Of a DNA stretch of 64,000 nucleotides, positions 1 to 64,000 are shown piece after piece. The DNA comes from Escherichia phage vB_EcoM_JNE01: sequence record OR670491; one strand, 5' to 3'. Both the position numbers and the translations under genes were made by a program. The notes beneath the pieces were generated by a model. That model was given only the letters and a program-made list of their open reading frames with translations, was not told where the DNA came from and made no database searches. Positions within the stretch are counted from its first letter, which is position 1. Each line of letters opens with the position of its first letter.

Positions 1-111
1 ATTTTGTGTCGTGATACACTTTTTTATTCTTGTGTGTACTAGTGTAGTATATAAGTTAGTTCCGTTCTTTAAAGATTTGCACAGTAAAATCCGTGCTAAG
101 AAGAGAGGTGA

Positions 112-468
112 GTGATGTTATCATTTGCGGGTCAGATTATCGTCATGGGTATTACATTATTATTCACGGTGAATAGTATTATTTTACTCGGTAAGTACTT
201 TAATATTCGTCCAATGAATAAGTTGTACGATAAATTAAAAGAAGATAATCCATTCTATGTATTTTTATCTGTAGCAATTGGCATAGGTTTCGTTTTAGAA
301 GTTATTGGTTTAATTGCATCTGCACCAGTTGTGATTGTTTTTGGAATCTTTTCTGCTACATGTGGGTTATTATTATTTTCTTTAGGTTTAATACTCGACC
401 TATCGATTAACATTGGTATTAAACTTAAGAAGTTTCATGAAAAGCAACTTCAGAGGGACGTAAAATGA
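112..468 (+). CDS. hypothetical multi-pass membrane protein
   Basis: ORF with GAGG-type RBS upstream; translation dominated by several helix-length hydrophobic stretches; stop overlaps next start (ATGA). Confidence 0.5.
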   Translation: MMLSFAGQIIVMGITLLFTVNSIILLGKYFNIRPMNKLYDKLKEDNPFYVFLSVAIGIGFVLEVIGLIASAPVVIVFGIFSATCGLLLFSLGLILDLSINIGIKLKKFHEKQLQRDVK

Positions 469-836
469 CATACCGTGAGTACTTCCTAATTGTTCATATC
501 TTATTTTTTACCGTATTTTCTGTTGTAGGGTTGATGTATTATTTTTGTATTCAACCAGTGTACAATTACTTCCAGAAGACTACTGACACAAAGGTTGTTG
601 GTACAATTGCTGCAATCCTATTATATATGTTGAGTATCCTTCTTATAATTGGTGAAGTATTTTTTGATGGTATGCCAAATTCAGACGGTTTGCTTATTCA
701 TGAGTTTATAACTGGTTTATATTGTTTAGTTGGGTTTATTGCATTTGTGATTTTTACAGTGTACAGGATCTATAAATTTTTCATGTATCTTGGTGGACTA
801 CACGATTCTATTCGTCAGAAACGTATGGGGGAATAA
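465..836 (+). CDS. hypothetical multi-pass membrane protein
   Basis: ORF translationally coupled to upstream gene; several hydrophobic helix-length segments; followed by hairpin terminator. Confidence 0.5.
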   Translation: MTYREYFLIVHILFFTVFSVVGLMYYFCIQPVYNYFQKTTDTKVVGTIAAILLYMLSILLIIGEVFFDGMPNSDGLLIHEFITGLYCLVGFIAFVIFTVYRIYKFFMYLGGLHDSIRQKRMGE

Positions 837-842
837 AAAAAT

Positions 843-875
843 ACCCAGTACTGAAATATTGTACTGGGTATTTTA
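843..875 (+). terminator. rho-independent terminator (acccagtac...gtactgggt + T-run)
   Basis: perfect 9-bp inverted repeat followed by ATTTT, directly after stop of 465..836. Confidence 0.5.
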
Positions 876-882
876 ATATATT

Positions 883-1236
883 ATGAGATTCATTAAAGCG
901 AGCTTGCAATCACAAAAGAAATGTCAAATTATAATTGAACACGATGGTTTGAAGATATCAGCATTTGATTTTGGAAGTACTAAACATTCTATTTGCTTTA
1001 ATGATCCTGACAACGCAGTGTATTGTCTTATGATTAAAGTAAACTACTTACATAAACTTATAACAGAACCTGAATATTTTGTTCGTTTCAAAAACTTTAG
1101 TACAGAGAAACTACATGAGATATATAGAATTTCAATGATTGCATATACATTTTTGGGAATACCTGATGATGAACTTGATGTGACATTCCCTGGTGAAGCT
1201 AAAATACCTAAAGAATCATTTTGGAAGGATTTATGA
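883..1236 (+). CDS. hypothetical protein
   Basis: ORF from track; no recognisable motif; weak RBS. Confidence 0.4.
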   Translation: MRFIKASLQSQKKCQIIIEHDGLKISAFDFGSTKHSICFNDPDNAVYCLMIKVNYLHKLITEPEYFVRFKNFSTEKLHEIYRISMIAYTFLGIPDDELDVTFPGEAKIPKESFWKDL

Positions 1237-1874
1237 AACACAGACTTAATAAGTTTTACACTGACTATTTCAAAGATGTAAATGCATTCTTTAAAAAATA
1301 CAAGATGCATACTAAAAATGCACAGAACAGACGAAACCCAGCATTTGCCAGACCAAGTAGAAATATTACTTCATGTACACCTACGTGCTCAACGAAAAAG
1401 ATGTTAAGTGCCAAAGGTATAAAGATAGCTTATATTGAAGCATATAAAGATAATGCACGTTTGAATAGTACTGATGATATTAAATTCAGTTCTGTTAAAA
1501 TGAAAATTGGTGATATTCAGTGTGAAATGGCTGTTGATTTGGAATACAATCTGGAAATCAGAATGTATGTAGCTCACGATAGTTCACGAAAAGTGGAATT
1601 AATGGGAATAACATCTTATATTTGTAAAGATACAGATGGATTTGCATTGAAAACTTCAACGTTCAACGTTGATTCGGTAGATGATCTCGATGGTGCATTA
1701 AATCATCTGATGAGTTCTGAATGTACAGACGAACTAATGTTCCAGTACTCACTGTTGTATAAAGATATTGACCAGTACATTGAAATGTGCAAAGTACTAC
1801 AACGTGTATATGATATGTACATGAAGACTGGAAAACTAACTGCATTTATTTTATATAACGCAGTAGAGGTATGA
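1233..1874 (+). CDS. hypothetical protein, outlying member of the FQxS-motif family
   Basis: ATG overlapping upstream stop (ATGA); contains DELMFQYSLLYKD matching the motif of the 44-64 kb array; track ORF starts at TTG 1221. Confidence 0.5.
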   Translation: MKHRLNKFYTDYFKDVNAFFKKYKMHTKNAQNRRNPAFARPSRNITSCTPTCSTKKMLSAKGIKIAYIEAYKDNARLNSTDDIKFSSVKMKIGDIQCEMAVDLEYNLEIRMYVAHDSSRKVELMGITSYICKDTDGFALKTSTFNVDSVDDLDGALNHLMSSECTDELMFQYSLLYKDIDQYIEMCKVLQRVYDMYMKTGKLTAFILYNAVEV

Positions 1875-1875
1875 T

Positions 1876-2085
1876 ATGGAAAAGTTTTATAGTTCACTAC
1901 TTCTATCTACTGAACTTGTATCATTTATGGTGTGCAAGACTAAGAAAGATTATTACATTAATAATCCAAATCCTTTAAATGATATAGAGCTATCACTTAA
2001 ATTTGTAAATTGTACTGAAAATATATTAAAGTACAACAATAAAGTTTATTTTAATGTATTGAAATTGATATTTGTATATAACTAA
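1876..2085 (+). CDS. small hypothetical protein, outlying member of the EYY/LIYKY small-protein family
   Basis: C-terminal VYFNVLKLIFVYN resembles conserved C-termini of the 13.5-17.4 kb array; followed by terminator. Confidence 0.4.
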   Translation: MEKFYSSLLLSTELVSFMVCKTKKDYYINNPNPLNDIELSLKFVNCTENILKYNNKVYFNVLKLIFVYN

Positions 2086-2088
2086 AAA

Positions 2089-2115
2089 GCCAGTACAAAG
2101 TACTGGCTTTATTTT
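2089..2115. terminator. bidirectional rho-independent terminator between convergent gene blocks
   Basis: gccagtac-aaa-gtactggc hairpin flanked by A-run upstream and T-run downstream; lies between plus gene end 2085 and minus gene end 2114. Confidence 0.6.
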
Positions 2116-3319
2116 ATATACCACGACTGGGTATTTGATATAATTGGAATTTAGTGTAGTAATCAGAAACTGTTGTCCCGGCTGCTTGTGGGATATAGCC
2201 ACTCAAATACACATCCCCTTGATTATCCATATACACTGTTGTACATTCACTTGAACAGAATAACTCGGTGTTAGATACTTTAGGAGCATCAACTGGTGTT
2301 ACAAATGTAGTACTTGATGTTGTATTACCGCGACCGAGCTTACCATACGTGTTTATACCACACATATAAAGTGAATCGGCAGTTTTAACCGTAAGCCCAC
2401 CATATGTTAATGAATTTGATTTCATTTCCATATCATCTGATATTGGTAGAGTGGAGATAGTGGATAATACTGTCCAAGAATTAGCGGATGAACCATTACC
2501 CAAGTTACCATCGGACTGAATCCCACTTGCACGAACTGTATATGTATTATTCGTGTTGTGTTTATATACAACCCATGATGCACTCCCACCGAGTTCATAA
2601 TGTATAACAGTATTGTTGGCGAATGCACCCATTTGTGTCCATACTCTAATGTTAGTTGCATTATTACTTATACCAAGCGAACCCCATGTGTTTTGACCAG
2701 TGACCCAAAGTGTTTTATCAATTTTCTGCACAATCACTGCACTTGAACCTGTTTTAACACTATCAACATTCGTATTAATTGACGTAAAAGTTGATAATCT
2801 AGTGGTTGTGTTATTACCAAAATATCCCTGTGTATTCGTCCCCATTCCATATAGCGTACCATTTTCAAGTAAAACAAAAATACCCTCACCTACAAGTTGA
2901 ATGTCCTTAATTTGGGACAATTGTGTAGCATTGAATACTGATGTAAAATATGAAGTACAATCAGTATAAGTACTGGCAGTACTTAAACCTGCACCAATAG
3001 CTTTACCAACCCCACTGTAATAAAATTTATTATCTTCAGTTTGGATTAAATTAAAAGTACCTTGGGCTGTTCTGAAACGTTTTACATTTTGGTATATTAA
3101 AGTCCATTCTTTTACTTTCGCATTATGTACACCATTCCCGAATCCATAGTTTTGTGAAGTAGTTCCACCTATACCCATTAAGTCTCCATTTTTATATAAT
3201 AGTAAGAGTGCTGTTGCTGGAATTACTGACGCACTATAACCATTGTACATAAAGATTTCTTTCACTTCAGGAACTTTCATTTTATTAGCGTATTTAACCA
3301 TTCTTGCAAAAGGTAACAT
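2114..3319 (-). CDS. RCC1-like beta-propeller repeat protein, paralogue 1 of 9 (possible virion adhesin/fibre-type protein)
   Basis: 401-aa ORF; N-terminus MLPFARMVKYAN shared with array; G/N/S/T/Y-rich with GxNxxGxxG-type repeats; AGGAGG RBS. Confidence 0.7.
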   Translation of the reverse strand: MLPFARMVKYANKMKVPEVKEIFMYNGYSASVIPATALLLLYKNGDLMGIGGTTSQNYGFGNGVHNAKVKEWTLIYQNVKRFRTAQGTFNLIQTEDNKFYYSGVGKAIGAGLSTASTYTDCTSYFTSVFNATQLSQIKDIQLVGEGIFVLLENGTLYGMGTNTQGYFGNNTTTRLSTFTSINTNVDSVKTGSSAVIVQKIDKTLWVTGQNTWGSLGISNNATNIRVWTQMGAFANNTVIHYELGGSASWVVYKHNTNNTYTVRASGIQSDGNLGNGSSANSWTVLSTISTLPISDDMEMKSNSLTYGGLTVKTADSLYMCGINTYGKLGRGNTTSSTTFVTPVDAPKVSNTELFCSSECTTVYMDNQGDVYLSGYIPQAAGTTVSDYYTKFQLYQIPSRGI

Positions 3320-3396
3320 AAAATCCTCCTTTATTCATTATACTATATTTAGCCAAAAAGGAAAAGCCAGTACTTGAGTACTGGCATTATAAAGAA
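3320..3396 (-). promoter_or_regulatory. conserved inter-cassette junction: terminator hairpin, TATAAT-like element, AGGAGG RBS
   Basis: minus-strand reading: gccagtactcaagtactggc hairpin + T-run, then aaatatagtataatgaataaaggagg before ATG; near-identical copies between array genes. Confidence 0.55.
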
Positions 3397-4572
3397 TCAA
3401 ATTGTAGGAAGTAGGAATTCTTTCATAACAGATGAACTACTCGCACTGACATTATCTGGTGATTTCCCTGCGTAGTATAATTTATTATTAATGAACATAT
3501 ATAATGTTGCATCATTCCCTGCAACAAGAGAAACCTCTTTATTAAAAACAACACCACTAGGTAAAATTGCTTCAACGAATGAACCTGATTCGCGTGTGGT
3601 ATTATTTGCTAATTGACCATTGTTATTATAACCAGTACTATAAATTTTACCTGAACTATAATACACAAGCCCACGTGTACTAGTGTTTTCTATACGAAGG
3701 AATTCACTATCATCTGGAACTGAAGTTGATAAAGTTGCATTTAACTTATAAGCGGATGTTGTATTATTATTACCCAACTGACCATAACCTTGATATCCTA
3801 GTGTATACATAGGACATGATTCTGGTGTACCTTTAGTTATAACACCAAAATAATTCGAACTACAAAAAGCGTCTATAACTTCTGTAACAGGTGTACCCTT
3901 ATATTGAACCCAAGGGAATACATATGATTGTTGTTTGCCATTCCCTAAAGTACCAGAGCTTGTTGTTCCGGTACGCCATATTGTATCATCAAGTTTAATA
4001 ATCCAGTTAGCAGATGTTATAGATGAACAGAATTTTTTAACATTATCAATTAAGTATGTAAATTTATTATAATATGATGCAGTGTTTAGCCCAAACTTAG
4101 CACCAGTATTATCACCTAACAAATATAAACTATTATCAGTACCTAAAATGACAGCATAATCATAACCTACATATATCTCTTTTATTTTTGAAATACCAAA
4201 TTGTGTAAAATAGCTTGTACATTCAGTGAATGTTGTTACTGTATTTGTTGTATTATTACCTAACCATTTATCAAAACCACTAAAAAAGAATCTATCATCA
4301 TTTGTGCGTATTAGACAAAAAGCGTTCCCTGTACTACACCAGAAATCTTTAACATTGCTATATATTTTTGTCCATTCCTGTACCTGTGTCGTATTACCTA
4401 GACCAAAAATACCACCATTTTGAAGACCGATGGCCCATACTGAACCATTTTTATCAAGTAGCATTGTAGTTGTAAATGAGTATCCAGATGATGGTGTAAC
4501 CAATTTAACAAAATTTGGGATATATGGCACGACCTTATTTCCGTACTTAGCCATCCTTGCAAAAGGTAACAT
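3397..4572 (-). CDS. RCC1-like beta-propeller repeat protein, paralogue 2 of 9
   Basis: 391-aa ORF; N-terminus MLPFARMAKYGN; motifs such as GYNNNGQLANN and GYQGYGQLGNN. Confidence 0.7.
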   Translation of the reverse strand: MLPFARMAKYGNKVVPYIPNFVKLVTPSSGYSFTTTMLLDKNGSVWAIGLQNGGIFGLGNTTQVQEWTKIYSNVKDFWCSTGNAFCLIRTNDDRFFFSGFDKWLGNNTTNTVTTFTECTSYFTQFGISKIKEIYVGYDYAVILGTDNSLYLLGDNTGAKFGLNTASYYNKFTYLIDNVKKFCSSITSANWIIKLDDTIWRTGTTSSGTLGNGKQQSYVFPWVQYKGTPVTEVIDAFCSSNYFGVITKGTPESCPMYTLGYQGYGQLGNNNTTSAYKLNATLSTSVPDDSEFLRIENTSTRGLVYYSSGKIYSTGYNNNGQLANNTTRESGSFVEAILPSGVVFNKEVSLVAGNDATLYMFINNKLYYAGKSPDNVSASSSSVMKEFLLPTI

Positions 4573-4646
4573 AATTTCTCTCCTTTATTCATTATAATGT
4601 ATTTACCCAAAAAAAGAAATGCCAGTACTGGAGTACTGGCATTATA
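4573..4646 (-). promoter_or_regulatory. conserved inter-cassette junction (hairpin terminator + promoter-like element + RBS)
   Basis: gccagtactggagtactggc hairpin at about 4621-4640 and conserved junction sequence. Confidence 0.5.
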
Positions 4647-5990
4647 TTATTGTAAAGGTATTTCAGTTAAGGTGCTATATTGTGTTCCGTTATATATACC
4701 CCTCCAGTATAATTTACCTTCAGTACTAATAACTAATAAACCATATGTTGTAAACCCTAGAGTTCCTCCGACATACATAGCATCTTTTATTCTAATACCA
4801 ATGTCTTCATATGTAAACTCTGATACTTCACCAGCATTCCACGCTGGACTGTAATAATAATCAGTATAAACACCATGTGCTTTATATAGGGACGTCAATC
4901 CAGGTTCAAAAATTACAGTTCCGCAGTAGTTCATTCTTATTTTAGTACTGGATGAAGTTGGTATATTACCAAAAATATTATCTTTTAACCCAGTAGTTAG
5001 AACGTTGAAACCACCACCAATGGAGTTAACGTTATTCACGCCACTTAGACTCATACCAACGTTGTATCCCATGCAATACACACTACTGCTACCATTCCAG
5101 TAAGAAAAACCGCCGCCACGACCACAACGATATAATTGTGAATTTGAACAGTACATCATACCTTCGTTTGATGCGTCATAGTCGTCTGCTGTTCCAATTG
5201 TAGCTACAGTAGTCCAAGTTTTAATTACTTGGTTTGCACTAGCTGGTGTTTGTATGCCATATCTGATATTATATCCCTTACCGACTATGGTCCCATCTAA
5301 TAATTTGGCATACAGTACTGGTCTAGCCCCATTATAATAAACGTTATTATGTGACATATCAATTGTACTTCGTAATGAAACTGCTTTTTGTGTCAATTGG
5401 TTATCTTTAGTAAAAGATGAAAAGTAGTAATCTGCTGTGGAGTTGTTTATTAAACCCTGAAAGGACTGACCCATATACCAGACTTCTCCGTTTGAGTTCA
5501 ATGCTGCCAAAATACAACTATATTTGGATGTGTACCCAGTATTAGTGCCTGGACCTTTATCATACCCACCACTGAATACCATATCAACGACATCACCAAC
5601 GCTAGTGAAATATGACGAAACATCGATGAATCCAGATGTTAAAAATGGTGCAGTCGTCATCCCTGTATTTGTGAATATTCCATTTGCATATACACCACAA
5701 AAATTATACGAACCATCAATATCCTGTACTATGATACCATTAGAAAGTAACCAAAAGTTTTTTACATTTTTACGAACCAATTCAACACCTGCACCATTAT
5801 TAGGAGTTATTCCAAATGTAATTGCTTTAGTTGTGCCCATGCCATATAAATTCCCATTGGTTGCTAATATTGCACCAAGCCAGTTTCCACCTCCATTACT
5901 ATTACGACCCATACCAATGGAATCGAATTTCTTTACAGTTGGAGCTTCTACTGTATTCCCATAATCAAATAATCTAACAAAAGGTAACAT
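4647..5990 (-). CDS. RCC1-like beta-propeller repeat protein, paralogue 3 of 9
   Basis: 447-aa ORF; N-terminus MLPFVRLFDYGN; Gly/Asn/Thr/Tyr-rich repeats. Confidence 0.65.
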   Translation of the reverse strand: MLPFVRLFDYGNTVEAPTVKKFDSIGMGRNSNGGGNWLGAILATNGNLYGMGTTKAITFGITPNNGAGVELVRKNVKNFWLLSNGIIVQDIDGSYNFCGVYANGIFTNTGMTTAPFLTSGFIDVSSYFTSVGDVVDMVFSGGYDKGPGTNTGYTSKYSCILAALNSNGEVWYMGQSFQGLINNSTADYYFSSFTKDNQLTQKAVSLRSTIDMSHNNVYYNGARPVLYAKLLDGTIVGKGYNIRYGIQTPASANQVIKTWTTVATIGTADDYDASNEGMMYCSNSQLYRCGRGGGFSYWNGSSSVYCMGYNVGMSLSGVNNVNSIGGGFNVLTTGLKDNIFGNIPTSSSTKIRMNYCGTVIFEPGLTSLYKAHGVYTDYYYSPAWNAGEVSEFTYEDIGIRIKDAMYVGGTLGFTTYGLLVISTEGKLYWRGIYNGTQYSTLTEIPLQ

Positions 5991-6062
5991 ATATTCCTCC
6001 TTTATTCATTATACTATATTTAGCCAAAAAGGAAAAGCCAGTACTTGAGTACTGGCTTTATG
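5991..6062 (-). promoter_or_regulatory. conserved inter-cassette junction (hairpin terminator + promoter-like element + RBS)
   Basis: gccagtacttgagtactggc hairpin at about 6037-6056; junction identical to 3320-3396 over most of its length. Confidence 0.5.
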
Positions 6063-7214
6063 TCAATAAACATCCCAAGGTAATGGTGTCTTTCTAAACC
6101 CATACCTAGTTGCGTTCTGCCCATCTCCGGCTATGTATCTACCAGTACCACACTGATATAATTCAGTACTGCTACATATCGCACCACCAATAGTACCACT
6201 ACCCCACTGAGTTATATTGGAATATAATATTGGCAAATCACTACATTTAGTATATAATGCAACAGTAGCAGCACCACTCGCACCACCAAAAACACTTCGG
6301 TTCGAACCCGTGTAATATATACCATCTGGACTCATAAATGCGGAAGTATAAGTTGTACTACAATCCACTGGACTTCTTATATTATTAAGATCACTTGGGT
6401 ATACCCTAGCACCATATGTGTATACATTACCTGTAGTAGTAATACCATTACCTAACTGACCATTATTTTGTCCACCACATGTAACTAACGATCCACTACC
6501 AGAAACAATGGCAGTAGCATTATAAGAAGTACCTATAACAATAGAAGCTCCCGCCAATAGGTATGGGGCAGGAACTCCGGCTGCATTCCCCTGACCTAAT
6601 TCACCATTGACATTTCTTCCCCATCCGTATACAGAAGTGGTATCCAATTGGCATAGTACTGAACCATAACTAAACGTATATCGTATATCCTTCACTGCCG
6701 ATGGTAAACCACTAACTTTAGTTGCAACACTAATAACGCCAGAAACGCCTGTTACTCCAGCGTTCGCGTTCAGATTACGTCCATATGCATATAAAGAGCC
6801 ATCAGCAGTTTTAATATGCATCATGCCATCTGTGCAATATAATGTATCTATACTACCCACTGCAACCTCTCCCATACTGGACGTTATATCGTTCCACCCA
6901 AGCGTTGTAGTACTAGAAATTAAGTTATTTCCGGCGTAAAGTATTCTATTATCATTAGTAACTACTACTGTATAATTGGCAGTAACGCCAATTAATCTAA
7001 CTTTCTCGTATATCTTAGACCACATTCCTATTGAATTTGTGTTAGTATCCAGAAACCCCAACTGACCAGCGGTATTATATCCAATACCCCACACATCACC
7101 TTCACTATCCAATAACACTTCATGGGAAAAACCAATCTTAAAATCTTTTATCGTTGGTGTTTCTGGAACAGGTTTAATATTTCCGTACTTAACCATTCTA
7201 GCAAAAGGTAACAT
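6063..7214 (-). CDS. RCC1-like beta-propeller repeat protein, paralogue 4 of 9
   Basis: 383-aa ORF; N-terminus MLPFARMVKYGN; clear RCC1-type motifs WGIGYNTAGQLGF, GWGRNVNGELGQGN, CGGQNNGQLGNG. Confidence 0.75.
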   Translation of the reverse strand: MLPFARMVKYGNIKPVPETPTIKDFKIGFSHEVLLDSEGDVWGIGYNTAGQLGFLDTNTNSIGMWSKIYEKVRLIGVTANYTVVVTNDNRILYAGNNLISSTTTLGWNDITSSMGEVAVGSIDTLYCTDGMMHIKTADGSLYAYGRNLNANAGVTGVSGVISVATKVSGLPSAVKDIRYTFSYGSVLCQLDTTSVYGWGRNVNGELGQGNAAGVPAPYLLAGASIVIGTSYNATAIVSGSGSLVTCGGQNNGQLGNGITTTGNVYTYGARVYPSDLNNIRSPVDCSTTYTSAFMSPDGIYYTGSNRSVFGGASGAATVALYTKCSDLPILYSNITQWGSGTIGGAICSSTELYQCGTGRYIAGDGQNATRYGFRKTPLPWDVY

Positions 7215-7285
7215 AATTCCTCCTTTTATTTGTTATACTATATTTAATAAAAAAGAAAAGCCAGTATCAAGTACTGGCATTATTA
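7215..7285 (-). promoter_or_regulatory. conserved inter-cassette junction (hairpin terminator + promoter-like element + RBS)
   Basis: gccagtatcaagtactggc hairpin at about 7260-7278. Confidence 0.5.
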
Positions 7286-8476
7286 TTACAATTGTCTAGG
7301 TGTATCCAGAACATATCTATTTGTACTAGGACCACCATCATCATCAGTTCCGGTTGAATATATATTTTTCATATCAGCAGTTAGAAAAGTACGATACGAA
7401 CCGCGATATATTTTTATTTTATCATACATAGAATATGTTATTTCTGACGGCAATGGACATGCAGTAAATTTACCAATGGTAACATCAGAACCAACACCCA
7501 ATGTGCCAGCATAACTACTCGCATTTAAACCAGTTGCATATACACCTGCACTCGTAACTAGTATACTAGATTGTGTTGGGTATCCAGTATGAATTGAATA
7601 CAAAGTACCGGGTGGTAAGGTTGTACTATTGTTTCCTAAAACTCCATTAACAGTGCTAGATGTAGTTTTATTTCCCCATGCTCCATTATTAGCTAATCCA
7701 CCAACTAGAAACTGACGTGCTCCTGTATTTGGATTCTCCACTAAAGCACTGACTGAACCCATTGAGCATACAGTGTATTGTAACGTTTTTGTGTATGTTG
7801 TACTTGGCTGATATAAAGTATATTCATTATATAAAGTCCATGTAGTGCTGGAACTTATACCGGATGTACCACCACCAATATATAAATTATTTTGTGTATC
7901 AAAAAACATTGCACAGCTATTTGTTGACATTATTTGTGCAATATCAACATCTGGTGTTACAGCTTTAACAAATGAACCATCGGTTATTTGTTGAGTTTTT
8001 CCAGTACCATCAGCGAATTGTTTAGCCCCACTCCAACCAGTACTCCATATTGTATTATTATCCATTAAGAAAGTAAACCACGTAGTACCTGCATACATCT
8101 GTTTAATTGAAGTACTTGAACTTTGTGTGAACAAATTTTCAATATATTGGTTATAACTTAAAAATGATGTAGTACTAGTTTCTAAACCAATATAACCACC
8201 ATAGCCACAATAAAAATAATTTAAGTCATTATCTTGTACTAACAAAGTTCCTTCTGACATCCAACAATCGTTAACGTTTTCTCTAATTAATGTCCATGTT
8301 CTTAATGCAGTGTTGTTTCCTCTCCCAAACTTCCCAAAACTATTATTGCCTCGTGCGTATAGTTGACCATCAGTATAAAGTACAACAACATCACTATTGA
8401 TTGGTATTATTTTCTTAATTTGAAGAGGCTCAGGTGTAATATTTCCATAATCAAACATTCTAACAAAAGGTAACAT
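7286..8476 (-). CDS. RCC1-like beta-propeller repeat protein, paralogue 5 of 9
   Basis: 396-aa ORF; N-terminus MLPFVRMFDYGN; motif GNNSFGKFGRGNN. Confidence 0.65.
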   Translation of the reverse strand: MLPFVRMFDYGNITPEPLQIKKIIPINSDVVVLYTDGQLYARGNNSFGKFGRGNNTALRTWTLIRENVNDCWMSEGTLLVQDNDLNYFYCGYGGYIGLETSTTSFLSYNQYIENLFTQSSSTSIKQMYAGTTWFTFLMDNNTIWSTGWSGAKQFADGTGKTQQITDGSFVKAVTPDVDIAQIMSTNSCAMFFDTQNNLYIGGGTSGISSSTTWTLYNEYTLYQPSTTYTKTLQYTVCSMGSVSALVENPNTGARQFLVGGLANNGAWGNKTTSSTVNGVLGNNSTTLPPGTLYSIHTGYPTQSSILVTSAGVYATGLNASSYAGTLGVGSDVTIGKFTACPLPSEITYSMYDKIKIYRGSYRTFLTADMKNIYSTGTDDDGGPSTNRYVLDTPRQL

Positions 8477-8553
8477 AACTAATTCTCCAAATTCAAATAA
8501 TTATAATGTATTTACAAAAAAAATACCAGCACATATTTCAGTACTGGTATCAT
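8477..8553 (-). promoter_or_regulatory. inter-cassette junction (degenerate hairpin + promoter-like element)
   Basis: accagcac...gtactggt imperfect hairpin at about 8524-8550; junction more diverged than the others. Confidence 0.4.
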
Positions 8554-9735
8554 TTATGGTAAAATGATAGATTGTAACGAACTCATACCCAATGCTGGAA
8601 CACTAGCCTGTGGTGCTGGAGAATTCAATTTTGGTGATGAAACCGCATATGACATTCCTGAACCCAAATCTGGATCAAAAACTACAGCACAATAATTCCC
8701 ACTATATATAAGTCCATTCTTGTATCCTTGTGCACTTTGAATGCATTTCGTGAACGTACCAATATCTGTAGTGGCATTTATTAAGTTCCTCCCACGATAA
8801 CCGCAGGTGTATATGAAATTATCATCGCCTATGTACATACTAGAATCCCCAGAAGAACTACATAGATAAGACATATAAGCACGCATGTTTTTAGGAGCAA
8901 CTGACAATGTACCTGCATAGAATTTATTATTCGAACCCGTAATATCACCATCACCCAATGCACCAAAACTTCCCCAGCCAGTACCATAATATCTCTTATC
9001 ACTCAAGAATATAATACAGTTGTTATTACACATCTTGACTTGATATATCAATGAAGGATCAACCCCAGGGAATGATTCAGTGTATGTTAGAACAGCCAGA
9101 TCAGTACTAGCATTACATTGATGATATGTATTAGTACCAGCGGACAAGATTGTTCCATTAGCTAACAGAATTCTCGCAGTACCAGTACCAGCAGTACAAG
9201 CAACTGCACTTCCTGCACTTCCGGTGTATATTTGTCTGAAAGTAAAGAAACCAACAGTTTTACTTCCCTGCCCACTCCAACCAGTATTATCAACTCCACA
9301 CGCCCATACTGAACCATCTTCCATGATCATCATTACACCAAAGCGTTCTATTGAAATATAAACAATCTTTTTAGTATCAACTGCACGAAATCTAGAAGTT
9401 ATATCAGTCCATACCTTAACACTTACCGCCGTCGCACTGGAAGTAGGATCTTCACCAGCTATCATTATCCTCCCATTGTTAGTAAGATACATTGTCTGAC
9501 TATAACCAGTACTACAAAACTTAACACTATCAGTCTCTGGAACTTTTAACCACTCGTTGTAACGTGTTACGTTAGTGTTATTACCTAACTGATAATAGTT
9601 ATTCATCCCAGATACATATAACACACCATCCTTTATTAAACTATAAGTCGCACTATAGTCACTACAGGTATAACGTGTACCCACAGGTGGCTCAACGACG
9701 TTCCCATAATCAAACATTCTAACAAAAGGTAACAT
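8554..9735 (-). CDS. RCC1-like beta-propeller repeat protein, paralogue 6 of 9
   Basis: 393-aa ORF; N-terminus MLPFVRMFDYGN; motif GMNNYYQLGNNTN. Confidence 0.65.
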   Translation of the reverse strand: MLPFVRMFDYGNVVEPPVGTRYTCSDYSATYSLIKDGVLYVSGMNNYYQLGNNTNVTRYNEWLKVPETDSVKFCSTGYSQTMYLTNNGRIMIAGEDPTSSATAVSVKVWTDITSRFRAVDTKKIVYISIERFGVMMIMEDGSVWACGVDNTGWSGQGSKTVGFFTFRQIYTGSAGSAVACTAGTGTARILLANGTILSAGTNTYHQCNASTDLAVLTYTESFPGVDPSLIYQVKMCNNNCIIFLSDKRYYGTGWGSFGALGDGDITGSNNKFYAGTLSVAPKNMRAYMSYLCSSSGDSSMYIGDDNFIYTCGYRGRNLINATTDIGTFTKCIQSAQGYKNGLIYSGNYCAVVFDPDLGSGMSYAVSSPKLNSPAPQASVPALGMSSLQSIILP

Positions 9736-9811
9736 AATTCCCTCCTTTATTCATTATACTATATTTAATCAAAAAAAAAGAAATGTCAGTACTCAAGTAC
9801 TGGCATTGTGT
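9736..9811 (-). promoter_or_regulatory. conserved inter-cassette junction (hairpin terminator + promoter-like element + RBS)
   Basis: gtcagtactcaagtactggc hairpin at about 9785-9804. Confidence 0.5.
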
Positions 9812-18376: not shown

Positions 18377-18457
18377 CAGTATTCAGTACTACATGATGGT
18401 CTTCATCCTCCTGGGGTAACATAGTGAAGGTTATGATGGCAGTACTGAATACTCCAA
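18377..18457. repeat. 13-bp inverted repeat agtattcagtact / agtactgaatact flanking about 55 bp
   Basis: read directly from sequence. Confidence 0.5.
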
Positions 18458-18479
18458 ACTCAAGATGGATTAAGGGTGT

Positions 18480-18665
18480 AGTACTGACGGATTTTGGGTG
18501 TAGTTACCCTGGATGGATTTTGGACGTAGATATGTCTAGCCCTCCAGAAGTCTGGAAGTAAAGATGGCTATCCATCTAGACGGCTAAACGGCTAGATTTC
18601 TGGATGGCTGGACGTTTGGACGGCTAAACGGCTAAACGGCTAAACGGCTAAACGTCTGGATGTAT
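18480..18665. repeat. iteron-like cluster: TGGATGG / GGACG units, palindrome agatggctatccatct, and ggctaaacg tandem repeat (x4-5)
   Basis: cggctaaacggctaaacggctaaacggctaaacg at about 18620-18655; several tggatgg copies upstream and downstream. Confidence 0.6.
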
Positions 18666-18897
18666 GGATGGCTAAATCAAAATTTTATTTTGTTTTTTCC
18701 AATAGTTCCCCTACCGCGTGGGGATAGTTTCCCCGCAGTATCTGGTGTTAGATTTTTCTGAATCTGGAATCATTATCTTATAAACTGGGGGCAATGTCAA
18801 CGGCCTGGACGGATATTTTTAAAAATTTTTTCAGTACTGAATTTTGGGCGTAACTATGCACCCGGTGGGCTTGAGTCTTTCTCGACTTGATGGAACT

Positions 18898-18925
18898 ATT
18901 ATACAGTACTGAAAAAATAAAGCAA
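18898..18925 (-). promoter_or_regulatory. minus-strand sigma70-type promoter (TTGCTT-N16-TATAAT) reading into a CCCACCGGGTGC box
   Basis: reverse complement reads attgctttattttttcagtactgtataat; box at about 18864-18880 lies about 25 nt downstream on minus strand. Confidence 0.4.
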
Positions 18926-19290
18926 TACCCTGGAAGCAAAAAAGTTTTAATTAATTTGCTTGCTATCCTGGGCCGGACTATGGTACTATATTTCAGTACT
19001 GAGAAAGTGCGTTTACCTGCTAGGGTGCGGGAGTGTATCCTTTTTTTATATCTTGAATTTTGGACGGATCTTCCCACCCCCTGGGGTATCCGCTTTCTCG
19101 CGTCTATGTAGTAATTATACGCTTTTTCAGGATCAAGTCAATACCTAAAAACAAAATAATTGAAAATAATTTAACGCGTTTAAACGGCCCGTAACGCCCT
19201 GGAATGATTAGAATGGTGCAAATGTATAGCTTAGGTGTATTAATGCGTTAGAATGCGTCTGAGGCCGTTTTATGGGGTGTAGTAGTGATT

Positions 19291-19470
19291 TGGTTGATTC
19301 AGTACTGAATAATAGTACTCCTATATAGAAAGATAGTTCCCCTGGATTGATTCAGTACTGAATGATAGTACTGAATAATAGTACTCCTATATAGAAAGAT
19401 AGTTCCCCTGGATTGATTCAGTACTGAATGATAGTACTGAATAATAGTTCCCCTATATAGAAAGAAAACT
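19291..19470. repeat. tandem direct repeat, about 66-bp unit x about 2.5 (gattcagtactgaatgatagtactgaataatagtactcctatatagaaagatagttcccctggatt)
   Basis: near-perfect copies read directly; the minus-strand ORF 19299..19502 with internally repeated peptide is an artefact of this repeat. Confidence 0.7.
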
Positions 19471-19496
19471 ATTTTAAAAGTATTTGTAGAAAGTAC

Positions 19497-19556
19497 TTGC
19501 ACAGTACTGATAAAAGCGTATAATGTTTTACATCGAGAGCGGGAACTCTTCCCGCT
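19497..19556 (+). promoter_or_regulatory. early promoter (TTGCAC-N16-TATAAT) + 5' GC-rich stem-loop (agcggga...tcccgct)
   Basis: first copy of the recurrent promoter/5'-hairpin module. Confidence 0.6.
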
Positions 19557-19579
19557 ACACTTTAAGAGAGATTAATACG

Positions 19580-19942
19580 ATGGCGACTCAAATCACTAAA
19601 ATCATTGCTAACCTGGTTAACTTCCGCGACGATATGAAAGATCTTCCGGCGGCAACGGTTAAAACTCACATTGACGCATACCGCGAACTGATTAAAATGC
19701 TGCCGCTTAAGCGTGAACAATACGCCGCCACCGTGATGCTTGATGCGATGATCCATAAGATGATCGCCAGTGATTTAACGATGGCTTATCAGTATATGGG
19801 TGAATTGTTCGCGGTGTATAGTAAACCAGTACCAGGAATGGAAAGTACAGAAGTATTACACGGTTTAAATTTAAAACAAGATGCATGGGATAATATGCCT
19901 CGTTTCCTGGTATGGGCTGACAGTGGCAAAATTTACGAATAA
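19580..19942 (+). CDS. hypothetical early protein
   Basis: track ORF starts at 19523 inside the promoter; ATG MATQITK preceded by AAGAGAG RBS is at 19580. Confidence 0.55.
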   Translation: MATQITKIIANLVNFRDDMKDLPAATVKTHIDAYRELIKMLPLKREQYAATVMLDAMIHKMIASDLTMAYQYMGELFAVYSKPVPGMESTEVLHGLNLKQDAWDNMPRFLVWADSGKIYE

Positions 19943-19955
19943 GTTAAAAATTAGT

Positions 19956-20014
19956 TTGACAGTACTGAATAAAAGCGTATAATGTTTTACATCAGGTGGG
20001 GAATAGTTCCCCAC
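19956..20014 (+). promoter_or_regulatory. early promoter (TTGACA-N16-TATAAT) + 5' stem-loop (gtgggga...tccccac)
   Basis: read directly; module immediately upstream of gene 20035. Confidence 0.6.
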
Positions 20015-20034
20015 TATATAAGAGGATTAAAAAA

Positions 20035-20274
20035 ATGGCTAAATCAAAAATGTTCTTAGGTCACAAAAATAAAACTCATTGGAATGTAAGCCTTTGGATT
20101 AATAACGATGAGGGATTGTATCGGTTGGCCCAGGACTTTATTAACGATAGCACTAATCGCAATGATGCGGCCCGTCATATGATGTTATTTTTAGAACAGA
20201 CTGGACAAGATAAAACACCGGACGGATTCAAATATAGCACTACTGCGATCCGTGCGGCAATGGTAGGAATGTAA
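20035..20274 (+). CDS. hypothetical early protein (paralogue of 22076..22315)
   Basis: start MAKSKMF after GAGG RBS; shares GHKNKTHWNVSLWINN...TPDGFKYSTTAIRAAMVGM with 22076..22315. Confidence 0.6.
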   Translation: MAKSKMFLGHKNKTHWNVSLWINNDEGLYRLAQDFINDSTNRNDAARHMMLFLEQTGQDKTPDGFKYSTTAIRAAMVGM

Positions 20275-20360
20275 TAGAATATATTTAAAGTACTATCATT
20301 TTTTTGCGATAGTACTTTATAATAGTGTTTTATTCATACACCAACGATAAGGGCAACAGC

Positions 20361-20627
20361 ATGAATATTAAGTATTTTGCGACGCGTGAACAAGCTCGGA
20401 TCGCCGCTCGCCAGGACGGGGCAACGTTTAAAGATATGGGCGTACAATCGGAACGTGGTAAACGTTGGGCCATTGTAAAGCGTAGTACCGCCAGATCATT
20501 ACAGTACTGGTTAGCGGCCTTAAAAAGTCCCGATAGTGTATCGCGTCGAGTGGTAGAAATAAAGCTCGACCGAAAGGGCAACCGCGTGACCGTGTACCGT
20601 ACTAAAAAGATAGCAGTACTTGAATAA
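20361..20627 (+). CDS. hypothetical early protein (paralogue of 32830..33225)
   Basis: shares FATREQAR...TFKDMG...GKRWA...RKGNRVTVY with 32830..33225; internal ATG of track ORF chosen. Confidence 0.5.
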   Translation: MNIKYFATREQARIAARQDGATFKDMGVQSERGKRWAIVKRSTARSLQYWLAALKSPDSVSRRVVEIKLDRKGNRVTVYRTKKIAVLE

Positions 20628-20633
20628 AAAGTA

Positions 20634-20700
20634 CTTGCAAACTATGTTTAATGGCGTATAATGTTTTACATCGAGAGCGGGAACTCTTCCCGCCTATAAC
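20634..20700 (+). promoter_or_regulatory. early promoter + 5' stem-loop (agcgggaactcttcccgc)
   Basis: acttgcaaactatgtttaatggcgtataat then hairpin. Confidence 0.6.
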
Positions 20701-20714
20701 CTGGAGTAATAAAA

Positions 20715-20945
20715 ATGACTAATATGTATATGACTGAAGTTAAAACCGTAAAAGATACTACCACGAATAAAACTACTTACTTACAGCGGATCTGCGGTGT
20801 ATGGCAACGTATCAGCAAATCAAAGTACTTTAAATTAACATCATATGCAAATCGTTCGGATTCATTCAGTACTGAAATAAAAGGTAATAAAGTACACCAA
20901 TACGGCACTTATTATTATTACAGCCTGGACGCGATTGCAGTATAA
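20715..20945 (+). CDS. hypothetical early protein
   Basis: ORF from track with GGAG RBS. Confidence 0.5.
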   Translation: MTNMYMTEVKTVKDTTTNKTTYLQRICGVWQRISKSKYFKLTSYANRSDSFSTEIKGNKVHQYGTYYYYSLDAIAV

Positions 20946-20977
20946 GCAGTTTACAAATCTTTACAATTGCCGGTATT

Positions 20978-21005
20978 GACTTATTTTGTCAGTACTGGCA
21001 TAATG
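20978..21005 (+). promoter_or_regulatory. promoter (TTGACT-N17-CATAAT with upstream TG) reading into the CCCATAGGGTGC box
   Basis: ttgacttattttgtcagtactggcataat; box at about 21031. Confidence 0.5.
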
Positions 21006-21009
21006 TATT

Positions 21010-21165
21010 CATTGGCAGATAAGCCGTAGCCCATAGGGTGCGGGAGTGTATCTATAGAAAAATTAGTTTAGTATAGTTACAATTGTGCACCCGGTGGGTT
21101 AGCTGTTGTCATGGGGTATATTATGCCAGTACTTGATAATTCTGTCAATACTTTTTTTTTACTAT
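21010..21165. ncRNA. candidate convergently transcribed non-coding locus (plus- and minus-strand promoters facing each other across inverted CCCAYMGGGTGC boxes)
   Basis: plus promoter at 20978-21005; minus promoter at 21120-21148; no ORF; boxes at about 21031 and 21090 form an imperfect long inverted repeat; T9 run at about 21155. Confidence 0.3.
21120..21148 (-). promoter_or_regulatory. minus-strand promoter (TTGACA-N17-CATAAT)
   Basis: reverse complement reads ttgacagaattatcaagtactggcataat. Confidence 0.45.
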
Positions 21166-21189
21166 TCAGTACTGAAAACTATTTTTAAA

Positions 21190-21345
21190 AAGTACTTGCA
21201 AACTATGTTTAAAGGCGTATAATGTTTTACATCAGGACGGGGAACGAAATAAGTAACTTCCCGTTAAGTAGCCCAGGAGTAAGGCACACGAAAAACTCCC
21301 CTGATAAAATAGTTTGACAAATGTTTTTAAAAGCGTATAATACTT
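21190..21345 (+). promoter_or_regulatory. tandem early promoters separated by a conserved about 90-nt leader (caggacggggaacgaaataagtaac...aaaaactcccctgataaaatagtttgacaa)
   Basis: two TTGxxx-N16-17-TATAAT promoters; the leader between them recurs at about 31632-31760 and partially at about 23925-24010. Confidence 0.5.
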
Positions 21346-21373
21346 ACATCAACTACTGAATGAGGGTTACAAA

Positions 21374-21985
21374 ATGAAAACTATCACTACTACTACTTTC
21401 GTTATGGATTTTTCTGAATTGAACGCAGAACAACAAACGTCAGCTATCGAACTGGTTCGGGATCGTGAGCGTTCATGTGAGGATAATTTCTTTGCTGAGG
21501 GCGTTATCGAGTACTATAAAGAAACAGTACTACCAGAATACGGCATAGATGAAGCTGAATTGCAATACAGTGGTTTTTGGTCGCAAGGTGACGGTGCATC
21601 AATCAGTACTGACAGCGTGGACGCAGTGAAGTTTTTACGCAAGATTAAAGCGTTAACGAAATATCGTTCTATCCGTCACTTGTTGAATGAAGATGATTTG
21701 GCAATGAGTGTAGAACGTTCACACTCTCGCTACGCACACGAAAACACGGTAAGCGGGTACATTGAATCGGCTTACACTGATTTAACCGCAAAACAAGAAA
21801 CGTTAGTTAATGAGCTTGAGGAACTACTCACTGATACTATTCGTGAATTGTCCCGCAAGTTGTACCGTGATTTAGAGAATGCATATGAGGATCAATTCAC
21901 TACTGAAAACATTACGGCACTGATTGAGGGTAACGAATATCAATTCAATGTTATTGATGGCGTAGTGGAATCAATCGAATATTAA
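21374..21985 (+). CDS. hypothetical acidic protein
   Basis: 203-aa ORF with GAGGG RBS; strongly acidic composition. Confidence 0.55.
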   Translation: MKTITTTTFVMDFSELNAEQQTSAIELVRDRERSCEDNFFAEGVIEYYKETVLPEYGIDEAELQYSGFWSQGDGASISTDSVDAVKFLRKIKALTKYRSIRHLLNEDDLAMSVERSHSRYAHENTVSGYIESAYTDLTAKQETLVNELEELLTDTIRELSRKLYRDLENAYEDQFTTENITALIEGNEYQFNVIDGVVESIEY

Positions 21986-22075
21986 TTTAAAAAGTACTTG
22001 CAAACTAAGTTTAAAAGCGTATAATACTTTATATCGAGGCGGGGAGTGGTTCCCCGCTCAAACGAGGATTTAAAA

Positions 22076-22315
22076 ATGGCTAGTACTAAAACTTACAACG
22101 GACACAAAAACAAAACTCATTGGAATGTAAGCCTTTGGATTAATAACGGTGAGTCATTGTATCGGCTTGCTCAAAGTTGCATCGCACAAAGTAGAACTAA
22201 AGATATTGCTGCGGAATGTATGTACCGCAGATTAAAAGCCAACGGTACTACTACAACGCCGGACGGCTTTAAGTATAGCACTACTGCGATCCGTGCTGCA
22301 ATGGTTGGAATGTAA
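22076..22315 (+). CDS. hypothetical early protein (paralogue of 20035..20274)
   Basis: start MASTKTY after promoter/hairpin module; conserved block shared with 20035..20274. Confidence 0.6.
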   Translation: MASTKTYNGHKNKTHWNVSLWINNGESLYRLAQSCIAQSRTKDIAAECMYRRLKANGTTTTPDGFKYSTTAIRAAMVGM

Positions 22316-22372
22316 TATTCAGTACTGAGATAATGGCGGGTAATAGTTCCCGCCTTTACTGAGGGTTATCTA

Positions 22373-22633
22373 ATGAGTAAAGTAATTAGCTATACAGCAC
22401 TAAGCAAGACATTATCTATTAGCCAGTGCACCGATGGTTATTGGCTATTTGATGAAACGCGTGGCATGAATTTAGCGATGCGTGCAAAAACTGCTGAGGC
22501 GGCGTATATTCAAGCACTGGAATACTACCAGGAACGTTTAAAGGAAGTAGAAGAAGATTATAAAAGCCTCAAAGCGAAAGTAGATCATTTCGTCGGTCAA
22601 TTCAACGAGGAAGACGACGACAAACAATATTGA
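22373..22633 (+). CDS. hypothetical early protein
   Basis: ORF from track; upstream hairpin gcgggtaatagttcccgc. Confidence 0.5.
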   Translation: MSKVISYTALSKTLSISQCTDGYWLFDETRGMNLAMRAKTAEAAYIQALEYYQERLKEVEEDYKSLKAKVDHFVGQFNEEDDDKQY

Positions 22634-22719
22634 AAAAGTACTTGCAATTAGTTTTCAGTACTGTATAATGGTTTACATCAAAGGGAGAAATGGTTCTCCC
22701 TGGTAATGAGGAAAATAAA

Positions 22720-22941
22720 ATGGCTAATATCACTACTCTTTCCCAACTGGAAGCACTGGTGAAATCTATGCGGGAACATGCCGACAAAATCGGCGTACAA
22801 GATCCAGCCGTTTGCTTCTGCGACGAATTGAATGATGATACCCTGGTAATAGCAGAAGTCCAGGACGTTTCTAACTATTCCTCGCGTTACACTGGCGGCG
22901 TAGCAAATAAAGGCGACTTCTGTTTATACCTTACAAAATAA
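22720..22941 (+). CDS. hypothetical early protein
   Basis: start MANITT after promoter + gggagaaatggttctccc hairpin; track ORF starts upstream at 22690. Confidence 0.55.
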   Translation: MANITTLSQLEALVKSMREHADKIGVQDPAVCFCDELNDDTLVIAEVQDVSNYSSRYTGGVANKGDFCLYLTK

Positions 22942-22944
22942 CAA

Positions 22945-23046
22945 CGCGGGGAGATAATAACTCCCCGTTACTTTTTCAGTACTGAATCATTTAATAGACG
23001 GATCTCGGCACCCGGTGGGTTAGTGACTGTTTCGTCTTGATGTAGT
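22945..23046 (-). ncRNA. candidate minus-strand small RNA with CCCACCGGGTGC box, ending at a bidirectional hairpin
   Basis: minus-strand promoter at 23048-23076; no ORF; hairpin ggggag-ataataa-ctcccc at about 22947-22968 also terminates plus-strand gene 22720..22941. Confidence 0.3.
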
Positions 23047-23047
23047 A

Positions 23048-23076
23048 ATTATGCCAGTACTGGATGCACTTGTCAA
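23048..23076 (-). promoter_or_regulatory. minus-strand promoter (TTGACA-N17-CATAAT with upstream TG)
   Basis: reverse complement reads ttgacaagtgcatccagtactggcataat. Confidence 0.5.
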
Positions 23077-23184
23077 CAACTATTTTTCAAATACTTTTTA
23101 TTAAAATACTTGCAATTAGTTTTTAAACGCGTATAATGTTTTGCATAGGGGGAGCGGTTCCCCTGGTAACTAAGGAATAATAAA

Positions 23185-23421
23185 ATGCTTGAACAAATCA
23201 AATCAACGTCTGCGAATGTAACGGGAACGGTATCACACTTTACTAGTGATGAATCGCGTGGTGTTCCTTATTGTGCTGTACATGTAAACACTGATGGCAA
23301 CTACTGGTTTACGGTTTACGGATCATATTCATTTGGACGGCCAGGGCATCAAAAAATTCTGGATAAAGTACAACCAACGGGTAAAAATATCACTGCCGAA
23401 ATGTTTTATAAAAAATCATAA
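23185..23421 (+). CDS. hypothetical early protein
   Basis: ORF from track, preceded by promoter + ggggagcggttcccc hairpin. Confidence 0.55.
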   Translation: MLEQIKSTSANVTGTVSHFTSDESRGVPYCAVHVNTDGNYWFTVYGSYSFGRPGHQKILDKVQPTGKNITAEMFYKKS

Positions 23422-23505
23422 AGTACTTGCAATTAGTTTTTAGTACTGTATAATATTTTACATCGCAAGGGGAAACGGTTTCCCCTGGTAACTAAGGATA
23501 ATCAA

Positions 23506-23805
23506 ATGAAAGTTGCAATCATCGCCCTGGCTTTATCTGTATCGTCTTTCGCTGTTAACGCTTCCGTTGATGTACCGCGTGAAAAATTCATTCAGTGCAC
23601 TGTTGCAATGACTAACGAGGAAACGGCTGAGATTGTTACCAAATCCCTGGAACTGGCCCCTGCAATGTTTGCTAATGGCCCGTACCATGAAGAAGATGAT
23701 CAGGGTAGCACGACCATCTATTACGATGCAAAAAGTAAACGCGGTTCAGTTACTGTAATGGATACTGAGAAAGTTACATTCACGGGAGTAATTAATTGTT
23801 TTTAA
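23506..23805 (+). CDS. secreted or periplasmic hypothetical protein (N-terminal signal peptide)
   Basis: MKVAIIALALSVSSFAVNA-SVD: basic start, hydrophobic core, AxA-type cleavage motif. Confidence 0.6.
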   Translation: MKVAIIALALSVSSFAVNASVDVPREKFIQCTVAMTNEETAEIVTKSLELAPAMFANGPYHEEDDQGSTTIYYDAKSKRGSVTVMDTEKVTFTGVINCF

Positions 23806-23823
23806 TGAAGTACTGAATCATAA

Positions 23824-23850
23824 GCCCACTATAAGAAGTGGGCTTTTTTT
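23824..23850 (+). terminator. rho-independent terminator
   Basis: gcccact-ataagaa-gtgggc followed by T7. Confidence 0.65.
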
Positions 23851-24035
23851 ATTGTAGTACTGAATACTTTAAAAATAGTTTTGAAATAGTAGTTGACATT
23901 ACCAGGGAAAGGCGTAGAATGTATTACATCAGGACGGGGAACACTAAGTAGACCGCCAGTAAGTCGAACGAAAAACTGGACACGACCTGGAAACTTTGAT
24001 AAACTAACTTACACTTTAATTGAGGAATTAAAAAA

Positions 24036-24515
24036 ATGGCAAATGTAAAATCATTCTTTAAAGCACTGGTATCTTCTGACGTATCTATCGCCGCTGAATT
24101 GCTGGCTGACCTGGATAATGATACCATGAAAGCAGTACGCAATAATTTTAATATGGCGTACAGTGCAGCAAAAGAACTGCAAGCCAAAAAGGTAGCAGAA
24201 CTGGAAGCGGCAAAGGCAGAACGTGAAGCAGAACTGCAAGCAACAATCGAAAGCATCCAGGCGGCGGTAAGTGGATTGGATATCGAGATCGTAACCGATA
24301 TGGCACATAAAGCCCTAGCTGCAAAATACGGTGAAGTAAAAGCGGTTAAAGAAAAGAAATGGATTCAGGACCGCGTTAACGTAGTACTTGACAACGGGGA
24401 AGAATATCTTATTCCTGTACGCGGTAACTGCATTGCCGTAGTACTGGACGCGATTAACTCCAGTGGTATGACACGCGAGGAATGGATCGAAGCTCATCGC
24501 AAAGTTGAAGCATAA
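24036..24515 (+). CDS. hypothetical protein with predicted coiled-coil segment
   Basis: 159-aa ORF; alanine/glutamate/lysine-rich heptad-like stretch AKELQAKKVAELEAAKAEREAELQA. Confidence 0.55.
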   Translation: MANVKSFFKALVSSDVSIAAELLADLDNDTMKAVRNNFNMAYSAAKELQAKKVAELEAAKAEREAELQATIESIQAAVSGLDIEIVTDMAHKALAAKYGEVKAVKEKKWIQDRVNVVLDNGEEYLIPVRGNCIAVVLDAINSSGMTREEWIEAHRKVEA

Positions 24516-24536
24516 CAATAAAAGTACTGAATCACT

Positions 24537-24563
24537 AGCCCACCTTAAACGGTGGGCTTTTTT
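24537..24563 (+). terminator. rho-independent terminator
   Basis: agcccacc-ttaaac-ggtgggct followed by T6. Confidence 0.65.
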
Positions 24564-24790
24564 GTGTTTATCGTTTACCAGGCCACCAGCACCGCCTAGA
24601 AACGATTCTAACGCATTAAACTGATTATCTGATGCATTGCCCTAGCTGGTGGCGTTAAGGCTGTAAGAACGCGATTGAGAGCGTTTAAAGTATTTTGCAA
24701 AAAGTAATAAAAAGTACTTGCACGATTAAGAGATTAGCGTATAATTAATTACATCAAGGCAAGACACCTTAACTAACTGAGGATATAAAG

Positions 24791-24943
24791 ATGAATACTT
24801 ATGACCTGGATTGTTTTACTTTACAAGTAATGTCAGTATGCAGTAAGAAAGATTGGTCATCAAAGGAATTTAAAGCAGTTATCGCGTGTGCAAAACACGG
24901 CAAGACTATCAATGAAACGGCATCAATCATTGATAAACTTTAA
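24791..24943 (+). CDS. small hypothetical protein (50 aa, below ORF-track cutoff)
   Basis: hand-translated ORF downstream of promoter aaaagtacttgcac...gcgtataat with GAGGA RBS. Confidence 0.4.
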   Translation: MNTYDLDCFTLQVMSVCSKKDWSSKEFKAVIACAKHGKTINETASIIDKL

Positions 24944-24951
24944 AAAATAGT

Positions 24952-24980
24952 TTGACAATAGTTTTAAGTACTGGCATAAT
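24952..24980 (+). promoter_or_regulatory. early promoter (TTGACA-N17-CATAAT with upstream TG)
   Basis: ttgacaatagttttaagtactggcataat. Confidence 0.6.
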
Positions 24981-25012
24981 ACATACATCAACTACTGAAT
25001 AGGAATTAAAAA

Positions 25013-25240
25013 ATGGCTATTATCATTACTCGCGTATCTGGTACTACTGGCAACGAACAAGTAGTTGCAGTCATTACCAACAAGGAAGGTGCGGAATTGC
25101 AAAATGCAATGAATACCTGGGCCGTTAATGAGTTCGGTCAGTGGGCAAGTGTAGCATACATTGAAACCTATCAAGTGCCGTCGATTAGTTTAACTGATTT
25201 GGGCGTTGAGCGTATCCTTTGCCTGGATGAATTAAATTAA
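25013..25240 (+). CDS. hypothetical early protein
   Basis: ORF from track; AGGAA RBS. Confidence 0.55.
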   Translation: MAIIITRVSGTTGNEQVVAVITNKEGAELQNAMNTWAVNEFGQWASVAYIETYQVPSISLTDLGVERILCLDELN

Positions 25241-25325
25241 AAAAGTACTTGCAAAGTAAATCGAATAAAGTATAATACATTACATCAAGGGGAGAAATGG
25301 TTCTCCCCACTACAAGGAAACTAAA

Positions 25326-25469
25326 ATGAAAACTTGTCAATGTGGTCATAAATCTATTACGGGTTTTAAGCGGGGCGTTGCTCTTTGCCAGTACCATTAT
25401 AATTTACAAGTATGGGGTAAAGAATGGGCCGACCAGGTGGAAGCAGCAAAGAAAGCAAAAAGTAAGTAA
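25326..25469 (+). CDS. small cysteine-containing hypothetical protein (47 aa)
   Basis: hand-translated ORF after promoter + ggggagaaatggttctcccc hairpin; CQCGH...CQYH pattern suggests possible metal binding. Confidence 0.4.
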   Translation: MKTCQCGHKSITGFKRGVALCQYHYNLQVWGKEWADQVEAAKKAKSK

Positions 25470-25557
25470 AATATTATCACAGTACTATTGACATAGTTTG
25501 ATAGTACTGGCATAATAGATTTTATCAAGACAACATATTAATTTAAGGAATACAAAA

Positions 25558-25881
25558 ATGGCTAAAACTATCATTAACACCGTTTCCCTGGCTGCAATCC
25601 GTGCAATCAATGTTGACGGTAAACGTTGGACTGATACATATGGCAATACTTATCATTCTTGTCATGTAAGCGTTGAACTGGATAACGGTTTGAATGATCT
25701 GGCGGTTGAATCATTTACTTATGGCTATGAAGATGCATATCAACAAACGGCGTTAGATCTATTAAAGGAATCAGTAGACGGGCTTAATACTGATGAAACC
25801 TCCCTTACTCGTTTGTGCAATGATCTTAATATCCCGTTGCATTGTACTGTACAGAATGTTAAACGCAAAAAAGATCTTTAA
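25558..25881 (+). CDS. hypothetical early protein (paralogue of 32407..32730)
   Basis: shares RWTD..GNTYHSC.VS...TFTYGY...VKRKKD with 32407..32730. Confidence 0.6.
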   Translation: MAKTIINTVSLAAIRAINVDGKRWTDTYGNTYHSCHVSVELDNGLNDLAVESFTYGYEDAYQQTALDLLKESVDGLNTDETSLTRLCNDLNIPLHCTVQNVKRKKDL

Positions 25882-25961
25882 TTAGCTTTACTTTATGCAG
25901 ATACTTTGATATAGTGTCTGCATAGGGGAAAGAAATTAAATTAACTTAAGAGGATCGTATA

Positions 25962-26231
25962 ATGAAAAATATCAGTACTTTAATCGATACAGGTACTCAT
26001 GTTCGTCGGTCTATGGTTGCAACCAGTACTACAAAACAAGTACCAAGCGGTTATCTTGTATTTGTGCACGATGGTAAACTCCTGGAACGTTCAATCAATT
26101 TTGATGTTAAAAACAATTGCCGTTTTATTATCTTTAAGCGTGAGCAATATAAAATTGATTTACCAGCAAAGCCCATAAGCGGGGCGTACAACGTGCAATC
26201 ATTGTTTGAACGTCAACCATACACCTATTAA
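25962..26231 (+). CDS. hypothetical early protein
   Basis: ORF from track with AAGAGGA RBS. Confidence 0.5.
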   Translation: MKNISTLIDTGTHVRRSMVATSTTKQVPSGYLVFVHDGKLLERSINFDVKNNCRFIIFKREQYKIDLPAKPISGAYNVQSLFERQPYTY

Positions 26232-26282
26232 TCAAAACATCGTTAGCGGTCGATTTAGGCCGCGTATATTGGGGATTATACC

Positions 26283-26555
26283 ATGAACGTTAATCAAGTA
26301 CTGAATGAGATCGAAAGCATCATTAAACCAATGAAACGCATTGATGCTATGTTAACACCGGAAGAATGCCGCCTTTATGAGCGTTACAGCGTCGAACAAG
26401 TCCAGGCAATGGCTATGGCTACCCCAGCCGTTAAACCGCCTGAGAATGCGTTACAGGACGTTACAGGGGATTATATCATCAATCCAGTACTAGGGAAGAT
26501 GGCTGCAATCACCGAAGATCAACAAGATTACTTAAGTCAGTACTTAAAAGGTTAA
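26283..26555 (+). CDS. hypothetical early protein
   Basis: ORF from track. Confidence 0.45.
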   Translation: MNVNQVLNEIESIIKPMKRIDAMLTPEECRLYERYSVEQVQAMAMATPAVKPPENALQDVTGDYIINPVLGKMAAITEDQQDYLSQYLKG

Positions 26556-26560
26556 TTAAT

Positions 26561-26770
26561 ATGCTTACTGTACAGGATAAGATCGACATCTTAAAGGTTA
26601 ATATGTATGTGATTGATGCAGTACCTGGTAAAGTATTTGCATACGATGACAGTACTGTAAGCGATTTCTACTATAGCCAGGACGTGGGGGATCTTTCTGT
26701 ACAGTCGGTTATTGAAAACGTAGTTAATGCAGCGTATGAGCATTTACTTTCAAATAGTACTTGCAATTAG
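26561..26770 (+). CDS. hypothetical early protein
   Basis: ORF from track, closely following previous gene. Confidence 0.45.
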   Translation: MLTVQDKIDILKVNMYVIDAVPGKVFAYDDSTVSDFYYSQDVGDLSVQSVIENVVNAAYEHLLSNSTCN

Positions 26771-26839
26771 TTTTTAAACGCGTATAATGTTTTACATGAA
26801 GGGGAGAAATGATTCTCCCCACTAATTAAGGAATATGAA

Positions 26840-26986
26840 ATGAAAGCATCAAAAAAGAGTAATACTAAGAAAGCACGTTCAACCTTAGATGGGGTATTCC
26901 CTTTACGTTTCGTTGATGAAGTGGTGTCCTACCCGCCGGGCCTTACTCCTGAGATGGTAGAAAGTTTGCGTAAATCTAAAAAATAG
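26840..26986 (+). CDS. small basic hypothetical protein (48 aa)
   Basis: hand-translated ORF after promoter + ggggagaaatgattctcccc hairpin and AAGGAA RBS. Confidence 0.4.
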   Translation: MKASKKSNTKKARSTLDGVFPLRFVDEVVSYPPGLTPEMVESLRKSKK

Positions 26987-27067
26987 TACTTGCAATTAGT
27001 TTTTAGTACTGTATAATAGTTTACATGAAGGGGAGAAATGATTCTCCCCAATAACAGGAGAATCAAA

Positions 27068-27220
27068 ATGAAACAATACAACGCTCGGTTTGATGTTACT
27101 ATCGGTAACGGCAAAGGTCAATTCTCTTTCAGTACTCGCAAAAGTTATACAGAAAACTTCCTGCGTAATTGTGCACTGACCGCCGCTCAAATTAAACATT
27201 ACTTTCAGGCTAAAAAATGA
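27068..27220 (+). CDS. small hypothetical protein
   Basis: start MKQYNAR after promoter/hairpin and AGGAG RBS; track ORF begins upstream at 27038. Confidence 0.5.
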   Translation: MKQYNARFDVTIGNGKGQFSFSTRKSYTENFLRNCALTAAQIKHYFQAKK

Positions 27221-27306
27221 AAACATTAGCTTACTATAGTTCGGCCCTGGTCGGTGCATTGATCGCGGCGTTGTTAGTAACCTATCTATTCTTTATGGTG
27301 ATTTAA
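27217..27306 (+). CDS. small hydrophobic peptide (29 aa), possible membrane peptide
   Basis: hand-translated ORF MKTLAYYSSALVGALIAALLVTYLFFMVI; ATGA-coupled on both sides. Confidence 0.3.
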   Translation: MKTLAYYSSALVGALIAALLVTYLFFMVI

Positions 27307-27450
27307 ATGAATCCAACAGGTTTAAACTATAAAAGTTGTTCGGCGTTTACGAAAGCAAATAAAGCGAATGCACGTAAAGCGAAAGTACAAGAATACATCA
27401 AGCAAGGCATGACGCGAAAGGCGGCGATTCTAAAAGCTAAAAATAAATGA
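27307..27450 (+). CDS. small lysine-rich basic protein (47 aa)
   Basis: hand-translated ORF coupled to upstream peptide. Confidence 0.3.
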   Translation: MNPTGLNYKSCSAFTKANKANARKAKVQEYIKQGMTRKAAILKAKNK

Positions 27451-27560
27451 AAAAAGTGGTTGACTCCGGTCAGCCATTTTGCTATTATATATTCATTGAG
27501 AGATAGCTCACTAGCCCACAGGGTGCATAAGTGTATCTATTATATGAGTATTGAGTACTG
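27451..27560 (+). promoter_or_regulatory. repeat module: hairpin with embedded TTGACT -35, TATTAT -10, CCCACAGGGTGC box
   Basis: one of four full copies (also about 31468-31575, 34741-34850, 37487-37625). Confidence 0.5.
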
Positions 27561-27671
27561 AAAACTATTTTAAAAGTATTTGTAGAAAGTACTTGCAAAC
27601 TATCTCAATAAGCGTATAATGTTTTACATCGAAAGGGGAAACGGTTTCCCCTGATAATAAGGAAACAAATC

Positions 27672-28013
27672 ATGACTATCTCAATTGCTCAATCTAACTT
27701 TGAAAACGAAATCATCGCCCAGGCACTGCGTTTAAATGATGGTCGGGCCGAAATTAATTACGGTTTCAATTCAGGCGGTTGTGAAAAATATCAGTACTTT
27801 GTAACGGCTGATGGCGGTGTCCTGGGTATCAATACAGTTATTGTAAACATCCAAAAAATTAATTTCAATGATCCAGACGATAGCCAGTTTTACATCACTG
27901 GCGTAGACGTGAACTATGAGGATGACTCACTAACTGATGATCACACTGGTGAGAAGTTAGAGAGTGCATACGGTGAAGATGATTATCAGTCAGTACCGGA
28001 AGATTTTGAATAA
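27672..28013 (+). CDS. hypothetical acidic protein
   Basis: ORF from track after promoter + aggggaaacggtttcccct hairpin; acidic C-terminal third. Confidence 0.55.
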   Translation: MTISIAQSNFENEIIAQALRLNDGRAEINYGFNSGGCEKYQYFVTADGGVLGINTVIVNIQKINFNDPDDSQFYITGVDVNYEDDSLTDDHTGEKLESAYGEDDYQSVPEDFE

Positions 28014-28027
28014 TATTAAAAAAATAG

Positions 28028-28086
28028 TTTGACAATAGATTATAGTACTGTATAATAGTTTACATCAAGGGGAGAAAAACTTCTCC
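28028..28086 (+). promoter_or_regulatory. early promoter (TTGACA-N16-TATAAT) + 5' stem-loop (ggggagaaaaacttctcccc)
   Basis: read directly. Confidence 0.6.
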
Positions 28087-28110
28087 CCACTAACAGAGAG
28101 AGAAAACAAA

Positions 28111-28323
28111 ATGGCTAATATCTGCACTGTACTGAAAAATGCAAAACAAGTTTTATTTTCTGATCACGATCATTTAAACAAGGATATTACTGGCGTTCGG
28201 AATATCAAAGATGTAAAAAGTGTTATGGGTATCTATTGCAATATGAAACGTGTTGGAACGTTCGGCGACAAAGTACTATACCAGGCAGGGGATTACAATT
28301 TTACACTGACTATCATTAACTAA
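28111..28323 (+). CDS. hypothetical early protein
   Basis: ORF from track. Confidence 0.55.
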   Translation: MANICTVLKNAKQVLFSDHDHLNKDITGVRNIKDVKSVMGIYCNMKRVGTFGDKVLYQAGDYNFTLTIIN

Positions 28324-28415
28324 AAATATATTACCAGTACTATTAAATCTATTGACAACGTTTGATAGTACTGACATAATAACTTTTATCAACTACACTA
28401 CTAAGGAATTAAAAA

Positions 28416-28595
28416 ATGGCTATCATCGCAAAAACTGAAATCGTTGGTCTGGATTCTATCATCATGACGTTTGAAGATCAAAAAGGTATGTATGTAGTTT
28501 CATATGGTGATTATGTTCGGGAGTATGAAACGGTAGACGAAGCCTTTGAAAGTTATATTCGCCAGGTGAATAAAGCATACGACGACTACCGCTAA
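28416..28595 (+). CDS. small hypothetical protein (59 aa)
   Basis: hand-translated ORF after ttgacaacgtttgatagtactgacataat promoter and AAGGAA RBS. Confidence 0.45.
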   Translation: MAIIAKTEIVGLDSIIMTFEDQKGMYVVSYGDYVREYETVDEAFESYIRQVNKAYDDYR

Positions 28596-28685
28596 AATAT
28601 ATTACCAGTGCTATTGACAAAGTTTGATAGTACTGTATAATAAGTTTTATAAACAGTAGTTAACTTAACCTAAGAGAGAAATAAA

Positions 28686-28829
28686 ATGATCGCACTGGAT
28701 TCATTCATCGACGCAGTACTGGCAAAAACTGGCGAGGATCTGACCGCAGAACAATACGCGATGATCGAGCAATGTCAGCAAAACGGTAAATCGGTGAAAG
28801 ATACTGTTAAGATTATCCGCAAGATGTAA
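28686..28829 (+). CDS. small hypothetical protein (47 aa)
   Basis: hand-translated ORF after ttgacaaagtttgatagtactgtataat promoter. Confidence 0.45.
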   Translation: MIALDSFIDAVLAKTGEDLTAEQYAMIEQCQQNGKSVKDTVKIIRKM

Positions 28830-28836
28830 GATTATA

Positions 28837-28866
28837 GCCCACTGGTTAACGCTGGTGGGCTTTAAT
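28837..28866 (+). terminator. hairpin terminator containing a Chi octamer
   Basis: gcccac-tggttaacgctg-gtgggc then TTTAATCCTTT; GCTGGTGG lies in the loop/3' arm. Confidence 0.45.
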
Positions 28867-28928
28867 CCTTTACCCTATACAATGCCAGTACTCAACCGTT
28901 TATCTCGTTAGAATGCGTTACAGGACGT

Positions 28929-29132
28929 TTGACAATGATTAGCATGAAATCAGTACAAAAACAAATAGAAACATTATCAAAAATTAAACGTAAACAGTAC
29001 TCGTTAGAATATACAATCAATGGTAACTATCATCTAATGAAAGAGAATAATTTTATCGTCATTGATGAATCATTGCAAGTTATTAGTATAGTACTGAAAG
29101 CATTAATCAATGACAGAAAAAAATTAAAATAA
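28929..29132 (+). CDS. hypothetical protein (uncertain start)
   Basis: track ORF with TTG start and no clear RBS. Confidence 0.3.
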   Translation: MTMISMKSVQKQIETLSKIKRKQYSLEYTINGNYHLMKENNFIVIDESLQVISIVLKALINDRKKLK

Positions 29133-29136
29133 TCTA

Positions 29137-29165
29137 TTGACAATATCCTCCAGTACTGGCATAAT
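29137..29165 (+). promoter_or_regulatory. promoter (TTGACA-N17-CATAAT) heading a long leader with CCCATAGGGTGC box
   Basis: ttgacaatatcctccagtactggcataat; about 300-nt leader before gene 29462. Confidence 0.55.
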
Positions 29166-29221
29166 ACTTACATCAAGACGAGAACGTCGCTAACCCATAG
29201 GGTGCACAAATGTAACTATAT

Positions 29222-29300
29222 AATATCGATCAATAAATGATCAAAAAAGTACTGGATCAATTTAGCATAAGGCGTATAATTCTGATCAATTCTTGATCAA
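29222..29300. promoter_or_regulatory. cluster of five GATC sites (tgatcaa-type repeats) around a TATAAT element upstream of the TraR/DksA-like gene
   Basis: GATC at about 29228, 29239, 29255, 29284, 29295, as cgatcaat / tgatcaaa / ggatcaat / tgatcaat / tgatcaaa. Confidence 0.5.
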
Positions 29301-29461
29301 AGGCAATATACGCAGTTGAATTTATATAGACAGTACAAAGGCGTTACTATCCGTGGTAATGCTGGTGGATATGTAGTATCATATGGTTTGAATAAGATAA
29401 ACACTAGTAGTATTATTGTAGCATTACAGTACTATAGTATTTTTATAATGAGGTTAAAATA

Positions 29462-29719
29462 ATGGCAGTAGGATACGCGAAAGACGGGGCCGAACAAGAC
29501 GAGATTCACGCAGTGATTCAGGCCGCCGTTAACCACGCTAGAAAGCAAATTAACGCACAAAGAGAATCACTGGTACATTGCCTCGACTGCGGCGATAAAA
29601 TCCCTGAGAATCGACGCCAGGCCGTTATAGGGTGCATGTATTGTATTACTTGCCAGGAGGATCATGATAGTACTTTTAAAAGAGATCCGCGTAATTGTTG
29701 GCATAGATCTATGAGATAA
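29462..29719 (+). CDS. TraR/DksA-family C4 zinc-finger protein (putative RNA polymerase-binding regulator)
   Basis: CLDCGDKIPENRRQAVIGCMYCITCQ matches the TraR/DksA zinc-finger pattern CxxC...IPxxR...CxxCQ; 85 aa; GAGG RBS. Confidence 0.65.
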   Translation: MAVGYAKDGAEQDEIHAVIQAAVNHARKQINAQRESLVHCLDCGDKIPENRRQAVIGCMYCITCQEDHDSTFKRDPRNCWHRSMR

Positions 29720-29725
29720 AAAGTA

Positions 29726-29753
29726 TTGACAGTACTGAAAGATAGTGTATAAT
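29726..29753 (+). promoter_or_regulatory. early promoter (TTGACA-N16-TATAAT)
   Basis: ttgacagtactgaaagatagtgtataat. Confidence 0.6.
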
Positions 29754-29782
29754 GTTTTATATCTTAACTGAGGATAGTAATC

Positions 29783-30139
29783 ATGGGAATACAACATATC
29801 ACGCGTACTACTGACAATGGCGAGATCACTGGTTATCAGGTACAGGGCAAAGTAGCACAATTGCAGTACTGGTTTGTTAAACGTGGAATCATTGCACCGG
29901 ATCTTGATTATGACCGTGTAGCGTTTATTGATTCTCTTTATGTTGATCCTGATAGTCGGGGCAATGGTGAAGGTAACGAATTAATGAATGCCTTTATTGA
30001 TGCCGCCGATGATTCAGATTGTATCATCTTAGAATGCGATACGGGAGAAGATAACGCCTTTAATCTTAAAGAATGGTACGAAGGTTTCGGATTCGAGGTA
30101 CTGATCGATAGTGAATATCCTATCATGATTTTATCATAG
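29783..30139 (+). CDS. hypothetical early protein
   Basis: ORF from track with GAGGA RBS. Confidence 0.55.
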   Translation: MGIQHITRTTDNGEITGYQVQGKVAQLQYWFVKRGIIAPDLDYDRVAFIDSLYVDPDSRGNGEGNELMNAFIDAADDSDCIILECDTGEDNAFNLKEWYEGFGFEVLIDSEYPIMILS

Positions 30140-30217
30140 TACTTGCATTTAGTTTTCAGTACTGTTATAGTACTTGCATCAAGGGGAAACATCTTCCCCT
30201 ACTAAGAGGAAATAAAA

Positions 30218-30406
30218 ATGGAAAACTTATCAAGTATTTTAGTACAAGATGATTTCGGTAATCCTGGAAGTGCTATCATTGTTCGGGGCAATAAAGCAAC
30301 GTTTGTTATTGCTGGTGGACCCGTACAGCGTAGCATTAAAAATAATGCTGTTACCATTAATAATGTACGCTATCGCTTAGATAAAGAATTAATTCATAAA
30401 CTGTAA
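30218..30406 (+). CDS. small hypothetical protein
   Basis: ORF after promoter + aggggaaacatcttcccct hairpin. Confidence 0.5.
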   Translation: MENLSSILVQDDFGNPGSAIIVRGNKATFVIAGGPVQRSIKNNAVTINNVRYRLDKELIHKL

Positions 30407-30433
30407 TATTAATTTAATAGAGGATAACAATAA

Positions 30434-30757
30434 ATGTACATTCATACTACTATCACAAAGGAAGTCCGTTGCCAGTTCGAAAGTATTCCGGGCGTATGTT
30501 TCATCACTGGTACGTTTTCCCCTGGTGATCGTGATAATCCAGTACTGTTACAATTACGCCATCCATCATGGGATAAAGCATTTGATCTACCGTTGAATGA
30601 ATTCGCAACTACTGCTGAAAAGTACATTAAAAATATTCGCGAGAATGATCGACTATTCATTAATGCTTTTAGTGATGCCGCGTTAAGTGAGATCCATGCT
30701 GTATTGGTTGCAATCATGGAATCAATGGAGAAAACTATATTCAAACAAGGTGAATAA
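30434..30757 (+). CDS. hypothetical early protein
   Basis: ORF from track with GAGGA RBS. Confidence 0.55.
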   Translation: MYIHTTITKEVRCQFESIPGVCFITGTFSPGDRDNPVLLQLRHPSWDKAFDLPLNEFATTAEKYIKNIRENDRLFINAFSDAALSEIHAVLVAIMESMEKTIFKQGE

Positions 30758-30763
30758 AAACTA

Positions 30764-30822
30764 TTGACAATGCAATCCAGTACTGTATAATAGTTTACAT
30801 GAAGGAGAGAAATGATTCTCCC
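30764..30822 (+). promoter_or_regulatory. early promoter (TTGACA-N16-TATAAT) + 5' stem-loop (gagagaaatgattctc)
   Basis: read directly. Confidence 0.6.
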
Positions 30823-30840
30823 CACTAAGAGGAAAGAAAA

Positions 30841-31053
30841 ATGCAAGGTCAACTAATCGTTCGTAAATGGTCTGATACTAACGAAAAACCGTGGGATGTA
30901 CAATACATCGCCCCAAATGGTGAATCCAGATATCAACCAGGTGTAACGCATAGTACTGAGCAATTCGCCGCCGCTCATCGCGAACGTCTGTTACAATCAA
31001 TGCAGCAAGGTTCCGGTGAAAAATTCATTCAGGATCATTGGCTGAAAGATTAA
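30841..31053 (+). CDS. hypothetical early protein
   Basis: ORF from track. Confidence 0.55.
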   Translation: MQGQLIVRKWSDTNEKPWDVQYIAPNGESRYQPGVTHSTEQFAAAHRERLLQSMQQGSGEKFIQDHWLKD

Positions 31054-31139
31054 AAAGTACTTGCACAGTACTGAATAAAGTGTATAATGTTTTATATCGG
31101 AAGGGGAATAGTTCCCCTCCGAACAAAGAGGAAAGTATA

Positions 31140-31313
31140 ATGGTCCAGGTAGAATTAACAGTACTGAAAGATCTGTTTTATCGGATTGGTACTACTGGCG
31201 AATATCCGAAGGGTGATAATGCAAAACTTTACGTATCACTCGACTTATGGCAACGCGAACAATTAGCAACGGCCTGGCGTAAAGGCAAAGCAGATAGCGA
31301 GGTGAAAGCATGA
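31140..31313 (+). CDS. small hypothetical protein
   Basis: track ORF 31038..31313 begins with TTG inside promoter; ATG MVQVELT after AGAGGAAAG RBS at 31140. Confidence 0.5.
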   Translation: MVQVELTVLKDLFYRIGTTGEYPKGDNAKLYVSLDLWQREQLATAWRKGKADSEVKA

Positions 31314-31459
31314 AAGAATTCTTATTTGAAGTAGTGTTTCAAGGTGTCGGTAATAACCAACTGATTCGATCAAGTGGTTATAATGTTAACCAGGCATGGA
31401 ATAACATTAAACAAATGTACCCGAACGCTATCACATATCGCAACCCGAAAGAAGTTTAA
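31310..31459 (+). CDS. small hypothetical protein (49 aa)
   Basis: hand-translated ORF, ATGA-coupled to upstream gene. Confidence 0.35.
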   Translation: MKEFLFEVVFQGVGNNQLIRSSGYNVNQAWNNIKQMYPNAITYRNPKEV

Positions 31460-31467
31460 AAATAATT

Positions 31468-31575
31468 GAAAAAGGGATTGACTCCGGTCAGTCCCTTTGT
31501 TATTATATACGCATAGAAACAAATTAGCCCACCGGGTGCATAAATGTATCTATTGTTTGCTGGTGGCTAGTACTG
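31468..31575 (+). promoter_or_regulatory. repeat module: hairpin gggattgactccggtcagtccc with embedded -35, TATTAT -10, CCCACCGGGTGC box, Chi octamer
   Basis: copy of the 27451-27560 module; GCTGGTGG at about 31559. Confidence 0.5.
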
Positions 31576-31631
31576 AAAACTATTTTTAAAAAGTACTTGC
31601 ATTGTACTTAGAATCAAGTATAATGTTTTAC

Positions 31632-31760
31632 ATCAGGACGGGGAACGAAATAAGTAACCCCGTTAAGTAGTCCAGGAGTAAGACATACGAAAAACTCCCC
31701 TGATAAAATAGTTTGACAATAGAAAGTAAACGAGTATAATACTTACATCAACCACTGATA
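31632..31760 (+). promoter_or_regulatory. conserved about 90-nt leader between tandem promoters (copy of 21228-21345)
   Basis: caggacggggaacgaaataagtaaccccgttaagtagtccaggagtaagacatacgaaaaactcccctgataaaatagtttgacaa. Confidence 0.5.
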
Positions 31761-31773
31761 AGGAAACATAAAA

Positions 31774-32049
31774 ATGCGGATTCTACTGACAGCTAACGAA
31801 ATCGAACAAGTACTGACTACTAATCTGGAACAATGGAAACGTGAAGCAGATATCCAGGCGGTTCAATGCCTTAACGATAAGTTAACGCCAGATGACTTAA
31901 GCACGATTGTTGATCCACAATTTTATGAAGATATTCACGACACGTCTTTAAGCGTCGAGGATGTACTTGATAAGCACTACATTGATACTGATTTACATGT
32001 TTACGGTCGTAAAAACTTTATCACTATTCACGACATTTACAATACTTAA
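31774..32049 (+). CDS. hypothetical early protein
   Basis: ORF from track. Confidence 0.55.
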   Translation: MRILLTANEIEQVLTTNLEQWKREADIQAVQCLNDKLTPDDLSTIVDPQFYEDIHDTSLSVEDVLDKHYIDTDLHVYGRKNFITIHDIYNT

Positions 32050-32052
32050 GTA

Positions 32053-32110
32053 TTGACAAAGTATCTTAGTACTGTATAATAGTTTACATCAAGGGGGGGA
32101 ATGGTTCCCC
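32053..32110 (+). promoter_or_regulatory. early promoter (TTGACA-N16-TATAAT) + 5' stem-loop; module duplicated at 32322-32380
   Basis: ttgacaaagtatcttagtactgtataatagtttacatcaaggggg...ggttcccctcc; duplicate differs only in G-run length. Confidence 0.6.
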
Positions 32111-32135
32111 TCCTAACTAAAAGAGAGAAATAAAA

Positions 32136-32318
32136 ATGGCTAAGTGCACTATCTGTAATAAAGAAATAGTATTAGTTCCAAGTGCCCGTGAACGTGCCGC
32201 TCGGTTCGGTGGCAAAGCGTCAGACTATACAAAAATGTTTACTACCCATACAGCTTGCCAGGTAGCAAAACGTTCACAAGAAAGCGTAGAATTAATGCGT
32301 AAACTTTCCAAAAAATAA
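32136..32318 (+). CDS. small cysteine-containing hypothetical protein
   Basis: ORF from track; CTICNK...HTACQ pattern. Confidence 0.5.
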   Translation: MAKCTICNKEIVLVPSARERAARFGGKASDYTKMFTTHTACQVAKRSQESVELMRKLSKK

Positions 32319-32321
32319 GTA

Positions 32322-32380
32322 TTGACAAAGTATCTTAGTACTGTATAATAGTTTACATCAAGGGGGGGGGAATGGTTCCC
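32322..32380 (+). promoter_or_regulatory. early promoter + 5' stem-loop (duplicate of 32053-32110)
   Basis: read directly. Confidence 0.6.
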
Positions 32381-32406
32381 CTCCTAACAAAGAGAGAGAA
32401 ATAAAA

Positions 32407-32730
32407 ATGGCTATGATCCTTACCCAGAAAGTAGAACTGAAAATTGTAACCTCCTTTGACATTAAAGTTAATCGGTGGACTGATAGCCACGGCAATACTT
32501 ACCACTCCTGCTACGTGTCCGCATTGATTGGTGATCGCTGGGAAGACCTGGGACACGAAACCTTTACATACGGTTACGGCACACAAGGCGAGTACACGGG
32601 TTTAGAAATCATTAAGGAAACTGTAATAGGTTTCAACCCGAAAGAGAAAGTACTACACAGAATTGAGAAAGAGATCAACAAAGAAATTACAGTTCGCTAC
32701 TACGATGTAAAACGTAAGAAAGACATGTAA
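32407..32730 (+). CDS. hypothetical early protein (paralogue of 25558..25881)
   Basis: conserved block shared with 25558..25881. Confidence 0.6.
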   Translation: MAMILTQKVELKIVTSFDIKVNRWTDSHGNTYHSCYVSALIGDRWEDLGHETFTYGYGTQGEYTGLEIIKETVIGFNPKEKVLHRIEKEINKEITVRYYDVKRKKDM

Positions 32731-32829
32731 TAGAATCCATTTAAAGTACTATTTGACATTGCCCAGATAGTACTTTATAATAGACTCTAACTTGTAGTAC
32801 TAATTAACTTAACTAATAGGATGTACACC

Positions 32830-33225
32830 ATGATTACTAAATTCTTCGCTACCCGTGAACAAGCTCGCATCGTTGCCCGTGAGGAAGGTGAAACATTTAA
32901 AGACATGGGTAAAGATTCTCCTACTGGTAAACGCTGGGCGGTACAGTTCAAAGAGATCTCTGATATTGTGAATTCACCTGAGCCTGTACTTACAGCAGCA
33001 GAACTAAAGCAAGCTCAAGAACTGGCTGAAGTACTGAACGCTCAAGATGACTTCTTGAAAGGTTCTGATATTGAAGTTACAGTTAACGCAAATGCATGGA
33101 CTCACGCGGATCACCTGGCAAACCTTAAGCGTCCAAGTGAACTGATTCGTAACCAGAAAGAGATCCGTCATGACCGTAAAGGAAACCGTGTTACCGTATA
33201 CAGTAAACGCCGCCAGGTTATCTAA
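32830..33225 (+). CDS. hypothetical early protein (paralogue of 20361..20627)
   Basis: conserved FATREQAR / GKRWA / RKGNRVTVY blocks; start may instead be 32821. Confidence 0.5.
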   Translation: MITKFFATREQARIVAREEGETFKDMGKDSPTGKRWAVQFKEISDIVNSPEPVLTAAELKQAQELAEVLNAQDDFLKGSDIEVTVNANAWTHADHLANLKRPSELIRNQKEIRHDRKGNRVTVYSKRRQVI

Positions 33226-33289
33226 TACCTTGCAGTACTAACCAACACGGCGGGAAGACAGTTCCCGCCTTTTTTATAGGACAAACAAA

Positions 33290-33544
33290 ATGATTAAGGT
33301 TCAACTATATAAAGATAACATCTTACGGGTACACTATAAAGCACCTCAGAGAATCATCACAAAGGCCGTACAGCTTGCTAATGAGTTTATTAATGGTAAC
33401 CTATTACCTAGGAAGTTAAGCAACGGGAAACTGCGTGTAATCGACGTGGACACTAACAACAGGATAGTAATCGAGAACACAGGAAAGATAAACCTTTATG
33501 AGCATCAACAATACAATAAGAAAATAAAACTAATATCACGTTGA
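33290..33544 (+). CDS. hypothetical early protein
   Basis: ORF from track. Confidence 0.5.
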   Translation: MIKVQLYKDNILRVHYKAPQRIITKAVQLANEFINGNLLPRKLSNGKLRVIDVDTNNRIVIENTGKINLYEHQQYNKKIKLISR

Positions 33545-33597
33545 CAGTACTCAATTGTTTTAGTACTATGTACACATACCAACACGGGAGAAACAAA

Positions 33598-33816
33598 ATG
33601 AAATTATCTAAAATCGAAAAGAAAACTATTGATGAAGCAGTTAAGCACGGTTATACCTTTCGTAATGATTCACATTTTACCAATTTTCAACAAGGGTATC
33701 GTACTATTAAAAAACTAATTGACAAAGGTTTATTAGTTGAAGTCAATAACGGTAACGGTATCGAGTATCAACCAACACAGGACGCATTTTATTTTAAGAA
33801 ATATAATATTATCTAA
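33598..33816 (+). CDS. hypothetical early protein
   Basis: start MKLSKIEKK after promoter ttgacagtactcaattgttttagtactat; track ORF 33541..33816 begins inside the promoter. Confidence 0.5.
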   Translation: MKLSKIEKKTIDEAVKHGYTFRNDSHFTNFQQGYRTIKKLIDKGLLVEVNNGNGIEYQPTQDAFYFKKYNII

Positions 33817-33874
33817 TTGACAGTACTCAAATGTTTTAGTACTATATGTACATACCAACACGGGGGGAAACAAA

Positions 33875-34117
33875 ATGATTACTTTAGAAAAACGTATCAA
33901 AGAAACTACATCGCTGGTGGAACTGTTAACAGTACTCAAATGTAAAACAGCACCATTCAGCACGCCGGACTTTATTAATATGGTTGATGTTAATGGTCGC
34001 TATCGTATCACGGTCGAACAAGGAGCGGCGAAAGTATTCAGTACTAAAAACACGAAGGAAGTGATCCACGCCGTTAATGTTAAAAAAGTAGTTGCCATTG
34101 ATAGTAAAGTACTGTAA
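33875..34117 (+). CDS. hypothetical early protein
   Basis: preceded by a near-identical copy of the 33541-33597 promoter/leader. Confidence 0.55.
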   Translation: MITLEKRIKETTSLVELLTVLKCKTAPFSTPDFINMVDVNGRYRITVEQGAAKVFSTKNTKEVIHAVNVKKVVAIDSKVL

Positions 34118-34148
34118 TATAGTTTCATTAACTCAAGGAGATCATGCA

Positions 34149-34733
34149 ATGCGTAATTATACAAAATTCATCCGTACACTGTCAGAAATGGAAACCAACA
34201 AAGAGATCCTTTCAGCTTGTCGGTTAGCTGACCTGGAGATCATCGGTGCTGGTTCTTCCCGTATAGTTTTCGCTTTAAATGATCGGTTAGTGATTAAGGT
34301 CGCGAATTGTGATGCGGGTGTAGAACAAAATGAAACTGAATGTAAGGTATGGAATTTTTTAGACTATGACCGCCCTCAGTTGAAACAGTACTTTGCAAAG
34401 GTGCATATGCATTTATGCGATCCTGATAATATGTTTATCGTTATGGATCGGTTGAGTACTGCAAGCAAAGGCAGTGTGAAGCACGTAAACGCGTGCAATG
34501 AATTAAAGTACAATATTAAACGTAATGCAATCGAACGCCAGCACCGCTTTGCTGATGCACTACAACACGTTGATGATACATTATCAACACTAACGATAAG
34601 AGATATCAGAAAACAGAATATCGGCCAGGATCGTAATGGACTTATTAAAGTACTTGATTACGGTTTAACCAGCAATATCTGGAATCAGTACTATAAAAAG
34701 CGTGATGTGGCAGCAAGTAAGGTAACACGATAA
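34149..34733 (+). CDS. putative minimal protein kinase-like protein
   Basis: ordered kinase-like motifs: glycine loop IGAGSSRIVF, lysine in VIKVA, catalytic-loop-like IRDIRKQNIG, DFG-like VLDYG; start MRNYTKF after AAGGAG RBS. Confidence 0.5.
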   Translation: MRNYTKFIRTLSEMETNKEILSACRLADLEIIGAGSSRIVFALNDRLVIKVANCDAGVEQNETECKVWNFLDYDRPQLKQYFAKVHMHLCDPDNMFIVMDRLSTASKGSVKHVNACNELKYNIKRNAIERQHRFADALQHVDDTLSTLTIRDIRKQNIGQDRNGLIKVLDYGLTSNIWNQYYKKRDVAASKVTR

Positions 34734-34740
34734 AAAAGAT

Positions 34741-34850
34741 TAAAAAAAGGGATTGACTCCGGTCAGTCCCTTTGCTATTATATATCCATTGAGAGATAAC
34801 TCACTGACCCATAGGGTGCGGAAGTGTATCTATTATATAAGTATTCAGTA
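34741..34850 (+). promoter_or_regulatory. repeat module: hairpin with embedded -35, TATTAT -10, CCCATAGGGTGC box (copy of 27451-27560)
   Basis: gggattgactccggtcagtccctttgctattatat...gacccatagggtgcggaagtgtatc. Confidence 0.5.
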
Positions 34851-34955
34851 CTGAAAACTATTTTTAAAAAAGTACTTGCATTGTACTTAGAATCAAGTAT
34901 AATGTTTTATATCGAGAGGGGGAAATGGTTCTCCCTGGCAATAAGGAATAAAATC

Positions 34956-35177
34956 ATGACTACAATGACTTGCATTTACGCTTCCAATCGTCTGAATGAT
35001 GCGGCCTTTAATGTTGATTCAGAATATCAATGTTATCGGGATGAAAATAAAAAAGTTTTTGTAGTTGATAATAATGGTTTCCATATTGAATTACAATCCG
35101 GCTTCACTGGTGTTGATGGTAAATCAGTATGGGGCGTACAGGATGATAAAGGCACATATCATTTTAAACGTAATTAA
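34956..35177 (+). CDS. hypothetical early protein
   Basis: start MTTMTCIY after promoter + gggggaaatggttctccc hairpin; track ORF begins upstream at 34824. Confidence 0.5.
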   Translation: MTTMTCIYASNRLNDAAFNVDSEYQCYRDENKKVFVVDNNGFHIELQSGFTGVDGKSVWGVQDDKGTYHFKRN

Positions 35178-35180
35178 GTA

Positions 35181-35240
35181 TTGACAAAGTATATCAGTAC
35201 TGTATAATAGTTTACATCAAGGGGAGAATAGTTCTCCCCG
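35181..35240 (+). promoter_or_regulatory. early promoter + 5' stem-loop; module duplicated at 35672-35740
   Basis: ttgacaaagtatatcagtactgtataatagtttacatcaaggggagaatagttctcccc present twice. Confidence 0.6.
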
Positions 35241-35260
35241 ATACTAAAAGGAATAAAATC

Positions 35261-35665
35261 ATGACTACTACTAATCTTGCTCGGAATATCGCCAACGATA
35301 AAAATCATGCTGCAATGGTTGTTGGTTACATTGAAGCTATGCAATTCAGTACTGTACACAATGAGAACGGCGATTACCTGGAAGATTATGAATTATCAGA
35401 GCAAGCCCATCAAGCGGCAGTGATTGCATGTTCTCGCTTCATTGAGAAACACGGTAATGATCTGGAAGTAGTTCGCGGTATGTTTATTGATTACGGTTAT
35501 GAGCAAGCTGGTCATGATCTGTTCCTTACCCGCGAAGGTCACGGAACTGGTTTTTGGGATCGTGGTTTAGGTCACTATGGCGATGTATTCACGAAGTACT
35601 GCGAAGAAATCAACGTTTGCGATCCCTATGTAGGCGATGATAATCTAATCTATATGGGCGAATAA
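35261..35665 (+). CDS. hypothetical early protein
   Basis: ORF from track. Confidence 0.55.
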   Translation: MTTTNLARNIANDKNHAAMVVGYIEAMQFSTVHNENGDYLEDYELSEQAHQAAVIACSRFIEKHGNDLEVVRGMFIDYGYEQAGHDLFLTREGHGTGFWDRGLGHYGDVFTKYCEEINVCDPYVGDDNLIYMGE

Positions 35666-35671
35666 AAGTAT

Positions 35672-35740
35672 TTGACAAAGTATATCAGTACTGTATAATA
35701 GTTTACATCAAGGGGAGAATAGTTCTCCCCGATACTAAAA
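35672..35740 (+). promoter_or_regulatory. early promoter + 5' stem-loop (duplicate of 35181-35240)
   Basis: read directly. Confidence 0.6.
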
Positions 35741-35752
35741 GGAAACAAAATT

Positions 35753-36025
35753 ATGTCCAGCTACTCCGCTACTATGATCATTAAAGATATGAACGGTAAT
35801 CCTACTTCTGCTGGTGGATCATTTGGAAACATTAATTTAGATGGTCGGTTATCCATGCAATCAGCAATCGATGCAGCGAAAGAAGTTTTTAAGAATGAAT
35901 GTACTGTTAGTAAGCTGGATTATATGGGATTTGCTATCGAAAAAACTAATCGTTTTGTGGACTACAAAAAACCACTGATGATTGATACTAACCTGAAAGC
36001 AAACGAAGTGGAGTACTTATTATGA
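35753..36025 (+). CDS. hypothetical early protein
   Basis: ORF from track. Confidence 0.55.
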   Translation: MSSYSATMIIKDMNGNPTSAGGSFGNINLDGRLSMQSAIDAAKEVFKNECTVSKLDYMGFAIEKTNRFVDYKKPLMIDTNLKANEVEYLL

Positions 36026-36213
36026 CAGTTGAAGAAGTTAAAAAAGTACTGGCAGTACTACGCTATCATAATCATTGTAAGGTGAAGAATGATCCTGATT
36101 ATCTTGATTCATCCCTGGAAGAGGATACACTACAAGCAATAAGCCATATGCAAACATTAGCAAAGCGTATGACCGAAAAGAATAGACCGGACTATATCGG
36201 AAATAAAATTTAA
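36022..36213 (+). CDS. small hypothetical protein
   Basis: ATGA-coupled to upstream gene. Confidence 0.5.
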   Translation: MTVEEVKKVLAVLRYHNHCKVKNDPDYLDSSLEEDTLQAISHMQTLAKRMTEKNRPDYIGNKI

Positions 36214-36299
36214 AAAGTACTTGCATTGTAGTTAGATTAACGTATAATGTTTTACATAGAGCGGGGGAATAGTTCTCCCGCCAGTCCAGGAGATACACC

Positions 36300-36563
36300 A
36301 TGAACACTATCGAAATCACTATCAATGCACACGTATACGACAACGTAATCATGCAAACTACTATGACCGCTAATGATACCAGTACTTTGCGGAATACTGT
36401 TATTAGTGCTGTATGTGCCGCTATCGGTGATGTCGCCCTGGAAAATGCAAAACACGTAAACGATGGTTTCACTATGTGCAAACGTGATAACGCAAAACAT
36501 ATCATCGTGGAAGGTTACGGCGGTGTAGAATTTAATGTTTATATGAAAAAAGTACTTGCATAA
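36300..36563 (+). CDS. hypothetical early protein
   Basis: ORF after promoter + gcgggggaatagttctcccgcc hairpin. Confidence 0.55.
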   Translation: MNTIEITINAHVYDNVIMQTTMTANDTSTLRNTVISAVCAAIGDVALENAKHVNDGFTMCKRDNAKHIIVEGYGGVEFNVYMKKVLA

Positions 36564-36630
36564 TAACTAAAACAAAGTATAATGTTTTGCATAGGGGGAG
36601 ATATCCTCCCCCACTAAAAGGAGTAATAAA

Positions 36631-36855
36631 ATGGCTAACTTTGATGAACTGATGCGGGAAGTAGCTAACCTGGCAGAAGAGAAGAAATCATTCGATTCTA
36701 TCTATAACACCGCTCACCGTGATTCAGTACTGGCATGTAACCAGGATCAAAAAGATGAACTAATCGCCACCTATCATGAAGCATGGAAGTACTACCGACA
36801 ATGGGAGAAAGAAGAAAGTGAGTCTACCATTGACGGCCTCAATAATCTAATCTAA
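36631..36855 (+). CDS. hypothetical early protein
   Basis: ORF after promoter + gggggagatatcctccccc hairpin. Confidence 0.55.
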   Translation: MANFDELMREVANLAEEKKSFDSIYNTAHRDSVLACNQDQKDELIATYHEAWKYYRQWEKEESESTIDGLNNLI

Positions 36856-36931
36856 AAGTTTTATTTCAGTACTATTGACATAGCTTGATAGTACTGATGT
36901 AATAACTTTACTAACTACAAGGGGAAACATA

Positions 36932-37189
36932 ATGGATCAGTTCACACAATATCGGGTAAATCATCAAGCTATGGCCTACGTAGAAGACCATAAAACGTTA
37001 CCAGTACTGCAACCAGTTAAAGGCCATATCTATCGTGCAATGTCGTGGTGTACGGCCCAGGATGGCTATAAAACCGTAGCCGTTGGTATGTATTGCGGTA
37101 ATGGTGAATGGTTTGATCCAAATAATCCGGTAGCCATTGACAGTACTGAAAAAATGAAATGGGCCGACTACATCGAAGATATTTCATAA
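36932..37189 (+). CDS. hypothetical early protein
   Basis: ORF from track after ttgacatagcttgatagtactg promoter. Confidence 0.5.
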   Translation: MDQFTQYRVNHQAMAYVEDHKTLPVLQPVKGHIYRAMSWCTAQDGYKTVAVGMYCGNGEWFDPNNPVAIDSTEKMKWADYIEDIS

Positions 37190-37206
37190 AAACTATTTGA
37201 CAGTAC

Positions 37207-37265
37207 TAACCAGTAATGTATAATGTTTTACATAGAGCGGGGAATAGTTCTCCCGCCAATAGTTT
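37207..37265 (+). promoter_or_regulatory. early promoter (TTGACA-N16-TATAAT) + 5' stem-loop (gcggggaatagttctcccgc)
   Basis: read directly. Confidence 0.6.
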
Positions 37266-37278
37266 GGAGTAAAACATT

Positions 37279-37479
37279 ATGTCTATCGCTATCGCCCTGG
37301 TTGAAGTACTGAAAGAAGCTAAAGCCAACCAGATCGACGTAAAGATCCAGGAACTACAAAACGGCTTAATCGGCTGTACTTGTACCGCTGGTGGAGCGGC
37401 AGACTATCGAGAACACGAATCACTCGAATCACTGGTTCGGTATCTTACCATGATCGTTGATGATTGGAGAATCATCTAA
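37279..37479 (+). CDS. small hypothetical protein
   Basis: ORF from track. Confidence 0.5.
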   Translation: MSIAIALVEVLKEAKANQIDVKIQELQNGLIGCTCTAGGAADYREHESLESLVRYLTMIVDDWRII

Positions 37480-37486
37480 CAAAAAA

Positions 37487-37625
37487 AGAATAAAAAAAGG
37501 GATTGACTCCGGTCAGTCCCTTTGCTATTATATACGCATAGACAAAAACTAGCCCACAGGGTGCATAGGTGTATCCAAAATATATAGTTAATAACGGTGA
37601 GTAACTATCTGCTGGTGGAACTAAA
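37487..37625 (+). promoter_or_regulatory. repeat module: hairpin with embedded -35, TATTAT -10, CCCACAGGGTGC box, Chi octamer
   Basis: copy of 27451-27560 module; GCTGGTGG at about 37611. Confidence 0.5.
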
Positions 37626-37643
37626 ACTATTAATAAAAAAGTA

Positions 37644-37672
37644 TTGACAAAGTATATCAGTACTGCAATAAT
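37644..37672 (+). promoter_or_regulatory. early promoter (TTGACA, variant -10)
   Basis: ttgacaaagtatatcagtactgcaataat. Confidence 0.5.
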
Positions 37673-37725
37673 GTATCTCGTAGGGCGGCAATGGTGCGAC
37701 GGCCCACAAAGTTAGGAGATTCAAA

Positions 37726-38058
37726 ATGACTACTTCAATCGCTATCGTTAAAGCTTTCATCCGTACTAATGTTTCCTCTGTATTCATCGACGGCCTCGAC
37801 CGTAACGTAGAATACTCAATCATTATCGCACAAACGGCAAACGGTTCTCGGTACATCCTGAATGATAGTGAAGCAAATCACTACTACTTCACTAAAGCCA
37901 CTGGCTTTAAACGCATCGATGCTGATGTAGTATACGCTAAGATGAATAAGCTGGTAGACAAGATTAACGCTAAAGGTACTATAGATTTACAGTACTGGAC
38001 CGAAACCGATCCAGAATATGGATCTCACCGCTACCTGAATCCAGGTATCAAAATGTAA
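37726..38058 (+). CDS. hypothetical early protein
   Basis: ORF from track. Confidence 0.55.
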   Translation: MTTSIAIVKAFIRTNVSSVFIDGLDRNVEYSIIIAQTANGSRYILNDSEANHYYFTKATGFKRIDADVVYAKMNKLVDKINAKGTIDLQYWTETDPEYGSHRYLNPGIKM

Positions 38059-38147
38059 AAAGTACTTGCATAGTACTTAGATTCATGTATAATGTTTTAC
38101 ATAGAGAGGGGGAAATGGTTCTCCCTCCTAAATTAAGGAGTATTGTC

Positions 38148-38549
38148 ATGACTTTTTCTATCAATTCTTATGCTGACGTTTTAGTACTGGCTCGGACTTT
38201 TGGTAAAGATGCACTGGAGTACGCTGTAAGTAATGGCACTATCCAACCGGAACAGTGCCGCATCATTGGAAACTGCAAACGTTGGGCGGTTTCCAATACT
38301 ATTGCACTGGAAAACTTCCACGATGGCAACAATGAATATTCTGTTGATGTAGTATTCGAAGCCGTTGATCTCGGCGGTATCTATAATACTAACCTGAATG
38401 ATGTGCGTATCGTTCGCACTGGGTTCGGTGCTTATGATGTATCTATTCGTGAAGCTATGAACACCGGATACATTAGCAAGGACTTACTTGCTCACATCAT
38501 GCAGCTGTGTACGGAACGTAACGAAGCACGCACTATCTTAGGACTGTAA
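38148..38549 (+). CDS. hypothetical early protein
   Basis: start MTFSINSY after promoter + gggggaaatggttctccc hairpin and AAGGAG RBS; track ORF begins at 38085. Confidence 0.55.
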   Translation: MTFSINSYADVLVLARTFGKDALEYAVSNGTIQPEQCRIIGNCKRWAVSNTIALENFHDGNNEYSVDVVFEAVDLGGIYNTNLNDVRIVRTGFGAYDVSIREAMNTGYISKDLLAHIMQLCTERNEARTILGL

Positions 38550-38617
38550 GCGTTACACATCACCAAACATCATAGGCCGCCTTGTAGCGGCCTTAACTAT
38601 ATCAGGAGTACATACAC

Positions 38618-38827
38618 ATGATCTATACAGTATACAGCGTTCTAGGCACTATTGCAGGCGTACATGATAACGTCGATAGTGCTATGCGTACAGTACTGCA
38701 ACAGGTTCCACTAAAGCCTAAGACCATTAAGCAGATGACAGCACGACTAACCAGGGCGACGGCTGGCGTGGAAGTATGGCAGGACTATGGGGATACACAG
38801 ATAATCGTAAGCGTAACGAAGGATTAA
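38618..38827 (+). CDS. small hypothetical protein
   Basis: ORF with AGGAG RBS after stem-loop ggccgc-cttgta-gcggcc. Confidence 0.5.
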   Translation: MIYTVYSVLGTIAGVHDNVDSAMRTVLQQVPLKPKTIKQMTARLTRATAGVEVWQDYGDTQIIVSVTKD

Positions 38828-39002
38828 TGCGTAAAAGGATTTAGTACTGATGCATTTTAAATTTTAGTCATTTTTTAAAAACTACGCAAAAAAACTAAAC
38901 CAATACCTTAGCGTAATAGTTTAGGGATTGGACTATGTTTTTATGCGTGGGGGGGCTAGTATGGGGTAACCTTAGCTCGATCGTGAAGTAGCCCATAGGG
39001 TA

Positions 39003-39030
39003 TTGACTTTTTATATGGAACGTGTAAAAT
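39003..39030 (+). promoter_or_regulatory. promoter (TTGACT-N16-TAAAAT) for the LGTNYQE array
   Basis: ttgactttttatatggaacgtgtaaaat followed by AAGGAG RBS and GTG start. Confidence 0.5.
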
Positions 39031-39060
39031 CTGAATGATATAAATTATCAAGGAGTCCCC

Positions 39061-39291
39061 GTGAAAAACTTAAGTAAAGATGAATACGATGAGTTACTTA
39101 TACGAACTGTTAATAAAGCCTTTGGAGCCGCTACACCGTTGATACGTTTGGATTACTTCCTTTCGGCTACTCTAGGAACTAACTATCAGGATTTTTGGAT
39201 AGATAAGTATATTGCACAACTAAAAGAAGATATAACTTACAAGGTAGTCAATTACACTATACAAAACGCTATTACTAAAGGTAACAAATGA
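39061..39291 (+). CDS. small protein, LGTNYQE-motif family (member 1)
   Basis: GTG start after AAGGAG; motif LSATLGTNYQDFWIDKYI. Confidence 0.6.
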   Translation: MKNLSKDEYDELLIRTVNKAFGAATPLIRLDYFLSATLGTNYQDFWIDKYIAQLKEDITYKVVNYTIQNAITKGNK

Positions 39292-39515
39292 AAGTCATAA
39301 CACAAACACAAGCGTATTCACTTATGCTGCTTTACATGGATGACTTAACCAGTATCTCCCGTGACCTCAATCCTTTGATTAGGGGTCATCTGCAATGTGA
39401 GATTCGCATGTTGGCTGTACTGGGGACCAACTTTCAACTGGAGTACGTTGAAGAATATCTTTACGCACTGAAGAGGTATATTGCACATGAAGCACATCTC
39501 GCCGGACGAACATGA
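39288..39515 (+). CDS. small protein, LGTNYQE-motif family
   Basis: ATGA coupling; motif AVLGTNFQLEYVEEYL. Confidence 0.6.
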   Translation: MKVITQTQAYSLMLLYMDDLTSISRDLNPLIRGHLQCEIRMLAVLGTNFQLEYVEEYLYALKRYIAHEAHLAGRT

Positions 39516-39705
39516 AGAAATCATTAGAAAACTCACACAGCAAGCATTAAATCTGTATAACGATCCATCTAAAACATGGTATGAAAATAGAATCGCAGTG
39601 AGTGACTTATGGGTTCTGCACTTTATCGGGACACAGTATCAAGAAAGGTATCTGGATCACTTGATTGGACATTTACTGCAAGGAATTATAATTAAATGCG
39701 AATGA
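39487..39705 (+). CDS. small protein, LGTNYQE-motif family
   Basis: motif HFIGTQYQERYLDHLI; start MKHISPDEHEE (ATG) chosen over upstream TTG. Confidence 0.55.
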   Translation: MKHISPDEHEEIIRKLTQQALNLYNDPSKTWYENRIAVSDLWVLHFIGTQYQERYLDHLIGHLLQGIIIKCE

Positions 39706-39944
39706 AAATCCTAAGCGAAGTAGAATTTTCTGAAAGAATGAAACTAGGAAGAAACGCCAGATTAAAAGTCTACGATGAAGTGGAGTTAACTAACACACAA
39801 AGAGCCGTAAAGCGTATGGAAATAACATTACCTTACTTCCTTGGGACGAACTATCAGGAAACGATGATAATGAACTATATAAATGAACTTAAAATTCATA
39901 TCCATGAAACATATCAAGGTGTACTGAATGAAAAAACTAAGTAA
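39702..39944 (+). CDS. small protein, LGTNYQE-motif family
   Basis: motif YFLGTNYQETMIMNYI; ATGA coupling. Confidence 0.55.
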   Translation: MKILSEVEFSERMKLGRNARLKVYDEVELTNTQRAVKRMEITLPYFLGTNYQETMIMNYINELKIHIHETYQGVLNEKTK

Positions 39945-40170
39945 TTACGATTACTTCAAACTATTGGACGGCATCAAAGGTGACATACGTTTAATTCATC
40001 AAACTGAATACATTCCAAGGGACGATAGGATTATTATTGTATCAGAAATGAAACTCAAACTCCTTGTGGGAACCGATAGACAGAATATCGCGGTGGACTT
40101 ACTTATATCATCCTTACGCAATAAGATATGGAACCAATATAATGAAGACAATCGACATAAAGGAATTTAA
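39928..40170 (+). CDS. small protein, LGTNYQE-motif family
   Basis: motif LLVGTDRQNIAVDLLI. Confidence 0.55.
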   Translation: MKKLSNYDYFKLLDGIKGDIRLIHQTEYIPRDDRIIIVSEMKLKLLVGTDRQNIAVDLLISSLRNKIWNQYNEDNRHKGI

Positions 40171-40369
40171 CATTAGACTGGCTCGAACTCGTGCACTAAG
40201 ACAACAGATTTTCTACGATACAAACACACCACAAACCAAAAAGGATGTTGCAATATCAGAGATTAACATGTATAGTACCTTGGGAACGCAATACCAAGAG
40301 ATGTACGTCCAAGAGCATGTACTGAACTTAAAAAAGGAAATCCAACATGAAATACATCGATGCCGCTGA
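40142..40369 (+). CDS. small protein, LGTNYQE-motif family
   Basis: motif STLGTQYQEMYVQEHV; family-type start MKTIDIKEF at internal ATG of track ORF 40064..40369. Confidence 0.55.
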   Translation: MKTIDIKEFNIRLARTRALRQQIFYDTNTPQTKKDVAISEINMYSTLGTQYQEMYVQEHVLNLKKEIQHEIHRCR

Positions 40370-40586
40370 AAAACAACGTAGATTAATGGAATCGCTTAAA
40401 GCATGTAAAAAGATTTTCAATGACTATACGATTACACATGAAGAACGAATGGTGCTAATCGCTGAAACCCGCGTTCTGGTTATGCTGGGAACATCTGAAC
40501 AGGAAGGTGCAGTTGAAATCTTACTTAAGGAAATGCAATTCCACTTAAAACGAAGAGGCAAAGATGAAACACTTGACAAGCGATGA
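40347..40586 (+). CDS. small protein, LGTNYQE-motif family
   Basis: motif VMLGTSEQEGAVEILL. Confidence 0.55.
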   Translation: MKYIDAAEKQRRLMESLKACKKIFNDYTITHEERMVLIAETRVLVMLGTSEQEGAVEILLKEMQFHLKRRGKDETLDKR

Positions 40587-40851
40587 ATTGAATGCTAAAT
40601 TAAACCATGCGTTCACAGTAAGAACCAGAATTATGATGAACAAGAATTACAGCATAAACGAAAAACGTATCCTCTGTGTAGAAGCTACGATGGGTGTACT
40701 GTTGGGAACCACTAAGCAAGAGCATCACGTTAATCTTGTTATCTCGGAGTTACTCCAGGAAATCAAAGGTAAAATCTATATTCAAAATATGAGTAAAGCT
40801 ATCCACAGAAAGGATATTGACTCTATCGTATCTTTAAACAGAGAAATTTAA
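40564..40851 (+). CDS. small protein, LGTNYQE-motif family
   Basis: motif VLLGTTKQEHHVNLVI. Confidence 0.55.
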   Translation: MKHLTSDELNAKLNHAFTVRTRIMMNKNYSINEKRILCVEATMGVLLGTTKQEHHVNLVISELLQEIKGKIYIQNMSKAIHRKDIDSIVSLNREI

Positions 40852-41105
40852 TGCAAAATGAAATGATATACTTAACGAACGATGAACTAAAAGTAAGGCT
40901 CGTTAAATCCAGAAGAGATACCAATAACATCCCAAAAGACCCTATGCAATCACCCGCAGAAAGGAGTGCTGAAGTATTATATGCACAACTCTTGTACTTT
41001 CTAGGAACTGATAGACAAGAACATTACGTTCAATCCTGGCTTAGATACACTAAAATTACTATTCAAGAAAAGCTACATGAACAAGAATTTCCTAAGTCGG
41101 AGTAA
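40851..41105 (+). CDS. small protein, LGTNYQE-motif family
   Basis: motif YFLGTDRQEHYVQSWL. Confidence 0.55.
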   Translation: MQNEMIYLTNDELKVRLVKSRRDTNNIPKDPMQSPAERSAEVLYAQLLYFLGTDRQEHYVQSWLRYTKITIQEKLHEQEFPKSE

Positions 41106-41109
41106 TAGA

Positions 41110-41334
41110 ATGCAAAAACCTAAACCACTAGGAACAGCAGAATACATTGAACTAATGGCAGTGAACTTCTCTGCATTTAAGAAACTGCTACAAGAATCAA
41201 AGAATGATTTAGAGTATAAGATTAAGGGTTCTGATTTAAGATTGTTACTTACTCTAGGAACAGACATTCAGGATAAATCTGTTCAAGAGCATATCAGAGC
41301 ACTTACACATAGCATCTGTCATAAACATTCCTAA
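41110..41334 (+). CDS. small protein, LGTNYQE-motif family
   Basis: motif LTLGTDIQDKSVQEHI; ATG with GGAG RBS; track ORF starts upstream at 41077. Confidence 0.55.
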   Translation: MQKPKPLGTAEYIELMAVNFSAFKKLLQESKNDLEYKIKGSDLRLLLTLGTDIQDKSVQEHIRALTHSICHKHS

Positions 41335-41348
41335 ATCGGAGAAATACA

Positions 41349-41576
41349 ATGCAAGCCCAAATCAAAACTCTAACATCTAAAATGTATCACGATGGTTTAA
41401 TGAAGAGATCACCACAGCTACTGGAAATTTCCTCAAGCGATAAAAGTGATGAAGAGATTGAAATGCTCATGCAGGAAGTCAGACTAGATATCACGATAGG
41501 CACTGATGCACAATCAGAATACATTGGTTATTATATTGATTGTACTAAAGATTACATCAAGAGCCTATGCCAATGA
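41349..41576 (+). CDS. small protein, LGTNYQE-motif family
   Basis: motif ITIGTDAQSEYIGYYI. Confidence 0.55.
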   Translation: MQAQIKTLTSKMYHDGLMKRSPQLLEISSSDKSDEEIEMLMQEVRLDITIGTDAQSEYIGYYIDCTKDYIKSLCQ

Positions 41577-41624
41577 CATATTAGTACTGAATACTTAGTA
41601 CTAAATTTTAATTAGGAAAATAAA

Positions 41625-41978
41625 ATGAAAAACATTTGGGGAATTGAAAGTACTAGTACTAAACAAAATGATTTAGCACTTTCAGCGATTGGAGTGGAGT
41701 TTATTAATCTACAAGGAAAGACATTCTTTTTATCGTGTTCTTCTGATGATGACATTAATATGTGTTTTGAATTAGATAAACATAACATTTCTTTATCGTA
41801 CATTAAAAGTGAAGGATTATTATTATATAGAGTGTATGACACTTGTAGTACTATCAGTACTGTTTATTACATCCAGAATAATACTGGAATGATATTAGAT
41901 CAAAATGGAAATGAACACAATCTATTTGGTTTATCTTATAGGGATAGTTCTTATTTAATTTCAAAGATTATGGAGTAA
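41625..41978 (+). CDS. hypothetical protein (non-family insert in the array)
   Basis: 117-aa ORF with AGGAAA RBS; no family motif. Confidence 0.5.
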   Translation: MKNIWGIESTSTKQNDLALSAIGVEFINLQGKTFFLSCSSDDDINMCFELDKHNISLSYIKSEGLLLYRVYDTCSTISTVYYIQNNTGMILDQNGNEHNLFGLSYRDSSYLISKIME

Positions 41979-41981
41979 TTA

Positions 41982-42206
41982 ATGCACACAATAACACCAA
42001 AAGAACTATGGCGTAGGCTAGGACTAACTGCTACTAACTCTAGTCCAATCAGGACTGACCCAAATCTGACTGTCCTAGAGAAGCGTGTTTTAATGCATGA
42101 ATTACAATTGCACAAAACCATAGGAACAAACTACCAGGAACAGTTCGTTGGAATTTACCTTAAGAGTTTACAAGATTTAATTAAACAGAATAAAAGGACA
42201 TTATGA
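41982..42206 (+). CDS. small protein, LGTNYQE-motif family
   Basis: motif KTIGTNYQEQFVGIYL. Confidence 0.6.
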   Translation: MHTITPKELWRRLGLTATNSSPIRTDPNLTVLEKRVLMHELQLHKTIGTNYQEQFVGIYLKSLQDLIKQNKRTL

Positions 42207-42442
42207 GCATCATCTCAATAACCCAAGATGAACTATTACGTAGGATAGGACTAACAACTGCCAGTGCTATTGCAATTCGTAATAATCCAAACTTTACAGT
42301 ACTAGAAAAGTACGCTCTAATGTACGAAGTAAAATTGAATGCTATTTTAGGAACAAACTACCAAGAACAGTTCATTGAAAGTTACGTAAATGCCTTAAAA
42401 GATTTAATTGAACATAATAAAAAGGAATATACCAGAATATGA
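42203..42442 (+). CDS. small protein, LGTNYQE-motif family
   Basis: motif AILGTNYQEQFIESYV; close paralogue of 41982..42206. Confidence 0.6.
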   Translation: MSIISITQDELLRRIGLTTASAIAIRNNPNFTVLEKYALMYEVKLNAILGTNYQEQFIESYVNALKDLIEHNKKEYTRI

Positions 42443-42684
42443 GAATCATTACATCTCAACAGTACAGAAACATTATGCTCAATACTATCCCTGATTGCAG
42501 GGCAATAGATAAACTAACCTTAAGACCTGATGAGCGAAAGTGCAAGTACTATGAACTTATGTACTTTAACTTACTGGGTACTAACTATCAAGAGCATCAT
42601 ATTAAAGCGTACTTAAATGTTTTAAAGGAGAGCACTGAATACCTTATTGAACAATCTAAGAAAGCTAAAAAGAGACAGAAATGA
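42439..42684 (+). CDS. small protein, LGTNYQE-motif family
   Basis: motif NLLGTNYQEHHIKAYL. Confidence 0.6.
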   Translation: MRIITSQQYRNIMLNTIPDCRAIDKLTLRPDERKCKYYELMYFNLLGTNYQEHHIKAYLNVLKESTEYLIEQSKKAKKRQK

Positions 42685-42941
42685 CAGCAATGAAAGAATT
42701 AAGACACGAAGATTACTTTACTTTTATTTCAAAGCACAACCAACAGTACAAAGAATTTAAAGAGCAGAGTACTTCCCATTATGAGTACTGTGTATTAAGT
42801 ACTGATTATACTTTAGGTTTTACAGTAGGAACTACATTACAGGAATACTCTATTGGTTTGCACTTAAATGCTTTAGAAAGATTAATTCAAAGTAAAGTCC
42901 TAGAACATGAACAAGAAAATAAAAATACTAACAAAAAGTGA
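42681..42941 (+). CDS. small protein, LGTNYQE-motif family
   Basis: motif FTVGTTLQEYSIGLHL. Confidence 0.55.
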   Translation: MTAMKELRHEDYFTFISKHNQQYKEFKEQSTSHYEYCVLSTDYTLGFTVGTTLQEYSIGLHLNALERLIQSKVLEHEQENKNTNKK

Positions 42942-43146
42942 ATACGCAGATATCATTTTCAATACTATGCACAAATACCAGTACTTAAAAGATAATTACG
43001 ATTCTATAGAGTTAGAAGTTAAAAAAGCAGACTTAGATGTATTAATAGCTTTAGGTACTAATTATCAAAAGTACAGTACTCCAAGATTAATAGAAGCATT
43101 ACTACAAGAGGTCCAAAGTAAATGCAATGACAATGACAATGAATAA
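42907..43146 (+). CDS. small protein, LGTNYQE-motif family
   Basis: motif IALGTNYQKYSTPRLI. Confidence 0.55.
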   Translation: MNKKIKILTKSEYADIIFNTMHKYQYLKDNYDSIELEVKKADLDVLIALGTNYQKYSTPRLIEALLQEVQSKCNDNDNE

Positions 43147-43393
43147 GAACATAGTAGTAATACAGTACATGAGTTCTGTGCAGTACAAAAATGAAATTGC
43201 TAAAATGCAGAGCAATAGTACAGAAGACCGTTCTAAGTACTTGTGGTTAGTACAATCCAGAGAAATCGTTTTAAATAAATTTATAGGGACAGATGCACAA
43301 GAGTATTGCTTAGAGCAGTACATTGAAGCGTTGATGATGCACATCAGAGGTCTTAAGAAATTACGTTACAGTATTGACAGTACCAGAAAGTAG
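43127..43393 (+). CDS. small protein, LGTNYQE-motif family
   Basis: motif KFIGTDAQEYCLEQYI. Confidence 0.55.
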   Translation: MTMTMNKNIVVIQYMSSVQYKNEIAKMQSNSTEDRSKYLWLVQSREIVLNKFIGTDAQEYCLEQYIEALMMHIRGLKKLRYSIDSTRK

Positions 43394-43442
43394 TGCTATA
43401 GTACCTGTACATTCAAGGTACGTTCAATAAAGGGTAGAGGTT

Positions 43443-43679
43443 ATGATTAAATTAGCATTCGGTATTGTAGTACTGGCACTTGCAATCAGCTTAGGTCTAG
43501 CTGCACTGGAAGTTAATGAATTAGAAGAGATGCATTGCACAAAGACAGGACAGAGTAGAGTTGAAACGGTTTTGATTCCCGTAACGGTTATTGTGAATAA
43601 TATGCCCATCACGAATCTGATTCCTACCCTAACGACAACGTATCAGTACACTTGCGATGACGGAGAGCGATGGAGATAA
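43443..43679 (+). CDS. small secreted/membrane-anchored hypothetical protein
   Basis: N-terminal hydrophobic signal-like segment MIKLAFGIVVLALAISLGLAALEV; GAGG RBS; not a family member. Confidence 0.5.
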   Translation: MIKLAFGIVVLALAISLGLAALEVNELEEMHCTKTGQSRVETVLIPVTVIVNNMPITNLIPTLTTTYQYTCDDGERWR

Positions 43680-43921
43680 TGCATTACAAACATCTTCCAG
43701 AAATGGAATTCAGACGCATGTCCAAGTCAATCAGACAAAAATACATTGCAACACAAAGGTACAACCTAAAGTACAAGCACAATATTCATGACGAACGATT
43801 GCTGTACGTAGTAGGGACAGAGTATCAGGATAGGGTTGTTAATTCATATTTGTACGCCCTAAAAGAGTACATCCTATATCTTTGTAATAACAACAATAAC
43901 AGTACAAAGGACATAAAATGA
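43679..43921 (+). CDS. small protein, LGTNYQE-motif family
   Basis: motif YVVGTEYQDRVVNSYL; ATG with GGAG RBS chosen (track start 43670). Confidence 0.55.
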   Translation: MHYKHLPEMEFRRMSKSIRQKYIATQRYNLKYKHNIHDERLLYVVGTEYQDRVVNSYLYALKEYILYLCNNNNNSTKDIK

Positions 43922-44238
43922 AATTTAATATCCTAAGAGTATCAAAAAGAGCGATTTATGCATATGAGTTTAATTATGATCAATTTGATGTAGATATCAT
44001 TTTGTACAAGAACAGCCAAGGTGAAATGCTTTTTAAGTACCAAAATAGTGAAGCAGATAATATTCCTTTACCGGATTTAACCAAAATGCAAGAGGATGAA
44101 TTCTTTCAGCAGAGCTTAGTATATGATATTGATTTTTATAGTATAGATATTCTTTTAGCTTTACAGAAAAAGATGCACGAAATCTTTAATGATTTAGTCC
44201 AGGGTGATGATAGCACAAGGTTCGTATTCTATGTTTAG
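43918..44238 (+). CDS. FQxS-motif family protein (first member of main array)
   Basis: motif QEDEFFQQSLVYDID; ATGA coupling. Confidence 0.55.
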   Translation: MKFNILRVSKRAIYAYEFNYDQFDVDIILYKNSQGEMLFKYQNSEADNIPLPDLTKMQEDEFFQQSLVYDIDFYSIDILLALQKKMHEIFNDLVQGDDSTRFVFYV

Positions 44239-44434
44239 AAACATAGATCCCAATCAGTACGCAACAATGTACAGAGATTATTGGATGCAAAGTTCCAGTA
44301 CCAAGTCCCTTGCGGAATTTCGTATGATATATTTTCTTGGTACAGAGAATCAAGAAGAAACGATGCTGGACTATATTGAAGTACTAAAGGTTGAAGTACA
44401 AGATGAATACATATTAGGGGTTATGGAGCAGTGA
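44231..44434 (+). CDS. small protein, LGTNYQE-motif family
   Basis: motif YFLGTENQEETMLDYI; internal ATG of track ORF 44204..44434. Confidence 0.5.
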   Translation: MFRNIDPNQYATMYRDYWMQSSSTKSLAEFRMIYFLGTENQEETMLDYIEVLKVEVQDEYILGVMEQ

Positions 44435-44925
44435 AATCGAGATTCGTTTCAGAGTTCAGTACAGACACGGTGTACGCTAAGGATTTAGTACAGTTATTAA
44501 TTTCATTGCTCAAGGCTAAGGATAATTCAGAAGTTCAAGATTTGTGTAGTTCTTGTATCCGATATGCAGGTGGTAATTTGTATATTAATATAGATGGATT
44601 AGATCGTCCTATATATAAACAATCAAAATTCATCCAAAGTTGGACATACATTGATTTTGATAGTACATATTCGGCGTACACAAAAAGAAGTACAAAAACC
44701 TTTTTTACAATCCAGGGTAAAACGTATAATTTATTAAAAGAGCCATTAACAGAAGAAATGTATTTCCAGATGCAATGCTTAGGATTAAGTACAGAAGCGT
44801 TAAATGCTTATGTGCTTATTGATGCTATGGATTATTTAGATTTAGATAAGTACGTTCCAGACGGATGGAGAATGTCTTTACCTTCGTTATTTGCAGTGTA
44901 CAATACAATACATGGGGAACCTTAA
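44431..44925 (+). CDS. FQxS-motif family protein
   Basis: GTG start after GGAG; motif TEEMYFQMQCLGLSTEALNAYVLIDAM. Confidence 0.55.
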   Translation: MKSRFVSEFSTDTVYAKDLVQLLISLLKAKDNSEVQDLCSSCIRYAGGNLYINIDGLDRPIYKQSKFIQSWTYIDFDSTYSAYTKRSTKTFFTIQGKTYNLLKEPLTEEMYFQMQCLGLSTEALNAYVLIDAMDYLDLDKYVPDGWRMSLPSLFAVYNTIHGEP

Positions 44926-45436
44926 AGTGAATTTTAATGTAATTGATGTTCCTGAATTAGCAAAGAAGATTCAAACAATCCTGTACATAGGTAGTTCAAT
45001 ACGAAGTACAGGTGATTTCATCAGGACAGATAAAGTAAGAATGCAAGGTATGCGTTCATCATATGATGTTAAAGGTATGTGTACATTTGATATGGTCTAT
45101 ACAAAATACGGAAAGGAAAAGAATGCAGTATGTTTATTATCGTTTCCACCGAACCCTATAGCACCGAGAAATCCTAACAATACATTATGGTACGAGCAAG
45201 GTGCAGATACAGTAGAGTTCAAGGGTGTATTTTATGATGTAGAAGATATTCCAGCAACAGAAGAAGGAGCATTCCAGTACAGCTTATTATATCCAGATGA
45301 TGTAATATTTTATAAGAAGTTATTTTGGGAGTTAAACAATTTACCTCATTACACCCCTAATTTTTCAATAGATCTGGAGTGCATTGATACCGTATACGAA
45401 AGTTTAATGGAGTTCATTAGTTATGAAGTACAGTAA
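44912..45436 (+). CDS. FQxS-motif family protein
   Basis: motif TEEGAFQYSLLYPDD; internal ATG of track ORF 44891..45436. Confidence 0.5.
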   Translation: MGNLKVNFNVIDVPELAKKIQTILYIGSSIRSTGDFIRTDKVRMQGMRSSYDVKGMCTFDMVYTKYGKEKNAVCLLSFPPNPIAPRNPNNTLWYEQGADTVEFKGVFYDVEDIPATEEGAFQYSLLYPDDVIFYKKLFWELNNLPHYTPNFSIDLECIDTVYESLMEFISYEVQ

Positions 45437-46004
45437 CCCAGAAGAGACAGTATTTGAGTACACATATGAAAATGCTGTAGAGCTTTGTACAAAATTAAAA
45501 GAAGTCCTTCAAATTTACAATTCCATTGTAAATGACCCAAAGAATAAAGATAAAAATGTAATCCAATTAAATGCATTTTGTTCCATAAACATAGCAAAAG
45601 ACCATTCAGAATTACAGGTCCGTAAAACACAAGATAACGAGGACAAATTCAGATTCATCAGGAATTATCCAATATCAGATGTATTATCATATCTTAGTTT
45701 TCCACCTGGTCCTTGTTTGAGTAAAGAAGATACGGATTCATTTTGGTATAATAGTACATTCCAGTACATGGGTATTAATAACAAGGGTTCAGATGCAACG
45801 GACAGGATTGAAGTGAATCAAAGTCCTAAAAGTGCAGAGGAATTCTTTCAGTACAGTACCCTTATGCATCCAAGAACAATTTTTTATTCATGCGTTTTAG
45901 ATGCTTTGAAGAGTTCAGGTTTAGATTTACCGCATTTACGTTTCAACCCACAGAGCATTCCTAGTGTGTGGGAAATGTTAAAGAACGAGCCGCCTGTGTC
46001 GTAA
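45423..46004 (+). CDS. FQxS-motif family protein
   Basis: motif SAEEFFQYSTLMHPR; followed by hairpin + T7 terminator. Confidence 0.55.
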   Translation: MKYSNPEETVFEYTYENAVELCTKLKEVLQIYNSIVNDPKNKDKNVIQLNAFCSINIAKDHSELQVRKTQDNEDKFRFIRNYPISDVLSYLSFPPGPCLSKEDTDSFWYNSTFQYMGINNKGSDATDRIEVNQSPKSAEEFFQYSTLMHPRTIFYSCVLDALKSSGLDLPHLRFNPQSIPSVWEMLKNEPPVS

Positions 46005-46023
46005 GATACGGGCTTTTTTTGTA

Positions 46024-46052
46024 TTGACAAAAGCAAAAGTACCAAGTACAAT
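46024..46052 (+). promoter_or_regulatory. internal array promoter (TTGACA-N17-TACAAT)
   Basis: ttgacaaaagcaaaagtaccaagtacaat after T-run terminator. Confidence 0.55.
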
Positions 46053-46080
46053 ACAGATATATTAATAAAAGGAACATACC

Positions 46081-46647
46081 ATGCAACCAGTACAACCAGT
46101 ACAACCAGTACCTAAAGTGCCTAAAGTGCATCTAGTAGCCGATTTCGAAGTACCACAAACGTTCGAAGAGTGCAATGCGTACATCGACAAGGTGCTTTGT
46201 ATTTTCAAGGCATTCATTGAAGATGACATTCCATCCTTTGATTACGAACATCCCAGCCAAGGGTACGCAAACATGTACACAAGGAATAACATGAGTGGTA
46301 TTATTCCTCACATCACGAGTACAACGTTTTGGTACACAGATAGTTCAAAGAAATCAAAAGATTTCCTTGTACGCGATTTGAATTTAAACGAACCTTCATC
46401 AGTACCTATGCTGTTTGAGCCTATTCAATCCAAAGAAGAGTATTTTCAGTACAGCACCTTGTATACAGCATTTGAGTTATTTTGTATTCAGATGTACGCA
46501 AGAACAAATGCTTATATTAAAGATAATCCAATCAATTTCAAAAGTGCCAAGATTGTCCATCCTGTATTTGCTGATTTATATGATTCAGTGTATTCAGGTA
46601 AAAAGCCAAAGTACACCACAACAGCGTATAGAGCGTTTCGTCCTTAA
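46081..46647 (+). CDS. FQxS-motif family protein
   Basis: motif SKEEYFQYSTLYTAFE; N-terminal tandem repeat MQPVQPVQPVPKVPKV. Confidence 0.55.
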   Translation: MQPVQPVQPVPKVPKVHLVADFEVPQTFEECNAYIDKVLCIFKAFIEDDIPSFDYEHPSQGYANMYTRNNMSGIIPHITSTTFWYTDSSKKSKDFLVRDLNLNEPSSVPMLFEPIQSKEEYFQYSTLYTAFELFCIQMYARTNAYIKDNPINFKSAKIVHPVFADLYDSVYSGKKPKYTTTAYRAFRP

Positions 46648-46656
46648 GGAGCTATA

Positions 46657-47268
46657 ATGAGTTACATGAGTTCGCACAGATTATTAGATGTGTTAAAGGA
46701 GCATCTTGTTTTCCTTCAGGACAAGTTACGTTCCTTTTCAGAGACATTCCCGGAGGGTAGTAAGTTGGTAGTTCCTTTTCGTGCACCCAATGTGAATGAC
46801 CAGTTCATAGTACACATCAGTACAGATAATATTTCGTTGCGTATTATCAATTCAGATTTAGATTTATTCGGTGTAAGATTCAATACAAAACAAACGGTAT
46901 CGAGTTCGTCCCTGAACAAATGGGATTTTTGTATTGCTCACCCTAATAAAGCTGAAGAGATTTGGATACAAATCAGTGCAGATGGTCATGAGAGATCGCA
47001 TTTTGCGTATTATCCTAAAACAGATAAGTTCCCAGAATCAGTGTATTACAAGAGAACAGATTATGAAACATTGGATTCATTTTTGTTCCAGCAGCAGATG
47101 TTTGAAGGCGTAAGAAATCAAGATGAAATCCAGAAGGACATTGATACAATCCTTGATATCCAAAGTTATCTTGATGAAGACATGTACGTATATCATGGTA
47201 ATTCAGTTATTTTTGAAAATGTATTACCGTCCTTTATCAATGCATTACAAGATATTAAGGTGTTTTAA
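46657..47268 (+). CDS. hypothetical protein (weak FQxS-like motif)
   Basis: 203-aa ORF with AAGGAG RBS; motif DSFLFQQQMFEG. Confidence 0.5.
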   Translation: MSYMSSHRLLDVLKEHLVFLQDKLRSFSETFPEGSKLVVPFRAPNVNDQFIVHISTDNISLRIINSDLDLFGVRFNTKQTVSSSSLNKWDFCIAHPNKAEEIWIQISADGHERSHFAYYPKTDKFPESVYYKRTDYETLDSFLFQQQMFEGVRNQDEIQKDIDTILDIQSYLDEDMYVYHGNSVIFENVLPSFINALQDIKVF

Positions 47269-47501
47269 TGATTTTATTCAATACAGGTCCGTGTTCCTTA
47301 GAAGTGATGTTTTCAAGAAATCGTTTATGGAATCAAAAATTCAGGGACGATACGTTGTTTCACAGGATGGTACAAACCTTCGAAAACGAGAAAGAAGAAG
47401 AATACATACACAGAATCATGTACATAGCAGTCCTCAGTACACCTGAATATTACGAGCGTTTGAGAGCGTTCAATTCCACAATACCAAAGGAGCCTAAGTG
47501 A
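47268..47501 (+). CDS. small hypothetical protein
   Basis: ORF coupled to flanking genes; overlaps alternative-frame ORF 47123..47446, judged less likely. Confidence 0.4.
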   Translation: MILFNTGPCSLEVMFSRNRLWNQKFRDDTLFHRMVQTFENEKEEEYIHRIMYIAVLSTPEYYERLRAFNSTIPKEPK

Positions 47502-47899
47502 CAACCATGAAACCAGTACCGTTAAGATATCAATTTTGTGCTTACGCAGTGCAAATGTACAGTTCAGAAGGTATATGTCAATACGAGTTTGATATTGAGT
47601 CACAGGAGACGAATGAAGAGGTGTACACGGTACGTTACCTTTACGGGAAGTACACCTTCGCTATCAAAGACAAGCACAGAAACATATCCCCTGTTCCTAA
47701 TTTTGTACACGAACCGGAGTTGGAGTTCCAGTACAGCACCTTAAGAGATGACATTCCTGTGCACAAGAAGATGCAGGATGTGCTGATAAAGTTCGTAGAA
47801 TGTGTTATGGCGGTTGACAATTACCCGAATATCCTGTACATTACCTTTGATAGTTACGAAATCTTAGAAGATATGTTCGAGGGATGGGAATTATGTTAA
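47498..47899 (+). CDS. FQxS-motif family protein
   Basis: GTG start after AAGGAG; motif PELEFQYSTLRDD. Confidence 0.5.
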   Translation: MTTMKPVPLRYQFCAYAVQMYSSEGICQYEFDIESQETNEEVYTVRYLYGKYTFAIKDKHRNISPVPNFVHEPELEFQYSTLRDDIPVHKKMQDVLIKFVECVMAVDNYPNILYITFDSYEILEDMFEGWELC

Positions 47900-48087
47900 G
47901 TGAAAATCAGACCAAAATAATTGACAGGATGGTATCCCTGCATATCAGTCAGTACCTTTATGATTCCAGAAGAGGTATTGATACATGGGACATTACAATG
48001 CAATGCATCAGGCTTTTTTATTCGGATTTTAATAATGGATTAAAATGGCTCCAAGAGAGAAAAGATGAGAAAGTACACCAGACATGA
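47884..48087 (+). CDS. small hypothetical protein
   Basis: ORF from track. Confidence 0.4.
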   Translation: MGIMLSENQTKIIDRMVSLHISQYLYDSRRGIDTWDITMQCIRLFYSDFNNGLKWLQERKDEKVHQT

Positions 48088-48265
48088 GTTTATAGTAGAA
48101 ATTCAGGAAGTATTTCAGAGGTGGAAAGCCTTGGGTTTAGAGAATTTTCCGTATCAGGATTTTAAATTATTACATTTTTGGGGTAGTAATATGCAGGACG
48201 CTGTATTAAAAGAGTACCTAAAAGAGATGCAGTACAAGATACAGTACAAGAAGGAACAACAATGA
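48065..48265 (+). CDS. small protein with degenerate LGTNYQE-like motif
   Basis: LLHFWGSNMQDAVLKEYLKEMQYKI resembles family motif. Confidence 0.4.
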   Translation: MRKYTRHEFIVEIQEVFQRWKALGLENFPYQDFKLLHFWGSNMQDAVLKEYLKEMQYKIQYKKEQQ

Positions 48266-48486
48266 GTCCAAATCCAAGTCATGAAGTTGCATTTGATTCG
48301 AGTATAGTACATTTAGTTGTAGAAATGGTTAATGAAGATTTCAAACATGAAATTAACAAAGACCGATGGGAAATGCTTTTGGAGTTCATATTACAAAACA
48401 TCAGGTCGTATTGGACGGAGGCAGTACGAGAAGAGATGTTTTGGAGGGGTGAAATTCAAATGATAAATAACGGCATTTTGGAATAA
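48262..48486 (+). CDS. small hypothetical protein
   Basis: ATGA-coupled ORF. Confidence 0.4.
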   Translation: MSPNPSHEVAFDSSIVHLVVEMVNEDFKHEINKDRWEMLLEFILQNIRSYWTEAVREEMFWRGEIQMINNGILE

Positions 48487-48690
48487 CATGAGGGGGCGGT
48501 TTTACAGGCCGATGTTTTAGGGGTCAAAAAAATTTCCGCTTTAACAAGGTGGAGATTATCTTTTATATATCCTGTTAGAATTGTGCATAAGCGTAGAAGG
48601 AATTTTCGAAAAAGAAAAAAAGACGCGACGCAGGCACGATTCGGGCTGGGAATATATTTCTTTATCTTGTATTTTAATTTGGAGTTCATT

Positions 48691-49035
48691 ATGGATTTTG
48701 ATTATTCGATTTACAGTATAAAGTACCATGATTCTTTTGAATTGTATTGTAATCTTGTAAAGGGTGATAGCAAGCACGATTGTGAGCAATTCCTGCGATA
48801 CGATGGGAAACAATTTCATTTCTATGATTACTGTACTGGAGATAAAGAAGAAGTACCAGATTATACGGGGCTGGATGATGCAGAACTATTTCAGGCTAGA
48901 CTTGTATTTGATTCGAGATTAGTTTGCAGTATTGAAGAGATGATTCCTTTACAACAGGAATTAAAAGAACATTCCGAAAAGAAAGTCCAGTACGGATATG
49001 ATCATCGTTATTACTTTAATCTAGAGGATAAGTAA
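48691..49035 (+). CDS. FQxS-motif family protein, short A-type
   Basis: start MDFDYSIY after GGAG; motif DDAELFQARLVFD; track ORF begins upstream at 48583. Confidence 0.55.
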   Translation: MDFDYSIYSIKYHDSFELYCNLVKGDSKHDCEQFLRYDGKQFHFYDYCTGDKEEVPDYTGLDDAELFQARLVFDSRLVCSIEEMIPLQQELKEHSEKKVQYGYDHRYYFNLEDK

Positions 49036-49511
49036 TGAGTTTAGAAAGTGCACTGGAATTAGGTCGAAGGATAGTTCCTATTATTAATTTCTACCAAAAG
49101 AATTTATATAAGCTAGGATACTTCAATGATGAAATCCTGACTCCAGAAGAACTGGAGTTGGGATACATGTGTATGTTAGCCTTTGGTCAGTATCATACTA
49201 GTGGTGATTGTGATATGAACCTTAGTGGTGGATATCTTGATTTCGAAAGGAATAGTGCACTCCAATTCGTAGACAGAAATGGTTCAGTACAACGTATTGA
49301 ACCGGAAGAGTTTAAAGAATTTAGTACTATGACAGAGGATATGTATTTCCAGTTAAGTACTCTTTACAGTTCAGAAGCACTTGATGCAATGATACTTTTT
49401 GATTACTTATATGGCAGTGATGTTCCTAACTTCGTGTATCTAAGTCTTACTCGCTTGGATATTCTGGAAGAATTATATGAACAGGATTTATTAAAACAGG
49501 TACATATGTAA
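49035..49511 (+). CDS. FQxS-motif family protein, long B-type
   Basis: N-terminus MSLESALELG; motif TEDMYFQLSTLYSSEALDAMILFDYL. Confidence 0.6.
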   Translation: MSLESALELGRRIVPIINFYQKNLYKLGYFNDEILTPEELELGYMCMLAFGQYHTSGDCDMNLSGGYLDFERNSALQFVDRNGSVQRIEPEEFKEFSTMTEDMYFQLSTLYSSEALDAMILFDYLYGSDVPNFVYLSLTRLDILEELYEQDLLKQVHM

Positions 49512-49864
49512 TGGAATTTGAATTTGTAATATCGACACATAGTTTCAAGTTACAGCGTCAGTACTTTTGTAATTTAAACAAAGGTGATATGATACACGCA
49601 GGGAATGAATATCTTCATTACAGTAGTGGTAAATTTACATTTGTTAATTACGATAATTATCTTAATCCACATGAAGAGATGCTGGATTATACAGTACTAC
49701 CAGATGGTGAACTATTTCAGCAGTCCCTGGTATTTGATAAGAAGTACATTTGTTCTTTTGAGGATGTTTGTGCTTTGCAGAAGATCATAAAAGAATACGA
49801 CAAGAGTATTTCTGGGCGTGATATAATAATTAAGGAATATAAGTTCAACCTAGAGGATATGTAA
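49511..49864 (+). CDS. FQxS-motif family protein, short A-type
   Basis: motif PDGELFQQSLVFDKKY...LQKII. Confidence 0.6.
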   Translation: MEFEFVISTHSFKLQRQYFCNLNKGDMIHAGNEYLHYSSGKFTFVNYDNYLNPHEEMLDYTVLPDGELFQQSLVFDKKYICSFEDVCALQKIIKEYDKSISGRDIIIKEYKFNLEDM

Positions 49865-50301
49865 TGAGTTTAGAAAGAGCATTAGAAATTGCTGAGTTGA
49901 TTGATTTGTGCAGAACTAAAATCAAAACTGACTGCCTCAATGGATATCTATACCAGGAAGGCAATTCATATTTCCGAAGTTTATTTGATGAAAGTTCTGA
50001 TAGTATTGAAATGTATGATGATAAGTTAGATACCAGATATACTGTTGAATGCGATGTTAGTTTAGAAGATAATTACATATTCTTTTGTAAGAACTCTAGT
50101 ATTGCATTAAGTTATAATGAGCTTCTCCCTTATTCAGTACTTGAAGGTAATTGGGGTAGTCCAGAATATTACTTCCAGCAAAGTACTATCTACAGTGAAG
50201 AAGTTCTTGATAAACTAGTCATTTTGTGGTACTTTAATAACACTAGTCCCAATAACTTCTACATGGACTTGGACATATTAGATGTAATGAAAGGGGGATA
50301 A
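49864..50301 (+). CDS. FQxS-motif family protein, long B-type
   Basis: N-terminus MSLERALEIA; motif SPEYYFQQSTIYSEEVLDKLVILWYF. Confidence 0.6.
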   Translation: MSLERALEIAELIDLCRTKIKTDCLNGYLYQEGNSYFRSLFDESSDSIEMYDDKLDTRYTVECDVSLEDNYIFFCKNSSIALSYNELLPYSVLEGNWGSPEYYFQQSTIYSEEVLDKLVILWYFNNTSPNNFYMDLDILDVMKGG

Positions 50302-50303
50302 AC

Positions 50304-50783
50304 GTGTCATTTGAAAGTGCCTTTATGGAAGCCCAACGAATCCATGAGTACATGATTCGTATTATTAATGATGATAATCCAAATATAACAAAGTACTGTG
50401 ATGCATCATGGACTGAGTACTACCTATGTACACCAGCACAAAAAAATTACATGTTGGATTCAAATACTCGTATTCTACATTTATGCCCTGGTAGTAATCA
50501 CTTCTACTGTTGTCGTACAGCAGAGCACAGTACTATGGAGTTCAGTAGGAGTAGTCCTATTATTTTTTATAACTGGAATGTAGAGGGTTCTAACTATACT
50601 GACTGTACACACCAGATAGATGCAGAAGTACTGGATGAGCCGTGGGATTCTTCTGATTATTATTTTCAGATGAGCACTGTGTACGAAGAAGATGTACTTG
50701 ACACTTTAGTACTGATGTGGTACTTTAAGCACAGAACAGATTATCCAGATTTCTATCTGGAGTACTTCCACGACATAGGCTAA
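50304..50783 (+). CDS. FQxS-motif family protein, long B-type
   Basis: GTG start after AAAGGGGGA; N-terminus MSFESAFMEA; motif SSDYYFQMSTVYEEDVLDTLVLMWYF. Confidence 0.6.
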   Translation: MSFESAFMEAQRIHEYMIRIINDDNPNITKYCDASWTEYYLCTPAQKNYMLDSNTRILHLCPGSNHFYCCRTAEHSTMEFSRSSPIIFYNWNVEGSNYTDCTHQIDAEVLDEPWDSSDYYFQMSTVYEEDVLDTLVLMWYFKHRTDYPDFYLEYFHDIG

Positions 50784-50792
50784 GAGGATTAT

Positions 50793-51341
50793 ATGGATTA
50801 CACATTTAATGGTTTAGAGTACAGGCACTGTATTGCAATGGCTAAAGTACTGGAGTACGTTGTTACCAGATTGCAATGCAATGAATTTCTTAAGCGAAAT
50901 ATCTTATATCTAAATTCCGATGGTTACTTGTGCCATATTAATGATTTTGTTGACTTTGGTTGGGGCGTTCGTATTGACAAAGATACCATATCAAGAGCCG
51001 GATGCAGGGGTGCAGTTCTTACGCACTGTATTTGTTTTTCTCCTGATAGTAGATCTGTTATTATCAATCACGACAGTCAAAAATATTTTCTGGGTCTGGA
51101 CAATGGAGATTTGGAAGCGTGGTTCTTCCAGAACATTTTAGTACTTGAACCTATGAAAGTACTATATATGGTAGTGTTTAATTATTTGTACAACATTAAA
51201 TGCATAGATTCATTTGATATAGAAATGAGTCTTATGCGTATTATCAATCAAATACCTGAACTCCAGCGTATTACAGAAGAACCGTACTTCAACGATTTCA
51301 CAGAATTATATCGTATGCACAGCTTTGAAGGAGATGAATAA
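50793..51341 (+). CDS. FQxS-motif family protein (divergent)
   Basis: motif GDLEAWFFQNILVLEP; AAGAGGA RBS. Confidence 0.5.
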   Translation: MDYTFNGLEYRHCIAMAKVLEYVVTRLQCNEFLKRNILYLNSDGYLCHINDFVDFGWGVRIDKDTISRAGCRGAVLTHCICFSPDSRSVIINHDSQKYFLGLDNGDLEAWFFQNILVLEPMKVLYMVVFNYLYNIKCIDSFDIEMSLMRIINQIPELQRITEEPYFNDFTELYRMHSFEGDE

Positions 51342-51823
51342 TGTCATTTAAAGGAGCACTTGAAAAAGCTAATACTATTTTCGAGTACTATAAACTATTT
51401 CGTAATGGTGACTTGGATGATCTTTTTCAATGCAGCGATTTTTCTAATTCATACTTTCATACCAATAGTGATGGTAAGACATGGATAGTATACAGTACTA
51501 GTGGATCACGTGAAACTATTGAGTACTGCTGCAATCCAGACAGGGATTATATCTCGTACTGTCATAATTCTGAATATATTAATCTTGAGTTATGGACACA
51601 TGATGACAGTACTTACATGAAGACAACTGTTGATGGTGATGAGTTAAATGCCATGTACCAAGATTGGTTATCAGAAGATTATTACTTCCAGCAAAGTACT
51701 TTGCACAAGGAAATGTATCTTGATGCTATGGTAGTTCTTTCTTATCTTCGTTCTAAGAATTTAAGTCCTTTTTATTTGAATTTAGGTTATCTTGAAGAAA
51801 TCAAGAAGTCAATGCAAGGGTAA
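51341..51823 (+). CDS. FQxS-motif family protein, long B-type
   Basis: N-terminus MSFKGALEKA; motif SEDYYFQQSTLHKEMYLDAMVVLSYL. Confidence 0.6.
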   Translation: MSFKGALEKANTIFEYYKLFRNGDLDDLFQCSDFSNSYFHTNSDGKTWIVYSTSGSRETIEYCCNPDRDYISYCHNSEYINLELWTHDDSTYMKTTVDGDELNAMYQDWLSEDYYFQQSTLHKEMYLDAMVVLSYLRSKNLSPFYLNLGYLEEIKKSMQG

Positions 51824-51826
51824 TCA

Positions 51827-52174
51827 ATGAAAACTGAAATAGATGTAACTAACTTTTCGTACCACGGTACACTGTATTGTATTTTTAAACTCAAGAACAA
51901 AGATGTATCAATTCGTGCTCTTTATAATATTTGTACTACCGAAACTGAATACGATTTGTACATAGTTAAAGATGAACGTGGTGAGCGTGGTAGGATTCCT
52001 AATTACGCTGAATGTTCATACAGGGATGAATATGAAGCTTTTATGTTCCAGGAATCATTAGTATGGGAGAAGGATGTTGATTTCTTCTTAGTAAAAGAAA
52101 TCCAAGAGTACTTCCAACGTAATCACGAAAAGTTTATAAATGATGATTCCAAATTTACTTTAACACTAGGATAA
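51827..52174 (+). CDS. FQxS-motif family protein, short A-type
   Basis: motif YEAFMFQESLVWEKD...EIQEYF. Confidence 0.55.
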   Translation: MKTEIDVTNFSYHGTLYCIFKLKNKDVSIRALYNICTTETEYDLYIVKDERGERGRIPNYAECSYRDEYEAFMFQESLVWEKDVDFFLVKEIQEYFQRNHEKFINDDSKFTLTLG

Positions 52175-52177
52175 TTT

Positions 52178-52570
52178 ATGACATTCGAAGATTCACAAAG
52201 AATTGTAAGTAAATGTATGGAATTAATAAAAGAATTAAAAGAAGTAACAGAATATGATCTATCATTTGCTGAACAAAATGAATTCAAGATTGATGGTTCT
52301 TTTTACTACAATCCCCTTTGGGATAAAAAAATCACATTCTTCTCAAAAGAGGGTTATAAAACAGATTATCCCCTAGAGCCAGAGCACGATCCTAGTACTG
52401 AAGAAGGTTTCTTTCAGTTGAGTTTACTTTACAATGATGATATAGTTCTAATGTACGCGATGTTCGATGCGTTCAAAAAGAGCGATTACGAAGAAATTTT
52501 CTTCCCTAATTATCGTTACCGTGTTGAACTAACTGGGATGGTGAAATGCAAAGTCAAAGTGGAGGAATAG
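52178..52570 (+). CDS. FQxS-motif family protein, long B-type
   Basis: N-terminus MTFEDSQRIV; motif TEEGFFQLSLLYNDDIVLMYAMFDAF. Confidence 0.6.
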   Translation: MTFEDSQRIVSKCMELIKELKEVTEYDLSFAEQNEFKIDGSFYYNPLWDKKITFFSKEGYKTDYPLEPEHDPSTEEGFFQLSLLYNDDIVLMYAMFDAFKKSDYEEIFFPNYRYRVELTGMVKCKVKVEE

Positions 52571-52571
52571 T

Positions 52572-52883
52572 GTGACACACGATGAATATAAAAGAGTCAT
52601 TACTGTGCAGAGTTCACTCCTTGATATAACTAAGGAGGATGCTGCATATGCACTTGTTTGTAAGAATATTCTTTCTGATTACCAAGATTTCTTTACGAAG
52701 AAATACACTGCTCGTTCTGTTTTGTTCACGGTGTACTTGGTAGGGGAAGAACAAATCCAAGAAATGAAAATAAACGAGTACTGTATAAATTTACACGCGA
52801 TATTCTTCAGAGTAGGTAAAAACGGTTCTAACTCATACGCTGCCAGATGTTTCAGTACTGGATACGTTGAATTACTCCCATAG
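52572..52883 (+). CDS. hypothetical protein (no family motif)
   Basis: GTG start after GGAGGAA RBS. Confidence 0.45.
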   Translation: MTHDEYKRVITVQSSLLDITKEDAAYALVCKNILSDYQDFFTKKYTARSVLFTVYLVGEEQIQEMKINEYCINLHAIFFRVGKNGSNSYAARCFSTGYVELLP

Positions 52884-52885
52884 GA

Positions 52886-52913
52886 TTGACACTTGGGAGT
52901 TTTGTGCTATAAT
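52886..52913 (+). promoter_or_regulatory. internal array promoter (TTGACA-N16-TATAAT)
   Basis: ttgacacttgggagttttgtgctataat. Confidence 0.55.
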
Positions 52914-52929
52914 ATTTTTAGAGGTACTT

Positions 52930-53241
52930 ATGACAACATATACAGTTGAGGTTAGCAGTTACGGGACGTACACGTACAGGGCAGGTGTAGTAGGTAAATT
53001 AGATCAGATCCTTGCATACGATGCATTTGAAGATTTCTGGTACATTCCATATCCTAATGAACGCAAATACGCTGATATCAGTGAAATCTTTAAGATGAAT
53101 GAAGAAGAGTTGTTTCAATTCTCATTAGTATGGGAACATAAAATCCCAATGGAAGTCGTTCTTGCACTGAATCCTATCATCATGAATTTAGTACTGAATT
53201 GTGAAACGCCCCGCAACATGAAGATTACATTTGAGGTGTAA
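52930..53241 (+). CDS. FQxS-motif family protein, short A-type
   Basis: start MTTYTVEV after promoter and AGAGG RBS; motif NEEELFQFSLVWEHK. Confidence 0.55.
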   Translation: MTTYTVEVSSYGTYTYRAGVVGKLDQILAYDAFEDFWYIPYPNERKYADISEIFKMNEEELFQFSLVWEHKIPMEVVLALNPIIMNLVLNCETPRNMKITFEV

Positions 53242-53712
53242 ATGATTAATTTAGAGAATAGCAGGACTTTAGCGAATAAGGTTATTACAATTGTTCAGTA
53301 CTACCATACAAACAGGCATCTTCTTACTGAGAATGTTCTGGTAGTTAGTAGGAGTGAAGATTTCGATGTAGATGCCTTAAAGGTATGTGAATGTATTTCT
53401 GAAGATAATTTAACAGAATACAGTGCTCGTTATCAGTACATGTGCTACAATAAGATGAGACGCTTGCACATTTCGAGTGACATGTACCCAACTAAAGATG
53501 AATTCGAAGAATTTGATATCACCAAAGATGAGTGCATGTATGCCTGTACTGAAGAAGGTTTCTTTCAATTAGAGACAATGTATTACCCTGAAGTTGTTGA
53601 AATTATTGCAGCTTTTGGTTTCATTTATAATAGCGATATTAACGTTGACTTCTATCTGGACTTAGATTATCTGGATTATCTTTATGCTGAGGCTACTAAA
53701 AATGAACATTAA
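53242..53712 (+). CDS. FQxS-motif family protein, long B-type
   Basis: N-terminus MINLENSRTLA; motif TEEGFFQLETMYYPEVVEIIAAFGFI. Confidence 0.6.
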   Translation: MINLENSRTLANKVITIVQYYHTNRHLLTENVLVVSRSEDFDVDALKVCECISEDNLTEYSARYQYMCYNKMRRLHISSDMYPTKDEFEEFDITKDECMYACTEEGFFQLETMYYPEVVEIIAAFGFIYNSDINVDFYLDLDYLDYLYAEATKNEH

Positions 53713-54238
53713 TATTAACAATCCAGAATCACTTGAGTACTTTTATTCTTTTATTACTAAAGCAGTTCCTTTGATCAAACAATCATTTCTCGAAGGTACT
53801 GAAGATAAACTTCTGAATTCTAAGTACACTATTGATGGCACAGTCCAAGAAAAATCTTCAGCGTTTCAGTCATGTGAAGTGCGTAATGTATTTTGTAAAA
53901 GCGAAGTGCCTGTTATCATTGGGACAAGTGTGTCTAATTCTTTTATGACAGTAGATGATGATGGTAAAATTCTACGTTTCGAGTACACAAGAAAAAGTAA
54001 TGTCTTTGAGTTATTCACTAATACAAAATACAAGTTCAGTTCTTCGTGTAACGCATTTCTTATTCCTGAATATAATTACACAGAATTTGAAGAACAATGT
54101 TTCCAGTTGCGTTGTACCGATGAGAACTGTGAACTAATGATTTTCTTAATGAAACTAAGAATGGTTATGAATAATACATTTGCAATGTACTTACCGTTCT
54201 TAAAAGTAAATGAAGTATTCAATGAAGGTGTACTGTGA
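53702..54238 (+). CDS. FQxS-motif family protein (divergent)
   Basis: motif FEEQCFQLRCTDENCELMIFLMKL; internal ATG of track ORF 53684..54238. Confidence 0.5.
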   Translation: MNININNPESLEYFYSFITKAVPLIKQSFLEGTEDKLLNSKYTIDGTVQEKSSAFQSCEVRNVFCKSEVPVIIGTSVSNSFMTVDDDGKILRFEYTRKSNVFELFTNTKYKFSSSCNAFLIPEYNYTEFEEQCFQLRCTDENCELMIFLMKLRMVMNNTFAMYLPFLKVNEVFNEGVL

Positions 54239-54444
54239 GTAAAATAAAGTACATCAATGATGATTACATTATGAAGAACGCTATTAAGTACTTCAGTAAT
54301 TCTGCCAATCAGGGTGACAATCTTAAGATGGTGGAGATTCGTGTACTCATATACTTAGGAACACAACACCAGGAAAAATTGATTGCAGAATATCTTGATT
54401 CACTAAAACGACATGTAGAGAAAATTTATTATGGAATACAATGA
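54235..54444 (+). CDS. small protein, LGTNYQE-motif family (outlying copy inside FQxS array)
   Basis: motif IYLGTQHQEKLIAEYL. Confidence 0.55.
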   Translation: MSKIKYINDDYIMKNAIKYFSNSANQGDNLKMVEIRVLIYLGTQHQEKLIAEYLDSLKRHVEKIYYGIQ

Positions 54445-54931
54445 AGTTTTGAAGTTATACGAAGATATTTGTACTGCAATTAAAGTTGTGGAACTTGATA
54501 CAAAGAATCCAAATCCCAAGTTACATACACAGATAGTTAGTCCAGTAGCTTCCTTCCGTAAGATATTAATAAAATCAGACTACGAGATGGAACACTTAAT
54601 GTTTGTACATGATGAGAAGTTGACTAATATTGTACCGAACTCTCATTTCGAACAAGCAATGCATACGTTCATGTCATTCCACAAGGACAGTACTAAAATC
54701 ATGTTACACAGTGATATATACACTGAGTATGATATTGTTCCTGTGGAGTTGAATGCTGACAGTTATTTTCAGTACAGTTTTGTGTACGACGAGACGCTAC
54801 TGATGATGCAGTTTCTTTCTAATCTATACATGCAGAACGATGACCTTCCGAACTTCATTAAGATTAATATTTCATATCTCAAGATGCCACAGTACTTAAA
54901 GATTAAGGAATACTACAGTGATTTACTCTGA
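54431..54931 (+). CDS. FQxS-motif family protein
   Basis: motif NADSYFQYSFVYDETLLMMQFL. Confidence 0.55.
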   Translation: MEYNEVLKLYEDICTAIKVVELDTKNPNPKLHTQIVSPVASFRKILIKSDYEMEHLMFVHDEKLTNIVPNSHFEQAMHTFMSFHKDSTKIMLHSDIYTEYDIVPVELNADSYFQYSFVYDETLLMMQFLSNLYMQNDDLPNFIKINISYLKMPQYLKIKEYYSDLL

Positions 54932-55460
54932 ATACAATTCGTTAATTGAAACTATTGAAAAGTCCAGACGTGCTCATACGTTAATGGTTAAGTACGATAT
55001 TAATAAGTATAAGAAATTTAGTATTCAAGAACTTGAACTCGGTGAAAATACAAGGAAATTTCTTTCTTATAGTGGTAGAATGTTTATCTCTCTTAATTTC
55101 TTTGAGAATCCAGATTTGGAATTGATGCGTTCTATGGTTACATCAATGGACGATAAAATACAAAGTATCTATTTCCGTAATGGCAAGAAGATGGAAATCC
55201 ATGTGTACTATCAGTGTGATGACCGTTTATCATATGATATTACAAACTATCCACAATTCAGTACTTCAGACGATGCAGCTTTATTCCAGTACAGTACTCT
55301 GTACAGTAATTTTGATTTCATGTGCTTGTACATAATCAATGCCCTACGAGAACTGGACTATAACAATTACAACATCAACTGCTCTGTAATGCAGGACGAT
55401 GGTTTCGATGAAGGTATTGATGAGTTACTTACATATCTAAATGAGTACATTAATGAATAA
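54918..55460 (+). CDS. FQxS-motif family protein
   Basis: motif SDDAALFQYSTLYSNFDFMCLYII. Confidence 0.55.
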   Translation: MIYSEYNSLIETIEKSRRAHTLMVKYDINKYKKFSIQELELGENTRKFLSYSGRMFISLNFFENPDLELMRSMVTSMDDKIQSIYFRNGKKMEIHVYYQCDDRLSYDITNYPQFSTSDDAALFQYSTLYSNFDFMCLYIINALRELDYNNYNINCSVMQDDGFDEGIDELLTYLNEYINE

Positions 55461-55513
55461 AATAGAAATAAAATCTTTTTGTAATAGTTTTATAAAAGAT
55501 CTGGAGTACTAAT

Positions 55514-55882
55514 ATGAAACAGGTATTTCGTTATACGTATTACACTACAAAAAAGCAATTGGTTTCTTTATTTGGTTTCAAGACTTTGAAGACAAATGCA
55601 TATCAAAGGGTATTCATTGGCATTGATGATAATGGTTTCTTTCAATTACTGTCCAATGAAAGTGATAAGTCCTATACTATCCCTGACACTACTGTACTGG
55701 GAGAAGGTGAATTATTCCAGTTGAGTACTGTATGGGATGATTCAGAATATGCATGTAATTTTGAGAATTTTGTTCAGTACCAGAAAATATTACGAACTGA
55801 TTTTGAGAACTACCCAGTGAAAGTATTAAGTACTGGAAACGAACAATACAGACAAAAAGTGGTTGAACTTGATGCGTATTGA
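55514..55882 (+). CDS. FQxS-motif family protein, short A-type
   Basis: motif GEGELFQLSTVWDDSE...YQKIL. Confidence 0.55.
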   Translation: MKQVFRYTYYTTKKQLVSLFGFKTLKTNAYQRVFIGIDDNGFFQLLSNESDKSYTIPDTTVLGEGELFQLSTVWDDSEYACNFENFVQYQKILRTDFENYPVKVLSTGNEQYRQKVVELDAY

Positions 55883-56405
55883 AACAATAAGAACACACAG
55901 TGCAGAAACATTCTTTGATATTTGGCTTGTCCAGGAGCTAATGACTATTGGTTCTATTCCTACGAAATTATTAAATTACACACATAACAATAGTAATTCT
56001 GTACCACACCAATCAATTACCGATAGTAGTGGTGTGGTGTACATGCGTAGTAGTACTAATATTAATAATATAAAAAGTGCATACAATAATTCATGTGGCT
56101 TCTTTACTTATAAATCCGATACTCACCCATCATTCAGTACTATATTACAGGGGAATGTAATTTATCTTGACATGTTGAAACCACAAGAGTATACTGACGA
56201 TGTAATTAATGAAATTAGTACTGCAACAGATCCGAATCTGGTAATTGCTTCTATGGTATTCTCTTACATGAGATACAGTGCTATGCCGTGTACGTGGGCT
56301 TCAGCACCTGATCTCAGGAGATATTTAAATTCACTCCTAGGCACAAACTTCAGAGAACATTTAAATGCACGACGATTTATACAAAATAAACTACAGATTG
56401 AGTAG
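55872..56405 (+). CDS. hypothetical protein with C-terminal LGTNFRE motif
   Basis: C-terminal YLNSLLGTNFREHLNARRFI resembles LGTNYQE family; ATG chosen over TTG 55863. Confidence 0.45.
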   Translation: MRIETIRTHSAETFFDIWLVQELMTIGSIPTKLLNYTHNNSNSVPHQSITDSSGVVYMRSSTNINNIKSAYNNSCGFFTYKSDTHPSFSTILQGNVIYLDMLKPQEYTDDVINEISTATDPNLVIASMVFSYMRYSAMPCTWASAPDLRRYLNSLLGTNFREHLNARRFIQNKLQIE

Positions 56406-56718
56406 AAAAGAACTTATACTCAGGATTGGTTATGATGCACGTAAAAAATGTCACAATAATATCATGTACAACAGTACTGAACGTTTTCTTTTTTGTGTTG
56501 GATTTACAAGGTACTTCATTGATGACTTTACGGAGTTAGGTGAAGGGGAACTATTCCAGAACATGTGTGTTCTTCCTGATTACATTAATGTAGATATATA
56601 TGACTTAGTAAAGTATCAGAAAGCATTAAAGTACTTATACAATAACTATCCATGTACACCAGATCCTAAAACTATAGGTTATGAGGTTTATCACTTACCA
56701 GGAAATCTAATATGTTAG
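56365..56718 (+). CDS. FQxS-motif family protein, short A-type (paralogue of 55514..55882)
   Basis: motif LGEGELFQNMCVLPD...YQKAL; N-terminus aligns with 55514..55882. Confidence 0.5.
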   Translation: MHDDLYKINYRLSRKELILRIGYDARKKCHNNIMYNSTERFLFCVGFTRYFIDDFTELGEGELFQNMCVLPDYINVDIYDLVKYQKALKYLYNNYPCTPDPKTIGYEVYHLPGNLIC

Positions 56719-57296
56719 ATAAAGATAAAAAACTACTGTCCCCAAGAAATAATCATTTAAAATTAGATACATTAGAAGAAGCTATCCAATGCGGTAAACA
56801 GTTAGTTGAACTAATCAATGCAATTGAAAATGATGAAATACCACAGATTCAACGCTGTGAAGAAGAATTTGAGGGTGATGGCGATCCTTACTATTACAAT
56901 TTTAGAAAGGAAGATGCTAGAACATCTGAATACGAAAGTGCACTATATACAGTACAAGGTGATTACGACACAAGTGAATACGATCCATGTTTTCAGGGTG
57001 GATTCCTCAGTACTAGTTTAAAATCAGATATAATTGTAGTTGACTGGTATGTACACAGAGATGGTAGTTTAGAGGATAATAATGAACTTCGTCTCGATGC
57101 ATCAGGTATTGAATTTACTGAAGAGTCATTCTTCATGCACAGTACATTGTACTCTCAGTACTGCACTGGTGTTATGGTACTGGCGAAGTACTTAAACCAA
57201 GAACTCAAAAAACCTATCTATCTGGACTTAGATATGCTAGAACAAGCATACAAGTACCACCTTCAAGCCAAATCAAAAAAGGCATCTAAAAAATAG
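56712..57296 (+). CDS. FQxS-motif family protein (FM.S variant)
   Basis: motif TEESFFMHSTLYSQY. Confidence 0.5.
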   Translation: MLDKDKKLLSPRNNHLKLDTLEEAIQCGKQLVELINAIENDEIPQIQRCEEEFEGDGDPYYYNFRKEDARTSEYESALYTVQGDYDTSEYDPCFQGGFLSTSLKSDIIVVDWYVHRDGSLEDNNELRLDASGIEFTEESFFMHSTLYSQYCTGVMVLAKYLNQELKKPIYLDLDMLEQAYKYHLQAKSKKASKK

Positions 57297-57326
57297 TTGA
57301 CCTTCCTCCTTCTCTTGTGATATAAT
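57297..57326 (+). promoter_or_regulatory. internal array promoter (TTGACC-N18-TATAAT)
   Basis: ttgaccttcctccttctcttgtgatataat. Confidence 0.45.
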
Positions 57327-57360
57327 TCTTTTAATATCTTTTTAATGGAGTTATATCACA

Positions 57361-57834
57361 ATGAGCACTCATTTTCTTTGCACTTATCAATCAGCATTTG
57401 CTTTAGCTCAAAAAATCGAATTCCTTTACCATACATTCATTTCCTTCGAGGATGATGAACACATCCAAGTAGGTTCAGAAAGACTTGATTTCAAGGAAAG
57501 TCATAACCAAATTATATATAAAAAATGTTTGTTATTCAGTGTAAATGAAAATTCAGTGAATATCAGGACAAATATAGACCCTTATGTTTGTTATTCCCCA
57601 ACAATAAAGAGATATAAATTATCTACTGCAAGGGGTTATTCAAATGATTATGAAGCTGTTGACATTTTCAGTGAAGAAGATTACTTCATGAATTTGTGTT
57701 TGTTCCCTGAACTGGACGTATATAATCTTACTATCATTTCATACTTCAAGTTAAAGGGCATGGGTTCATTCTATATGGATCTGGATTGCGTTAATGAATT
57801 GTATGAGCATTTTTCTGGAGTACATAATGTATAA
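57361..57834 (+). CDS. FQxS-motif family protein (variant)
   Basis: motif SEEDYFMNLCLFPELD. Confidence 0.5.
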   Translation: MSTHFLCTYQSAFALAQKIEFLYHTFISFEDDEHIQVGSERLDFKESHNQIIYKKCLLFSVNENSVNIRTNIDPYVCYSPTIKRYKLSTARGYSNDYEAVDIFSEEDYFMNLCLFPELDVYNLTIISYFKLKGMGSFYMDLDCVNELYEHFSGVHNV

Positions 57835-58315
57835 GAATGTAATGATGACCGACTACGATTCAGTACTGAAATTTGCAGAAATCGTAACCAAAATACACTT
57901 TGAAGCTTACACTGATAATCCATTCGGTGGTTTATTTTATAAGAAATTCGACTCATACGAACGACCAATCCTCGCTGATCTAAATTATGTAAATGATGAG
58001 AATGCAATGGAACGATATTGTGAGTACTTCAAAGATAGTGATTTCAGTTTAAAAAGTGCATATATGTCATACGCACCTGGAACTGATATATCCATTAATG
58101 ATGGCTATGATAAAGTCCTATACAAATCTGAAGATTTACCAAAGGATTATAGTGAGGATTCATATTTTCAGTACTTATGTATACATGATATCAATACTGT
58201 GAATGTATTATTCTTCTATACTATTCTTCGTAAGAAATATCAGTTGACTAAATGTTTCTTTTTGGATTTTGAATTAATGTCCGATGCAGTACTGGAGTAT
58301 CTCAATGCCGATTGA
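57827..58315 (+). CDS. FQxS-motif family protein
   Basis: motif SEDSYFQYLCIHDINTVNVLFFYTIL; ATG after GGAG chosen (track start 57794; 57842 also possible). Confidence 0.5.
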   Translation: MYKNVMMTDYDSVLKFAEIVTKIHFEAYTDNPFGGLFYKKFDSYERPILADLNYVNDENAMERYCEYFKDSDFSLKSAYMSYAPGTDISINDGYDKVLYKSEDLPKDYSEDSYFQYLCIHDINTVNVLFFYTILRKKYQLTKCFFLDFELMSDAVLEYLNAD

Positions 58316-58646
58316 AATCGAGTTCATGGTTGATTCGGATTATGATTGTTTTATTATCCAGACTAAGTACAAAGATGACTTGTACTTAGTTTATATTCAC
58401 GATAATTCACAGTTCTATATGCATAGAAAAGTATCCAAAACATACACACAAGAAAAGAAAATCAAAAACTATACCAAACTAAGTACAGAAGAACTATTCC
58501 AAATGAGTTGTTCTGACGACTATGATGTGCATTTGATAAAAGAATTACAATTACCGCTTCTTAAATTCCAAAAAGAATGTAATCCTGTATTTGCAAAGCA
58601 CTTTGGTATCCCGTGGGATTATACAACATTTATGTACGAAGGATAA
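58305..58646 (+). CDS. FQxS-motif family protein, short A-type
   Basis: motif STEELFQMSCSDDYD; ATG after GGAG chosen (track start 58284). Confidence 0.5.
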   Translation: MPIEIEFMVDSDYDCFIIQTKYKDDLYLVYIHDNSQFYMHRKVSKTYTQEKKIKNYTKLSTEELFQMSCSDDYDVHLIKELQLPLLKFQKECNPVFAKHFGIPWDYTTFMYEG

Positions 58647-58649
58647 GAT

Positions 58650-59045
58650 ATGAAAACAATGCATGTAATTTTACGTGTTGAAACTGCTTTACGTGTTGAT
58701 ACTTCTCTTAAATATGCCAATAATTCATATGATTCAGTAGTATATGAACGTTGGGTTAAGCTTGACAAGACGAACACTTTACGCTATATTTCTAATACAA
58801 ATAAATTCGATGTGAACTCCGAGAACGTTCCTAGGCTCGCTCACATGAGTTCTGAAGAGGTATTTCAGTACTCCTTAGTGCACAAGCATAGTGCTGATTT
58901 GAAGGTTCTGAAGGCCGTTCAGGAGGCTCTATTGGAGAATAACAGGACTCGTTACGTTACAATTGAGGTGGATGCACCGGATTATATGTTAGATGATGAC
59001 GAATTCTATGAGAAACATTTCCCTAAGAAACAATGGAGGGATTAA
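58650..59045 (+). CDS. FQxS-motif family protein
   Basis: motif SSEEVFQYSLVHKHS. Confidence 0.55.
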   Translation: MKTMHVILRVETALRVDTSLKYANNSYDSVVYERWVKLDKTNTLRYISNTNKFDVNSENVPRLAHMSSEEVFQYSLVHKHSADLKVLKAVQEALLENNRTRYVTIEVDAPDYMLDDDEFYEKHFPKKQWRD

Positions 59046-59513
59046 ATGCGAAAGTACAATGATGCTATGCGTTTCGCACGTGATAGTCTAAATGCACTCA
59101 CGTACCTTGTACTGAACGAAGATAAACTACCAAAAGAGTTTGACGTTCGTTATCCAGCCCGTAACGTTATGGTTACATGGCACGGTGCTTATAGTGTTAG
59201 TGTTTCGTCGGCAGGAGATCCATCACCTTATGTAGCTTCCATATTTGAAAAAGCCAGAACAAACTATGTGTACTTCGCTAAGAACACTAATACTGTTAAT
59301 TTCATCGCTAAAGACCGTAACTTGTGCAAGATGCAAGTACTGACAGAATTAAGTCCAGAGAATTTCTTTCAACAGAGTCTTCTTTATCCAGAAGATGCAG
59401 TACTTGCATTGTTTATGATTTCGTACTATAATTTGAACAGTACTATCGGTTCGTTCTCCTACGAGGTTGCTGACATGAAGCACTTCATTAAAACACTGAA
59501 GGGATTAAAATGA
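59046..59513 (+). CDS. FQxS-motif family protein
   Basis: motif SPENFFQQSLLYPEDAVLALFMISYY. Confidence 0.55.
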   Translation: MRKYNDAMRFARDSLNALTYLVLNEDKLPKEFDVRYPARNVMVTWHGAYSVSVSSAGDPSPYVASIFEKARTNYVYFAKNTNTVNFIAKDRNLCKMQVLTELSPENFFQQSLLYPEDAVLALFMISYYNLNSTIGSFSYEVADMKHFIKTLKGLK

Positions 59514-60055
59514 ATATTGAAGGTATAGATAAAATTGTCCAAATGTACAAGTTCTTATTATATGCTCGTAAGAATATGGAAGCACATAAAATTTGGTTTG
59601 ATGCACCTGATGATGAATATATGTTGATTAGAAATATCGCTGCGGGTACTGATTTTTATGGAAAGGGTGATGGACTAATATTTACAATTCGCCCTGAAGT
59701 TCAGGGTGATCATAACCGACGAAACCCCAATAGTGCTTCACATTACAAGCACATACTACGCGATGATAATTTCTTCATTAGCTCAAGTGAAAGTGATTTA
59801 TGTGATGATATTTTCATTAGTTATTTGGATGAACCTGTTATAATCAAAATGCCAAGTACTGAAGAAGAGGAATTTCAGTTCTCATTAATTCATGATGACA
59901 AGACTATGTTTATATATTATCTACAGAAAGCATTGAAAGGTATTATACCAAATGATGTATGGGTTGGTGGTTATTATGATAGAATCATAAACTACGATTT
60001 CAGTACTGTACTAAGTCTCATTAACACTGATAAGATGAAATATGGAAAATATTAA
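59510..60055 (+). CDS. FQxS-motif family protein
   Basis: motif TEEEEFQFSLIHDDK; ATGA coupling. Confidence 0.55.
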   Translation: MNIEGIDKIVQMYKFLLYARKNMEAHKIWFDAPDDEYMLIRNIAAGTDFYGKGDGLIFTIRPEVQGDHNRRNPNSASHYKHILRDDNFFISSSESDLCDDIFISYLDEPVIIKMPSTEEEEFQFSLIHDDKTMFIYYLQKALKGIIPNDVWVGGYYDRIINYDFSTVLSLINTDKMKYGKY

Positions 60056-60560
60056 AACACCTAAGCATATTATTAAAGTACTTGAATTCATGTTAACTAA
60101 AGTACAAAAAACAATAGAGAATGGTATTAAAAAATCTATATACGTTAATGGAAAAGATTCTCTACTTATTATCCATCCTGATGGTCAATGCACTTTGCAG
60201 TACAATACTGACCGTAAAATCACTATGTTAAATGAAAACCTTCAGTACGTAAGTGATAGTGTTTCAAGGATTATCATCAGGGGTGATACATTCTTCCTAT
60301 CTTCACCGAACTCAATGAAGTTGTATCCAGTCAACGATGTTATTGAATATGAGGATGCAGAAAAATATGATTTGACTGGTTTCAAGACCGAAGAAGGTCG
60401 CTTCATGTTAAGTACACTTCTTGATCAAGATGCAATGAACATCCTGGAAATTGATGCTGCTATCGGTCACTTAATCCCAGCTAATCAATACATTAGCTTA
60501 AGAACCAATGCCATGTACAGCGAAGCAATGCGTGCTATAAGACGTGATTTCAACATATAA
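60042..60560 (+). CDS. FQxS-motif family protein (FM.S variant)
   Basis: motif TEEGRFMLSTLLDQDAMNILEIDAAI; followed by terminator. Confidence 0.5.
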   Translation: MENIKTPKHIIKVLEFMLTKVQKTIENGIKKSIYVNGKDSLLIIHPDGQCTLQYNTDRKITMLNENLQYVSDSVSRIIIRGDTFFLSSPNSMKLYPVNDVIEYEDAEKYDLTGFKTEEGRFMLSTLLDQDAMNILEIDAAIGHLIPANQYISLRTNAMYSEAMRAIRRDFNI

Positions 60561-60581
60561 GACCCTTATGGGTCTTTTTGT
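60560..60581 (+). terminator. rho-independent terminator
   Basis: agaccc-ttat-gggtct followed by TTTTTG. Confidence 0.6.
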
Positions 60582-60590
60582 GTTTAGGGC

Positions 60591-60619
60591 TTTACAGAGC
60601 GTTCTAGACGTGTTATAAT
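60591..60619 (+). promoter_or_regulatory. internal array promoter (TTTACA-N17-TATAAT)
   Basis: tttacagagcgttctagacgtgttataat, then AGAGG RBS. Confidence 0.5.
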
Positions 60620-60649
60620 GCGTATATATTAATTGTTTAAGAGGCTATA

Positions 60650-61189
60650 ATGGAAAAAATACTCATAGTTCATGACATTATAAAAGAGATGGCAACATTA
60701 CATGAAAGCGATAAAGTTGTTTCTAATCCCACTTCAATAACAAACTGCTTTTTAATGAGAAAGATGCACTACGGTGTGAACTTACTACTCAAGGCAGAAT
60801 CGGCAACGTACTTCACCTTTTCAGTGTATAGTAGTTCATTCCAAATAGATGATAGTACTGAGACAAAAATCCTGATAGATGGCTCTAACAAATGGGTGTT
60901 TATTGAAAGTGCTGAAAACTGTATCCCGTGCTTAGAGGCTGACTACGCAGATATTAAACTTGATCTAATTGAAAGTACTGACATTGAGAGTACATACTTT
61001 CAGATGTGTACTTTACATGATACTTCTATTGTAGATGCATTAGTACTTGAATTCTTACTTCGTGATTGGATTAAGAATAGTTCACTAGGAAGATTCTACG
61101 TTGGTTATGTCAATAAAATGCGTGATTTAACTGTTCAAGAGTTGAAAGAACTTCTGGACGCATTAAGGAAATTAAATGCTGAATCGTGA
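60650..61189 (+). CDS. FQxS-motif family protein
   Basis: motif DIESTYFQMCTLHDTSIVDALVLEFLL. Confidence 0.55.
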   Translation: MEKILIVHDIIKEMATLHESDKVVSNPTSITNCFLMRKMHYGVNLLLKAESATYFTFSVYSSSFQIDDSTETKILIDGSNKWVFIESAENCIPCLEADYADIKLDLIESTDIESTYFQMCTLHDTSIVDALVLEFLLRDWIKNSSLGRFYVGYVNKMRDLTVQELKELLDALRKLNAES

Positions 61190-61745
61190 TATACTCTGTA
61201 AAATTAGTTCTGCACTTCATAAAGTTGGTACTAAGTACGATATCCCTGGTGAGAAAGATAAGTGGATTGATATTGAGGATGTGTACCGTATCGTAATCAG
61301 TCCTAGTACTGAATACACGTATAACATCTGTAGTATCAATACCATTAACTACAACCCAAGAATGGGTCTTCAACACATCATCATTGCATCCTATGTAGGT
61401 ACTAGCAGAGTTTATACTGATAACATTGGATACTATAGTCCGCATATGTTTTCTATACGTTGTGCAAGGGACAACCAAATAGCAGCGGTTGAATTGTATA
61501 ATGAGACTGAGTACGCGAATGAAGTGATGGATATCCCAGTTGATCTTCAAAACTTAAAAGAGCGAGAATCTTCATGGTTCCAGTACTCTTTACTTGACAA
61601 CTACAAGATTTATGATACTATGTGCTTAATGTACGATGTGAACAAGATTTTACCTAAAGGGGAAATCTTAATGTACGAGGCATTTGTTAATCTCAAAGAT
61701 GAAGAACTCCAAAAAATTTACGAGGAATTAATCAAACATGTCTAA
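61176..61745 (+). CDS. FQxS-motif family protein
   Basis: motif ERESSWFQYSLLDNYK. Confidence 0.55.
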   Translation: MLNRDILCKISSALHKVGTKYDIPGEKDKWIDIEDVYRIVISPSTEYTYNICSINTINYNPRMGLQHIIIASYVGTSRVYTDNIGYYSPHMFSIRCARDNQIAAVELYNETEYANEVMDIPVDLQNLKERESSWFQYSLLDNYKIYDTMCLMYDVNKILPKGEILMYEAFVNLKDEELQKIYEELIKHV

Positions 61746-62316
61746 CATCATTGATGCTATTCAAAATCCAAATCACAAAATTCTGTGCAATATCATTGCT
61801 GATATGAAGCAGCATTTGATTAAAATGAAAAACACAGATACACCTGTGAACTTCAACAAACAATTACAGCACGGGTTGAACTTGAGCTTAAAGTTGAAGC
61901 AGAAGATGACATATGATAATTACATCTTGAACGCAGGTGGTCCGCGTGCTATTGTATTTGTCAATAACGGTTTCAGTACTGATGCGGTGCATGATATCAA
62001 TGTTGACCATTACATCAATAATAGAAATTTCGTTGTTATTGATGCACCATGTGATAAAGTTGTACTTACTACGGATACAGGATACCGTAAAGTTAAAATT
62101 CTTCGCAGTACGGATGACGTACAAGGTAAAGTCTTTCAGATGATTACCGTTGAAGATACCGACAGTATTGATGCATTATTACTGGTATCAGCTTTACACG
62201 AACTAATTATTGGTAGTGCAATGAAATTGATTATTGATATTGATACCGTCAATAAATTATCAATTGACTCTCTACAGAAAGTACACGAAACTGTACAGGG
62301 ATTACTTAATGAATAA
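61738..62316 (+). CDS. FQxS-motif family protein
   Basis: motif VQGKVFQMITVEDTDSIDALLLVSAL. Confidence 0.5.
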   Translation: MSNIIDAIQNPNHKILCNIIADMKQHLIKMKNTDTPVNFNKQLQHGLNLSLKLKQKMTYDNYILNAGGPRAIVFVNNGFSTDAVHDINVDHYINNRNFVVIDAPCDKVVLTTDTGYRKVKILRSTDDVQGKVFQMITVEDTDSIDALLLVSALHELIIGSAMKLIIDIDTVNKLSIDSLQKVHETVQGLLNE

Positions 62317-62857
62317 TTTTCAAAATATGTACGACATGTGTAAGATTATGTCAAATTTCAGTACTAAGATTAAATCGGCTCCAGTAGCGGAAGTTCACAT
62401 GTCCGAACGCTACTACACGTTCCGAGTATCCAGTACTGGTGACAGTATTCGACTGTTCTTAAATGACCGACAGCAATTGTTTGATGTAGTCATTGTAGAC
62501 CATACTACAAAGGGAAAATATGCATACAATATGTATGCAAAAAATCGTTGGTTAGTAATTCGTAATACAATGCAACGATTACGTGCAGCTACAGATATAA
62601 ACAGTACTGGTGATGATTACGATATTACTAACATTTTAGATGAATCTGTTTTTAATTTTGAAATAGATTTATCTGTTGATGATCCATTCCTGCGTGACCT
62701 TTACAAATTACACGGGTGCGTTGTTCGTGGTACACAAGATATCAAAGCTGTGTCAATTGAGGTATCCAGAATTCATGAACACAATGTGAACCTGGAATCA
62801 TTGATTGATAAGATGAATACCAATTTCTTCTTTTGGAAGTGTAAGGATGAACTATGA
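62309..62857 (+). CDS. hypothetical protein (weak family resemblance)
   Basis: internal ATG MNNFQNMYD overlapping upstream stop; track ORF starts at 62234. Confidence 0.4.
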   Translation: MNNFQNMYDMCKIMSNFSTKIKSAPVAEVHMSERYYTFRVSSTGDSIRLFLNDRQQLFDVVIVDHTTKGKYAYNMYAKNRWLVIRNTMQRLRAATDINSTGDDYDITNILDESVFNFEIDLSVDDPFLRDLYKLHGCVVRGTQDIKAVSIEVSRIHEHNVNLESLIDKMNTNFFFWKCKDEL

Positions 62858-63306
62858 CACGCGATGAGTGTATCCTATTATGTAAAGTTGTAGAGAAGAT
62901 CTTAAGTGATCCTTCTCTTGAAAATAGTAAAGTACTGAAAAATAAAACACGCAGGTCGTGGACTGATATTGCACTTGTAAGTGATGATATCAATGTTGGA
63001 ACTTTGTGGCCTTCGAGAACATATACACTAACAAGTGCAATACACGAAGAAAGTGTAGATTATGTAGGTGAGAAAACTTTCATCTACGGTAGTACTACAC
63101 CAGTAATGCATATCATTGATTTAGTTGATATGGATGACTTTGATTCGTTATATCTTCAGTACTCTTCGACATATAATACTGAATTAATTTATCAATTGGT
63201 TCTTATTTCGAGGATTAGTTATTTGATTAAAAATAACAATGATTATTCTTCGCTTTCACTTACGTTCGAATTACTACCTTATGCAGAGGAATTCTTAAAT
63301 GAGTAA
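62854..63306 (+). CDS. FQxS-motif family protein (variant LQYS)
   Basis: motif FDSLYLQYSSTYNTELIYQLVLI; ATGA coupling. Confidence 0.5.
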   Translation: MTRDECILLCKVVEKILSDPSLENSKVLKNKTRRSWTDIALVSDDINVGTLWPSRTYTLTSAIHEESVDYVGEKTFIYGSTTPVMHIIDLVDMDDFDSLYLQYSSTYNTELIYQLVLISRISYLIKNNNDYSSLSLTFELLPYAEEFLNE

Positions 63307-63784
63307 TATCAGTGCACAAGATTACGTTAAGATTTACAATTTCATGAATAGCTTCTTTGGTCCTGAAACTAAAGAAGTACAACTAACTAAGAACTTACAG
63401 TTAGGTGTATACAGTAATACTTATGTAGGTATTAAGAATACATCAAGTACCACTGAATTTAATACAGATATGTTTCGTATTATCCGTAATACACATAATC
63501 GTGAAATTAGTACATTAACACCTAATACAATGATAGCTGAACCTCCGACGAAAAATATCAATGTTATCACATTCAATTCAGATAATGTCGTTGAGATTCC
63601 AGAATTTACTTCATTTGATGAATTACAGTTTCAGTTGAGTACTCTATATAAAAATGAAAGTATCCTGACATTCTTATCATATCTTAATAGTATTAATAAT
63701 AATTATGTGGTTTATTTTGGTTCAATCCAGTCTATTAGTATTACACAGGAATTAATTGATTACATTGATAGTCTGGAGGAATAA
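63299..63784 (+). CDS. FQxS-motif family protein
   Basis: motif SFDELQFQLSTLYKNESILTFLSYL. Confidence 0.55.
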   Translation: MSNISAQDYVKIYNFMNSFFGPETKEVQLTKNLQLGVYSNTYVGIKNTSSTTEFNTDMFRIIRNTHNREISTLTPNTMIAEPPTKNINVITFNSDNVVEIPEFTSFDELQFQLSTLYKNESILTFLSYLNSINNNYVVYFGSIQSISITQELIDYIDSLEE

Positions 63785-64000
63785 TGGAACTCAATTTCAG
63801 TACTTTACTAAAGTTCATCCATCCAGTACTTTGGGTACTAAAGAATAGAAAATCAGAACATGATACTGTTCAGTACAGTAATGATTACTACAGTATATTG
63901 TGCGGGGTTTATGCTGATGGTGGTTCCATTATTATGGAGTACAAAGAAGCTAGTGCAAGGGGAACCAATCTAAGAATCGAATTACGTCTACCACTGTACG
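63784..64000 (+). CDS. hypothetical protein, 3'-truncated by window end
   Basis: ORF MELNFSTLLKF... open to the end of the window; array continues beyond. Confidence 0.4.
   Translation, partial: MELNFSTLLKFIHPVLWVLKNRKSEHDTVQYSNDYYSILCGVYADGGSIIMEYKEASARGTNLRIELRLPLY

Follow-up and report, generated by a model that had tools for sequence, protein, structure and literature searches.

The early region of a jumbo coliphage carries four copies of a composite element in which a hairpin with an embedded -35 hexamer is followed by a -10 hexamer and a conserved box, and this raises the question of which strand the hairpin and the promoter serve, and whether the box acts as DNA or as RNA. The stretch analysed here (the window, 64,000 nucleotides of sequence record OR670491) belongs to an Asteriusvirus (RaK2-like) jumbo coliphage, and the Asteriusvirus phages fEgEco12 and Ecwhy_1 share 97% identity with the module region. 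For fEgEco12, both PhageTerm and restriction digests confirmed a terminal repeat of 20,993 bp (PMC13070987), which maps to approximately positions 17757-38963 of the window; the four modules lie inside this direct terminal repeat of about 21 kb, amid early genes. All annotated genes of the repeat are on the + strand. RaK2-like phages cluster with T4-like phages in the portal protein phylogeny and encode a gp55-like late sigma factor (PMC5259590); no mapping of transcription start sites or 3' ends was found in the literature for this group. We regard the modules as quite probably composite cassettes of the PeSL (promoter-early stem-loop) type known from T4-type phages, situated in the early terminal repeat of a RaK2-like jumbo phage that the host RNA polymerase would transcribe.

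Layout of the four modules

The four copies were found where the preliminary description had placed them: TTGACTCCGGTCAG has four exact occurrences, at 27460, 31478, 34753 and 37503, all on the + strand, where 0.15 are expected from shuffles. A repeat finder grouped 31458-31550, 34733-34825 and 37483-37575 in one family (D8) and matched 27438-27575 to 34731-34868 at 86% identity in another (D9), and the modules divide into two subtypes, one comprising copies 1 and 3, the other copies 2 and 4. The ORFs that flank the four modules are mutually unrelated. The hairpin, previously described as 8 bp long, comprises 12 bp and a 4-nt UCCG loop, and includes one G·U pair or, in copy 1, two. The -35 hexamer TTGACT does lie inside the 5' arm of the stem in all four copies, and is followed in 4/4 by a 17-bp spacer and TATTAT with a TGn motif. 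In the following list P1 is the promoter that overlaps the hairpin and P2 is that of the downstream ORF.

27453-27480, + strand: copy 1 hairpin, 12 bp with two G·U pairs and a UCCG loop, probable sense-strand intrinsic terminator, starting 2 nt past the stop codon of the ORF 27307-27450
27460-27465, + strand: copy 1 -35 TTGACT, within the 5' arm of the hairpin
27483-27488, + strand: copy 1 P1 -10 TATTAT, with TG at 27480-27481 and predicted start A27495
27495-27540, + strand: copy 1 box RNA, long form
27497-27500 with 27507-27510, + strand: copy 1 SL1 (UGAG/CUCA)
27514-27524, + strand: copy 1 SL2 GCCC-ACA-GGGU, then GC and 5 variable nt
27532-27540, + strand: copy 1 UGUAUCUAU, 3' end of the box RNA
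27593-27620, + strand: copy 1 P2 TTGCAA-16-TATAAT, then a 5'-UTR hairpin, SD and ATG 27672
31471-31498, + strand: copy 2 hairpin, predicted terminator, 11 nt past the stop of the ORF 31310-31459; -35 TTGACT at 31478-31483
31501-31553, + strand: copy 2 P1 -10 (31501-31506) and box RNA, short form without SL1, CCC at 31528; predicted start about 31513
31559-31566, + strand: copy 2 Chi, after the box
31597-31624, + strand: copy 2 P2 TTGCAT-16-TATAAT
31713-31740, + strand: copy 2 third promoter, preceding ATG 31774
34746-34773, + strand: copy 3 hairpin, predicted terminator, 12 nt past the stop of a kinase-like ORF ending at 34733; -35 TTGACT at 34753-34758
34776-34833, + strand: copy 3 P1 -10 (34776-34781) and box RNA, long form with SL1 UGAG/CUCA and SL2 (CCC at 34808); predicted start about 34788
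34876-34903, + strand: copy 3 P2 TTGCAT-16-TATAAT, then a 5'-UTR hairpin, SD and ATG 34956
37496-37523, + strand: copy 4 hairpin, predicted terminator, 16 nt past the stop of the ORF 37279-37479; -35 TTGACT at 37503-37508
37526-37578, + strand: copy 4 P1 -10 (37526-37531) and box RNA, short form, CCC at 37553; predicted start about 37538
37611-37618, + strand: copy 4 Chi, after the box
37644-37672, + strand: copy 4 P2 TTGACA-17-AATAAT, preceding ATG 37726

The Chi octamer (GCTGGTGG) is found downstream of copies 2 and 4, as had been noted, at differing distances from the box CCC (31 nt for the site at 31559 and 58 nt for that at 37611). The window contains 13 Chi sites against 0.54 expected, all of them in the terminal repeat and mostly in one orientation. 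Because the distances differ and the excess spans the terminal repeat, Chi was rejected as a component of the module; the octamers are independent insertions within the repeat-wide excess.

Structure and strand of the hairpin

The hairpin was compared across 24 distinct homologues from six phages. In this set 93.9% of the cells pair, and in 6/11 pairs both sides have changed, with 24 compensatory cells seen in the outer stem; these values were reached by 0/500 shuffles, and slid registers pair at 29-62%. Copy 1 itself shows two compensatory changes relative to copies 2-4. UNCG-type loops are present in 16 of the 24 homologues, and the arm opposite TTGAC varies almost solely through G·U pairs. 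These data bear on the idea that the palindrome acts as DNA, either by binding a dimeric repressor at an operator that overlaps the -35 or by extruding as a cruciform that gates the promoter, the latter having been suggested in the preliminary description. The palindrome is imperfect, spans 28 bp and is centred between the -35 and the spacer, a position that would suit an operator. Operators keep their sequence, however, whereas here the outer half-sites (GGGA/TCCC, GTAC/GTAC, GGGG/CCCC, GGC/GCC and GAC/GTC among the homologues) change freely if pairing holds. The arms stay complementary by way of G·U wobble, a pairing that counts as a mismatch in DNA and on the opposite strand; for this reason gating by extrusion was rejected, and a 12-bp arm with mismatches is in any case a poor candidate for a cruciform. 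We consider a role of the palindrome as DNA extremely improbable.

The predicted folding energies differ between the strands, with a mean over 29 hairpin-bearing units of -16.0 kcal/mol for the sense and -9.8 kcal/mol for the antisense RNA. For copy 1, a 56-nt window gave a centroid of -15.8 and an MFE of -17.2 kcal/mol on the + strand against -6.7 and -7.8 kcal/mol on the minus strand, and the hairpin core alone gave -16.9 against -6.4 kcal/mol; the corresponding values for the copy 2 hairpin are -19.5 and -13.2 kcal/mol. As minus-strand RNA the stem loses strength, since each conserved G·U pair turns into a C·A mismatch there and the loops no longer belong to the UNCG class. The hairpins follow + strand stop codons at 2-16 nt, and independent annotations of phages G17, GAP32 and Munch list the same hairpins as + strand ARNold terminators or stem-loops. 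The hairpin thus probably functions as an intrinsic terminator of the sense strand, and a sigma-70 promoter overlaps it. The combination of terminator-type hairpin and promoter that had been proposed is supported by sequence and comparison; its division between opposite strands is not, since the genes are all on the + strand, the hairpins follow + strand stops and the stem is stronger as + strand RNA. From these features and the outside annotations, the + strand is most likely the one on which the element both terminates and initiates transcription.

The tracts beside the stem lend something to the alternative that the hairpin owes its selection to termination on the minus strand (stem followed by T5-7), where it would block antisense transcription, with a promoter alone on the + strand, or that it is truly bidirectional. 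The A run before the stem becomes a clean U5-7 tract in minus-strand RNA, and the minus-strand T6 run reported earlier does exist, although its length is 5-7 and not uniformly 6; the sense U tract of the window copies is interrupted (UUUGCUAUUAU, with 3 leading U only). Among the 24 homologues the upstream tract has 5.9 A of 8 and the downstream tract 5.5 T of 8, leading U runs are often longer in the antisense than in the sense RNA, and three hairpins (GAP32 6606, GAP32 23596 and BF 2482) have no U tract. The terminal repeat also contains minus-strand promoters, at 18.9, 21.1 and 23.1 kb, but in the interval from 27 to 39 kb none of the four copies has a strong minus-strand promoter or a minus-strand gene directed at it. 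With the weaker minus-strand stem, the location directly past + strand stop codons, and an UP element explaining the A tract equally well, we regard selection for minus-strand or truly bidirectional termination as unlikely. Since the sense U tract is interrupted and both tracts are equally rich, sense termination could nevertheless be partial, or the role bidirectional, and an upstream A tract as rich as the downstream T tract makes a weaker minus-strand terminator activity conceivable.

Promoters, the box and its RNA

P1 of copy 1 matches the consensus at 10/12 positions, with a 17-bp spacer and TG present. It could be argued that the element is a terminator only, with TTGACT and TATTAT as chance by-products of its AT-rich sequence and the box transcribed by read-through, and promoter-like hexamer pairs are indeed common in AT-rich DNA (98 in the window against 69 expected from shuffles). 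However, TTGAC is near-invariant in the 24 hairpins (TTG in 24/24, A and C in at least 90%) while the remaining stem covaries, and T-12, A-11 and T-7 of the -10 are invariant over the 24 homologues, with the spacing fixed at 17-18 bp. A sigma-70-like promoter precedes 55/55 box units in six phages, and in 26 of these it is an ordinary promoter without a hairpin; the box sits at an equal distance behind both kinds, so the hairpin-embedded hexamers hold the place of a real promoter. SL1 also starts 2-4 nt past the predicted transcription start in all long-form units. A terminator without promoter is, on these grounds, highly unlikely. A separate promoter, P2, serves the downstream ORF and lies about 110-135 bp beyond P1. 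The ordinary promoters of the region likewise have A tracts.

The conserved box (CCCAYMGGGTGC) is present in the units as described but is not limited to these four. It occurs nine times in the window against 0.19 expected, at 21030, 27515, 29194, 31528, 34808 and 37553 on the + strand and at 18858, 21087 and 23008 on the minus strand. About 55 copies were found in the seven phages analysed, and the box is present in every related jumbo phage examined; Rfam returned no match for the box RNA. The other units in the window are as follows.

18834-18935, minus strand: box unit near the left end of the terminal repeat
20976-21148, both strands: convergent box pair, + strand promoter 20976-21004 and minus-strand promoter 21148-21120, the boxes abutting as an inverted repeat of about 45 nt (-42.7 kcal/mol, z -6.3)
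22947-23076, minus strand: stand-alone box unit, promoter 23076-23048, SL1 and box 23031-22984, closing at a bidirectional terminator 22967-22947; predicted RNA about 105 nt
29137-29229, + strand: fifth sense-strand box unit, ordinary promoter TTGACA-17-CATAAT with no hairpin, then SL1 and box; missing from phage G17

A full 4-bp SL1 in fixed register is found in 60% of the 55 units, compared with 10.8% when the arms are permuted (0/2000), and it is built from 15 distinct arm pairs. Its covariation, with 35 double-change cells, scores 0.463 against 0.178, a value that 0/500 shuffles reach. SL1 is missing in two of the four modules (31516 and 37541). SL2 is invariant except for its closing pair, A-U or G·U, and its pairing is thus without covariation support; single-sequence folds of the leaders were not more stable than those of shuffles (z +0.4 to -1.4). 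Because the covarying 5' hairpin SL1 precedes the box, we conclude from the comparison that the box is a transcribed RNA.

It is improbable that the box instead acts as DNA, whether by binding a roadblock or regulator protein close to the promoter, by inducing a sigma-dependent pause or by signalling recombination or replication in the terminal repeat. Its core (CCCAYAGGGTGC...TGTATCTAT) is kept as sequence, with no compensatory change, and several genera have kept convergent inverted box pairs close to the terminal-repeat ends. Covariation of the adjoining SL1, however, is explicable only by selection on RNA, and the distance of the box from the -10 hexamer, 21-29 nt with one outlier of 41, is too spread to suit a phased DNA site well. 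Every copy is moreover oriented downstream of its promoter, and the minus-strand copies end in terminators located some 45 nt past the box. We lean towards reading the box RNA as a small RNA or as an RNA handle that a phage or host factor would bind, since the minus-strand copies are self-contained, with promoter, box and terminator.

In six Asteriusvirus genomes the variable columns amount to 3/112 in the hairpin, 1/24 in the -10 hexamer, 4/66 in the leader and 16/108 in the box, and to 315/1084 in the flanking CDS. The modules are under strong purifying selection and occupy identical positions in five of five relatives, which makes it decidedly improbable that they persist mainly as portable recombination joints (PeSL-style shuffling, mini-circles) with regulation secondary. 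The region is hyperplastic, with single-gene indels relative to G17, 121Q, slurp01 and SD-1_S14 that are bounded by repeated promoter cassettes with overlaps of 66-102 bp, and a small number of megablast breakpoints coincide with module 1 (27438, 27588) or with the end of box 4 (37575-37588). Nearly all of the mapped indels, though, are bounded by another family, an ordinary promoter with a 5'-UTR hairpin.

In the mechanism that we propose, upstream + strand transcripts would fold the 12-bp hairpin AAAGGGAUUGAC-UCCG-GUCAGUCCCUUU, followed by the interrupted U tract, and terminate there, at a point within the spacer/-10 region of the next promoter. In the DNA the inner 5' arm would provide the -35 TTGACT of P1, which its sequence and conservation suggest to be a strong sigma-70 promoter that also uses an UP-like upstream A tract, the 17-bp spacer and an extended -10 TGcTATTAT. 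The new + strand transcript would begin about 7 nt past the -10, and since it lacks the hairpin it could not be terminated by it. Its first 45-60 nt or so would form a conserved structured RNA, in the order SL1 (long form only), RCCC-AYA-GGGU (SL2) and GC-N5-UGUAUCUAU. As the downstream ORF has P2, P1 would serve mainly to produce this box RNA, which may be a small non-coding RNA of the early phase or may act in cis as a leader that modifies polymerase or transcript.

Comparison with known systems

The PeSLs of RB49/phi1, T4/PST and KVP40/nt-1 (Arbiol et al. 2010, Comeau et al. 2014) are, like the modules, small intergenic cassettes of early hyperplastic regions, in which an AT-rich tract and a sigma-70 promoter close to consensus are joined to a stable stem-loop that ends upstream transcription (predicted here); both occur in many copies beside unrelated small ORFs. 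Among T4-type PeSLs there are subclasses whose stem-loop overlaps the -35 or sits between the -35 and -10, with G-T pairs, and both terminator and promoter activities were demonstrated by lacZ fusions (PMC2839356). The nt-1/KVP40 stem-loop consensus, A3-4G3-loop-C3T3-4 (PMC4122927), nearly equals the AAAGGG...CCCTTT of the modules. PeSLs run straight into SD and ATG, whereas in the modules a conserved non-coding RNA comes first, followed by a second promoter; their hosts are RaK2-like jumbo phages and not Tevenvirinae, and the indels mapped here use another repeat family (promoter, then 5'-UTR hairpin). The activities of PeSLs have been measured, while those of the modules are predicted.

Bidirectional intrinsic (Rho-independent) terminators share the A tract, the GC-containing hairpin and the T tract just past a stop codon. 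The module stem differs in being asymmetric (G·U pairs, UNCG loop), with one strand favoured, and in having an embedded promoter and a U tract that is interrupted because it doubles as promoter spacer and -10.

The lambda nut boxA/boxB and HK022 put sites are short structured RNAs with small hairpins just after early phage promoters. The box RNA resembles them in being promoter-proximal and repeated, and its GCCC...GGG(C/U) recalls the boxB stem, but the SL2 loop is of 3 nt and not a GNRA-like pentaloop, and no boxA is present. The likeness is one of general layout, and stand-alone minus-strand copies ending at terminators misfit pure antitermination.

A preprint on T7 (Bao & Forster 2026) offers a further likeness, one short segment with both termination and sigma-70 extended -10 (TGn) activity, although the T7 dual elements belong to class II (non-hairpin) and terminate T7 RNA polymerase. 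Coupling between the termination and initiation sites of adjacent units is reported in the preprint 'Widespread coupling of promoters and terminators of transcription in bacteria'.

Arrangement of the modules within the terminal repeat

The hairpins of the four composite modules and the repeat that contains them are located in the window as follows.

17757–38963 (approximate), direct terminal repeat
27453–27480, plus strand, hairpin of module copy 1
31471–31498, plus strand, hairpin of module copy 2
34746–34773, plus strand, hairpin of module copy 3
37496–37523, plus strand, hairpin of module copy 4

The existence of four copies, as given in the preliminary description, was confirmed: there are exactly four occurrences of the 14-mer TTGACTCCGGTCAG, always on the plus strand (27460, 31478, 34753 and 37503), against 0.15 expected. 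The repeat finder delimited units of approximately 93–138 nt in two subtypes, with copies 1 and 3 sharing 86% identity over 138 nt and copies 2 and 4 sharing 89% over 93 nt. The stop codon of a plus-strand ORF lies 2–16 nt ahead of every unit. Since the four units are flanked by mutually unrelated ORFs, gene duplication is ruled out as the origin of the repeat, and the unit is a repeated regulatory cassette. All four copies feature TTGACT and TATTAT with 17-bp spacing, a TG before TATTAT and an A5–7 tract upstream; this module promoter is referred to as P1.

The stretch 27000–38200 is matched end to end at 95–97% identity by five Asteriusvirus jumbo coliphages (fEgEco12, Ecwhy_1, ph0011, WPEC3 and CMSTMSU) in megablast searches, which also returned partial matches in more than 100 related records. 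In fEgEco12 and G17, all annotated genes of the module stretch are small ORFs on the strand equivalent to the window plus strand. PhageTerm and restriction digests confirmed a direct terminal repeat of 20,993 bp in fEgEco12, whose record begins at the physical left end (PMC13070987). Local BLAST places fEgEco12 position 130 at window 17886 and positions 20429–21089 at window 38415–39059, and the terminal repeat therefore corresponds to approximately 17757–38963, with all four modules inside. At its left end, 17757–19520 comprises approximately 1.7 kb without a convincing ORF and contains tandem repeats, namely ACGGCTAA in 4.4 copies at 18620–18654, inside a 48-nt array of 2.1 copies at 18576–18676, and a 66-nt unit in 2.5 copies at 19301–19465; the stretch is a candidate for a role in packaging, as a terminus or as an origin. 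The whole window has neither tRNA nor tmRNA genes.

When six Asteriusvirus genomes are compared, variable columns number 3 of 112 in the hairpin, 1 of 24 in the −10 hexamer, 4 of 66 in the leader, 16 of 108 in the box and 37 of 174 in the spacer, compared with 315 of 1084 in the flanking coding sequence. Near-consensus sigma-70 promoters are dense in the module region, and the repeat finder sorted them into families with as many as 16 copies; most have a 5′-UTR hairpin, SD and ATG behind them. Six such families between 25239 and 38130 (D1–D6) each consist of a near-consensus sigma-70 promoter, ACAUCAA, a GGGGAGAAAUGAUUCUCCCC-type 5′-UTR hairpin, SD and ATG. Local BLAST of the window against five relatives showed the region to be hyperplastic, with single-gene indels (26810–26979, 29736–30157, 30406–30756, 32142–32310, 33601–33795 and 35272–35666) bounded by repeated promoter cassettes. 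Because the borders fall mostly in this other repeat family of ordinary promoter plus 5′-UTR hairpin, the idea that the composite modules are preferred indel joints is unsupported; the modules stay put. The D1–D6 repeats border indels relative to G17, 121Q, slurp01 and SD-1_S14, with overlaps of 66–102 bp. By analogy with the promoter-early stem-loop (PeSL) cassettes of T4-type phages, the indels at ordinary promoter/5′-UTR repeats would be a PeSL-like modular shuffling.

In the window, 13 Chi octamers (GCTGGTGG) are found (18247–37618) against 0.54 expected, and all 13 sites lie in the terminal repeat, with none in the other approximately 43 kb. Eleven are on the plus strand and two on the minus strand (18346 and 24583). 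Given the polarity of RecBCD, plus-strand Chi is active for entry from the right end and minus-strand Chi from the left; the nearest plus-strand site (37611) is approximately 1.35 kb from the right end and the nearest minus-strand site (18346) approximately 0.6 kb in from the left. A sense-strand excess of 6–11 sites per 20–40 kb is also present in K64-1, CBB, GAP32, BF, Munch, 121Q, slurp01 and SD-1_S14. In the two modules that carry Chi, the octamer lies 31 and 58 nt past the CCC that anchors the box. This varying distance, together with an excess that extends over the terminal repeat, makes Chi a property of the terminal repeat, and its initial description as a component of the module was not borne out. 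The excess is not mentioned in the phage papers examined, that on fEgEco12 (PMC13070987) among them. For phages such as these, whose injected DNA is linear and carries long repeats, a Chi-loaded terminal repeat suggests a way of coping with RecBCD or of exploiting it.

The hairpin as sense-strand RNA and the −35 as DNA

The hairpin, initially described as 8 bp long, has a 12-bp stem closed by a UCCG loop and covers both the −35 and the spacer, with fold energies of −16.9 to −19.5 kcal/mol. As RNA, the plus strand folds at −19.5 kcal/mol and the minus strand at −13.2 (−16.9 versus −6.4 in copy 1), a difference that arises because G·U pairs turn into C·A mismatches on the opposite strand. With one unit as query, BLAST detected the module at 70–80% identity in other RaK2-like genera, including Klebsiella phages K64-1 and RaK2, Cronobacter phage GAP32, Pectobacterium phage CBB, Serratia phage BF, Salmonella phage Munch, and Erwinia and Yersinia phages, and in several of the matched records the module site is annotated within terminal repeats. 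The terminal regions of five distant phages (K64-1, CBB, GAP32, BF and Munch) were fetched, and 24 distinct hairpins were aligned. Standard pairs occupy 93.9% of the alignment cells, and changes on both sides are found at 6 of 11 pairs (GC, AU, UA and CG types), with 24 compensatory cells in total. None of 500 shuffles matched these pairing values, and registers slid along the alignment pair in only 29–62%. The varying pairs are the four outermost. In the inner 5′ arm, TTGAC hardly changes (TTG in 24 of 24, AC in at least 90%), and the arm that pairs with it varies almost only through G·U (GUCAG, GUCGG, GUUAG). Positions T−12, A−11 and T−7 of the −10 are invariant in the 24 homologues, at 17–18 bp from TTGAC. 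The loop is UUCG, UCCG or UACG in 16 of the 24 hairpins; UNCG tetraloops stabilise RNA and not DNA, and are formed here on the sense strand only. The compensatory changes argue for a stem that is probably selected as sense-strand RNA and a −35 that is probably selected as DNA sequence. The proposal that promoter use is gated by hairpin extrusion is rejected.

On the sense strand, a plus-strand consensus scan found the arrangement of an intrinsic terminator, in which a GC-containing hairpin is followed by a U-rich tract after a gene. Independent annotators have marked the same hairpins as plus-strand ARNold terminators or stem-loops in the G17, GAP32 and Munch records, the ARNold call in G17 having an energy of −13.0 kcal/mol. 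The sense U tract, UUUGCUAUUAU, is moderate and interrupted in the window copies and is better in other genera (U4–U7). Over the 24 homologues, the upstream A tract averages 5.9 of 8 against 5.5 of 8 for the downstream T tract, and the U run is often cleaner on the antisense strand; with an A tract as rich as the T tract, the architecture is formally that of a bidirectional terminator. The preliminary description had proposed a dual terminator and promoter with the −35 in the stem, and had placed termination on the minus strand. The sequence and comparative evidence supports the first proposal, both activities being predicted ones, and argues against the second, as both functions most likely belong to the plus strand.

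The box units and their predicted RNA

P1 would launch a short RNA, the box RNA, in which a small hairpin (SL1, long form only) is followed by a second one (SL2, RCCC-AYA-GGGU). Nine occurrences of the box core CCCAYMGGGTGC were counted in the window, where 0.19 would be expected, and an nhmmer profile of the 48-nt box retrieved 55 units from the window and the five distant phages. A sigma-70-like promoter precedes all 55, with CCC located 21–29 nt past the −10 (one outlier at 41). The composite hairpin is present in 29 units, all of them gene-sense, and the other 26, including all minus-strand-of-locus copies, have ordinary promoters. Since the box lies at the same distance behind ordinary promoters, the hexamers embedded in the hairpin sit exactly where a bona fide promoter does. 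The hairpin would be present only in units that have an upstream sense operon to terminate.

In every genus, sense units have a second promoter (P2) behind the box, its A/T-rich upstream region following within approximately 40–70 nt. P2 has its own short leader, SD and ORF, so that P1 is not needed for gene expression. Minus-strand units meet a bidirectional terminator approximately 45 nt past the box and are thus predicted to yield self-contained RNAs of approximately 95–105 nt. Convergent pairs, in which two boxes abut as an inverted repeat of approximately 45 nt, are kept in the window, CBB, GAP32, BF and Munch, and in several genera lie near the ends of the terminal repeat. P2, the minus-strand units and the convergent pairs are together more suggestive of an RNA product or RNA handle than of a 5′ UTR of the usual kind.

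Minus-strand units, convergent pairs and an upstream motif of box promoters (coordinates outside the window are those of the fetched terminal regions)
Window 23031 (−), unit ending at a bidirectional terminator
K64-1 14358 (−) and 21739 (−), units ending at a bidirectional terminator
Munch 3345 (−) and 12038 (−), units ending at a bidirectional terminator
Window 20976–21148, convergent pair; RNA hairpin of −42.7 kcal/mol, z −6.3 (+), and −28.8 kcal/mol (−)
CBB 996/1088, 3815/3898 and 20828/20920, convergent pairs
GAP32 3777/3869, 6606/6698 and 22887/22979, convergent pairs
BF 2482/2562, convergent pair
Window 20949–20967, motif (T)TTACAAATCTTTACAA(A)
K64-1, upstream of 11313, 14358, 18232, 19643 and 28347, same motif
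GAP32 6606 and 23596, same motif
BF 2482, same motif

Several further sequence features accompany these promoters and boxes. The motif (T)TTACAAATCTTTACAA(A) is found 10–25 nt upstream of the −35 in a subset of box promoters from several genera. The palindromic hexamer AGTACT occurs 307 times in the whole window, inside and outside the terminal repeat, against approximately 21 expected from base composition. It occupies two fixed promoter positions, over the −35 (AGTACTTGCA) and directly ahead of the −10 (CAGTACTGTATAAT), and also follows most box RNAs (for example at 27554, 27588, 34847 and 34871), a distribution that suggests a putative site recognised by a DNA-binding factor of the phage or the host. 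Three plus-strand terminator hairpins (23822–23845, 24537–24558 and 28830–28862) have a common stem, AGCCCAC...GTGGGCT, whose heptamer is identical to the opening of the box, and the one at 28830 contains a Chi octamer in its 3′ arm (28851–28858).

SL1 precedes the box and follows the predicted start, which is the A of a recurrent CAU. It is present in copies 1 and 3, copies 2 and 4 being of the short form. Its stem differs from unit to unit (GGC/GCC, AGCA/UGCU, GGAG/CUCC, GACG/CGUC, UGAG/CUCA, ACCG/CGGU and others). All 55 units, without selection, were aligned gap-free with CCC as the anchor; in this alignment, four perfect pairs form at a fixed register in 60% of units, with 15 distinct arm pairs. 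Permuting the 3′ arms among units gave 10.8% (maximum 23.6%), none of 2000 permutations reaching the observed value, and registers slid by one to three positions gave 2–12%. The 22 units with a six-nucleotide loop contain 35 double-change cells and have a covariation score of 0.463 versus 0.178, with none of 500 shuffles reaching the observed score. SL2 is invariant except for A-U versus G·U at its base, so that covariation neither backs nor contradicts its pairing. From a plain MAFFT alignment, RNAalifold returned SL2 alone; SL1 emerged with the gap-free, CCC-anchored one.

Three other readings of the box were rejected. A short ORF from a GTG in the box (VHKCIYY...) has no SD, and its homologues run from 5 to 17 codons with differing ends. 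A long-range helix of the 5′ end or SL1 loop (AGAUA) with a 3′ UAUCU appears in the minimum free energy folds of copies 1 and 3, and its partner is missing or non-nested in most homologues. A mimic of type I-E or I-F CRISPR repeats, acting as an RNA anti-CRISPR, was discarded as the box has no similarity to these repeats. Elsewhere in the terminal repeat, 18705–18726 (GTTCCCC-TACCGCGT-GGGGATA) resembles the type I-E CRISPR repeat of E. coli (GAGTTCCCCGCGCCAGCGGGGATAAACCG) in its stem and flanks; this is a weak lead, and a permissive Rfam scan of 18.5–38.5 kb, which covers the site, reported no CRISPR-DR family.

Rfam gave no match in the whole window at gathering thresholds, and the permissive scan (E up to 5, 18.5–38.5 kb) gave chance-level matches only, at places other than the box RNA. 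Occurrences of the box pattern in IMG/VR are confined to RaK2-like contigs of 345–378 kb and two fragments. No host homologue or target was matched in 5,426 E. coli genomes, a search in which the E-value limit hides short matches. The genome papers on CBB, fEgEco12 and Sharanji make no mention of the box RNA, and literature searches on RaK2-like phages and Asteriusvirus yielded MEME and ARNold predictions only, with no transcriptomes or promoter studies.

We incline to a small immediate-early RNA made in abundance, or to a protein-binding handle. We hold it slightly more likely than not that the box is the core of an undescribed family of immediate-early phage RNAs, apparently specific to RaK2-like phages. 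Each terminal repeat would hold approximately 9–12 dedicated strong promoters, and in half of these the promoter would be joined to the terminator that ends the operon before it. Such an RNA would serve in cis as a nut/put-like handle that alters the response of RNA polymerase to terminators further downstream, or else in trans, as an abundant RNA that decoys or guides a factor of host or phage during takeover. The convergent promoter pairs would also yield perfect RNA hairpins or duplexes of approximately 45 bp. The DNA that is expected to enter the cell first contains approximately ten copies of the box RNA, which is kept across the six RaK2-like genera or lineages examined. To our knowledge, almost nothing is known of host takeover by these jumbo phages, and a multi-copy early RNA offers a concrete and cheap experimental handle on it.

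Comparison with antitermination RNAs and PeSL cassettes

The lambda nut site consists of boxA and a boxB hairpin with a GNRA-like pentaloop, and the HK022 put site of a two-stem fold, both with terminator read-through. Their likeness to the box RNA is positional only, in that all are promoter-proximal and the box RNA has a small GCCC/GGGU stem; a nut/put-like role in cis would thus be a positional analogy.

The closer comparison is with PeSLs, whose subclasses place a stem-loop between the −35 and −10 or over either box, with stems that include G-T pairs, and which in lacZ fusions showed terminator strength similar to rrnB T1 and promoter activity of up to approximately 13,000 Miller units (PMC2839356). 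The stem-loop consensus in KVP40 and nt-1 is A3–4G3-loop-C3T3–4 (PMC4122927), and RaK2-like phages are distant relatives of T4 (PMC5259590). The modules share with PeSLs a sigma-70-like early promoter, with an AT-rich upstream region and −35 and −10 approximately 17 bp apart, and a stable stem-loop in or beside the promoter, here the covarying stem over −35 and spacer. With this precedent, the composite terminator/promoter design is of a known kind. However, PeSLs end at an SD and ATG, whereas in the modules these lie approximately 180–270 nt downstream and are separated from P1 by the box RNA and P2, plus a third promoter in copy 2. The two also differ in phage lineage and in shuffling role, the four composite modules keeping their position in the five relatives. 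A covarying terminator within a promoter, found across six genera or lineages of jumbo phages of 350 kb, would extend the PeSL principle, and the new part is the multi-copy early RNA that P1 is predicted to launch, with its covarying 5′ hairpin and invariant core.

Follow-up and report, generated by a model that had tools for sequence, protein, structure and literature searches.

A YbiI-type zinc-finger protein of the DksA/TraR family in the terminal repeat of an Asteriusvirus, a candidate early modifier of host RNA polymerase

TraR-like regulators and the phage gene

F-plasmid TraR (PDB ID: 6N57, 5W1S) consists of a single N-terminal helix and a C4 zinc ribbon, and its patch I44-P45-E46-A47-R48-R49 contacts RNA polymerase (PMC9239242, PMC6970531), with R48 directed to the rim helices and R49 to beta'Si3 (PMC9239242). 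Residue S2 of TraR already lies 4.3 A from the catalytic Mg (PMC6970531), and contact of the C-terminal helix with the beta lobe-Si1 is needed for TraR function (PMC9239242). Five temperate-phage homologs (lambda Orf73, P2 Orf82, VP882 Orf61/TraR_VP882, VHML Orf8 and X. bovienii Gp34) all bind RNA polymerase, inhibit rrnB P1 and complement a dksA deletion (PMC9239242); proteins of this group inhibit rRNA and ribosomal-protein promoters, and they slow the growth of the host and increase the burst size (PMC9239242; bioRxiv 10.64898/2026.07.27.740977). The substitution D3N strongly impairs lambda Orf73, and Gp34, which has no first Asp, binds as well as TraR but inhibits about 8-fold more weakly (PMC9239242). 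E. coli YbiI (PDB ID: 2KGO; NF008243/PRK11019), an 88-residue protein, is encoded on the chromosome in an iron-metabolism gene cluster (PMC2613031), and its overexpression is reported, in a 'data not shown' remark, to rescue the auxotrophy of a dksA deletion (PMC2613031). The literature searched on YbiI, on DksA-like phage proteins and on Asteriusvirus expression yielded no functional or transcriptomic data, nor pull-down or in vitro results for a phage protein of the YbiI type.

The gene analyzed here lies at 29462..29719 (+ strand, stop codon included) in a stretch of 64,000 nucleotides of Escherichia phage vB_EcoM_JNE01 (OR670491), referred to below as the window, which belongs to an Asteriusvirus (121Q-like jumbo coliphage). 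From its ATG start it encodes 85 residues, MAVGYAKDGAEQDEIHAVIQAAVNHARKQINAQRESLVHCLDCGDKIPENRRQAVIGCMYCITCQEDHDSTFKRDPRNCWHRSMR, as read from the open reading frame listing and its translation, and the zinc-finger string CLDCGDKIPENRRQAVIGCMYCITCQ, which the first-pass annotation had reported for an 85-residue reading frame, is present exactly inside this product. The Shine-Dalgarno sequence GAGG (29450..29453, + strand), read from the sequence 8 nt 5' of the ATG, is identical in four Asteriusviruses. GenBank records already name the gene "DksA-like zinc-finger protein", and its recognition here is mainly a confirmation of existing database annotation, not a discovery. Antisense reading frames over the gene (29567..29860 and others) were set aside, having no significant family match; one of them covers the next promoter. 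A search for defence-system components (PADLOC) returned only a 15-bit match (E=0.0017), and no known RNA family (Rfam) reached its gathering threshold in the window.

The reading frame is coding and under strong purifying selection: among seven phages pN/pS is 0.24 overall, with pS about 0.68. The gene is present at full length in 438 phage records and is kept across Asteriusvirus, including Salmonella-infecting members. That it is a non-functional passenger or a decaying gene, as the truncated derivatives in some T4-like phages (ST0 gp010, PHROG 25948) and the split of the match into two pieces in the Asteriusvirus record CMSTMSU might suggest, is effectively refuted by this selection analysis. 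The reading favored instead, and on balance a probable one, is that of an early host-takeover factor that would act TraR-like in the RNA polymerase secondary channel and shift initiation kinetics. The protein had been proposed at first pass as a candidate for redirecting host transcription, a fair inference because the five TraR homologs of temperate phages bind RNA polymerase and inhibit rrnB P1.

Family, fold and the polymerase-contact patch

The first-pass annotation had placed the product in the TraR/DksA family and had named a profile search and a structure prediction as checks; profiles, matches to solved structures and fold all bear the placement out. Pfam PF01258 (zf-dskA_traR) matches residues 39-68 at 36.9 bits, above its gathering cutoff of 24.9 (E=3.7e-9), PHROG 54 matches at E=8e-19, and among NCBIfam models the YbiI equivalog NF008243 scores best, with 78.6 bits and E=3.5e-22 over an alignment of residues 1-73 only. 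By sequence, its nearest relatives in the PDB are YbiI (2KGO, E=2.4e-11) and TraR (6N57/5W1S). Given the E-values for PF01258, NF008243, PHROG 54 and PDB YbiI, the match is far beyond chance. The equivalog cutoff of NF008243, whose alignment leaves the C-terminal tail outside, is 96 bits and is missed by the phage protein, as are those of TIGR02419 (C4_traR_proteo; 49.1 vs 59.7), NF010268 (TraR; 31.6 vs 108) and NF033459 (DksA; 14.2 bits vs 105). On sequence grounds the phage protein belongs to the YbiI subtype within the DksA/TraR family and is not TraR proper.

In the AlphaFold2 (AF2) model, which is of moderate confidence (pLDDT 71), a helix at residues 6-28 and the zinc ribbon are followed by a short helix at 62-68, which reproduces the TraR-type layout of one long N-terminal helix and then a globular zinc domain. 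A fold search with this model returned YbiI and RNA polymerase-bound TraR at the top, followed by DksA proteins; Foldseek matches 6N57 chain M at a probability of 1.00 (TM-scores 0.45/0.52), and the TM-scores of the fold matches are low throughout (0.37-0.52). E. coli YbiI is thus the best match by both sequence and fold, and has in common with the phage protein the tip MA-x-G-[F/W/Y]-A-x-D-x-A, the IPExRR patch and the C4 spacing. With DksA the likeness extends to the zinc-finger globular domain and to D74 and A76, the equivalents of the Asp and Ala of the tip; however, the phage protein, of 85 vs 151 residues, lacks DksA's two-helix coiled coil, ppGpp-binding residues and C-terminal helix.

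The zinc ribbon (C40-C64, CxxC-17-CxxC; 29579..29653, + strand) contains the four ligands C40, C43, C61 and C64, which are invariant in 47 of 47 homologs. The C4 signature claimed at first pass is thereby confirmed for the four ligand residues; the string CLDCGDKIPENRRQAVIGCMYCITCQ itself has five Cys, the extra one being C58, a non-ligand that is Val in many homologs. Within the ribbon lies the patch I47-P48-E49-N50-R51-R52 (29600..29617, + strand), the equivalent of TraR I44-P45-E46-A47-R48-R49 with its contacts to the RNA polymerase rim helices and beta'Si3. Across the 47 homologs there is no variation at I47, P48, R51 or R52, E49 is kept in at least 90%, and G57, corresponding to TraR G54, is conserved as well. 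The phage protein thus keeps the equivalents of TraR P45, E46, R48, R49 and G54, together with the tip's second Asp and Ala. It differs from TraR in that the equivalents of P43 and K50 show no conservation, and the overall identity is only 26-27%.

These observations bear on whether the YbiI subtype acts on RNA polymerase at all, or has a role outside it, in metal or iron homeostasis or in nucleic-acid binding, that the phage exploits. Some C4 'DksA/TraR' proteins have no DksA-like action on RNA polymerase, the phage protein does not reach the NCBIfam family cutoffs, and the C-terminal tails of both the phage and the bacterial type are strongly basic and highly conserved, all of which would fit such a role. 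However, the residues that are invariant are exactly those with which TraR contacts the rim helices and Si3, the architecture matches that of RNA polymerase-bound TraR, and, in contrast to the known non-functional proteins, in which the tip motif and further features are missing altogether, the phage protein retains D8 and A10; a role away from the polymerase is accordingly judged rather improbable.

The two constrained ends of the protein

The N-terminal tip (codons 1-12, MAVGYAKDGAEQ; 29462..29497, + strand) is near-invariant in 47 homologs, and the comparison of seven phages gives residues 1-12 a pN/pS of 0.014 (pS 0.70) and the tail one of 0.16, synonymous sites being close to saturated. 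In the tip, Y5-A-K-D8-G-A10 replaces D3-x-x-D6-x-A8 of TraR: the first Asp has become aromatic, as it has throughout the subfamily, and D8 and A10 preserve the second Asp and the Ala, in register with TraR D6 and A8. The full DxxDxA motif of TraR-type regulators is thus absent from the phage protein. The register was set by the spacing between the Asp and the first Cys of the zinc site (TraR 31, YbiI 31, phage protein 32, lambda Orf73 29) together with the subfamily consensus, and an ungapped MAFFT alignment of the N-terminus to TraR was dropped as arbitrary. With this register the phage N-terminus extends 2-3 residues beyond that of TraR, which speaks against a TraR-like fit in the channel, S2 of TraR being already so close to the catalytic Mg. 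The tip MA-x-G-[F/W/Y]-A-x-D-G-A is common to the bacterial 88-residue YbiI-type proteins and 2KGO; of the 119 representatives that could be scored, 76 have an [FWY]xxDxA tip, and P0098, a further representative, has a TraR-like xxADEA tip.

Since the first Asp is missing from the subtype as a whole, and D3N is harmful to lambda Orf73, TraR-like inhibition by the phage protein may be weak or different. The tip also matters for a second reading, in which the protein would block the channel with little allostery of its own, excluding DksA (together with ppGpp site 2), GreA and GreB, so that the polymerase would become deaf to the host stringent response, or elongation and proofreading would be altered. 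In favor of such a blocker, the residues on the binding surface are invariant and the catalytic-tip motif is incomplete; moreover, the tip aspartates of DksA are needed for function and not for binding, Gp34 without D3 binds like TraR (PMC9239242), and non-functional competitors for the channel, such as Rnk, are known. It is nevertheless unlikely, as the tip is the most constrained part of the protein, which is unexpected for a passive plug, and the reported replacement of DksA by overexpressed YbiI in vivo speaks for DksA-like activity and not for antagonism (PMC2613031).

The opposite end is formed by a phage-specific tail (codons 72-85, FKRDPRNCWHRSMR; 29675..29716, + strand) that is near-invariant in the Asteriusvirus and T4-like homologs compared. 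Its pattern FKRxPRNCWHRSMR is common to Asteriusvirus and many T4-like phages, and residues 76-85 are identical in seven phages despite synonymous changes that include TCT<->AGC for Ser. Bacterial YbiI-type proteins and phage K64-1 carry YNRRGSKDSQLR at the C-terminus instead; among the 150 best representatives the phage tail is present in 1 and the YbiI tail in at least 45, and the phage-tail form occurs in about 150 phage records. The T4-like homologs (Shigella phage SP18 gp103, Klebsiella phage vB_Kpn_F48 gp040, Citrobacter phage Moon and Yersinia phage fHe-Yen9-01) share 65-72% identity along their whole length and have the same tip and tail, and their genes lie in the tk-mobD-nrdC region, with small accessory genes around them; unlike the Asteriusvirus gene, they have other neighbours and are not in a terminal repeat. 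The tail was also considered as an independent module, on account of PHROG 25948 and of a match in phage ST0 to residues 47-85, an idea that was rejected: ST0 gp010, which has a foreign N-terminus joined to the last ~30 residues and retains two of the four Cys, is a recombinant remnant.

In the AF2 model the tail is a low-confidence, Pro-containing, basic coil (pLDDT about 51-64). The long C-terminal helix of TraR (residues 58-73) has as its counterpart in the model only the helix at 62-68, beyond which confidence is low, a point against TraR-like action given the need of TraR for the Si1 contact. The phage tail may stand in for TraR's C-terminal helix and for the tail of bacterial YbiI, and probably makes a phage-specific contact that would modify the outcome. 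More tentatively, the YbiI-type proteins, and especially the phage-tail form, might constitute a mechanistically distinct class of secondary-channel proteins, unlike TraR with its promoter-selective inhibition, though this seems unlikely; the longer aromatic tip could extend to, or obstruct, the active site or the NTP entry path, and the basic tail with its Cys, His and Trp could contact RNA polymerase, nucleic acid or a second metal. If it were so, this would be a takeover function common to jumbo and T4-like phages of enterobacteria.

Position in the terminal repeat and a possible course of takeover

The temperate-phage homologs resemble the present protein in being small, phage-encoded members of the same family, one of which (Gp34) likewise has no first Asp. 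They differ from it in subtype, the present protein having a YbiI-like tip and the phage tail, and in location, since they lie in lysis-lysogeny or early regulatory regions, whereas the present gene lies in the terminal repeat of a strictly lytic jumbo phage. The extent of this direct terminal repeat (DTR), approximately 17757..38960, was obtained by BLAST of the annotated DTR of vB_Ec-M-J (21,525 bp) onto the window, and its right boundary in the window is approximate. In fEgEco12, which is 99.3% identical to the window over the 1.5 kb compared, restriction digests have confirmed the DTR, at 20,993 bp (PMC13070987). The zinc-finger gene is located within the ~21 kb repeat, at a distance of about 11.7 kb from its left end and amid small genes of the + strand, and 20 of the 30 near-consensus sigma-70 promoters on the + strand of the window fall within the 21 kb of the DTR. 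The discriminators of the near-consensus phage promoters are AT-rich, with a mean of 2.0 G/C in 8 positions; the discriminator of rrn P1, GCGCCACC, has G/C at 7 of 8. The nearest strong promoter upstream of the gene, predicted by promoter scans, is P1 (TTGACA-17-(TGg)CATAAT with an extended -10; 29137..29165, + strand), whose core is invariant in four phages, and no terminator-like site is predicted between P1 and the gene. The phage gene, with its sigma-70 consensus promoters, differs in this setting from chromosomal ybiI. The placement of the gene in an early block, suggested at first pass, thus gains support and is sharpened by the DTR position and by the consensus sigma-70 promoters nearby, as far as these can be read from the DNA.

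With this setting the preferred reading, a TraR-like factor of early takeover, can be followed through as a series of proposed steps. Because the gene lies ~11.7 kb inside the DTR among consensus host-type promoters, it is proposed that host sigma-70 RNA polymerase would transcribe it immediately after DNA entry. The IPExRR/Gly patch of the product would dock on the beta' rim helices, as do TraR and lambda Orf73, and the N-terminal helix would enter the secondary channel and bring the tip MAVG[F/Y]AKDGA beside the active site. Occupancy of the channel would alter initiation kinetics such that promoters with short-lived open complexes lose out; the losers would be the host rRNA and ribosomal-protein promoters with their G+C-rich discriminators, and the phage consensus promoters with A+T-rich discriminators would be spared. 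Host polymerase would in this way become available to the phage, in which a sigma factor seems to be present but no polymerase of its own. A phage sigma factor is reported in papers on two Asteriusviruses (fEgEco12, PMC13070987; Sharanji), and the Sharanji authors infer that it works with host RNA polymerase.

If this holds, Asteriusvirus and many T4-like phages, large and strictly lytic as they are, would reprogram host RNA polymerase in a TraR-like manner from the first minutes of infection, and the mechanism, whose demonstration has so far been confined to temperate phages and a conjugative plasmid, would reach further. In bacteria the YbiI subtype is widespread, and the phage copy with its two extremely constrained ends offers a handle on YbiI-type function.

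Directly upstream of the gene is a 48-residue reading frame with a TTG start (29316..29462, + strand), taken from the open reading frame list, which matches PHROG 38664 (E=3.7e-31) and is gene 293 in 121Q; it is open in Salmonella phage SD-1_S14, with 63% identity. Its stop codon overlaps the zinc-finger ATG by 1 nt (TAATG), and from the sequence it is probably the first cistron of a translationally coupled pair in which the zinc-finger gene is second. The zinc-finger protein might then work only in a complex with a small co-expressed partner, for which the 48-residue product is the candidate; this is a variant of the preferred reading and not an exclusive alternative. A precedent is the QisA-TraR(VP882) complex, which arrests growth much more strongly than TraR alone, and the 48-residue frame, with its 1-nt overlap into the zinc-finger gene, is conserved within Asteriusvirus. 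However, the neighbours in T4-like phages are unrelated although zinc-finger protein and tail are conserved in both groups, so any partner is not a conserved neighbour, and an obligate complex of this kind is doubtful. A conserved QisA-like partner gene was rejected on the same comparison, the genes flanking the T4-like copies being unrelated to those of Asteriusvirus. Pairing with the downstream GNAT acetyltransferase gene (29783..30139) was likewise rejected, as this gene is not adjacent in SD-1_S14 or in T4-like phages.

Between P1 and the 48-residue frame, reading of the sequence and alignment of five leader modules reveal a possible promoter P2 (CTGGAT-17-TATAAT; 29252..29280, + strand), possibly the counterpart of the TTGCAT/TTGCAA-type second promoter in a repeated leader module. 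In the alignment of four Asteriusviruses the ~50 nt directly 5' of the ATG (29410..29461, + strand) are almost invariant, with one substitution in SD-1_S14; this segment is near-fixed, whereas the first 12 codons of the gene do vary synonymously. Within it, 29423-29449 (ATTACA-15-TATAAT) looks like the standard promoter of the repeat region in degenerate form.

Family and subtype of the zinc-finger protein

The zinc-finger gene extends on the + strand from an ATG at 29462 to a TAA ending at 29719 (85 codons), with a Shine-Dalgarno GAGG 8 nt 5' of the ATG, exactly where the first-pass annotation had placed it; the Cys-rich string quoted there is present in the 85-aa product. The assignment to the TraR/DksA family, for which a profile search and a structure prediction had been proposed as checks, holds far above chance: Pfam PF01258 (zf-dskA_traR) matches with 36.9 bits (E=3.7e-9; gathering score 24.9), NCBIfam NF008243 with E=3.5e-22 and PHROG 54 ('DksA-like zinc-finger protein') with E=8e-19, and among solved structures in the PDB E. 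coli YbiI (2KGO) matches residues 1-69 (E=2.4e-11) and TraR (6N57, 5W1S) residues 18-68 (E about 5e-6). Alignment of homologs gives C40, C43, C61 and C64 as the zinc ligands and C58 as a surplus, nonconserved Cys. The family identification is correct but not new, because GenBank already labels the gene 'DksA-like zinc-finger protein', 'TraR/DksA C4-type zinc finger protein' or 'C-4 type zinc finger protein'.

The source phage is an Asteriusvirus, a 121Q/PBECO4-like jumbo myovirus infecting E. coli. Over the 1.5 kb surrounding the gene, identity reaches 99.4% with phage WPEC3 and 99.3% with both Ecwhy_1 and fEgEco12; the Ecwhy_1 protein is 100% identical to the 85-aa product. A search of 5.8 billion proteins returned 47 relatives in three groups: Asteriusvirus proteins (88-96% identity), a large group at 62-72% identity in which every named source is a T4-like phage (Citrobacter phage Moon, Escherichia phage vB_EcoM_RZ, Yersinia phages MHG19 and fHe-Yen9-01), and bacterial 88-aa proteins (42-51% identity). 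By tblastn a relative is present in 953 of 50,697 phage records, with at least 60% identity in 149, and Shigella phage SP18 and Klebsiella phage vB_Kpn_F48 are further T4-like carriers. In a profile search of 1.84 billion representatives, 2,526 clusters reach E<=0.001, 320 reach E<=1e-10 and one reaches E<=1e-30; within a large YbiI-type continuum the phage form is thus a single tight cluster. The gene copy of Escherichia phage CMSTMSU, also an Asteriusvirus (MH494197.1, 121380-121630), matches as two pieces with 63% identity, which may reflect a frameshift or a sequencing error.

Among NCBIfam models the YbiI equivalog scores highest (78.6 bits, under its cutoff of 96), and the product scores under every cutoff of the TraR-subfamily, TraR and DksA models. 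Bacterial YbiI-type proteins end in YNRRGSKDSQLR, which is found at the C-terminus of at least 45 of the 150 best representatives of the profile search; the tail FKRxPRNCWHRSMR occurs in only 1 of the 150 and is shared by Asteriusvirus and the named T4-like phages (Moon, vB_EcoM_RZ, MHG19, fHe-Yen9-01, SP18, vB_Kpn_F48). The YbiI-type gp330 of the related Klebsiella jumbo phage K64-1 (Alcyoneusvirus; 2501-2761 of the retrieved locus L009) has the bacterial tail YYNRRGSKDSQLR and not the phage tail, and both tail types therefore occur in phages. Partial matches to PHROG 25948 and phage ST0 were set aside as recombinant remnants: ST0 gp010 (653-820 of its locus, L010) joins a foreign N-terminus, resembling the beginning of an ORF a little further downstream (L010 837-1127), to the last ~30 residues of a DksA-like protein with 2 of the 4 Cys left, and such truncated derivatives seem to make up PHROG 25948.

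Comparison with TraR and selection

The AlphaFold2 model, built from the 47-sequence alignment (mean pLDDT 71, pTM 0.47; moderate confidence), has a helix over residues 6-28, then the zinc ribbon, a second, short helix over 62-68 and a tail of low confidence; a long C-terminal helix like that of TraR is not predicted. Foldseek ranks YbiI (2KGO) first in the PDB, followed by TraR in RNAP complexes (6N57, 5W1S) and then chlamydial Dks, DksA and DksA2; the TM-scores are low (0.37-0.52), as expected of a small protein in which the connection between helix and domain is flexible. In functional TraR-type regulators the N-terminal helix, which carries DxxDxA, extends to the active site (TraR S2 lies 4.3 A from the catalytic Mg), binding through the C4 globular domain needs P43 and P45, R48 touches the rim helices, E46, R49 and K50 contact beta'Si3, and the C-terminal helix 58-73 contacts the beta lobe-Si1 (PMC9239242, PMC6970531). 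The TraR and lambda Orf73-type sequences compared were checked against database records. In the globular domain residue n+3 of the 85-aa product corresponds to TraR residue n; in the homolog alignment I47, P48, R51, R52 and G57 do not vary, E49 reaches at least 90% conservation, and the positions equivalent to TraR P43 and K50 are not conserved. Family, subtype, fold, conserved residues, selection and placement within the terminal repeat are established by the analysis. The functional reading that we favour, if with little more than even confidence, is that the gene would be expressed early by host sigma-70 polymerase, that the invariant IPExRR/Gly patch would dock on the rim helices and the N-terminal helix enter the secondary channel, and that polymerase would shift from rRNA-type promoters to the phage's own; the earlier proposal of a candidate for redirecting host transcription is supported as it stood. 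A function of the YbiI subtype that does not involve RNAP is rather improbable.

The N-terminal tip (residues 1-12) was placed by the spacing between the conserved Asp and the first zinc Cys (31 residues in TraR and in YbiI, 32 in the 85-aa product, 29 in lambda Orf73), an ungapped MAFFT alignment to TraR having been dropped as arbitrary. D8 and A10 are therefore in register with TraR D6 and A8, and Y5, a position held by F or W in relatives, replaces D3; compared with TraR, only two-thirds of DxxDxA is present, the first Asp being aromatic, and the N-terminus is longer by 2-3 residues. Among the 150 best representatives of the profile search, 119 could be scored; 76 of these have [F/W/Y]xxDxA at the correct spacing to the first zinc Cys, and a single one, P0098, has a TraR-like xxADEA tip. 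The missing first Asp bears on function, because lambda Orf73 D3N is strongly impaired and X. bovienii Gp34, a natural homolog without D3, equals TraR in RNAP binding but inhibits rrnB P1 ~8-fold less (PMC9239242). A protein with such a tip might act instead as a channel blocker that excludes DksA/ppGpp and Gre factors; we consider this unlikely. Four features keep the protein from being classed as a TraR: a tip motif that is incomplete, an N-terminus that is longer, no predicted long C-terminal helix, and equivalog scores under threshold. It is placed instead in the YbiI subtype of the DksA/TraR family and has a phage-specific tail.

Selection was estimated by the Nei-Gojobori method on seven phage genes (4 Asteriusvirus, 3 T4-like). 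The whole gene gives pS 0.68, pN 0.16 and pN/pS 0.24, residues 1-12 give pN/pS 0.014 and tail residues 69-85 give 0.16. Synonymous changes, a TCT<->AGC serine switch among them, leave PRNCWHRSMR, the ten C-terminal residues, unaltered in all seven. This marks the gene as real and constrained, with both ends the most constrained parts, and decay, the least credible of the alternatives by far, is excluded. The constraint on the tip fits a contact with the highly conserved active-site region, and the invariant tail points to a putative second specific contact that is absent from TraR. It is conceivable and, in our estimate, not very likely that the YbiI or phage-tail form represents a secondary-channel factor with a mechanism of its own.

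The terminal repeat and its promoters

The direct terminal repeat (DTR) annotated in vB_Ec-M-J is 21,525 bp long and holds the zinc-finger gene as EcMJ_029 (12,349-12,606 within the DTR); repeats of 20,993 bp (a PhageTerm call confirmed by restriction digests; PMC13070987) and 20,668 bp have been described for fEgEco12 and Sharanji. Mapped onto the window the vB_Ec-M-J repeat covers about 17,757-38,960, which places the gene ~11.7 kb from the physical left end and in two copies per virion genome; two matching places in longer records are consistent with this. As the window runs past the DTR on both sides, the source record has the repeat collapsed. The annotated repeat genes are small, all on the + strand and mostly furnished with their own consensus promoter, a layout that recalls the pre-early terminal-repeat genes of phage T5; the DTR is an array of roughly 50 such genes, mostly of unassigned function. 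One of them (27672-28013, 113-aa product) is labelled 'DNA ligase' in vB_Ec-M-J (EcMJ_024), probably an over-annotation: it has no Pfam match, and its sole link to ligases is a weak match to a small PHROG of that label.

Perfect TTGACA-16/17-TATAAT sites number 11 in 22-38 kb, all on the + strand. Across the whole window 30 sites on that strand agree with the consensus at 11 or more of 12 positions, and the 21 kb DTR holds 20 of them. Their 8-nt discriminators contain on average 2.0 G/C (for example AGTTTACA and GTTTTACA), compared with 7 of 8 in E. coli rrn P1, where TTGTCA-16-TATAAT is followed by GCGCCACC; this core was found in all 5,426 complete genomes checked, about 280 nt 5' of a 16S gene. 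Work of the Gourse laboratory on rRNA promoters established that a G+C-rich discriminator and a short-lived open complex make promoters sensitive to DksA/ppGpp and TraR, and that RNA-1-type promoters are unaffected by them. From their discriminators, the phage promoters would be spared by the zinc-finger protein. A phage-encoded sigma factor has been reported for fEgEco12 (PMC13070987) and for Sharanji, in which its association with host RNA polymerase is the authors' own inference; no mention of a phage polymerase gene was found in these two papers.

Expression unit, neighbours and leader

Neighbouring genes have a promoter 20-57 nt from the ATG; unlike them, the zinc-finger gene has no strong promoter immediately 5' of its ATG in the promoter scan of the window. 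The nearest strong one (TTGACA-17-TGgCATAAT, +) lies at 29137-29165 and a possible second (CTGGAT-17-TATAAT, +), recognized by sequence reading and leader-module alignment, at 29252-29280, with no terminator-like site predicted between them and the gene. The interval also contains a 48-aa ORF with a TTG start (29316..29462, +), a member of PHROG 38664 that carries an annotation in 121Q and whose frame is also uninterrupted in the divergent Salmonella phage SD-1_S14. Its stop overlaps the zinc-finger ATG (TAATG), and the zinc-finger gene is most likely a second, translationally coupled cistron. GGYVVSYG in the 48-aa ORF resembles GMYVVSYG in the 59-aa product of 28416..28595, and the two may be diverged paralogues among the terminal-repeat genes.

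Downstream lies a 118-aa GNAT acetyltransferase (29783..30139; Pfam PF00583) that has a perfect promoter to itself (29726-29753). The E. coli Asteriusviruses carry this acetyltransferase gene; it is absent both at the locus in SD-1_S14 and beside the T4-like homologs, which rules it out as a conserved partner; its target is possibly worth testing, given that the GNAT-like Rac of phiKMV-like phages is reported to inactivate host RNA polymerase (PMC7552054). The remaining neighbours belong to phage families without assigned function, and the T4-like homologs lie in the tk-mobD-nrdC block of small accessory genes. In VP882, TraR works in complex with the small co-expressed QisA (2026 preprint, bioRxiv 10.64898/2026.07.27.740977); a variant in which the zinc-finger protein likewise needs a partner is very doubtful, comparison of neighbours having found no partner gene common to the Asteriusvirus and T4-like loci.

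The ~50 nt 5' of the ATG (29410-29461), which also encode the end of the 48-aa ORF and look like a degenerate version of the standard promoter (ATTACA-15-TATAAT), are almost invariant among four Asteriusviruses, with one substitution, in SD-1_S14; this suggests a possible regulatory element overlapping coding sequence. The leader of the operon is itself one copy of a repeated module of ~200 bp, in which a TTGACT-17-TATTAT promoter inside a 12-bp-stem hairpin (AAAGGGATTGACTCCGGTCAGTCCCTTT) is followed by a conserved CCAYAGGGTGCAYAAATGTA element and then a second promoter of TTGCAT/TTGCAA type. Module sites are at 27453-27480, 31471-31498, 34746-34773 and 37496-37523, and the CCAYAGGGTGCAYAAATGTA element has 5 copies in the window against 0.01 expected (21078-21097 on the - strand, 27516-27535, 29195-29214, 31529-31548 and 34809-34828). 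The module has no Rfam match and may serve as a binding site for a regulator or give rise to a short RNA. The same leader contains five GATCAA (Dam GATC sites) within 73 nt (29228-29300), out of 18 in the whole 64 kb, a clustering reached in 0 of 200 shuffles in a window where GATC is under-represented (146 vs about 211 expected); in SD-1_S14 the first three are kept, the last two are lost and one extra occurs nearby.

Follow-up and report, generated by a model that had tools for sequence, protein, structure and literature searches.

The terminal repeat and its genes

The window, that is, the whole stretch of 64,000 nucleotides from Escherichia phage vB_EcoM_JNE01 (OR670491), belongs to a jumbo coliphage of the 121Q/PBECO4 type (Asteriusvirus). 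Identity to the region is 95–97% in the Asteriusvirus phages ph0011, WPEC3, and fEgEco12. The window contains a direct terminal repeat (DTR). The DTR of vB_Ec-M-J is annotated at 1–21525; its position 1 corresponds to window position 17757, and the homology stops at 38850. For G17, a terminal redundancy of ~20 kb has been reported (PMC6563267).

The DTR carries ~52 small plus-strand genes, most of them with their own promoter/leader module. The ORFs of this array encode 47–203 aa, and for most of them the PHROG matches are to families of unknown function only. Intergenic spacing is usually 83–92 bp in the array, while outside the DTR adjoining genes are closely packed with small or no gaps. 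By analogy with T5, the DTR is probably the first part to enter the cell. The features discussed below are as follows (boxes are consensus matches).

17757–38980, plus strand: DTR, ~21 kb, from the alignment to vB_Ec-M-J and the gene map
31471–31506, plus strand: composite terminator/promoter; hairpin AAAGGGATTGACTCCGGTCAGTCCCTTT with -35-like TTGACT, T-rich tail with -10-like TATTAT
27453–27488, 34746–34781, 37496–37531: other copies of the composite terminator/promoter
31618–32143, plus strand: segment common to Justusliebigvirus phage muut, 91.9% DNA identity
32046–32135, plus strand: module L1; -35 TTGACA 32053–32058, -10 TATAAT 32075–32080, hairpin 32092–32114, purine-rich SD, ATG 32136
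32136–32318, plus strand: cassette i gene, 60 aa, PHROG 8738 (function unknown)
32315–32406, plus strand: module R1; -35 32322–32327, -10 32344–32349, hairpin 32363–32385, ATG 32407
32407–32730, plus strand: gene of 107 aa, with R1 as its predicted promoter
33249–33269, plus strand: canonical intrinsic terminator, GGCGGGAAGACAGTTCCCGCC then TTTTTT, ending the transcription unit that holds cassette i
33541–33597, plus strand: module L3 (hairpin-less class); -35 TTGACA 33541–33546, -10-like TACTAT 33564–33569, two AGTACT, ATG 33598
33598–33816, plus strand: cassette iii gene, 72 aa
33817–33874, plus strand: module R3; -35 33817–33822, -10-like 33840–33845
33875–34117, plus strand: gene of 80 aa, with R3 as its predicted promoter
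35176–35260, plus strand: module L2; -35 35181–35186, -10 35203–35208, hairpin 35221–35239 (GGGGAGAA-UAG-UUCUCCCC), ATG 35261
35261–35665, plus strand: cassette ii gene, 134 aa, PHROG 1915 (function unknown)
35666–35752, plus strand: module R2; -35 35672–35677, -10 35694–35699, hairpin 35712–35730, ATG 35753
35753–36025, plus strand: gene of 90 aa, with R2 as its predicted promoter

A family of promoter/leader modules

The modules flanking the three cassettes were noticed in the preliminary description as perfect duplications in front of unrelated genes. All three pairs are present where they were described, but the description is overstated, since only one of them is an exact copy. Pair 2 (35176–35272 and 35666–35765) is identical at 93 of 100 columns, with an exact run of 71 nt that spans the promoter, the hairpin, and part of the leader. 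Pair 1 (32036–32142 and 32305–32413) is identical at 101 of 109 columns (92.7%). Its longest exact run is 46 nt, and a run of G differs by a 2-nt indel (G7 versus G9). Pair 3 (33517–33601 and 33795–33878) is identical at 73 of 86 columns (84.9%), 3 of the 86 being gap columns, with exact runs of 14 nt at most; it lacks the leader hairpin and has a weaker -10 box, TACTAT. Exact runs of 46–71 nt cannot have arisen by chance.

The DTR contains a family of ~40 promoter/leader modules with near-consensus sigma-70 promoters, all on the plus strand, and within this family the three pairs show the highest similarity. In the 20-kb region from 18 to 38 kb, 13 sequences match TTGACA-N16/17-TATAAT at 12 of 12 positions, all on the plus strand. 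About 25 further promoter sequences match at 10–11 of 12 positions, and the strong ones are all on the plus strand with an A-rich tract upstream. The order of elements is a putative promoter for the host sigma-70 with the A-rich tract, usually a hairpin, a purine-rich Shine-Dalgarno sequence, and one small ORF. The -35 box lies 3–6 nt past the upstream stop codon, and the module runs to the SD and ATG of the next small ORF. The palindrome AGTACT is strongly over-represented, conserved, and present in most modules. Promoter activity, early timing, and the position of the transcription start are predicted from the consensus.

When all 595 pairs of modules are compared, the two most similar are the adjacent pairs 35181/35672 (0.96) and 32053/32322 (0.95), and the highest similarity between non-adjacent modules is 0.887. 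Only these extreme pairs stand out; over the whole array the excess similarity of adjacent modules is not significant (permutation p = 0.1). A longer repeat of ~195 nt, composed of a terminator and a promoter, is seen at 31457–31645 and 34731–34924 with 81.6% identity.

The downstream genes were described as not being paralogues, and this holds: all-against-all BLASTP of the 52 called proteins finds no related pair across a duplicated module. Just three related pairs are found in the array, 20035/22076 (66%), 20361/32830 (39%), and 25558/32407 (39%).

Leader hairpins and terminators

Most modules contain a hairpin with a G-rich and a C-rich arm and a stem of 6–10 bp, which starts 11–14 nt past the -10 box. 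Minimum free energies range from -12 to -17 kcal/mol with z scores from -1.7 to -4.1 (-16.8 and -2.3 for L1, -13.2 and -3.1 for L2). Among 49 leaders picked by their 5' features alone, 46 fold at -8 kcal/mol or better. The hairpin keeps a constant distance from the -10 box, and some stems differ by compensatory changes. The covariation is modest, with arm-swapped chimeras folding at -10.2 kcal/mol versus -12.3 for the native stems, and RNAalifold on a MAFFT alignment of the leaders gives no useful consensus. The hairpin is missing from pair 3 (folding of the L3 leader finds no structure, z +0.4) and from several other modules, including the "CATCAACTACTGA" leader class, and is thus dispensable for the turnover of cassettes.

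The sequence right after the hairpins is GAUACUAAAAGG, CACUAAC, or UCCUAAC. None has the U-tract directly 3' that defines a Rho-independent terminator, and none is called in the terminator scan, so they are not obvious terminators. Terminators occur in the array only once per 4–8 genes. A terminator laid over a promoter is seen in four composite elements only (27453, 31471, 34746, and 37496). Judging from its distance to the -10 box, the hairpin is predicted near the mRNA 5' end with ~4–8 unpaired nucleotides ahead of it. In 5'-stabilising hairpins of the ompA type, a few unpaired nucleotides at most separate the hairpin from the 5' end. A role as a 5'-terminal stabiliser of the mRNA or as an insulator is tentatively preferred.

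Gain and loss of cassettes among relatives

Each of the three pairs flanks a one-gene cassette that is missing from some close relatives. Cassette i with one module is a unit of 269 bp, missing from 121Q and phAPEC6. Cassette ii with one module (491 bp) is missing from 121Q, SD-2_S15, Turkey3, and phAPEC6. Cassette iii with one module (277 bp) is missing from Salmonella phage SD-2_S15, and a family search with its 72-aa protein finds no match. The gained or lost unit is a module plus a gene, and the earlier proposal that regulatory modules were copied independently of coding sequence is not supported in that form.

In the relatives without the cassette, both flanking HSPs overlap by 85–103 bp on one single module. 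This single module is a chimera: its surroundings on the upstream side are those of the left copy, and on the downstream side those of the right copy. Recombination among promoters, as the preliminary description had it, is supported by these overlaps. The same signature of a cassette missing in a relative is found at 23146/23419, 26820/26977, and 36283/36547. The reverse signature, an extra cassette in a relative, is found at 25534/25459, 37697/37630, 20030/19970, and 27038/26980. In all, at least 10 junctions show the one-module overlap. At 21987/22336, a gene is replaced at the joints by one of equal size (348 versus 342 bp).

Comparison with eight relatives gives 60 indel breakpoints, of which 49 fall between genes, while only ~40% of the DTR is intergenic. 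Ten of the other 11 lie 9–49 nt from a gene end, nine of them no more than 31 nt away, and one is truly internal. Some indels have no module repeats at their borders, for example 30407–30755 and 31054–31135; at the latter, the window has a module where 121Q has a small promoter-less ORF.

The inferred crossovers are not at a fixed position. For cassette iii the crossover is past the -35 box, and the chimeric module of SD-2_S15 switches right after TTGACAGTACTCAA. For cassette i in 121Q it is near the SD and ATG, and in muut it is at the boundary between the predicted transcription start and the hairpin. Since the crossover points vary within the modules, general homologous recombination fits, rather than site-specific or illegitimate recombination. 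Of the two routes first suggested, illegitimate or homologous, the illegitimate one is unnecessary because the joints share 45–103 bp of homology. The comparison with relatives, proposed for finding the ancestral copy, yields the single chimeric modules; the events are unrooted, and we infer both their direction (insertion or deletion) and the recombination pathway.

Sharing between phage groups

The module is present at 77–85% identity in Justusliebigvirus, Vequintavirinae, and RaK2-like phages. The unrelated rV5-like and phi92-like phages contain the same modules and some of the cassettes at 80–92% DNA identity; window positions 24944–25465, for example, are 82.5% identical to W70. The segment shared with muut consists of a structured leader element, a promoter, a 91-aa gene (31774–32049), and the promoter half of L1; the homology stops at the boundary between the predicted transcription start and the hairpin.

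The DTR matches 220 phage records, while its flanks match just 35–36. The flank matches are all Escherichia or Salmonella phages, all jumbo-sized among the matches listed, and outside the repeat the DNA matches Asteriusvirus-type records only. It can be speculated that the modules are not just promoters under strong selection that recombine incidentally, but are maintained as a currency of exchange between families. Asteriusvirus, rV5-like Vequintavirinae, and phi92-like Stephanstirmvirinae might keep compatible linkers and swap self-expressing host-takeover or counter-defence genes in co-infection, perhaps with the help of a dedicated factor, for instance a protein specific for the hairpin or for the AGTACT palindrome. 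This stronger proposal is considered unlikely.

Origin of the repeats

The DTR is probably a series of self-contained cassettes for the expression of early genes, in which homologous recombination at the modules moves units of a module and a gene. Because the promoter/leader modules are all related, genes that are unrelated themselves would have 45–100 bp of homologous sequence between them. There, modules could undergo general homologous recombination, either within replicating concatemers or when two phages infect the same cell. Whole units would be deleted, inserted, or replaced, with the expression of the neighbours undisturbed. The three pairs would then be the two joints of each of three single-gene cassettes, and their near-identity may result from a recent event or from local gene conversion.

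Concerted evolution alone is a rather improbable alternative. Here, strong selection for an optimal early promoter and leader, together with gene conversion between neighbours, would keep the modules alike, and the cassette indels would be incidental deletions between whatever direct repeats are at hand, with no linker role for the modules. The modules are near-consensus and their functional constraint is obvious; the identity of L2 and R2 reaches farther 3' in the window than in G17, which resembles local conversion; and any repeats of 45–100 bp would promote deletion in a recombination-proficient phage. However, exact identity extends to spacer and leader positions that the consensus does not require. 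Besides losses, relatives show extra cassettes and equal-size replacements at the same joints, and cassettes with their modules are common to unrelated phage families, with homology stopping inside modules. This alternative overlaps heavily with cassette exchange by homologous recombination, and the main difference is whether the linker role is selected.

A site-specific, integron-like system, in which the hairpin is an attC-like site and a dedicated phage recombinase excises and integrates circular cassettes, is very improbable. The form and position of the hairpin are conserved and one cross-family homology boundary falls exactly at the hairpin. Cassette mini-circles were detected in phage RB49 by the authors who described PeSL (promoter-early stem-loop) cassettes, and a protein binding GGGG...CCCC was speculated there (PMC2839356). 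Against this, the inferred crossover points differ from event to event, turnover of cassette iii occurs with modules that have no hairpin, and no recombinase gene is identified adjoining the array.

Tandem duplication of promoter and gene units, with the promoters as conserved remnants of coding parts diverged beyond recognition, is disfavoured and has next to no chance: despite the few true paralogue pairs, modules of 93–100% identity adjoin ORFs of unlike length (60 and 107, 134 and 90, 72 and 80 aa) without detectable similarity and of different PHROG families, a contrast implausible inside 500 bp, the 134-aa protein belongs to a wide family of its own that is found in unrelated phages, and the intervening genes are simply missing from close relatives.

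Comparison with known systems

PeSL cassettes are known from the T4-type phages RB49/phi1, T4/PST, and KVP40/nt-1 (Arbiol et al. 2010, PMC2839356; Comeau et al. 2014, PMC4122927). In RB49/phi1, their promoter activity and recombination have been verified by experiment (PMC2839356). The DTR shows modular shuffling of the PeSL type, a mechanism known from T4-like phages and seen here in a new phage group. As in PeSL, predicted strong early promoters of the sigma-70-like type, each preceded by an AT-rich tract, follow the stop codon of a small ORFan and precede the SD and ATG of the next, and they cluster in a hyperplastic region. The motif is found at the borders of indels and replacements between close relatives, and the crossover points vary within it. 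The GGGG...CCCC stem-loop of PeSL is seen in pairs 1 and 2 and most modules, but not in pair 3 or the "CATCAACTACTGA" class.

Several points differ from PeSL. The host is Asteriusvirus, a RaK2-like jumbo phage and not a T4-type phage, a difference that concerns taxonomic range and not the mechanism. The array takes up a 21-kb DTR, while PeSL occupies internal hyperplastic regions. The commonest hairpin is placed past the -10 box, in the predicted 5' UTR and without a U-tract, whereas the terminator-over-promoter layout typical of PeSL is limited here to the four composite elements. Besides, the cassettes are common at the DNA level to two other phage subfamilies.

PeSL-type shuffling is thus extended from T4-like to RaK2/121Q-type jumbo phages and located in the terminal repeat, and three unrelated coliphage groups share linker modules and some cassettes, which circulate among them at the DNA level. 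Such circulation is a concrete route for the spread of small early genes with likely host-takeover or anti-defence functions. For annotation, the modules account for gene-by-gene differences in the terminal repeats of close relatives. For phage engineering, they could be natural insertion sites, where a gene is added or removed with its neighbours undisturbed.

The morons of lambdoid phages (Hendrix/Juhala) usually have their own terminator, result from single illegitimate insertions, and share no common flanking linker. Like them, the cassettes are autonomous one-gene units with their own predicted promoter, located between neighbouring genes and variable among relatives. Unlike them, there are dozens of cassettes with homologous promoter modules, and terminators only every 4–8 genes.

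Comparable to the array, T5 has strong host-type promoters driving many small host-takeover genes in its long direct terminal repeat (the pre-early/early region). In the RaK2-like phage CBB, the presumed early region has a cluster of RpoD-like promoters with UP-like elements, and three RpoD-like promoters are on the 22-kb terminal repeat (PMC5259590). Repeated promoter/leader recombination joints and cassette polymorphism are features of neither description.

The array resembles integron cassettes in its single genes, the structured repeats between them, and their gain and loss. Integron cassettes lack individual promoters, and the tyrosine recombinase IntI recombines them at a fixed site, attC. 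In contrast, each cassette here has its own predicted promoter, the crossovers vary instead of falling at a fixed point, and modules without a hairpin also recombine.

Paired modules and one-gene cassettes

The window was read directly at 31800–36000, repeats were detected in 31000–37000, and the pairs were measured by local alignment. All three claimed repeat pairs exist. Each pair consists of a left (L) and a right (R) copy of a module, that is, a promoter/leader unit 5' of a small ORF.

Pair 1 (L1/R1): 32036–32142 and 32305–32413, 101/109 columns identical, longest exact run 46 nt, G-run differing between the copies (G7 vs G9)
Pair 2 (L2/R2): 35176–35272 and 35666–35765, 93/100 columns identical, exact run 71 nt
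Pair 3 (L3/R3): 33517–33601 and 33795–33878, 73/86 columns identical with 3 gap columns, longest exact run 14 nt

On these figures, the wording "perfectly duplicated" in the preliminary description is true of pair 2 only, and not of pairs 1 and 3. The two most similar of 595 module pairs are adjacent, 32053/32322 (0.95) and 35181/35672 (0.96), while the non-adjacent maximum is 0.887. Over the whole array, adjacent modules show no significant excess of similarity (permutation test, p = 0.1); adjacency marks only the most similar pairs. The same arrangement is present in the independently sequenced phages ph0011, fEgEco12, G17, and vB_Ec-M-J, and an assembly artefact or a collapsed repeat is therefore rejected.

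The homologous regions of eight relatives were compared by chained megablast alignments. Each flagged pair flanks a one-gene unit, here called a cassette, which is missing from some of the eight:

32053–32321, cassette i, 60-aa gene, missing in 121Q and phAPEC6
35181–35671, cassette ii, 134-aa gene, missing in 121Q, SD-2_S15, Turkey3, and phAPEC6
~33541–33817, cassette iii, 72-aa gene, missing in SD-2_S15

At each missing cassette, the flanking alignments overlap by 85–103 bp on the one module of the relative. The same signature is seen at 23146/23419, 26820/26977, and 36283/36547. The reverse case, in which a relative carries an extra cassette, is seen at 25534/25459, 37697/37630, 20030/19970, and 27038/26980. 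Among 60 breakpoints, not all independent because some are common to several relatives, 49 are intergenic, whereas intergenic DNA makes up ~40% of the repeat. Of the other 11, one is internal and ten lie 9–49 nt from a gene end, nine of these no more than 31 nt away.

Sequence reading shows that the single modules of the relatives are chimeric: their upstream context is that of the left copy in the window and their downstream context that of the right copy. The proposed recombination among promoters is therefore borne out. The switch for cassette iii in SD-2_S15 is just 3' of TTGACAGTACTCAA, and that for cassette i in 121Q is close to the Shine-Dalgarno (SD) sequence and ATG. These differing positions indicate that the crossover point is not fixed. 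The mobile unit is the module together with its gene, and any single event may be either an insertion or a deletion. The idea that promoters were copied apart from coding sequence is thus wrong. The downstream genes are indeed not paralogous: all-versus-all BLASTP of 52 called proteins gave three related pairs, none of them across a duplicated module.

The array and the terminal repeat

The region is closest to Escherichia phages ph0011, WPEC3, and fEgEco12 (95–97% identity), with 121Q at ~91%. All four are Asteriusvirus jumbo myophages of 350–385 kb. A consensus scan of 18–38 kb finds ~40 TTGACA-N16/17-TATAAT promoters, with 13 perfect 12/12 matches, every one on the + strand. A simple gene call gives ~52 small + strand ORFs in the array, with intergenic spacers typically of 83–92 bp. 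The caller put three ORF starts (22690, 27038, and 38115) at ATG within hairpin loops (AAATGGTTCTCCC); these starts are probably wrong, which leaves the breakpoint result unaffected.

A direct terminal repeat (DTR) is annotated at 1–21525 in vB_Ec-M-J, base 1 of which aligns to 17757 in the window, and homology to all relatives ends at 38850. Terminal redundancy of ~20 kb was reported for G17 (PMC6563267). The vB_Ec-M-J alignment and the G17 redundancy indicate that the promoter array fills the terminal repeat. In vB_Ec-M-J, the genes annotated just beyond the DTR follow one another closely, the gaps between them being small or absent.

The leftmost 1.8 kb of the terminal repeat (17757–19580) is nearly gene-free. 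It contains divergent promoter-like sites and the following repeats, and repeat copy number varies among relatives (junctions 19290–19446):

18576–18676, array of the 8-mer ACGGCTAA
19301–19465, 66-bp unit repeated 2.5 times, containing AGTACTGAATAAT 13-mers

Possible roles for this segment are origin, packaging site, and regulatory region. Right of the DTR, the 25-kb stretch at 39001–64000 is 96.6% identical to phage Turkey5 over its full length, and it matches other Asteriusviruses over only 1–3% of its length. The nearest phages to the repeat, in turn, are ph0011 and fEgEco12. The genome is thus a mosaic whose right flank is hypervariable within the genus. On the - strand, 3274–13414 matches DNA of relatives annotated as tandem paralogous RCC1-like "DNA condensation" genes (121Q genes 244–248), with high within-record multiplicity (4–10 matching places per record).

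Module anatomy and hairpins

The order of elements is the upstream stop codon, a few bases, the -35 box, the -10 box, a conserved (A/G)TTTACAT(C/G) stretch, a hairpin beginning 11–14 nt 3' of the -10 box, a purine-rich SD, and ATG. Genes in the array often start with ATGGCT or ATGACT. Stems are G-rich/C-rich with the core GAA-loop-TTC, and pairing is kept in variants such as GCGGGAA/TTCCCGC, GGTGGGGAA/TTCCCCACT, and AGGGGAAA/TTTCCCCT. The pair 3 modules form a separate class that lacks the hairpin and has TACTAT as a weaker -10 box.

Leader hairpins fold at -12 to -17 kcal/mol, with z-scores of -1.7 to -4.1. When leaders were picked on 5' features alone, 46 of 49 folded at -8 kcal/mol or better. 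In the arm-swap test, native arms are somewhat more stable than swapped ones (-12.3 vs -10.2 kcal/mol), so the covariation evidence is real but modest. Selection demanded at least 6 pairs, which makes the loop-anchored pair counts partly circular where the inner 6 pairs are concerned. RNAalifold on the MAFFT alignment of the 49 leaders predicts only 3 pairs, the stems having slid out of register. Rfam gave nothing relevant at the gathering threshold for the whole window or at E ≤ 1 for the DTR, where a chance rli48 match (E = 0.77) was the only one; the tRNA/tmRNA scan found none.

The leader hairpins have no U-tract, and the terminator scan calls none of them. True terminators are spaced every 4–8 genes. 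Four of these terminators are composite hairpins:

27453, 31471, 34746, and 37496, hairpins with -35-like TTGACT inside and -10-like TATTAT in the tail

We infer promoter activity, TSS, and the role of the hairpin in the modules. A 5' mRNA stabiliser or insulator is the favoured role; the hairpin might instead act in attenuation, bind a protein, or aid recombination at the DNA level.

Other elements

A conserved box, CCCAYMGGGTGC, occurs in ten copies:

near 21030, 27515, 29194, 31528, 34808, 37553, and 38992, + strand
near 23019, 21098, and 18869, - strand

In 9/10 copies the box lies ~25–35 nt 3' of a strong promoter-like site, and most copies have no ORF behind them. For four of the + strand copies, that promoter-like site is inside a terminator hairpin (GGGATTGACTCCGGTCAGTCCCTTTGCTATTAT). 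The 21030 and 21098 copies converge. The box has no Rfam match; a short non-coding transcript and a regulatory (nut-like) site are both conceivable.

A leader element of ~85 nt, ACAUCAGGACGGGG...CCCCGUUAAGUAGYCCAGGAGUAAGRCAYACGAAAAACUCCCCUGAU, is located as follows:

31605–31712 and 21218–21313 of the window (related: 23915–24030)
L008, 2073–2175
L009, 2404–2508

It lies between two tandem promoters and folds at ~-20 kcal/mol. Its conservation spans Asteriusvirus, Justusliebigvirus (muut), and Vequintavirinae (W70), and Rfam has no entry for this candidate structured RNA.

The palindrome AGTACT has 307 sites in the whole window against ~21.5 expected from base composition (14-fold excess), and CAGTACTG has 61 against ~0.7 (87-fold). 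Coding and non-coding DNA both contain AGTACT, which falls in each of the three reading frames (examples of sites: 32068, 35196, 33546, and 33562), and many promoter spacers and -35 edges carry it. Compared with 121Q, 115/136 aligned sites are fully conserved, versus 60–62% for control hexamers. A literature search on AGTACT over-representation found nothing; a phage protein might bind or modify the palindrome. The segments 38850–41580 and 44400–49300 are almost devoid of it (0–1 per 2 kb); they may have evolved differently or been acquired recently. In the latter, which holds a run of 107–203-aa ORFs, GTAC tetramers are still frequent (29–31 per 2 kb).

The 84-aa ORF at 33290–33544 has a ParE-like toxin domain (PF24732, E = 6e-11). 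The 194-aa ORF at 34149–34733 has a weak protein-kinase match (E = 0.003, under the Pfam cut-off) and is annotated as a Ser/Thr kinase in relatives. Both are likely host-takeover genes. Ten cassette proteins gave nothing else in Pfam.

Sharing across phage families

A 91-nt module query gives 77–85% matches in three groups:

Justusliebigvirus and Phapecoctavirus phages (muut, inny, and SD2)
Vequintavirinae phage W70
Klebsiella RaK2-like phages

The small-gene layout recurs in the early regions of these phages, with promoter/hairpin spacers of 85–95 bp. The segment 31618–32143 is 91.9% identical to muut. It spans a leader element, one promoter, and a 91-aa gene, together with the promoter half of L1, and the homology breaks off at the L1 hairpin. 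The segment 24944–25465 is 82.5% identical to W70. The whole repeat matches 220 phage records, ~180 of which, judged by record length and name, appear to be 130–155-kb myoviruses and not Asteriusvirus. The flanks of 17.8 kb and 25 kb match only 35–36 records, all Escherichia/Salmonella phages, and all of jumbo size among the matches listed. These numbers indicate that cross-family DNA sharing is specific to the cassette array.

Comparison with PeSLs

No description of such modules in Asteriusvirus or RaK2-like phages was found in the literature searched (PeSL; Asteriusvirus/121Q/PBECO4/G17 promoters). For the early region and terminal repeat, the CBB paper only lists RpoD-like promoters (PMC5259590). 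In T4-type phages, promoter-early stem-loops (PeSLs) combine strong early promoters with stem-loops and serve as linkers for modular ORFan shuffling (PMC2839356; PMC4122927). The module array matches this concept; the feature is real and well explained. The composite terminator/promoter layout of PeSLs is likewise seen in the four composite hairpins. The present array differs in the phage group, in its location in a terminal repeat, in the usual hairpin, which lies in the predicted 5' UTR and has no U-tract, and in the exchange of cassettes between phage families.

Follow-up and report, generated by a model that had tools for sequence, protein, structure and literature searches.

The closest described system is the protein kinase of phage T7, gp0.7 (T7K), a hyperpromiscuous anti-defence enzyme whose DPV/DP motif has been linked to its hyperpromiscuity (PMC13645617). 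The T7K family includes jumbo-phage homologues, namely gp144 of phage Sharanji and proteins of phages G17 and Munch, and the Sharanji genome paper lists a further protein kinase, WNN14351.1 (gp063), function unknown, which it sets apart from the T7-kinase homologue WNN14432.1 (PMC11895373). Here we describe a small kinase-like gene of Escherichia phage vB_EcoM_JNE01, which lies in a 64-kb stretch of DNA that was analysed as a whole (record OR670491, "the window" below). The region is 90–99% identical to ~350-kb Asteriusvirus jumbo coliphages such as 121Q, PBECO4, phAPEC6 and Sharanji, and the 194-aa product is identical to WOL23091.1 of vB_EcoM_JNE01.

The orthologous gene is annotated as hypothetical in most records. 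It is called "protein kinase domain-containing protein" in ph0011 and in the UniProt entry for PBECO4, "serine/threonine-protein kinase PRP4" in fEgEco12 and a Ser/Thr kinase in the Turkey3 and Turkey5 phages; the homologue of Salmonella phage Munch, which is 39% identical, is a "putative protein kinase". The kinase prediction is therefore not new, since these database annotations and the Sharanji paper already make it, and on its sequence the gene joins the phage-encoded minimal kinases, a kind already known. New here are the size and signature of its family, the lack of a curated model for that family, its separation from T7K, a model of the fold, and the terminal-repeat and promoter context of the gene.

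The coordinates of the gene, its signals and its neighbors are collected in Table 1. A TTG-extended 213-aa ORF beginning at 34092 was considered as an alternative start; it overlaps the preceding gene, has no Shine-Dalgarno sequence, and is unsupported because the homologues all begin at M1. No competing ORF is present on the opposite strand of the gene, where the longest is 45–54 aa, and no second copy of the gene lies within the window. The promoter-like site at 33817 probably drives both the 80-aa ORF, for which a Pfam search gave no match, and the kinase-like gene, and the two are probably co-transcribed; no terminator-like site was found on the + strand between 33269 and 34746. The terminator-like hairpin that follows the gene is a 28-mer with identical copies at 31471 and 37496 (none expected), and it is overlapped by a promoter-like TTGACT-17-TATTAT at 34753–34781.

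Table 1. Features of the kinase-like gene, its product and its surroundings (nucleotide positions are those of the window, residue numbers those of the 194-aa protein)
Feature	Position	Strand	Remarks
Block of ~50 small same-strand genes including the kinase-like gene	17757..38850	+	blastn collinearity with vB_Ec-M-J
DksA/TraR zinc-finger protein, in block	29462–29719
118-aa GNAT, in block	29783–30139		4 kb upstream of the kinase-like gene
ParE-like protein, in block	33290–33544
Promoter-like TTGACA-17-TACTAT, 10/12	33817..33845	+	nearest good sigma-70-type site upstream of the kinase-like gene
80-aa ORF upstream of the kinase-like gene	33875..34117	+	orthologous CDS annotated in ph0011, Sharanji and vB_Ec-M-J
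Weaker promoter-like TTGCCA-17-TAATAT, 9/12	34092..34120	+	directly 5′ of the ribosome-binding site; consensus match only
Shine-Dalgarno AAGGAG	34135..34140	+	8 nt 5′ of the ATG; seen directly in the sequence
CDS, 194-aa minimal protein-kinase-like protein	34149..34733	+	ATG 34149, TAA 34731–34733; stop included
Gly-rich nucleotide-binding loop IGAGSSRIVF, residues 32–41	34242..34271	+	family form [GS]xGSSRxV[FY]
K50, β3 lysine in VIKVA	34296..34298	+	113/113 homologues; strand 47–52 of the model
αC motif Q60-N61-x-x-E64	34326..34340	+	helix 55–73 of the model
Catalytic loop IRDIRKQNIG, residues 150–159; D152, N157, G159	34596..34625	+	paired by HMMER with HRDIKPSN of MKK4
DYG, DFG equivalent, residues 170–172 (within VLDYG 168–172)	34656..34664	+	D170 and G172 invariant
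Terminator-like hairpin AAAGGGATTGACTCCGGTCAGTCCCTTT	34746..34773	+	12-bp stem, T-rich tail; 3′ of the kinase-like gene
N-terminal helices	residues 4–12, 17–26		AF2 model
β1 to β3, K50 in β3	residues 30–35, 38–42, 47–52		AF2 model
αC	residues 55–73		AF2 model
β5	residues 96–100		AF2 model
C-lobe helices	residues 109–120, 130–145		AF2 model
Short strands flanking the catalytic loop and DYG	residues 158–160, 166–168		AF2 model
Final helix	residues 175–182		AF2 model

The sequence-only reading had called the product a minimal, protein-kinase-like protein from four short motifs in kinase order, and all four are present (residues 32–41, K50, 150–159 and 168–172). Conservation was assessed in 113 aligned homologues, down to ~20% identity to the query, in which L29, S36, R38, K50, Q60, E64, G159, D170 and G172 are invariant. 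The Gly-loop, which maps to β1–β2 of the predicted structure, has G35 in 108 of the 113; in the αC motif N61 is kept in 110, and E64 is presumed to be the salt-bridge partner of K50. D152 of the catalytic loop is found in 112. Position 157 is more variable, with N in 29 of 37 close relatives and T, N, S, H or Q across the wider family, and at position 171 there is Y in 90 sequences and F in 20 others (D[YF]G in 110/113). Retention of the full Lys/Glu/Asp/Asp set across these homologues argues for an active enzyme and not a pseudokinase. The label "minimal" is borne out: the chain stops 22 residues after DYG, with a single helix there, and for this reason there is no activation segment, APE motif, αF Asp or GHI subdomain. 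"Kinase-like" is likewise upheld by the family-wide conservation of catalytic residues, by the profile matches and by a confident fold prediction, both described below.

The best Pfam match is Pkinase (PF00069; E 0.0033, profile positions 6–152), whose score of 17.3 bits is below the gathering threshold of 31.7, so that by score the protein does not qualify as Hanks-type. An NCBIfam search with the 194-aa protein gave no match, and the best PHROGs match, phrog_4301 (E 1.1e-41, residues 2–188), is without functional annotation. A single-sequence HMMER search of the PDB gave 17 matches at E ≤ 10, all to protein kinases; with MKK4 the catalytic loop and DFG region are aligned in register, in an alignment that includes IRDIRKQNIGQDRNGLIKVLDYGLT. 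A profile of 14 close homologues matched 257 PDB sequences at E ≤ 1, protein kinases with few exceptions. Its best matches are MKK4 and MKK7 (E 1.5e-4 to 5e-4), with MKK7 21–172 aligned to residues 29–183, from the Gly-loop to beyond the DFG. We take the GxIKvLDYGLT that follows the catalytic loop to be a Ser/Thr-kinase feature and not of the APH/ChoK type.

When 1.84 billion cluster representatives were searched exhaustively with a profile, 2071 clusters at 50% identity matched at E ≤ 1e-3, and 244 of these reached E ≤ 1e-10. Members are mostly 180–270 aa long and share the signature [GS]xGSSRxV[FY] ... VxK[IV]A ... GxxQNxxE ... D-x4-[NSTH]-x-G ... [IVL]D[YF]G[LF] ... YY. None of the 113 aligned members reaches the threshold of any Pfam family; their commonest sub-threshold matches are to the kinase clan (Pkinase 17, ABC1 9, PK_Tyr_Ser-Thr 7, YrbL 2), and no Pkinase match among them is better than E 0.003. 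YrbL (PF10707) was considered as a parent family and rejected, with an hhalign probability of 0.1% and sub-threshold matches in only two of the 113; one multidomain relative (P0053) scores 29.4 bits with PF10707, below the 31.5 cut-off. As judged by these searches, the kinase-like protein belongs to a large family without a Pfam model.

The sequence-only reading had named a non-kinase fold as the outcome that would count against it. The structure was predicted, and what was obtained is a kinase-like fold: AlphaFold2 (AF2) with a shallow 14-sequence alignment gave an unusable model (pLDDT 59.9), and the rerun with 113 sequences gave pLDDT 94.6 and pTM 0.90. The model is two-lobed, as expected of the PKL superfamily, with a β-sheet and αC in the N-lobe and a helical C-lobe that carries the catalytic loop, and the residues that define the superfamily are in place (K50 and E64 as β3 Lys and αC Glu, D152 and N157 as catalytic Asp/Asn, D170 as the DFG-type Asp). 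Foldseek against the PDB placed the Legionella kinase Lpg2603 first and APH(2″) second and third, followed by OSR1 and PknB. TM-scores against solved kinases are 0.40–0.47, values that fit a query with only part of a C-lobe. Against viral models (BFVD) many 140–260-aa phage proteins were matched, including UniProt-named protein kinases of phages SK1, fPS-53, Q19 and RSB1, at E ~1e-5.

The JNE01 protein shares with Hanks-type kinases the Gly-rich loop, the β3 Lys, the αC Glu, the catalytic Asp and Asn, and the DFG-type Asp followed by G-L-T/S. It differs from them in having IRD (I150-R151-D152) in place of HRD and R154 in place of the Lys at D+2, with positions 150, 151 and 154 variable in the family, and in the absence of subdomains VIII–XI (activation segment/APE, αF Asp and GHI helices). 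It is not a canonical Hanks-type kinase. Several features count against the kinase reading, namely the sub-threshold Pfam score, the TM-scores of only 0.40–0.47, the missing HRD His/Arg and D+2 Lys, and the variable Asn at position 157, and the parts that usually hold a peptide substrate in protein kinases are absent.

Other kinase groups are no closer in sequence. Lpg2603, SteC of Salmonella, RIO2 and TkArkI have no family-level sequence similarity to the JNE01 protein, which differs from such atypical kinases in lacking an IP6-type activation domain and the RIO winged helix and flexible loop, and in its Gly-loop signature. From APH(2″) and other small-molecule kinases it differs in having no His at D–2 and no sequence-level match; neither the HxDxxxxN motif nor the C-terminal helical substrate-binding subdomain of the APH/choline-kinase group is found. 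The best PADLOC match is to the PD-T4-6 models (17.4 bits, E 7e-4), over residues 92–176, a region that covers the catalytic loop and DYG. This match is very weak and partial, and PD-T4-6 genes differ in being bacterial defence genes of 292–547 aa and not phage early genes.

Comparison with T7K is the most informative, and the likeness to T7 gp0.7 proposed by the sequence-only reading stands for architecture and lifestyle and falls for family membership (hhalign 0.2–20%, DYG against DPV/DP). Both proteins are phage-encoded; T7K is made from host-polymerase transcripts when infection begins, and the JNE01 protein probably is too. Both have an N-terminal helical extension that ends in "..AG[LF]xxLGxG" and a short C-lobe, and in both the core ends ~20 residues after the DFG-equivalent Asp; both catalytic loops read D-x-H/R-x-x-N, without HRD and without Lys at D+2. 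The structural matches to BFVD phage protein kinases (E ~1e-5) add to the resemblance; no solved structure of T7K is available for comparison. The differences lie in DYG, where T7K has ITDPV and Sharanji gp144 has ITDP, in the GSSR and QNxxE signatures, which T7K lacks, and in the C-terminal shut-off/DNA-binding domain, which the JNE01 protein lacks.

Membership of the T7K family was tried and rejected, with hhalign probabilities of 0.2% against T7K alone and 3.7% against Sharanji gp144. Against an alignment of 77 unique T7-like sequences (50–100% identical to T7K) plus three jumbo-phage sequences, 138 columns are aligned in register at every motif, at E 1.1e-3 and a probability of 20%. The T7K HMM aligns over the full length of P0025, a relative 42% identical to the query (21 bits, E 2.8e-6 among 305 sequences), and scores 11 bits (E 3.4e-3) with P0001, which is 96% identical to it. 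By these profile comparisons the kinship of the JNE01 protein to T7K is at the superfamily level, comparable to its affinity for canonical kinases. Sharanji gp144 is a true T7K homologue from the same genus, placed by collinearity ~32 kb beyond the low-coordinate end of the window.

The gene had also been called an early gene, which its surroundings make probable: it lies in a block that matches a direct terminal repeat of 21.5 kb and is rich in consensus sigma-70 promoters. The segment 17757–38850 is collinear with positions 1–21396 of phage vB_Ec-M-J, inside an annotated direct terminal repeat of 21,525 bp in which the orthologue is EcMJ_042. The gene is present twice in eight records of 366–383 kb and once in records of 347–361 kb and in Salmonella phage records of ~322–326 kb; the exception is the 386-kb CMSTMSU record, with a single broken copy. 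Such a pattern of two copies versus one is expected from a long terminal repeat that has been collapsed in some assemblies. From homology to the vB_Ec-M-J annotation we infer that the gene lies in the terminal repeat of vB_EcoM_JNE01, and we go no further than this because reported repeat lengths differ, that of phage UE-S1 being only 8.3 kb (PMC12805682).

Perfect TTGACA-N16–18-TATAAT promoters occur 15 times in the window (0.23 expected window-wide), 14 of them at 18125–37224, all on the + strand, and this concentration in the block makes early expression likely. In the related jumbo phage PA5oct most terminal-repeat genes are highly transcribed at 5 min, the terminal-repeat genes are early and dependent on host RNA polymerase, and phage production is rifampicin-sensitive (PMC7318152). 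Taken from the terminal-repeat block, its sigma-70 promoters and the analogy with PA5oct, expression of the kinase-like gene is likely to be early. Early proteins depleted in Ser, Thr and Tyr are a signature of the T7K type; by crude ORF calls, these residues together make up 17.7% in the terminal-repeat block and 19.4% and 24.3% in its flanks.

Homologues are found across the RaK2-like jumbo phages (Munch/7t3, RaK2/K64-1, XbC2, EJP2, CBB and fHe-Yen9-04), often near the left end of the record, and one lies on a 287-kb freshwater contig that is phage-like in appearance. GTDB species genomes, searched with close-clade patterns, gave no relative. A few relatives are fused to other domains. In the tape-measure protein P0155 (3248 aa, PhageMin_Tail) two domains in tandem carry the full family signature, which suggests that some phages may inject the kinase-like enzyme itself. 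P0215 has an N-terminal GNAT fused to the family domain, and in P0139 (2130 aa) the family domain is joined by LigT, a CCA-adding enzyme and additional kinase-like repeats. The gene for another relative, P0189, has a gene of the PolyA_pol family 2.8 kb away. A Rosetta-stone link between the kinase-like gene and the GNAT of the window was considered and dropped, as the GNAT of P0215 is not specifically related to the latter (E 0.36). The three fusions are single cases and are leads only.

It is very probable that the gene encodes a pared-down kinase with its catalytic residues intact. Our preferred reading, to which we give a probability of about 0.6, is that the gene encodes a constitutively active minimal kinase, made early in infection, that phosphorylates host or phage proteins; we infer its activity, early expression, protein substrate and role. 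In the layout proposed for it, two N-terminal helices precede a five-stranded N-lobe that bears the GxGSSRxVF loop; a short two-helix C-lobe, D152-x4-N157, DYG and a last helix follow. ATP would be held by the GSSR loop and the K50–E64 pair, D152 would act as the base, and N157 and D170 would hold the metals. With neither an activation segment nor a GHI subdomain, the enzyme should be constitutively active, without a need for phosphorylation of a loop. The gene is probably transcribed from the terminal-repeat block by host sigma-70 RNA polymerase as the DNA enters the cell, and the DksA/TraR-like zinc finger protein, the small GNAT and the ParE-like protein would be co-expressed from the same block. 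By analogy with T7 gp0.7, ATP-dependent phosphorylation of host (or phage) proteins would most likely serve takeover or counter-defence.

The alternative that survives best, although we think it unlikely, is that the protein is an active enzyme of the kinase fold that acts on RNA or on a small molecule (a sugar, a lipid, a nucleotide or an anti-phage compound of the antibiotic kind), much as aminoglycoside phosphotransferases or the tRNA kinase ArkI do. Such a substrate would suit an enzyme that lacks an activation segment, a peptide-binding lobe and the Lys at D+2. The structural scores of APH(2″), ArkI and SAICAR synthetase are high, with APH(2″) at Foldseek ranks 2 and 3. The GNAT fusions (P0215 and a NAT_SF protein in BFVD) have the domain order of AAC(6′)-APH(2″), and the LigT and CCA-adding domains of P0139 and the PolyA_pol-family gene near P0189 also point to this alternative. 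However, similarity at the HMMER level is to protein kinases, APH and choline kinase are absent among the sub-threshold Pfam matches listed for the 113 members, and both the His of HxDxxxxN and the C-terminal helical substrate subdomain of APH/ChoK are missing. The GNAT of the window, moreover, is not specifically related to the fused one (E 0.36), and T7K, a proven protein kinase, has the same truncated layout and a D-x-H-x-x-N loop.

A kinase fold that carries out no phosphotransfer, whether as a pseudokinase, as a nucleotide-binding scaffold or in AMPylation (as SelO) or glutamylation (as SidJ), appears quite improbable. It would account for the unusual Gly-loop (invariant S36 and R38) and for Q60/N61 in αC, residues which to our knowledge have no counterpart in canonical kinases, and the catalytic-loop Asn is not conserved across the family. 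Pseudokinases, however, usually lose at least one of the catalytic Lys/Glu/Asp/Asp residues, and invariance of K50, E64 and D170, with D152 in 112/113, across ~20–25% identity is what an active phosphotransferase shows.

A ligase of the SAICAR-synthetase or ATP-grasp type is very improbable: no sequence search returned PurC and every motif aligns to kinase motifs. Since the nucleotide-binding core is common to SAICAR synthetase and kinases, a match of a truncated kinase to this synthetase is to be anticipated. That an unrelated small protein carries these motifs by chance is scarcely credible, and the fold prediction and the conservation have already refuted it, since, short as the motifs are and weak as the single-sequence E-values are (0.003–0.004), they align in register over ~150 residues with residues that are invariant family-wide, and the model is confidently kinase-like.

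Phage kinases have recently been shown to be broad counter-defence weapons (T7K, Nature 2026), and in jumbo phages of the 121Q/RaK2 group there are two minimal kinases, unrelated to each other, of which only one is T7K-like. The other belongs to a GSSR family that is well represented in phage and metagenome data and lacks a curated model. This family differs from T7K exactly at the motif proposed for T7K promiscuity, and would offer a natural comparison of a DFG with a DPV kinase. We tentatively suggest, as a possibility and not as the expected outcome, that a large family of ~200-aa "GSSR-QNxxE-D[YF]G" minimal kinases is deployed by tailed phages at the start of infection, and that it may form a second lineage, parallel to T7K and working alongside a T7K-like kinase, that disarms host defences or redirects host machinery. 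The same speculative reading would take in at least 2071 clusters at 50% identity, deployed as first-transcribed terminal-repeat genes or within a tape-measure protein. Since a DFG-type motif is kept, the family might be selective or regulated and not hyperpromiscuous. For genome annotation, the motif signature and the alignment give the basis for a family model. The enzyme would gain in interest if, as a counterpart of T7K that keeps the DFG, it turned out to be selective, and its substrates would tell whether large lytic phages generally rely on phosphorylating host proteins early in infection.

Sharanji, which belongs to the same genus, encodes a second minimal kinase, gp144, which is of the same type as T7 gp0.7 and unrelated to the kinase of the window. 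Its catalytic loop reads PDIHSSN, and ITDP stands in place of DFG. Relatives of the window's kinase-like domain are also found inside larger proteins: two are embedded in a tail tape-measure protein (P0155, 3248 aa), one shares the giant protein P0139 (2130 aa) with LigT and a CCA-adding enzyme, and one is fused behind an N-terminal GNAT domain (P0215, 330 aa). In phage CMSTMSU (MH494197.1) the match to the orthologue, at 116446-117023 and 78.7% identity, is split in two pieces and carries no CDS annotation; the gene may have suffered a frameshift there or be in decay.

Perfect sigma-70 consensus sites (TTGACA-N16-17-TATAAT) are unusually dense at 18125-37224, with 14 on the + strand against 0.23 expected for the whole window, and many of them share the spacer end AGTACTG directly 5′ of TATAAT. 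In vB_Ec-M-J, the counterpart of this promoter-dense block is the terminal repeat. Collinearity with that phage is lost once the block equivalent to the repeat ends on its inner side: a blastn comparison of window 38851-64000 with vB_Ec-M-J 21526-37271 gave no collinearity and only a single 205-bp match, and the region adjoining the repeat seems to be highly variable among close relatives.

Three further early-block proteins, of DksA/TraR, GNAT and ParE-like type, are candidates for host-takeover functions. Upstream of the kinase gene lie two promoter/leader segments that both start with TTGACAGTACTCAAATG, and from which spurious TTG-initiated ORFs arise with nearly the same N-termini (MTVLNCFSTMYTYQHG and MTVLKCFSTICTYQHG). 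A 28-nt hairpin, AAAGGGATTGACTCCGGTCAGTCCCTTT, recurs at a spacing of about 3 kb (three copies in the window, 0 expected); every copy is terminator-like and includes a promoter-like TTGACT-17-TATTAT site. The hairpin looks like a reused terminator-plus-promoter module.

Features of the probable early block and the second kinase of the genus
Feature	Position	Strand	Remark
DksA/TraR-type zinc-finger protein	29462-29719		Pfam E 4e-9
GNAT acetyltransferase, 118 aa	29783-30139		Pfam E 4e-9
Hairpin copy 1, 28 nt	31471-31498		identical to other two copies
ParE-like toxin-domain protein	33290-33544		Pfam E 6e-11
Promoter + leader segment A	33541-33569		near-identical to B
Promoter + leader segment B	33817-33845		near-identical to A
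Hairpin copy 2, 28 nt	34746-34773		identical to other two copies
Hairpin copy 3, 28 nt	37496-37523		identical to other two copies
Sharanji gp144, T7 gp0.7-type minimal kinase	L005 (Sharanji sequence):4183-4857	-	outside window

With a T7 gp0.7-type kinase beside an unrelated minimal kinase, phages of this genus therefore carry two distinct truncated kinases.
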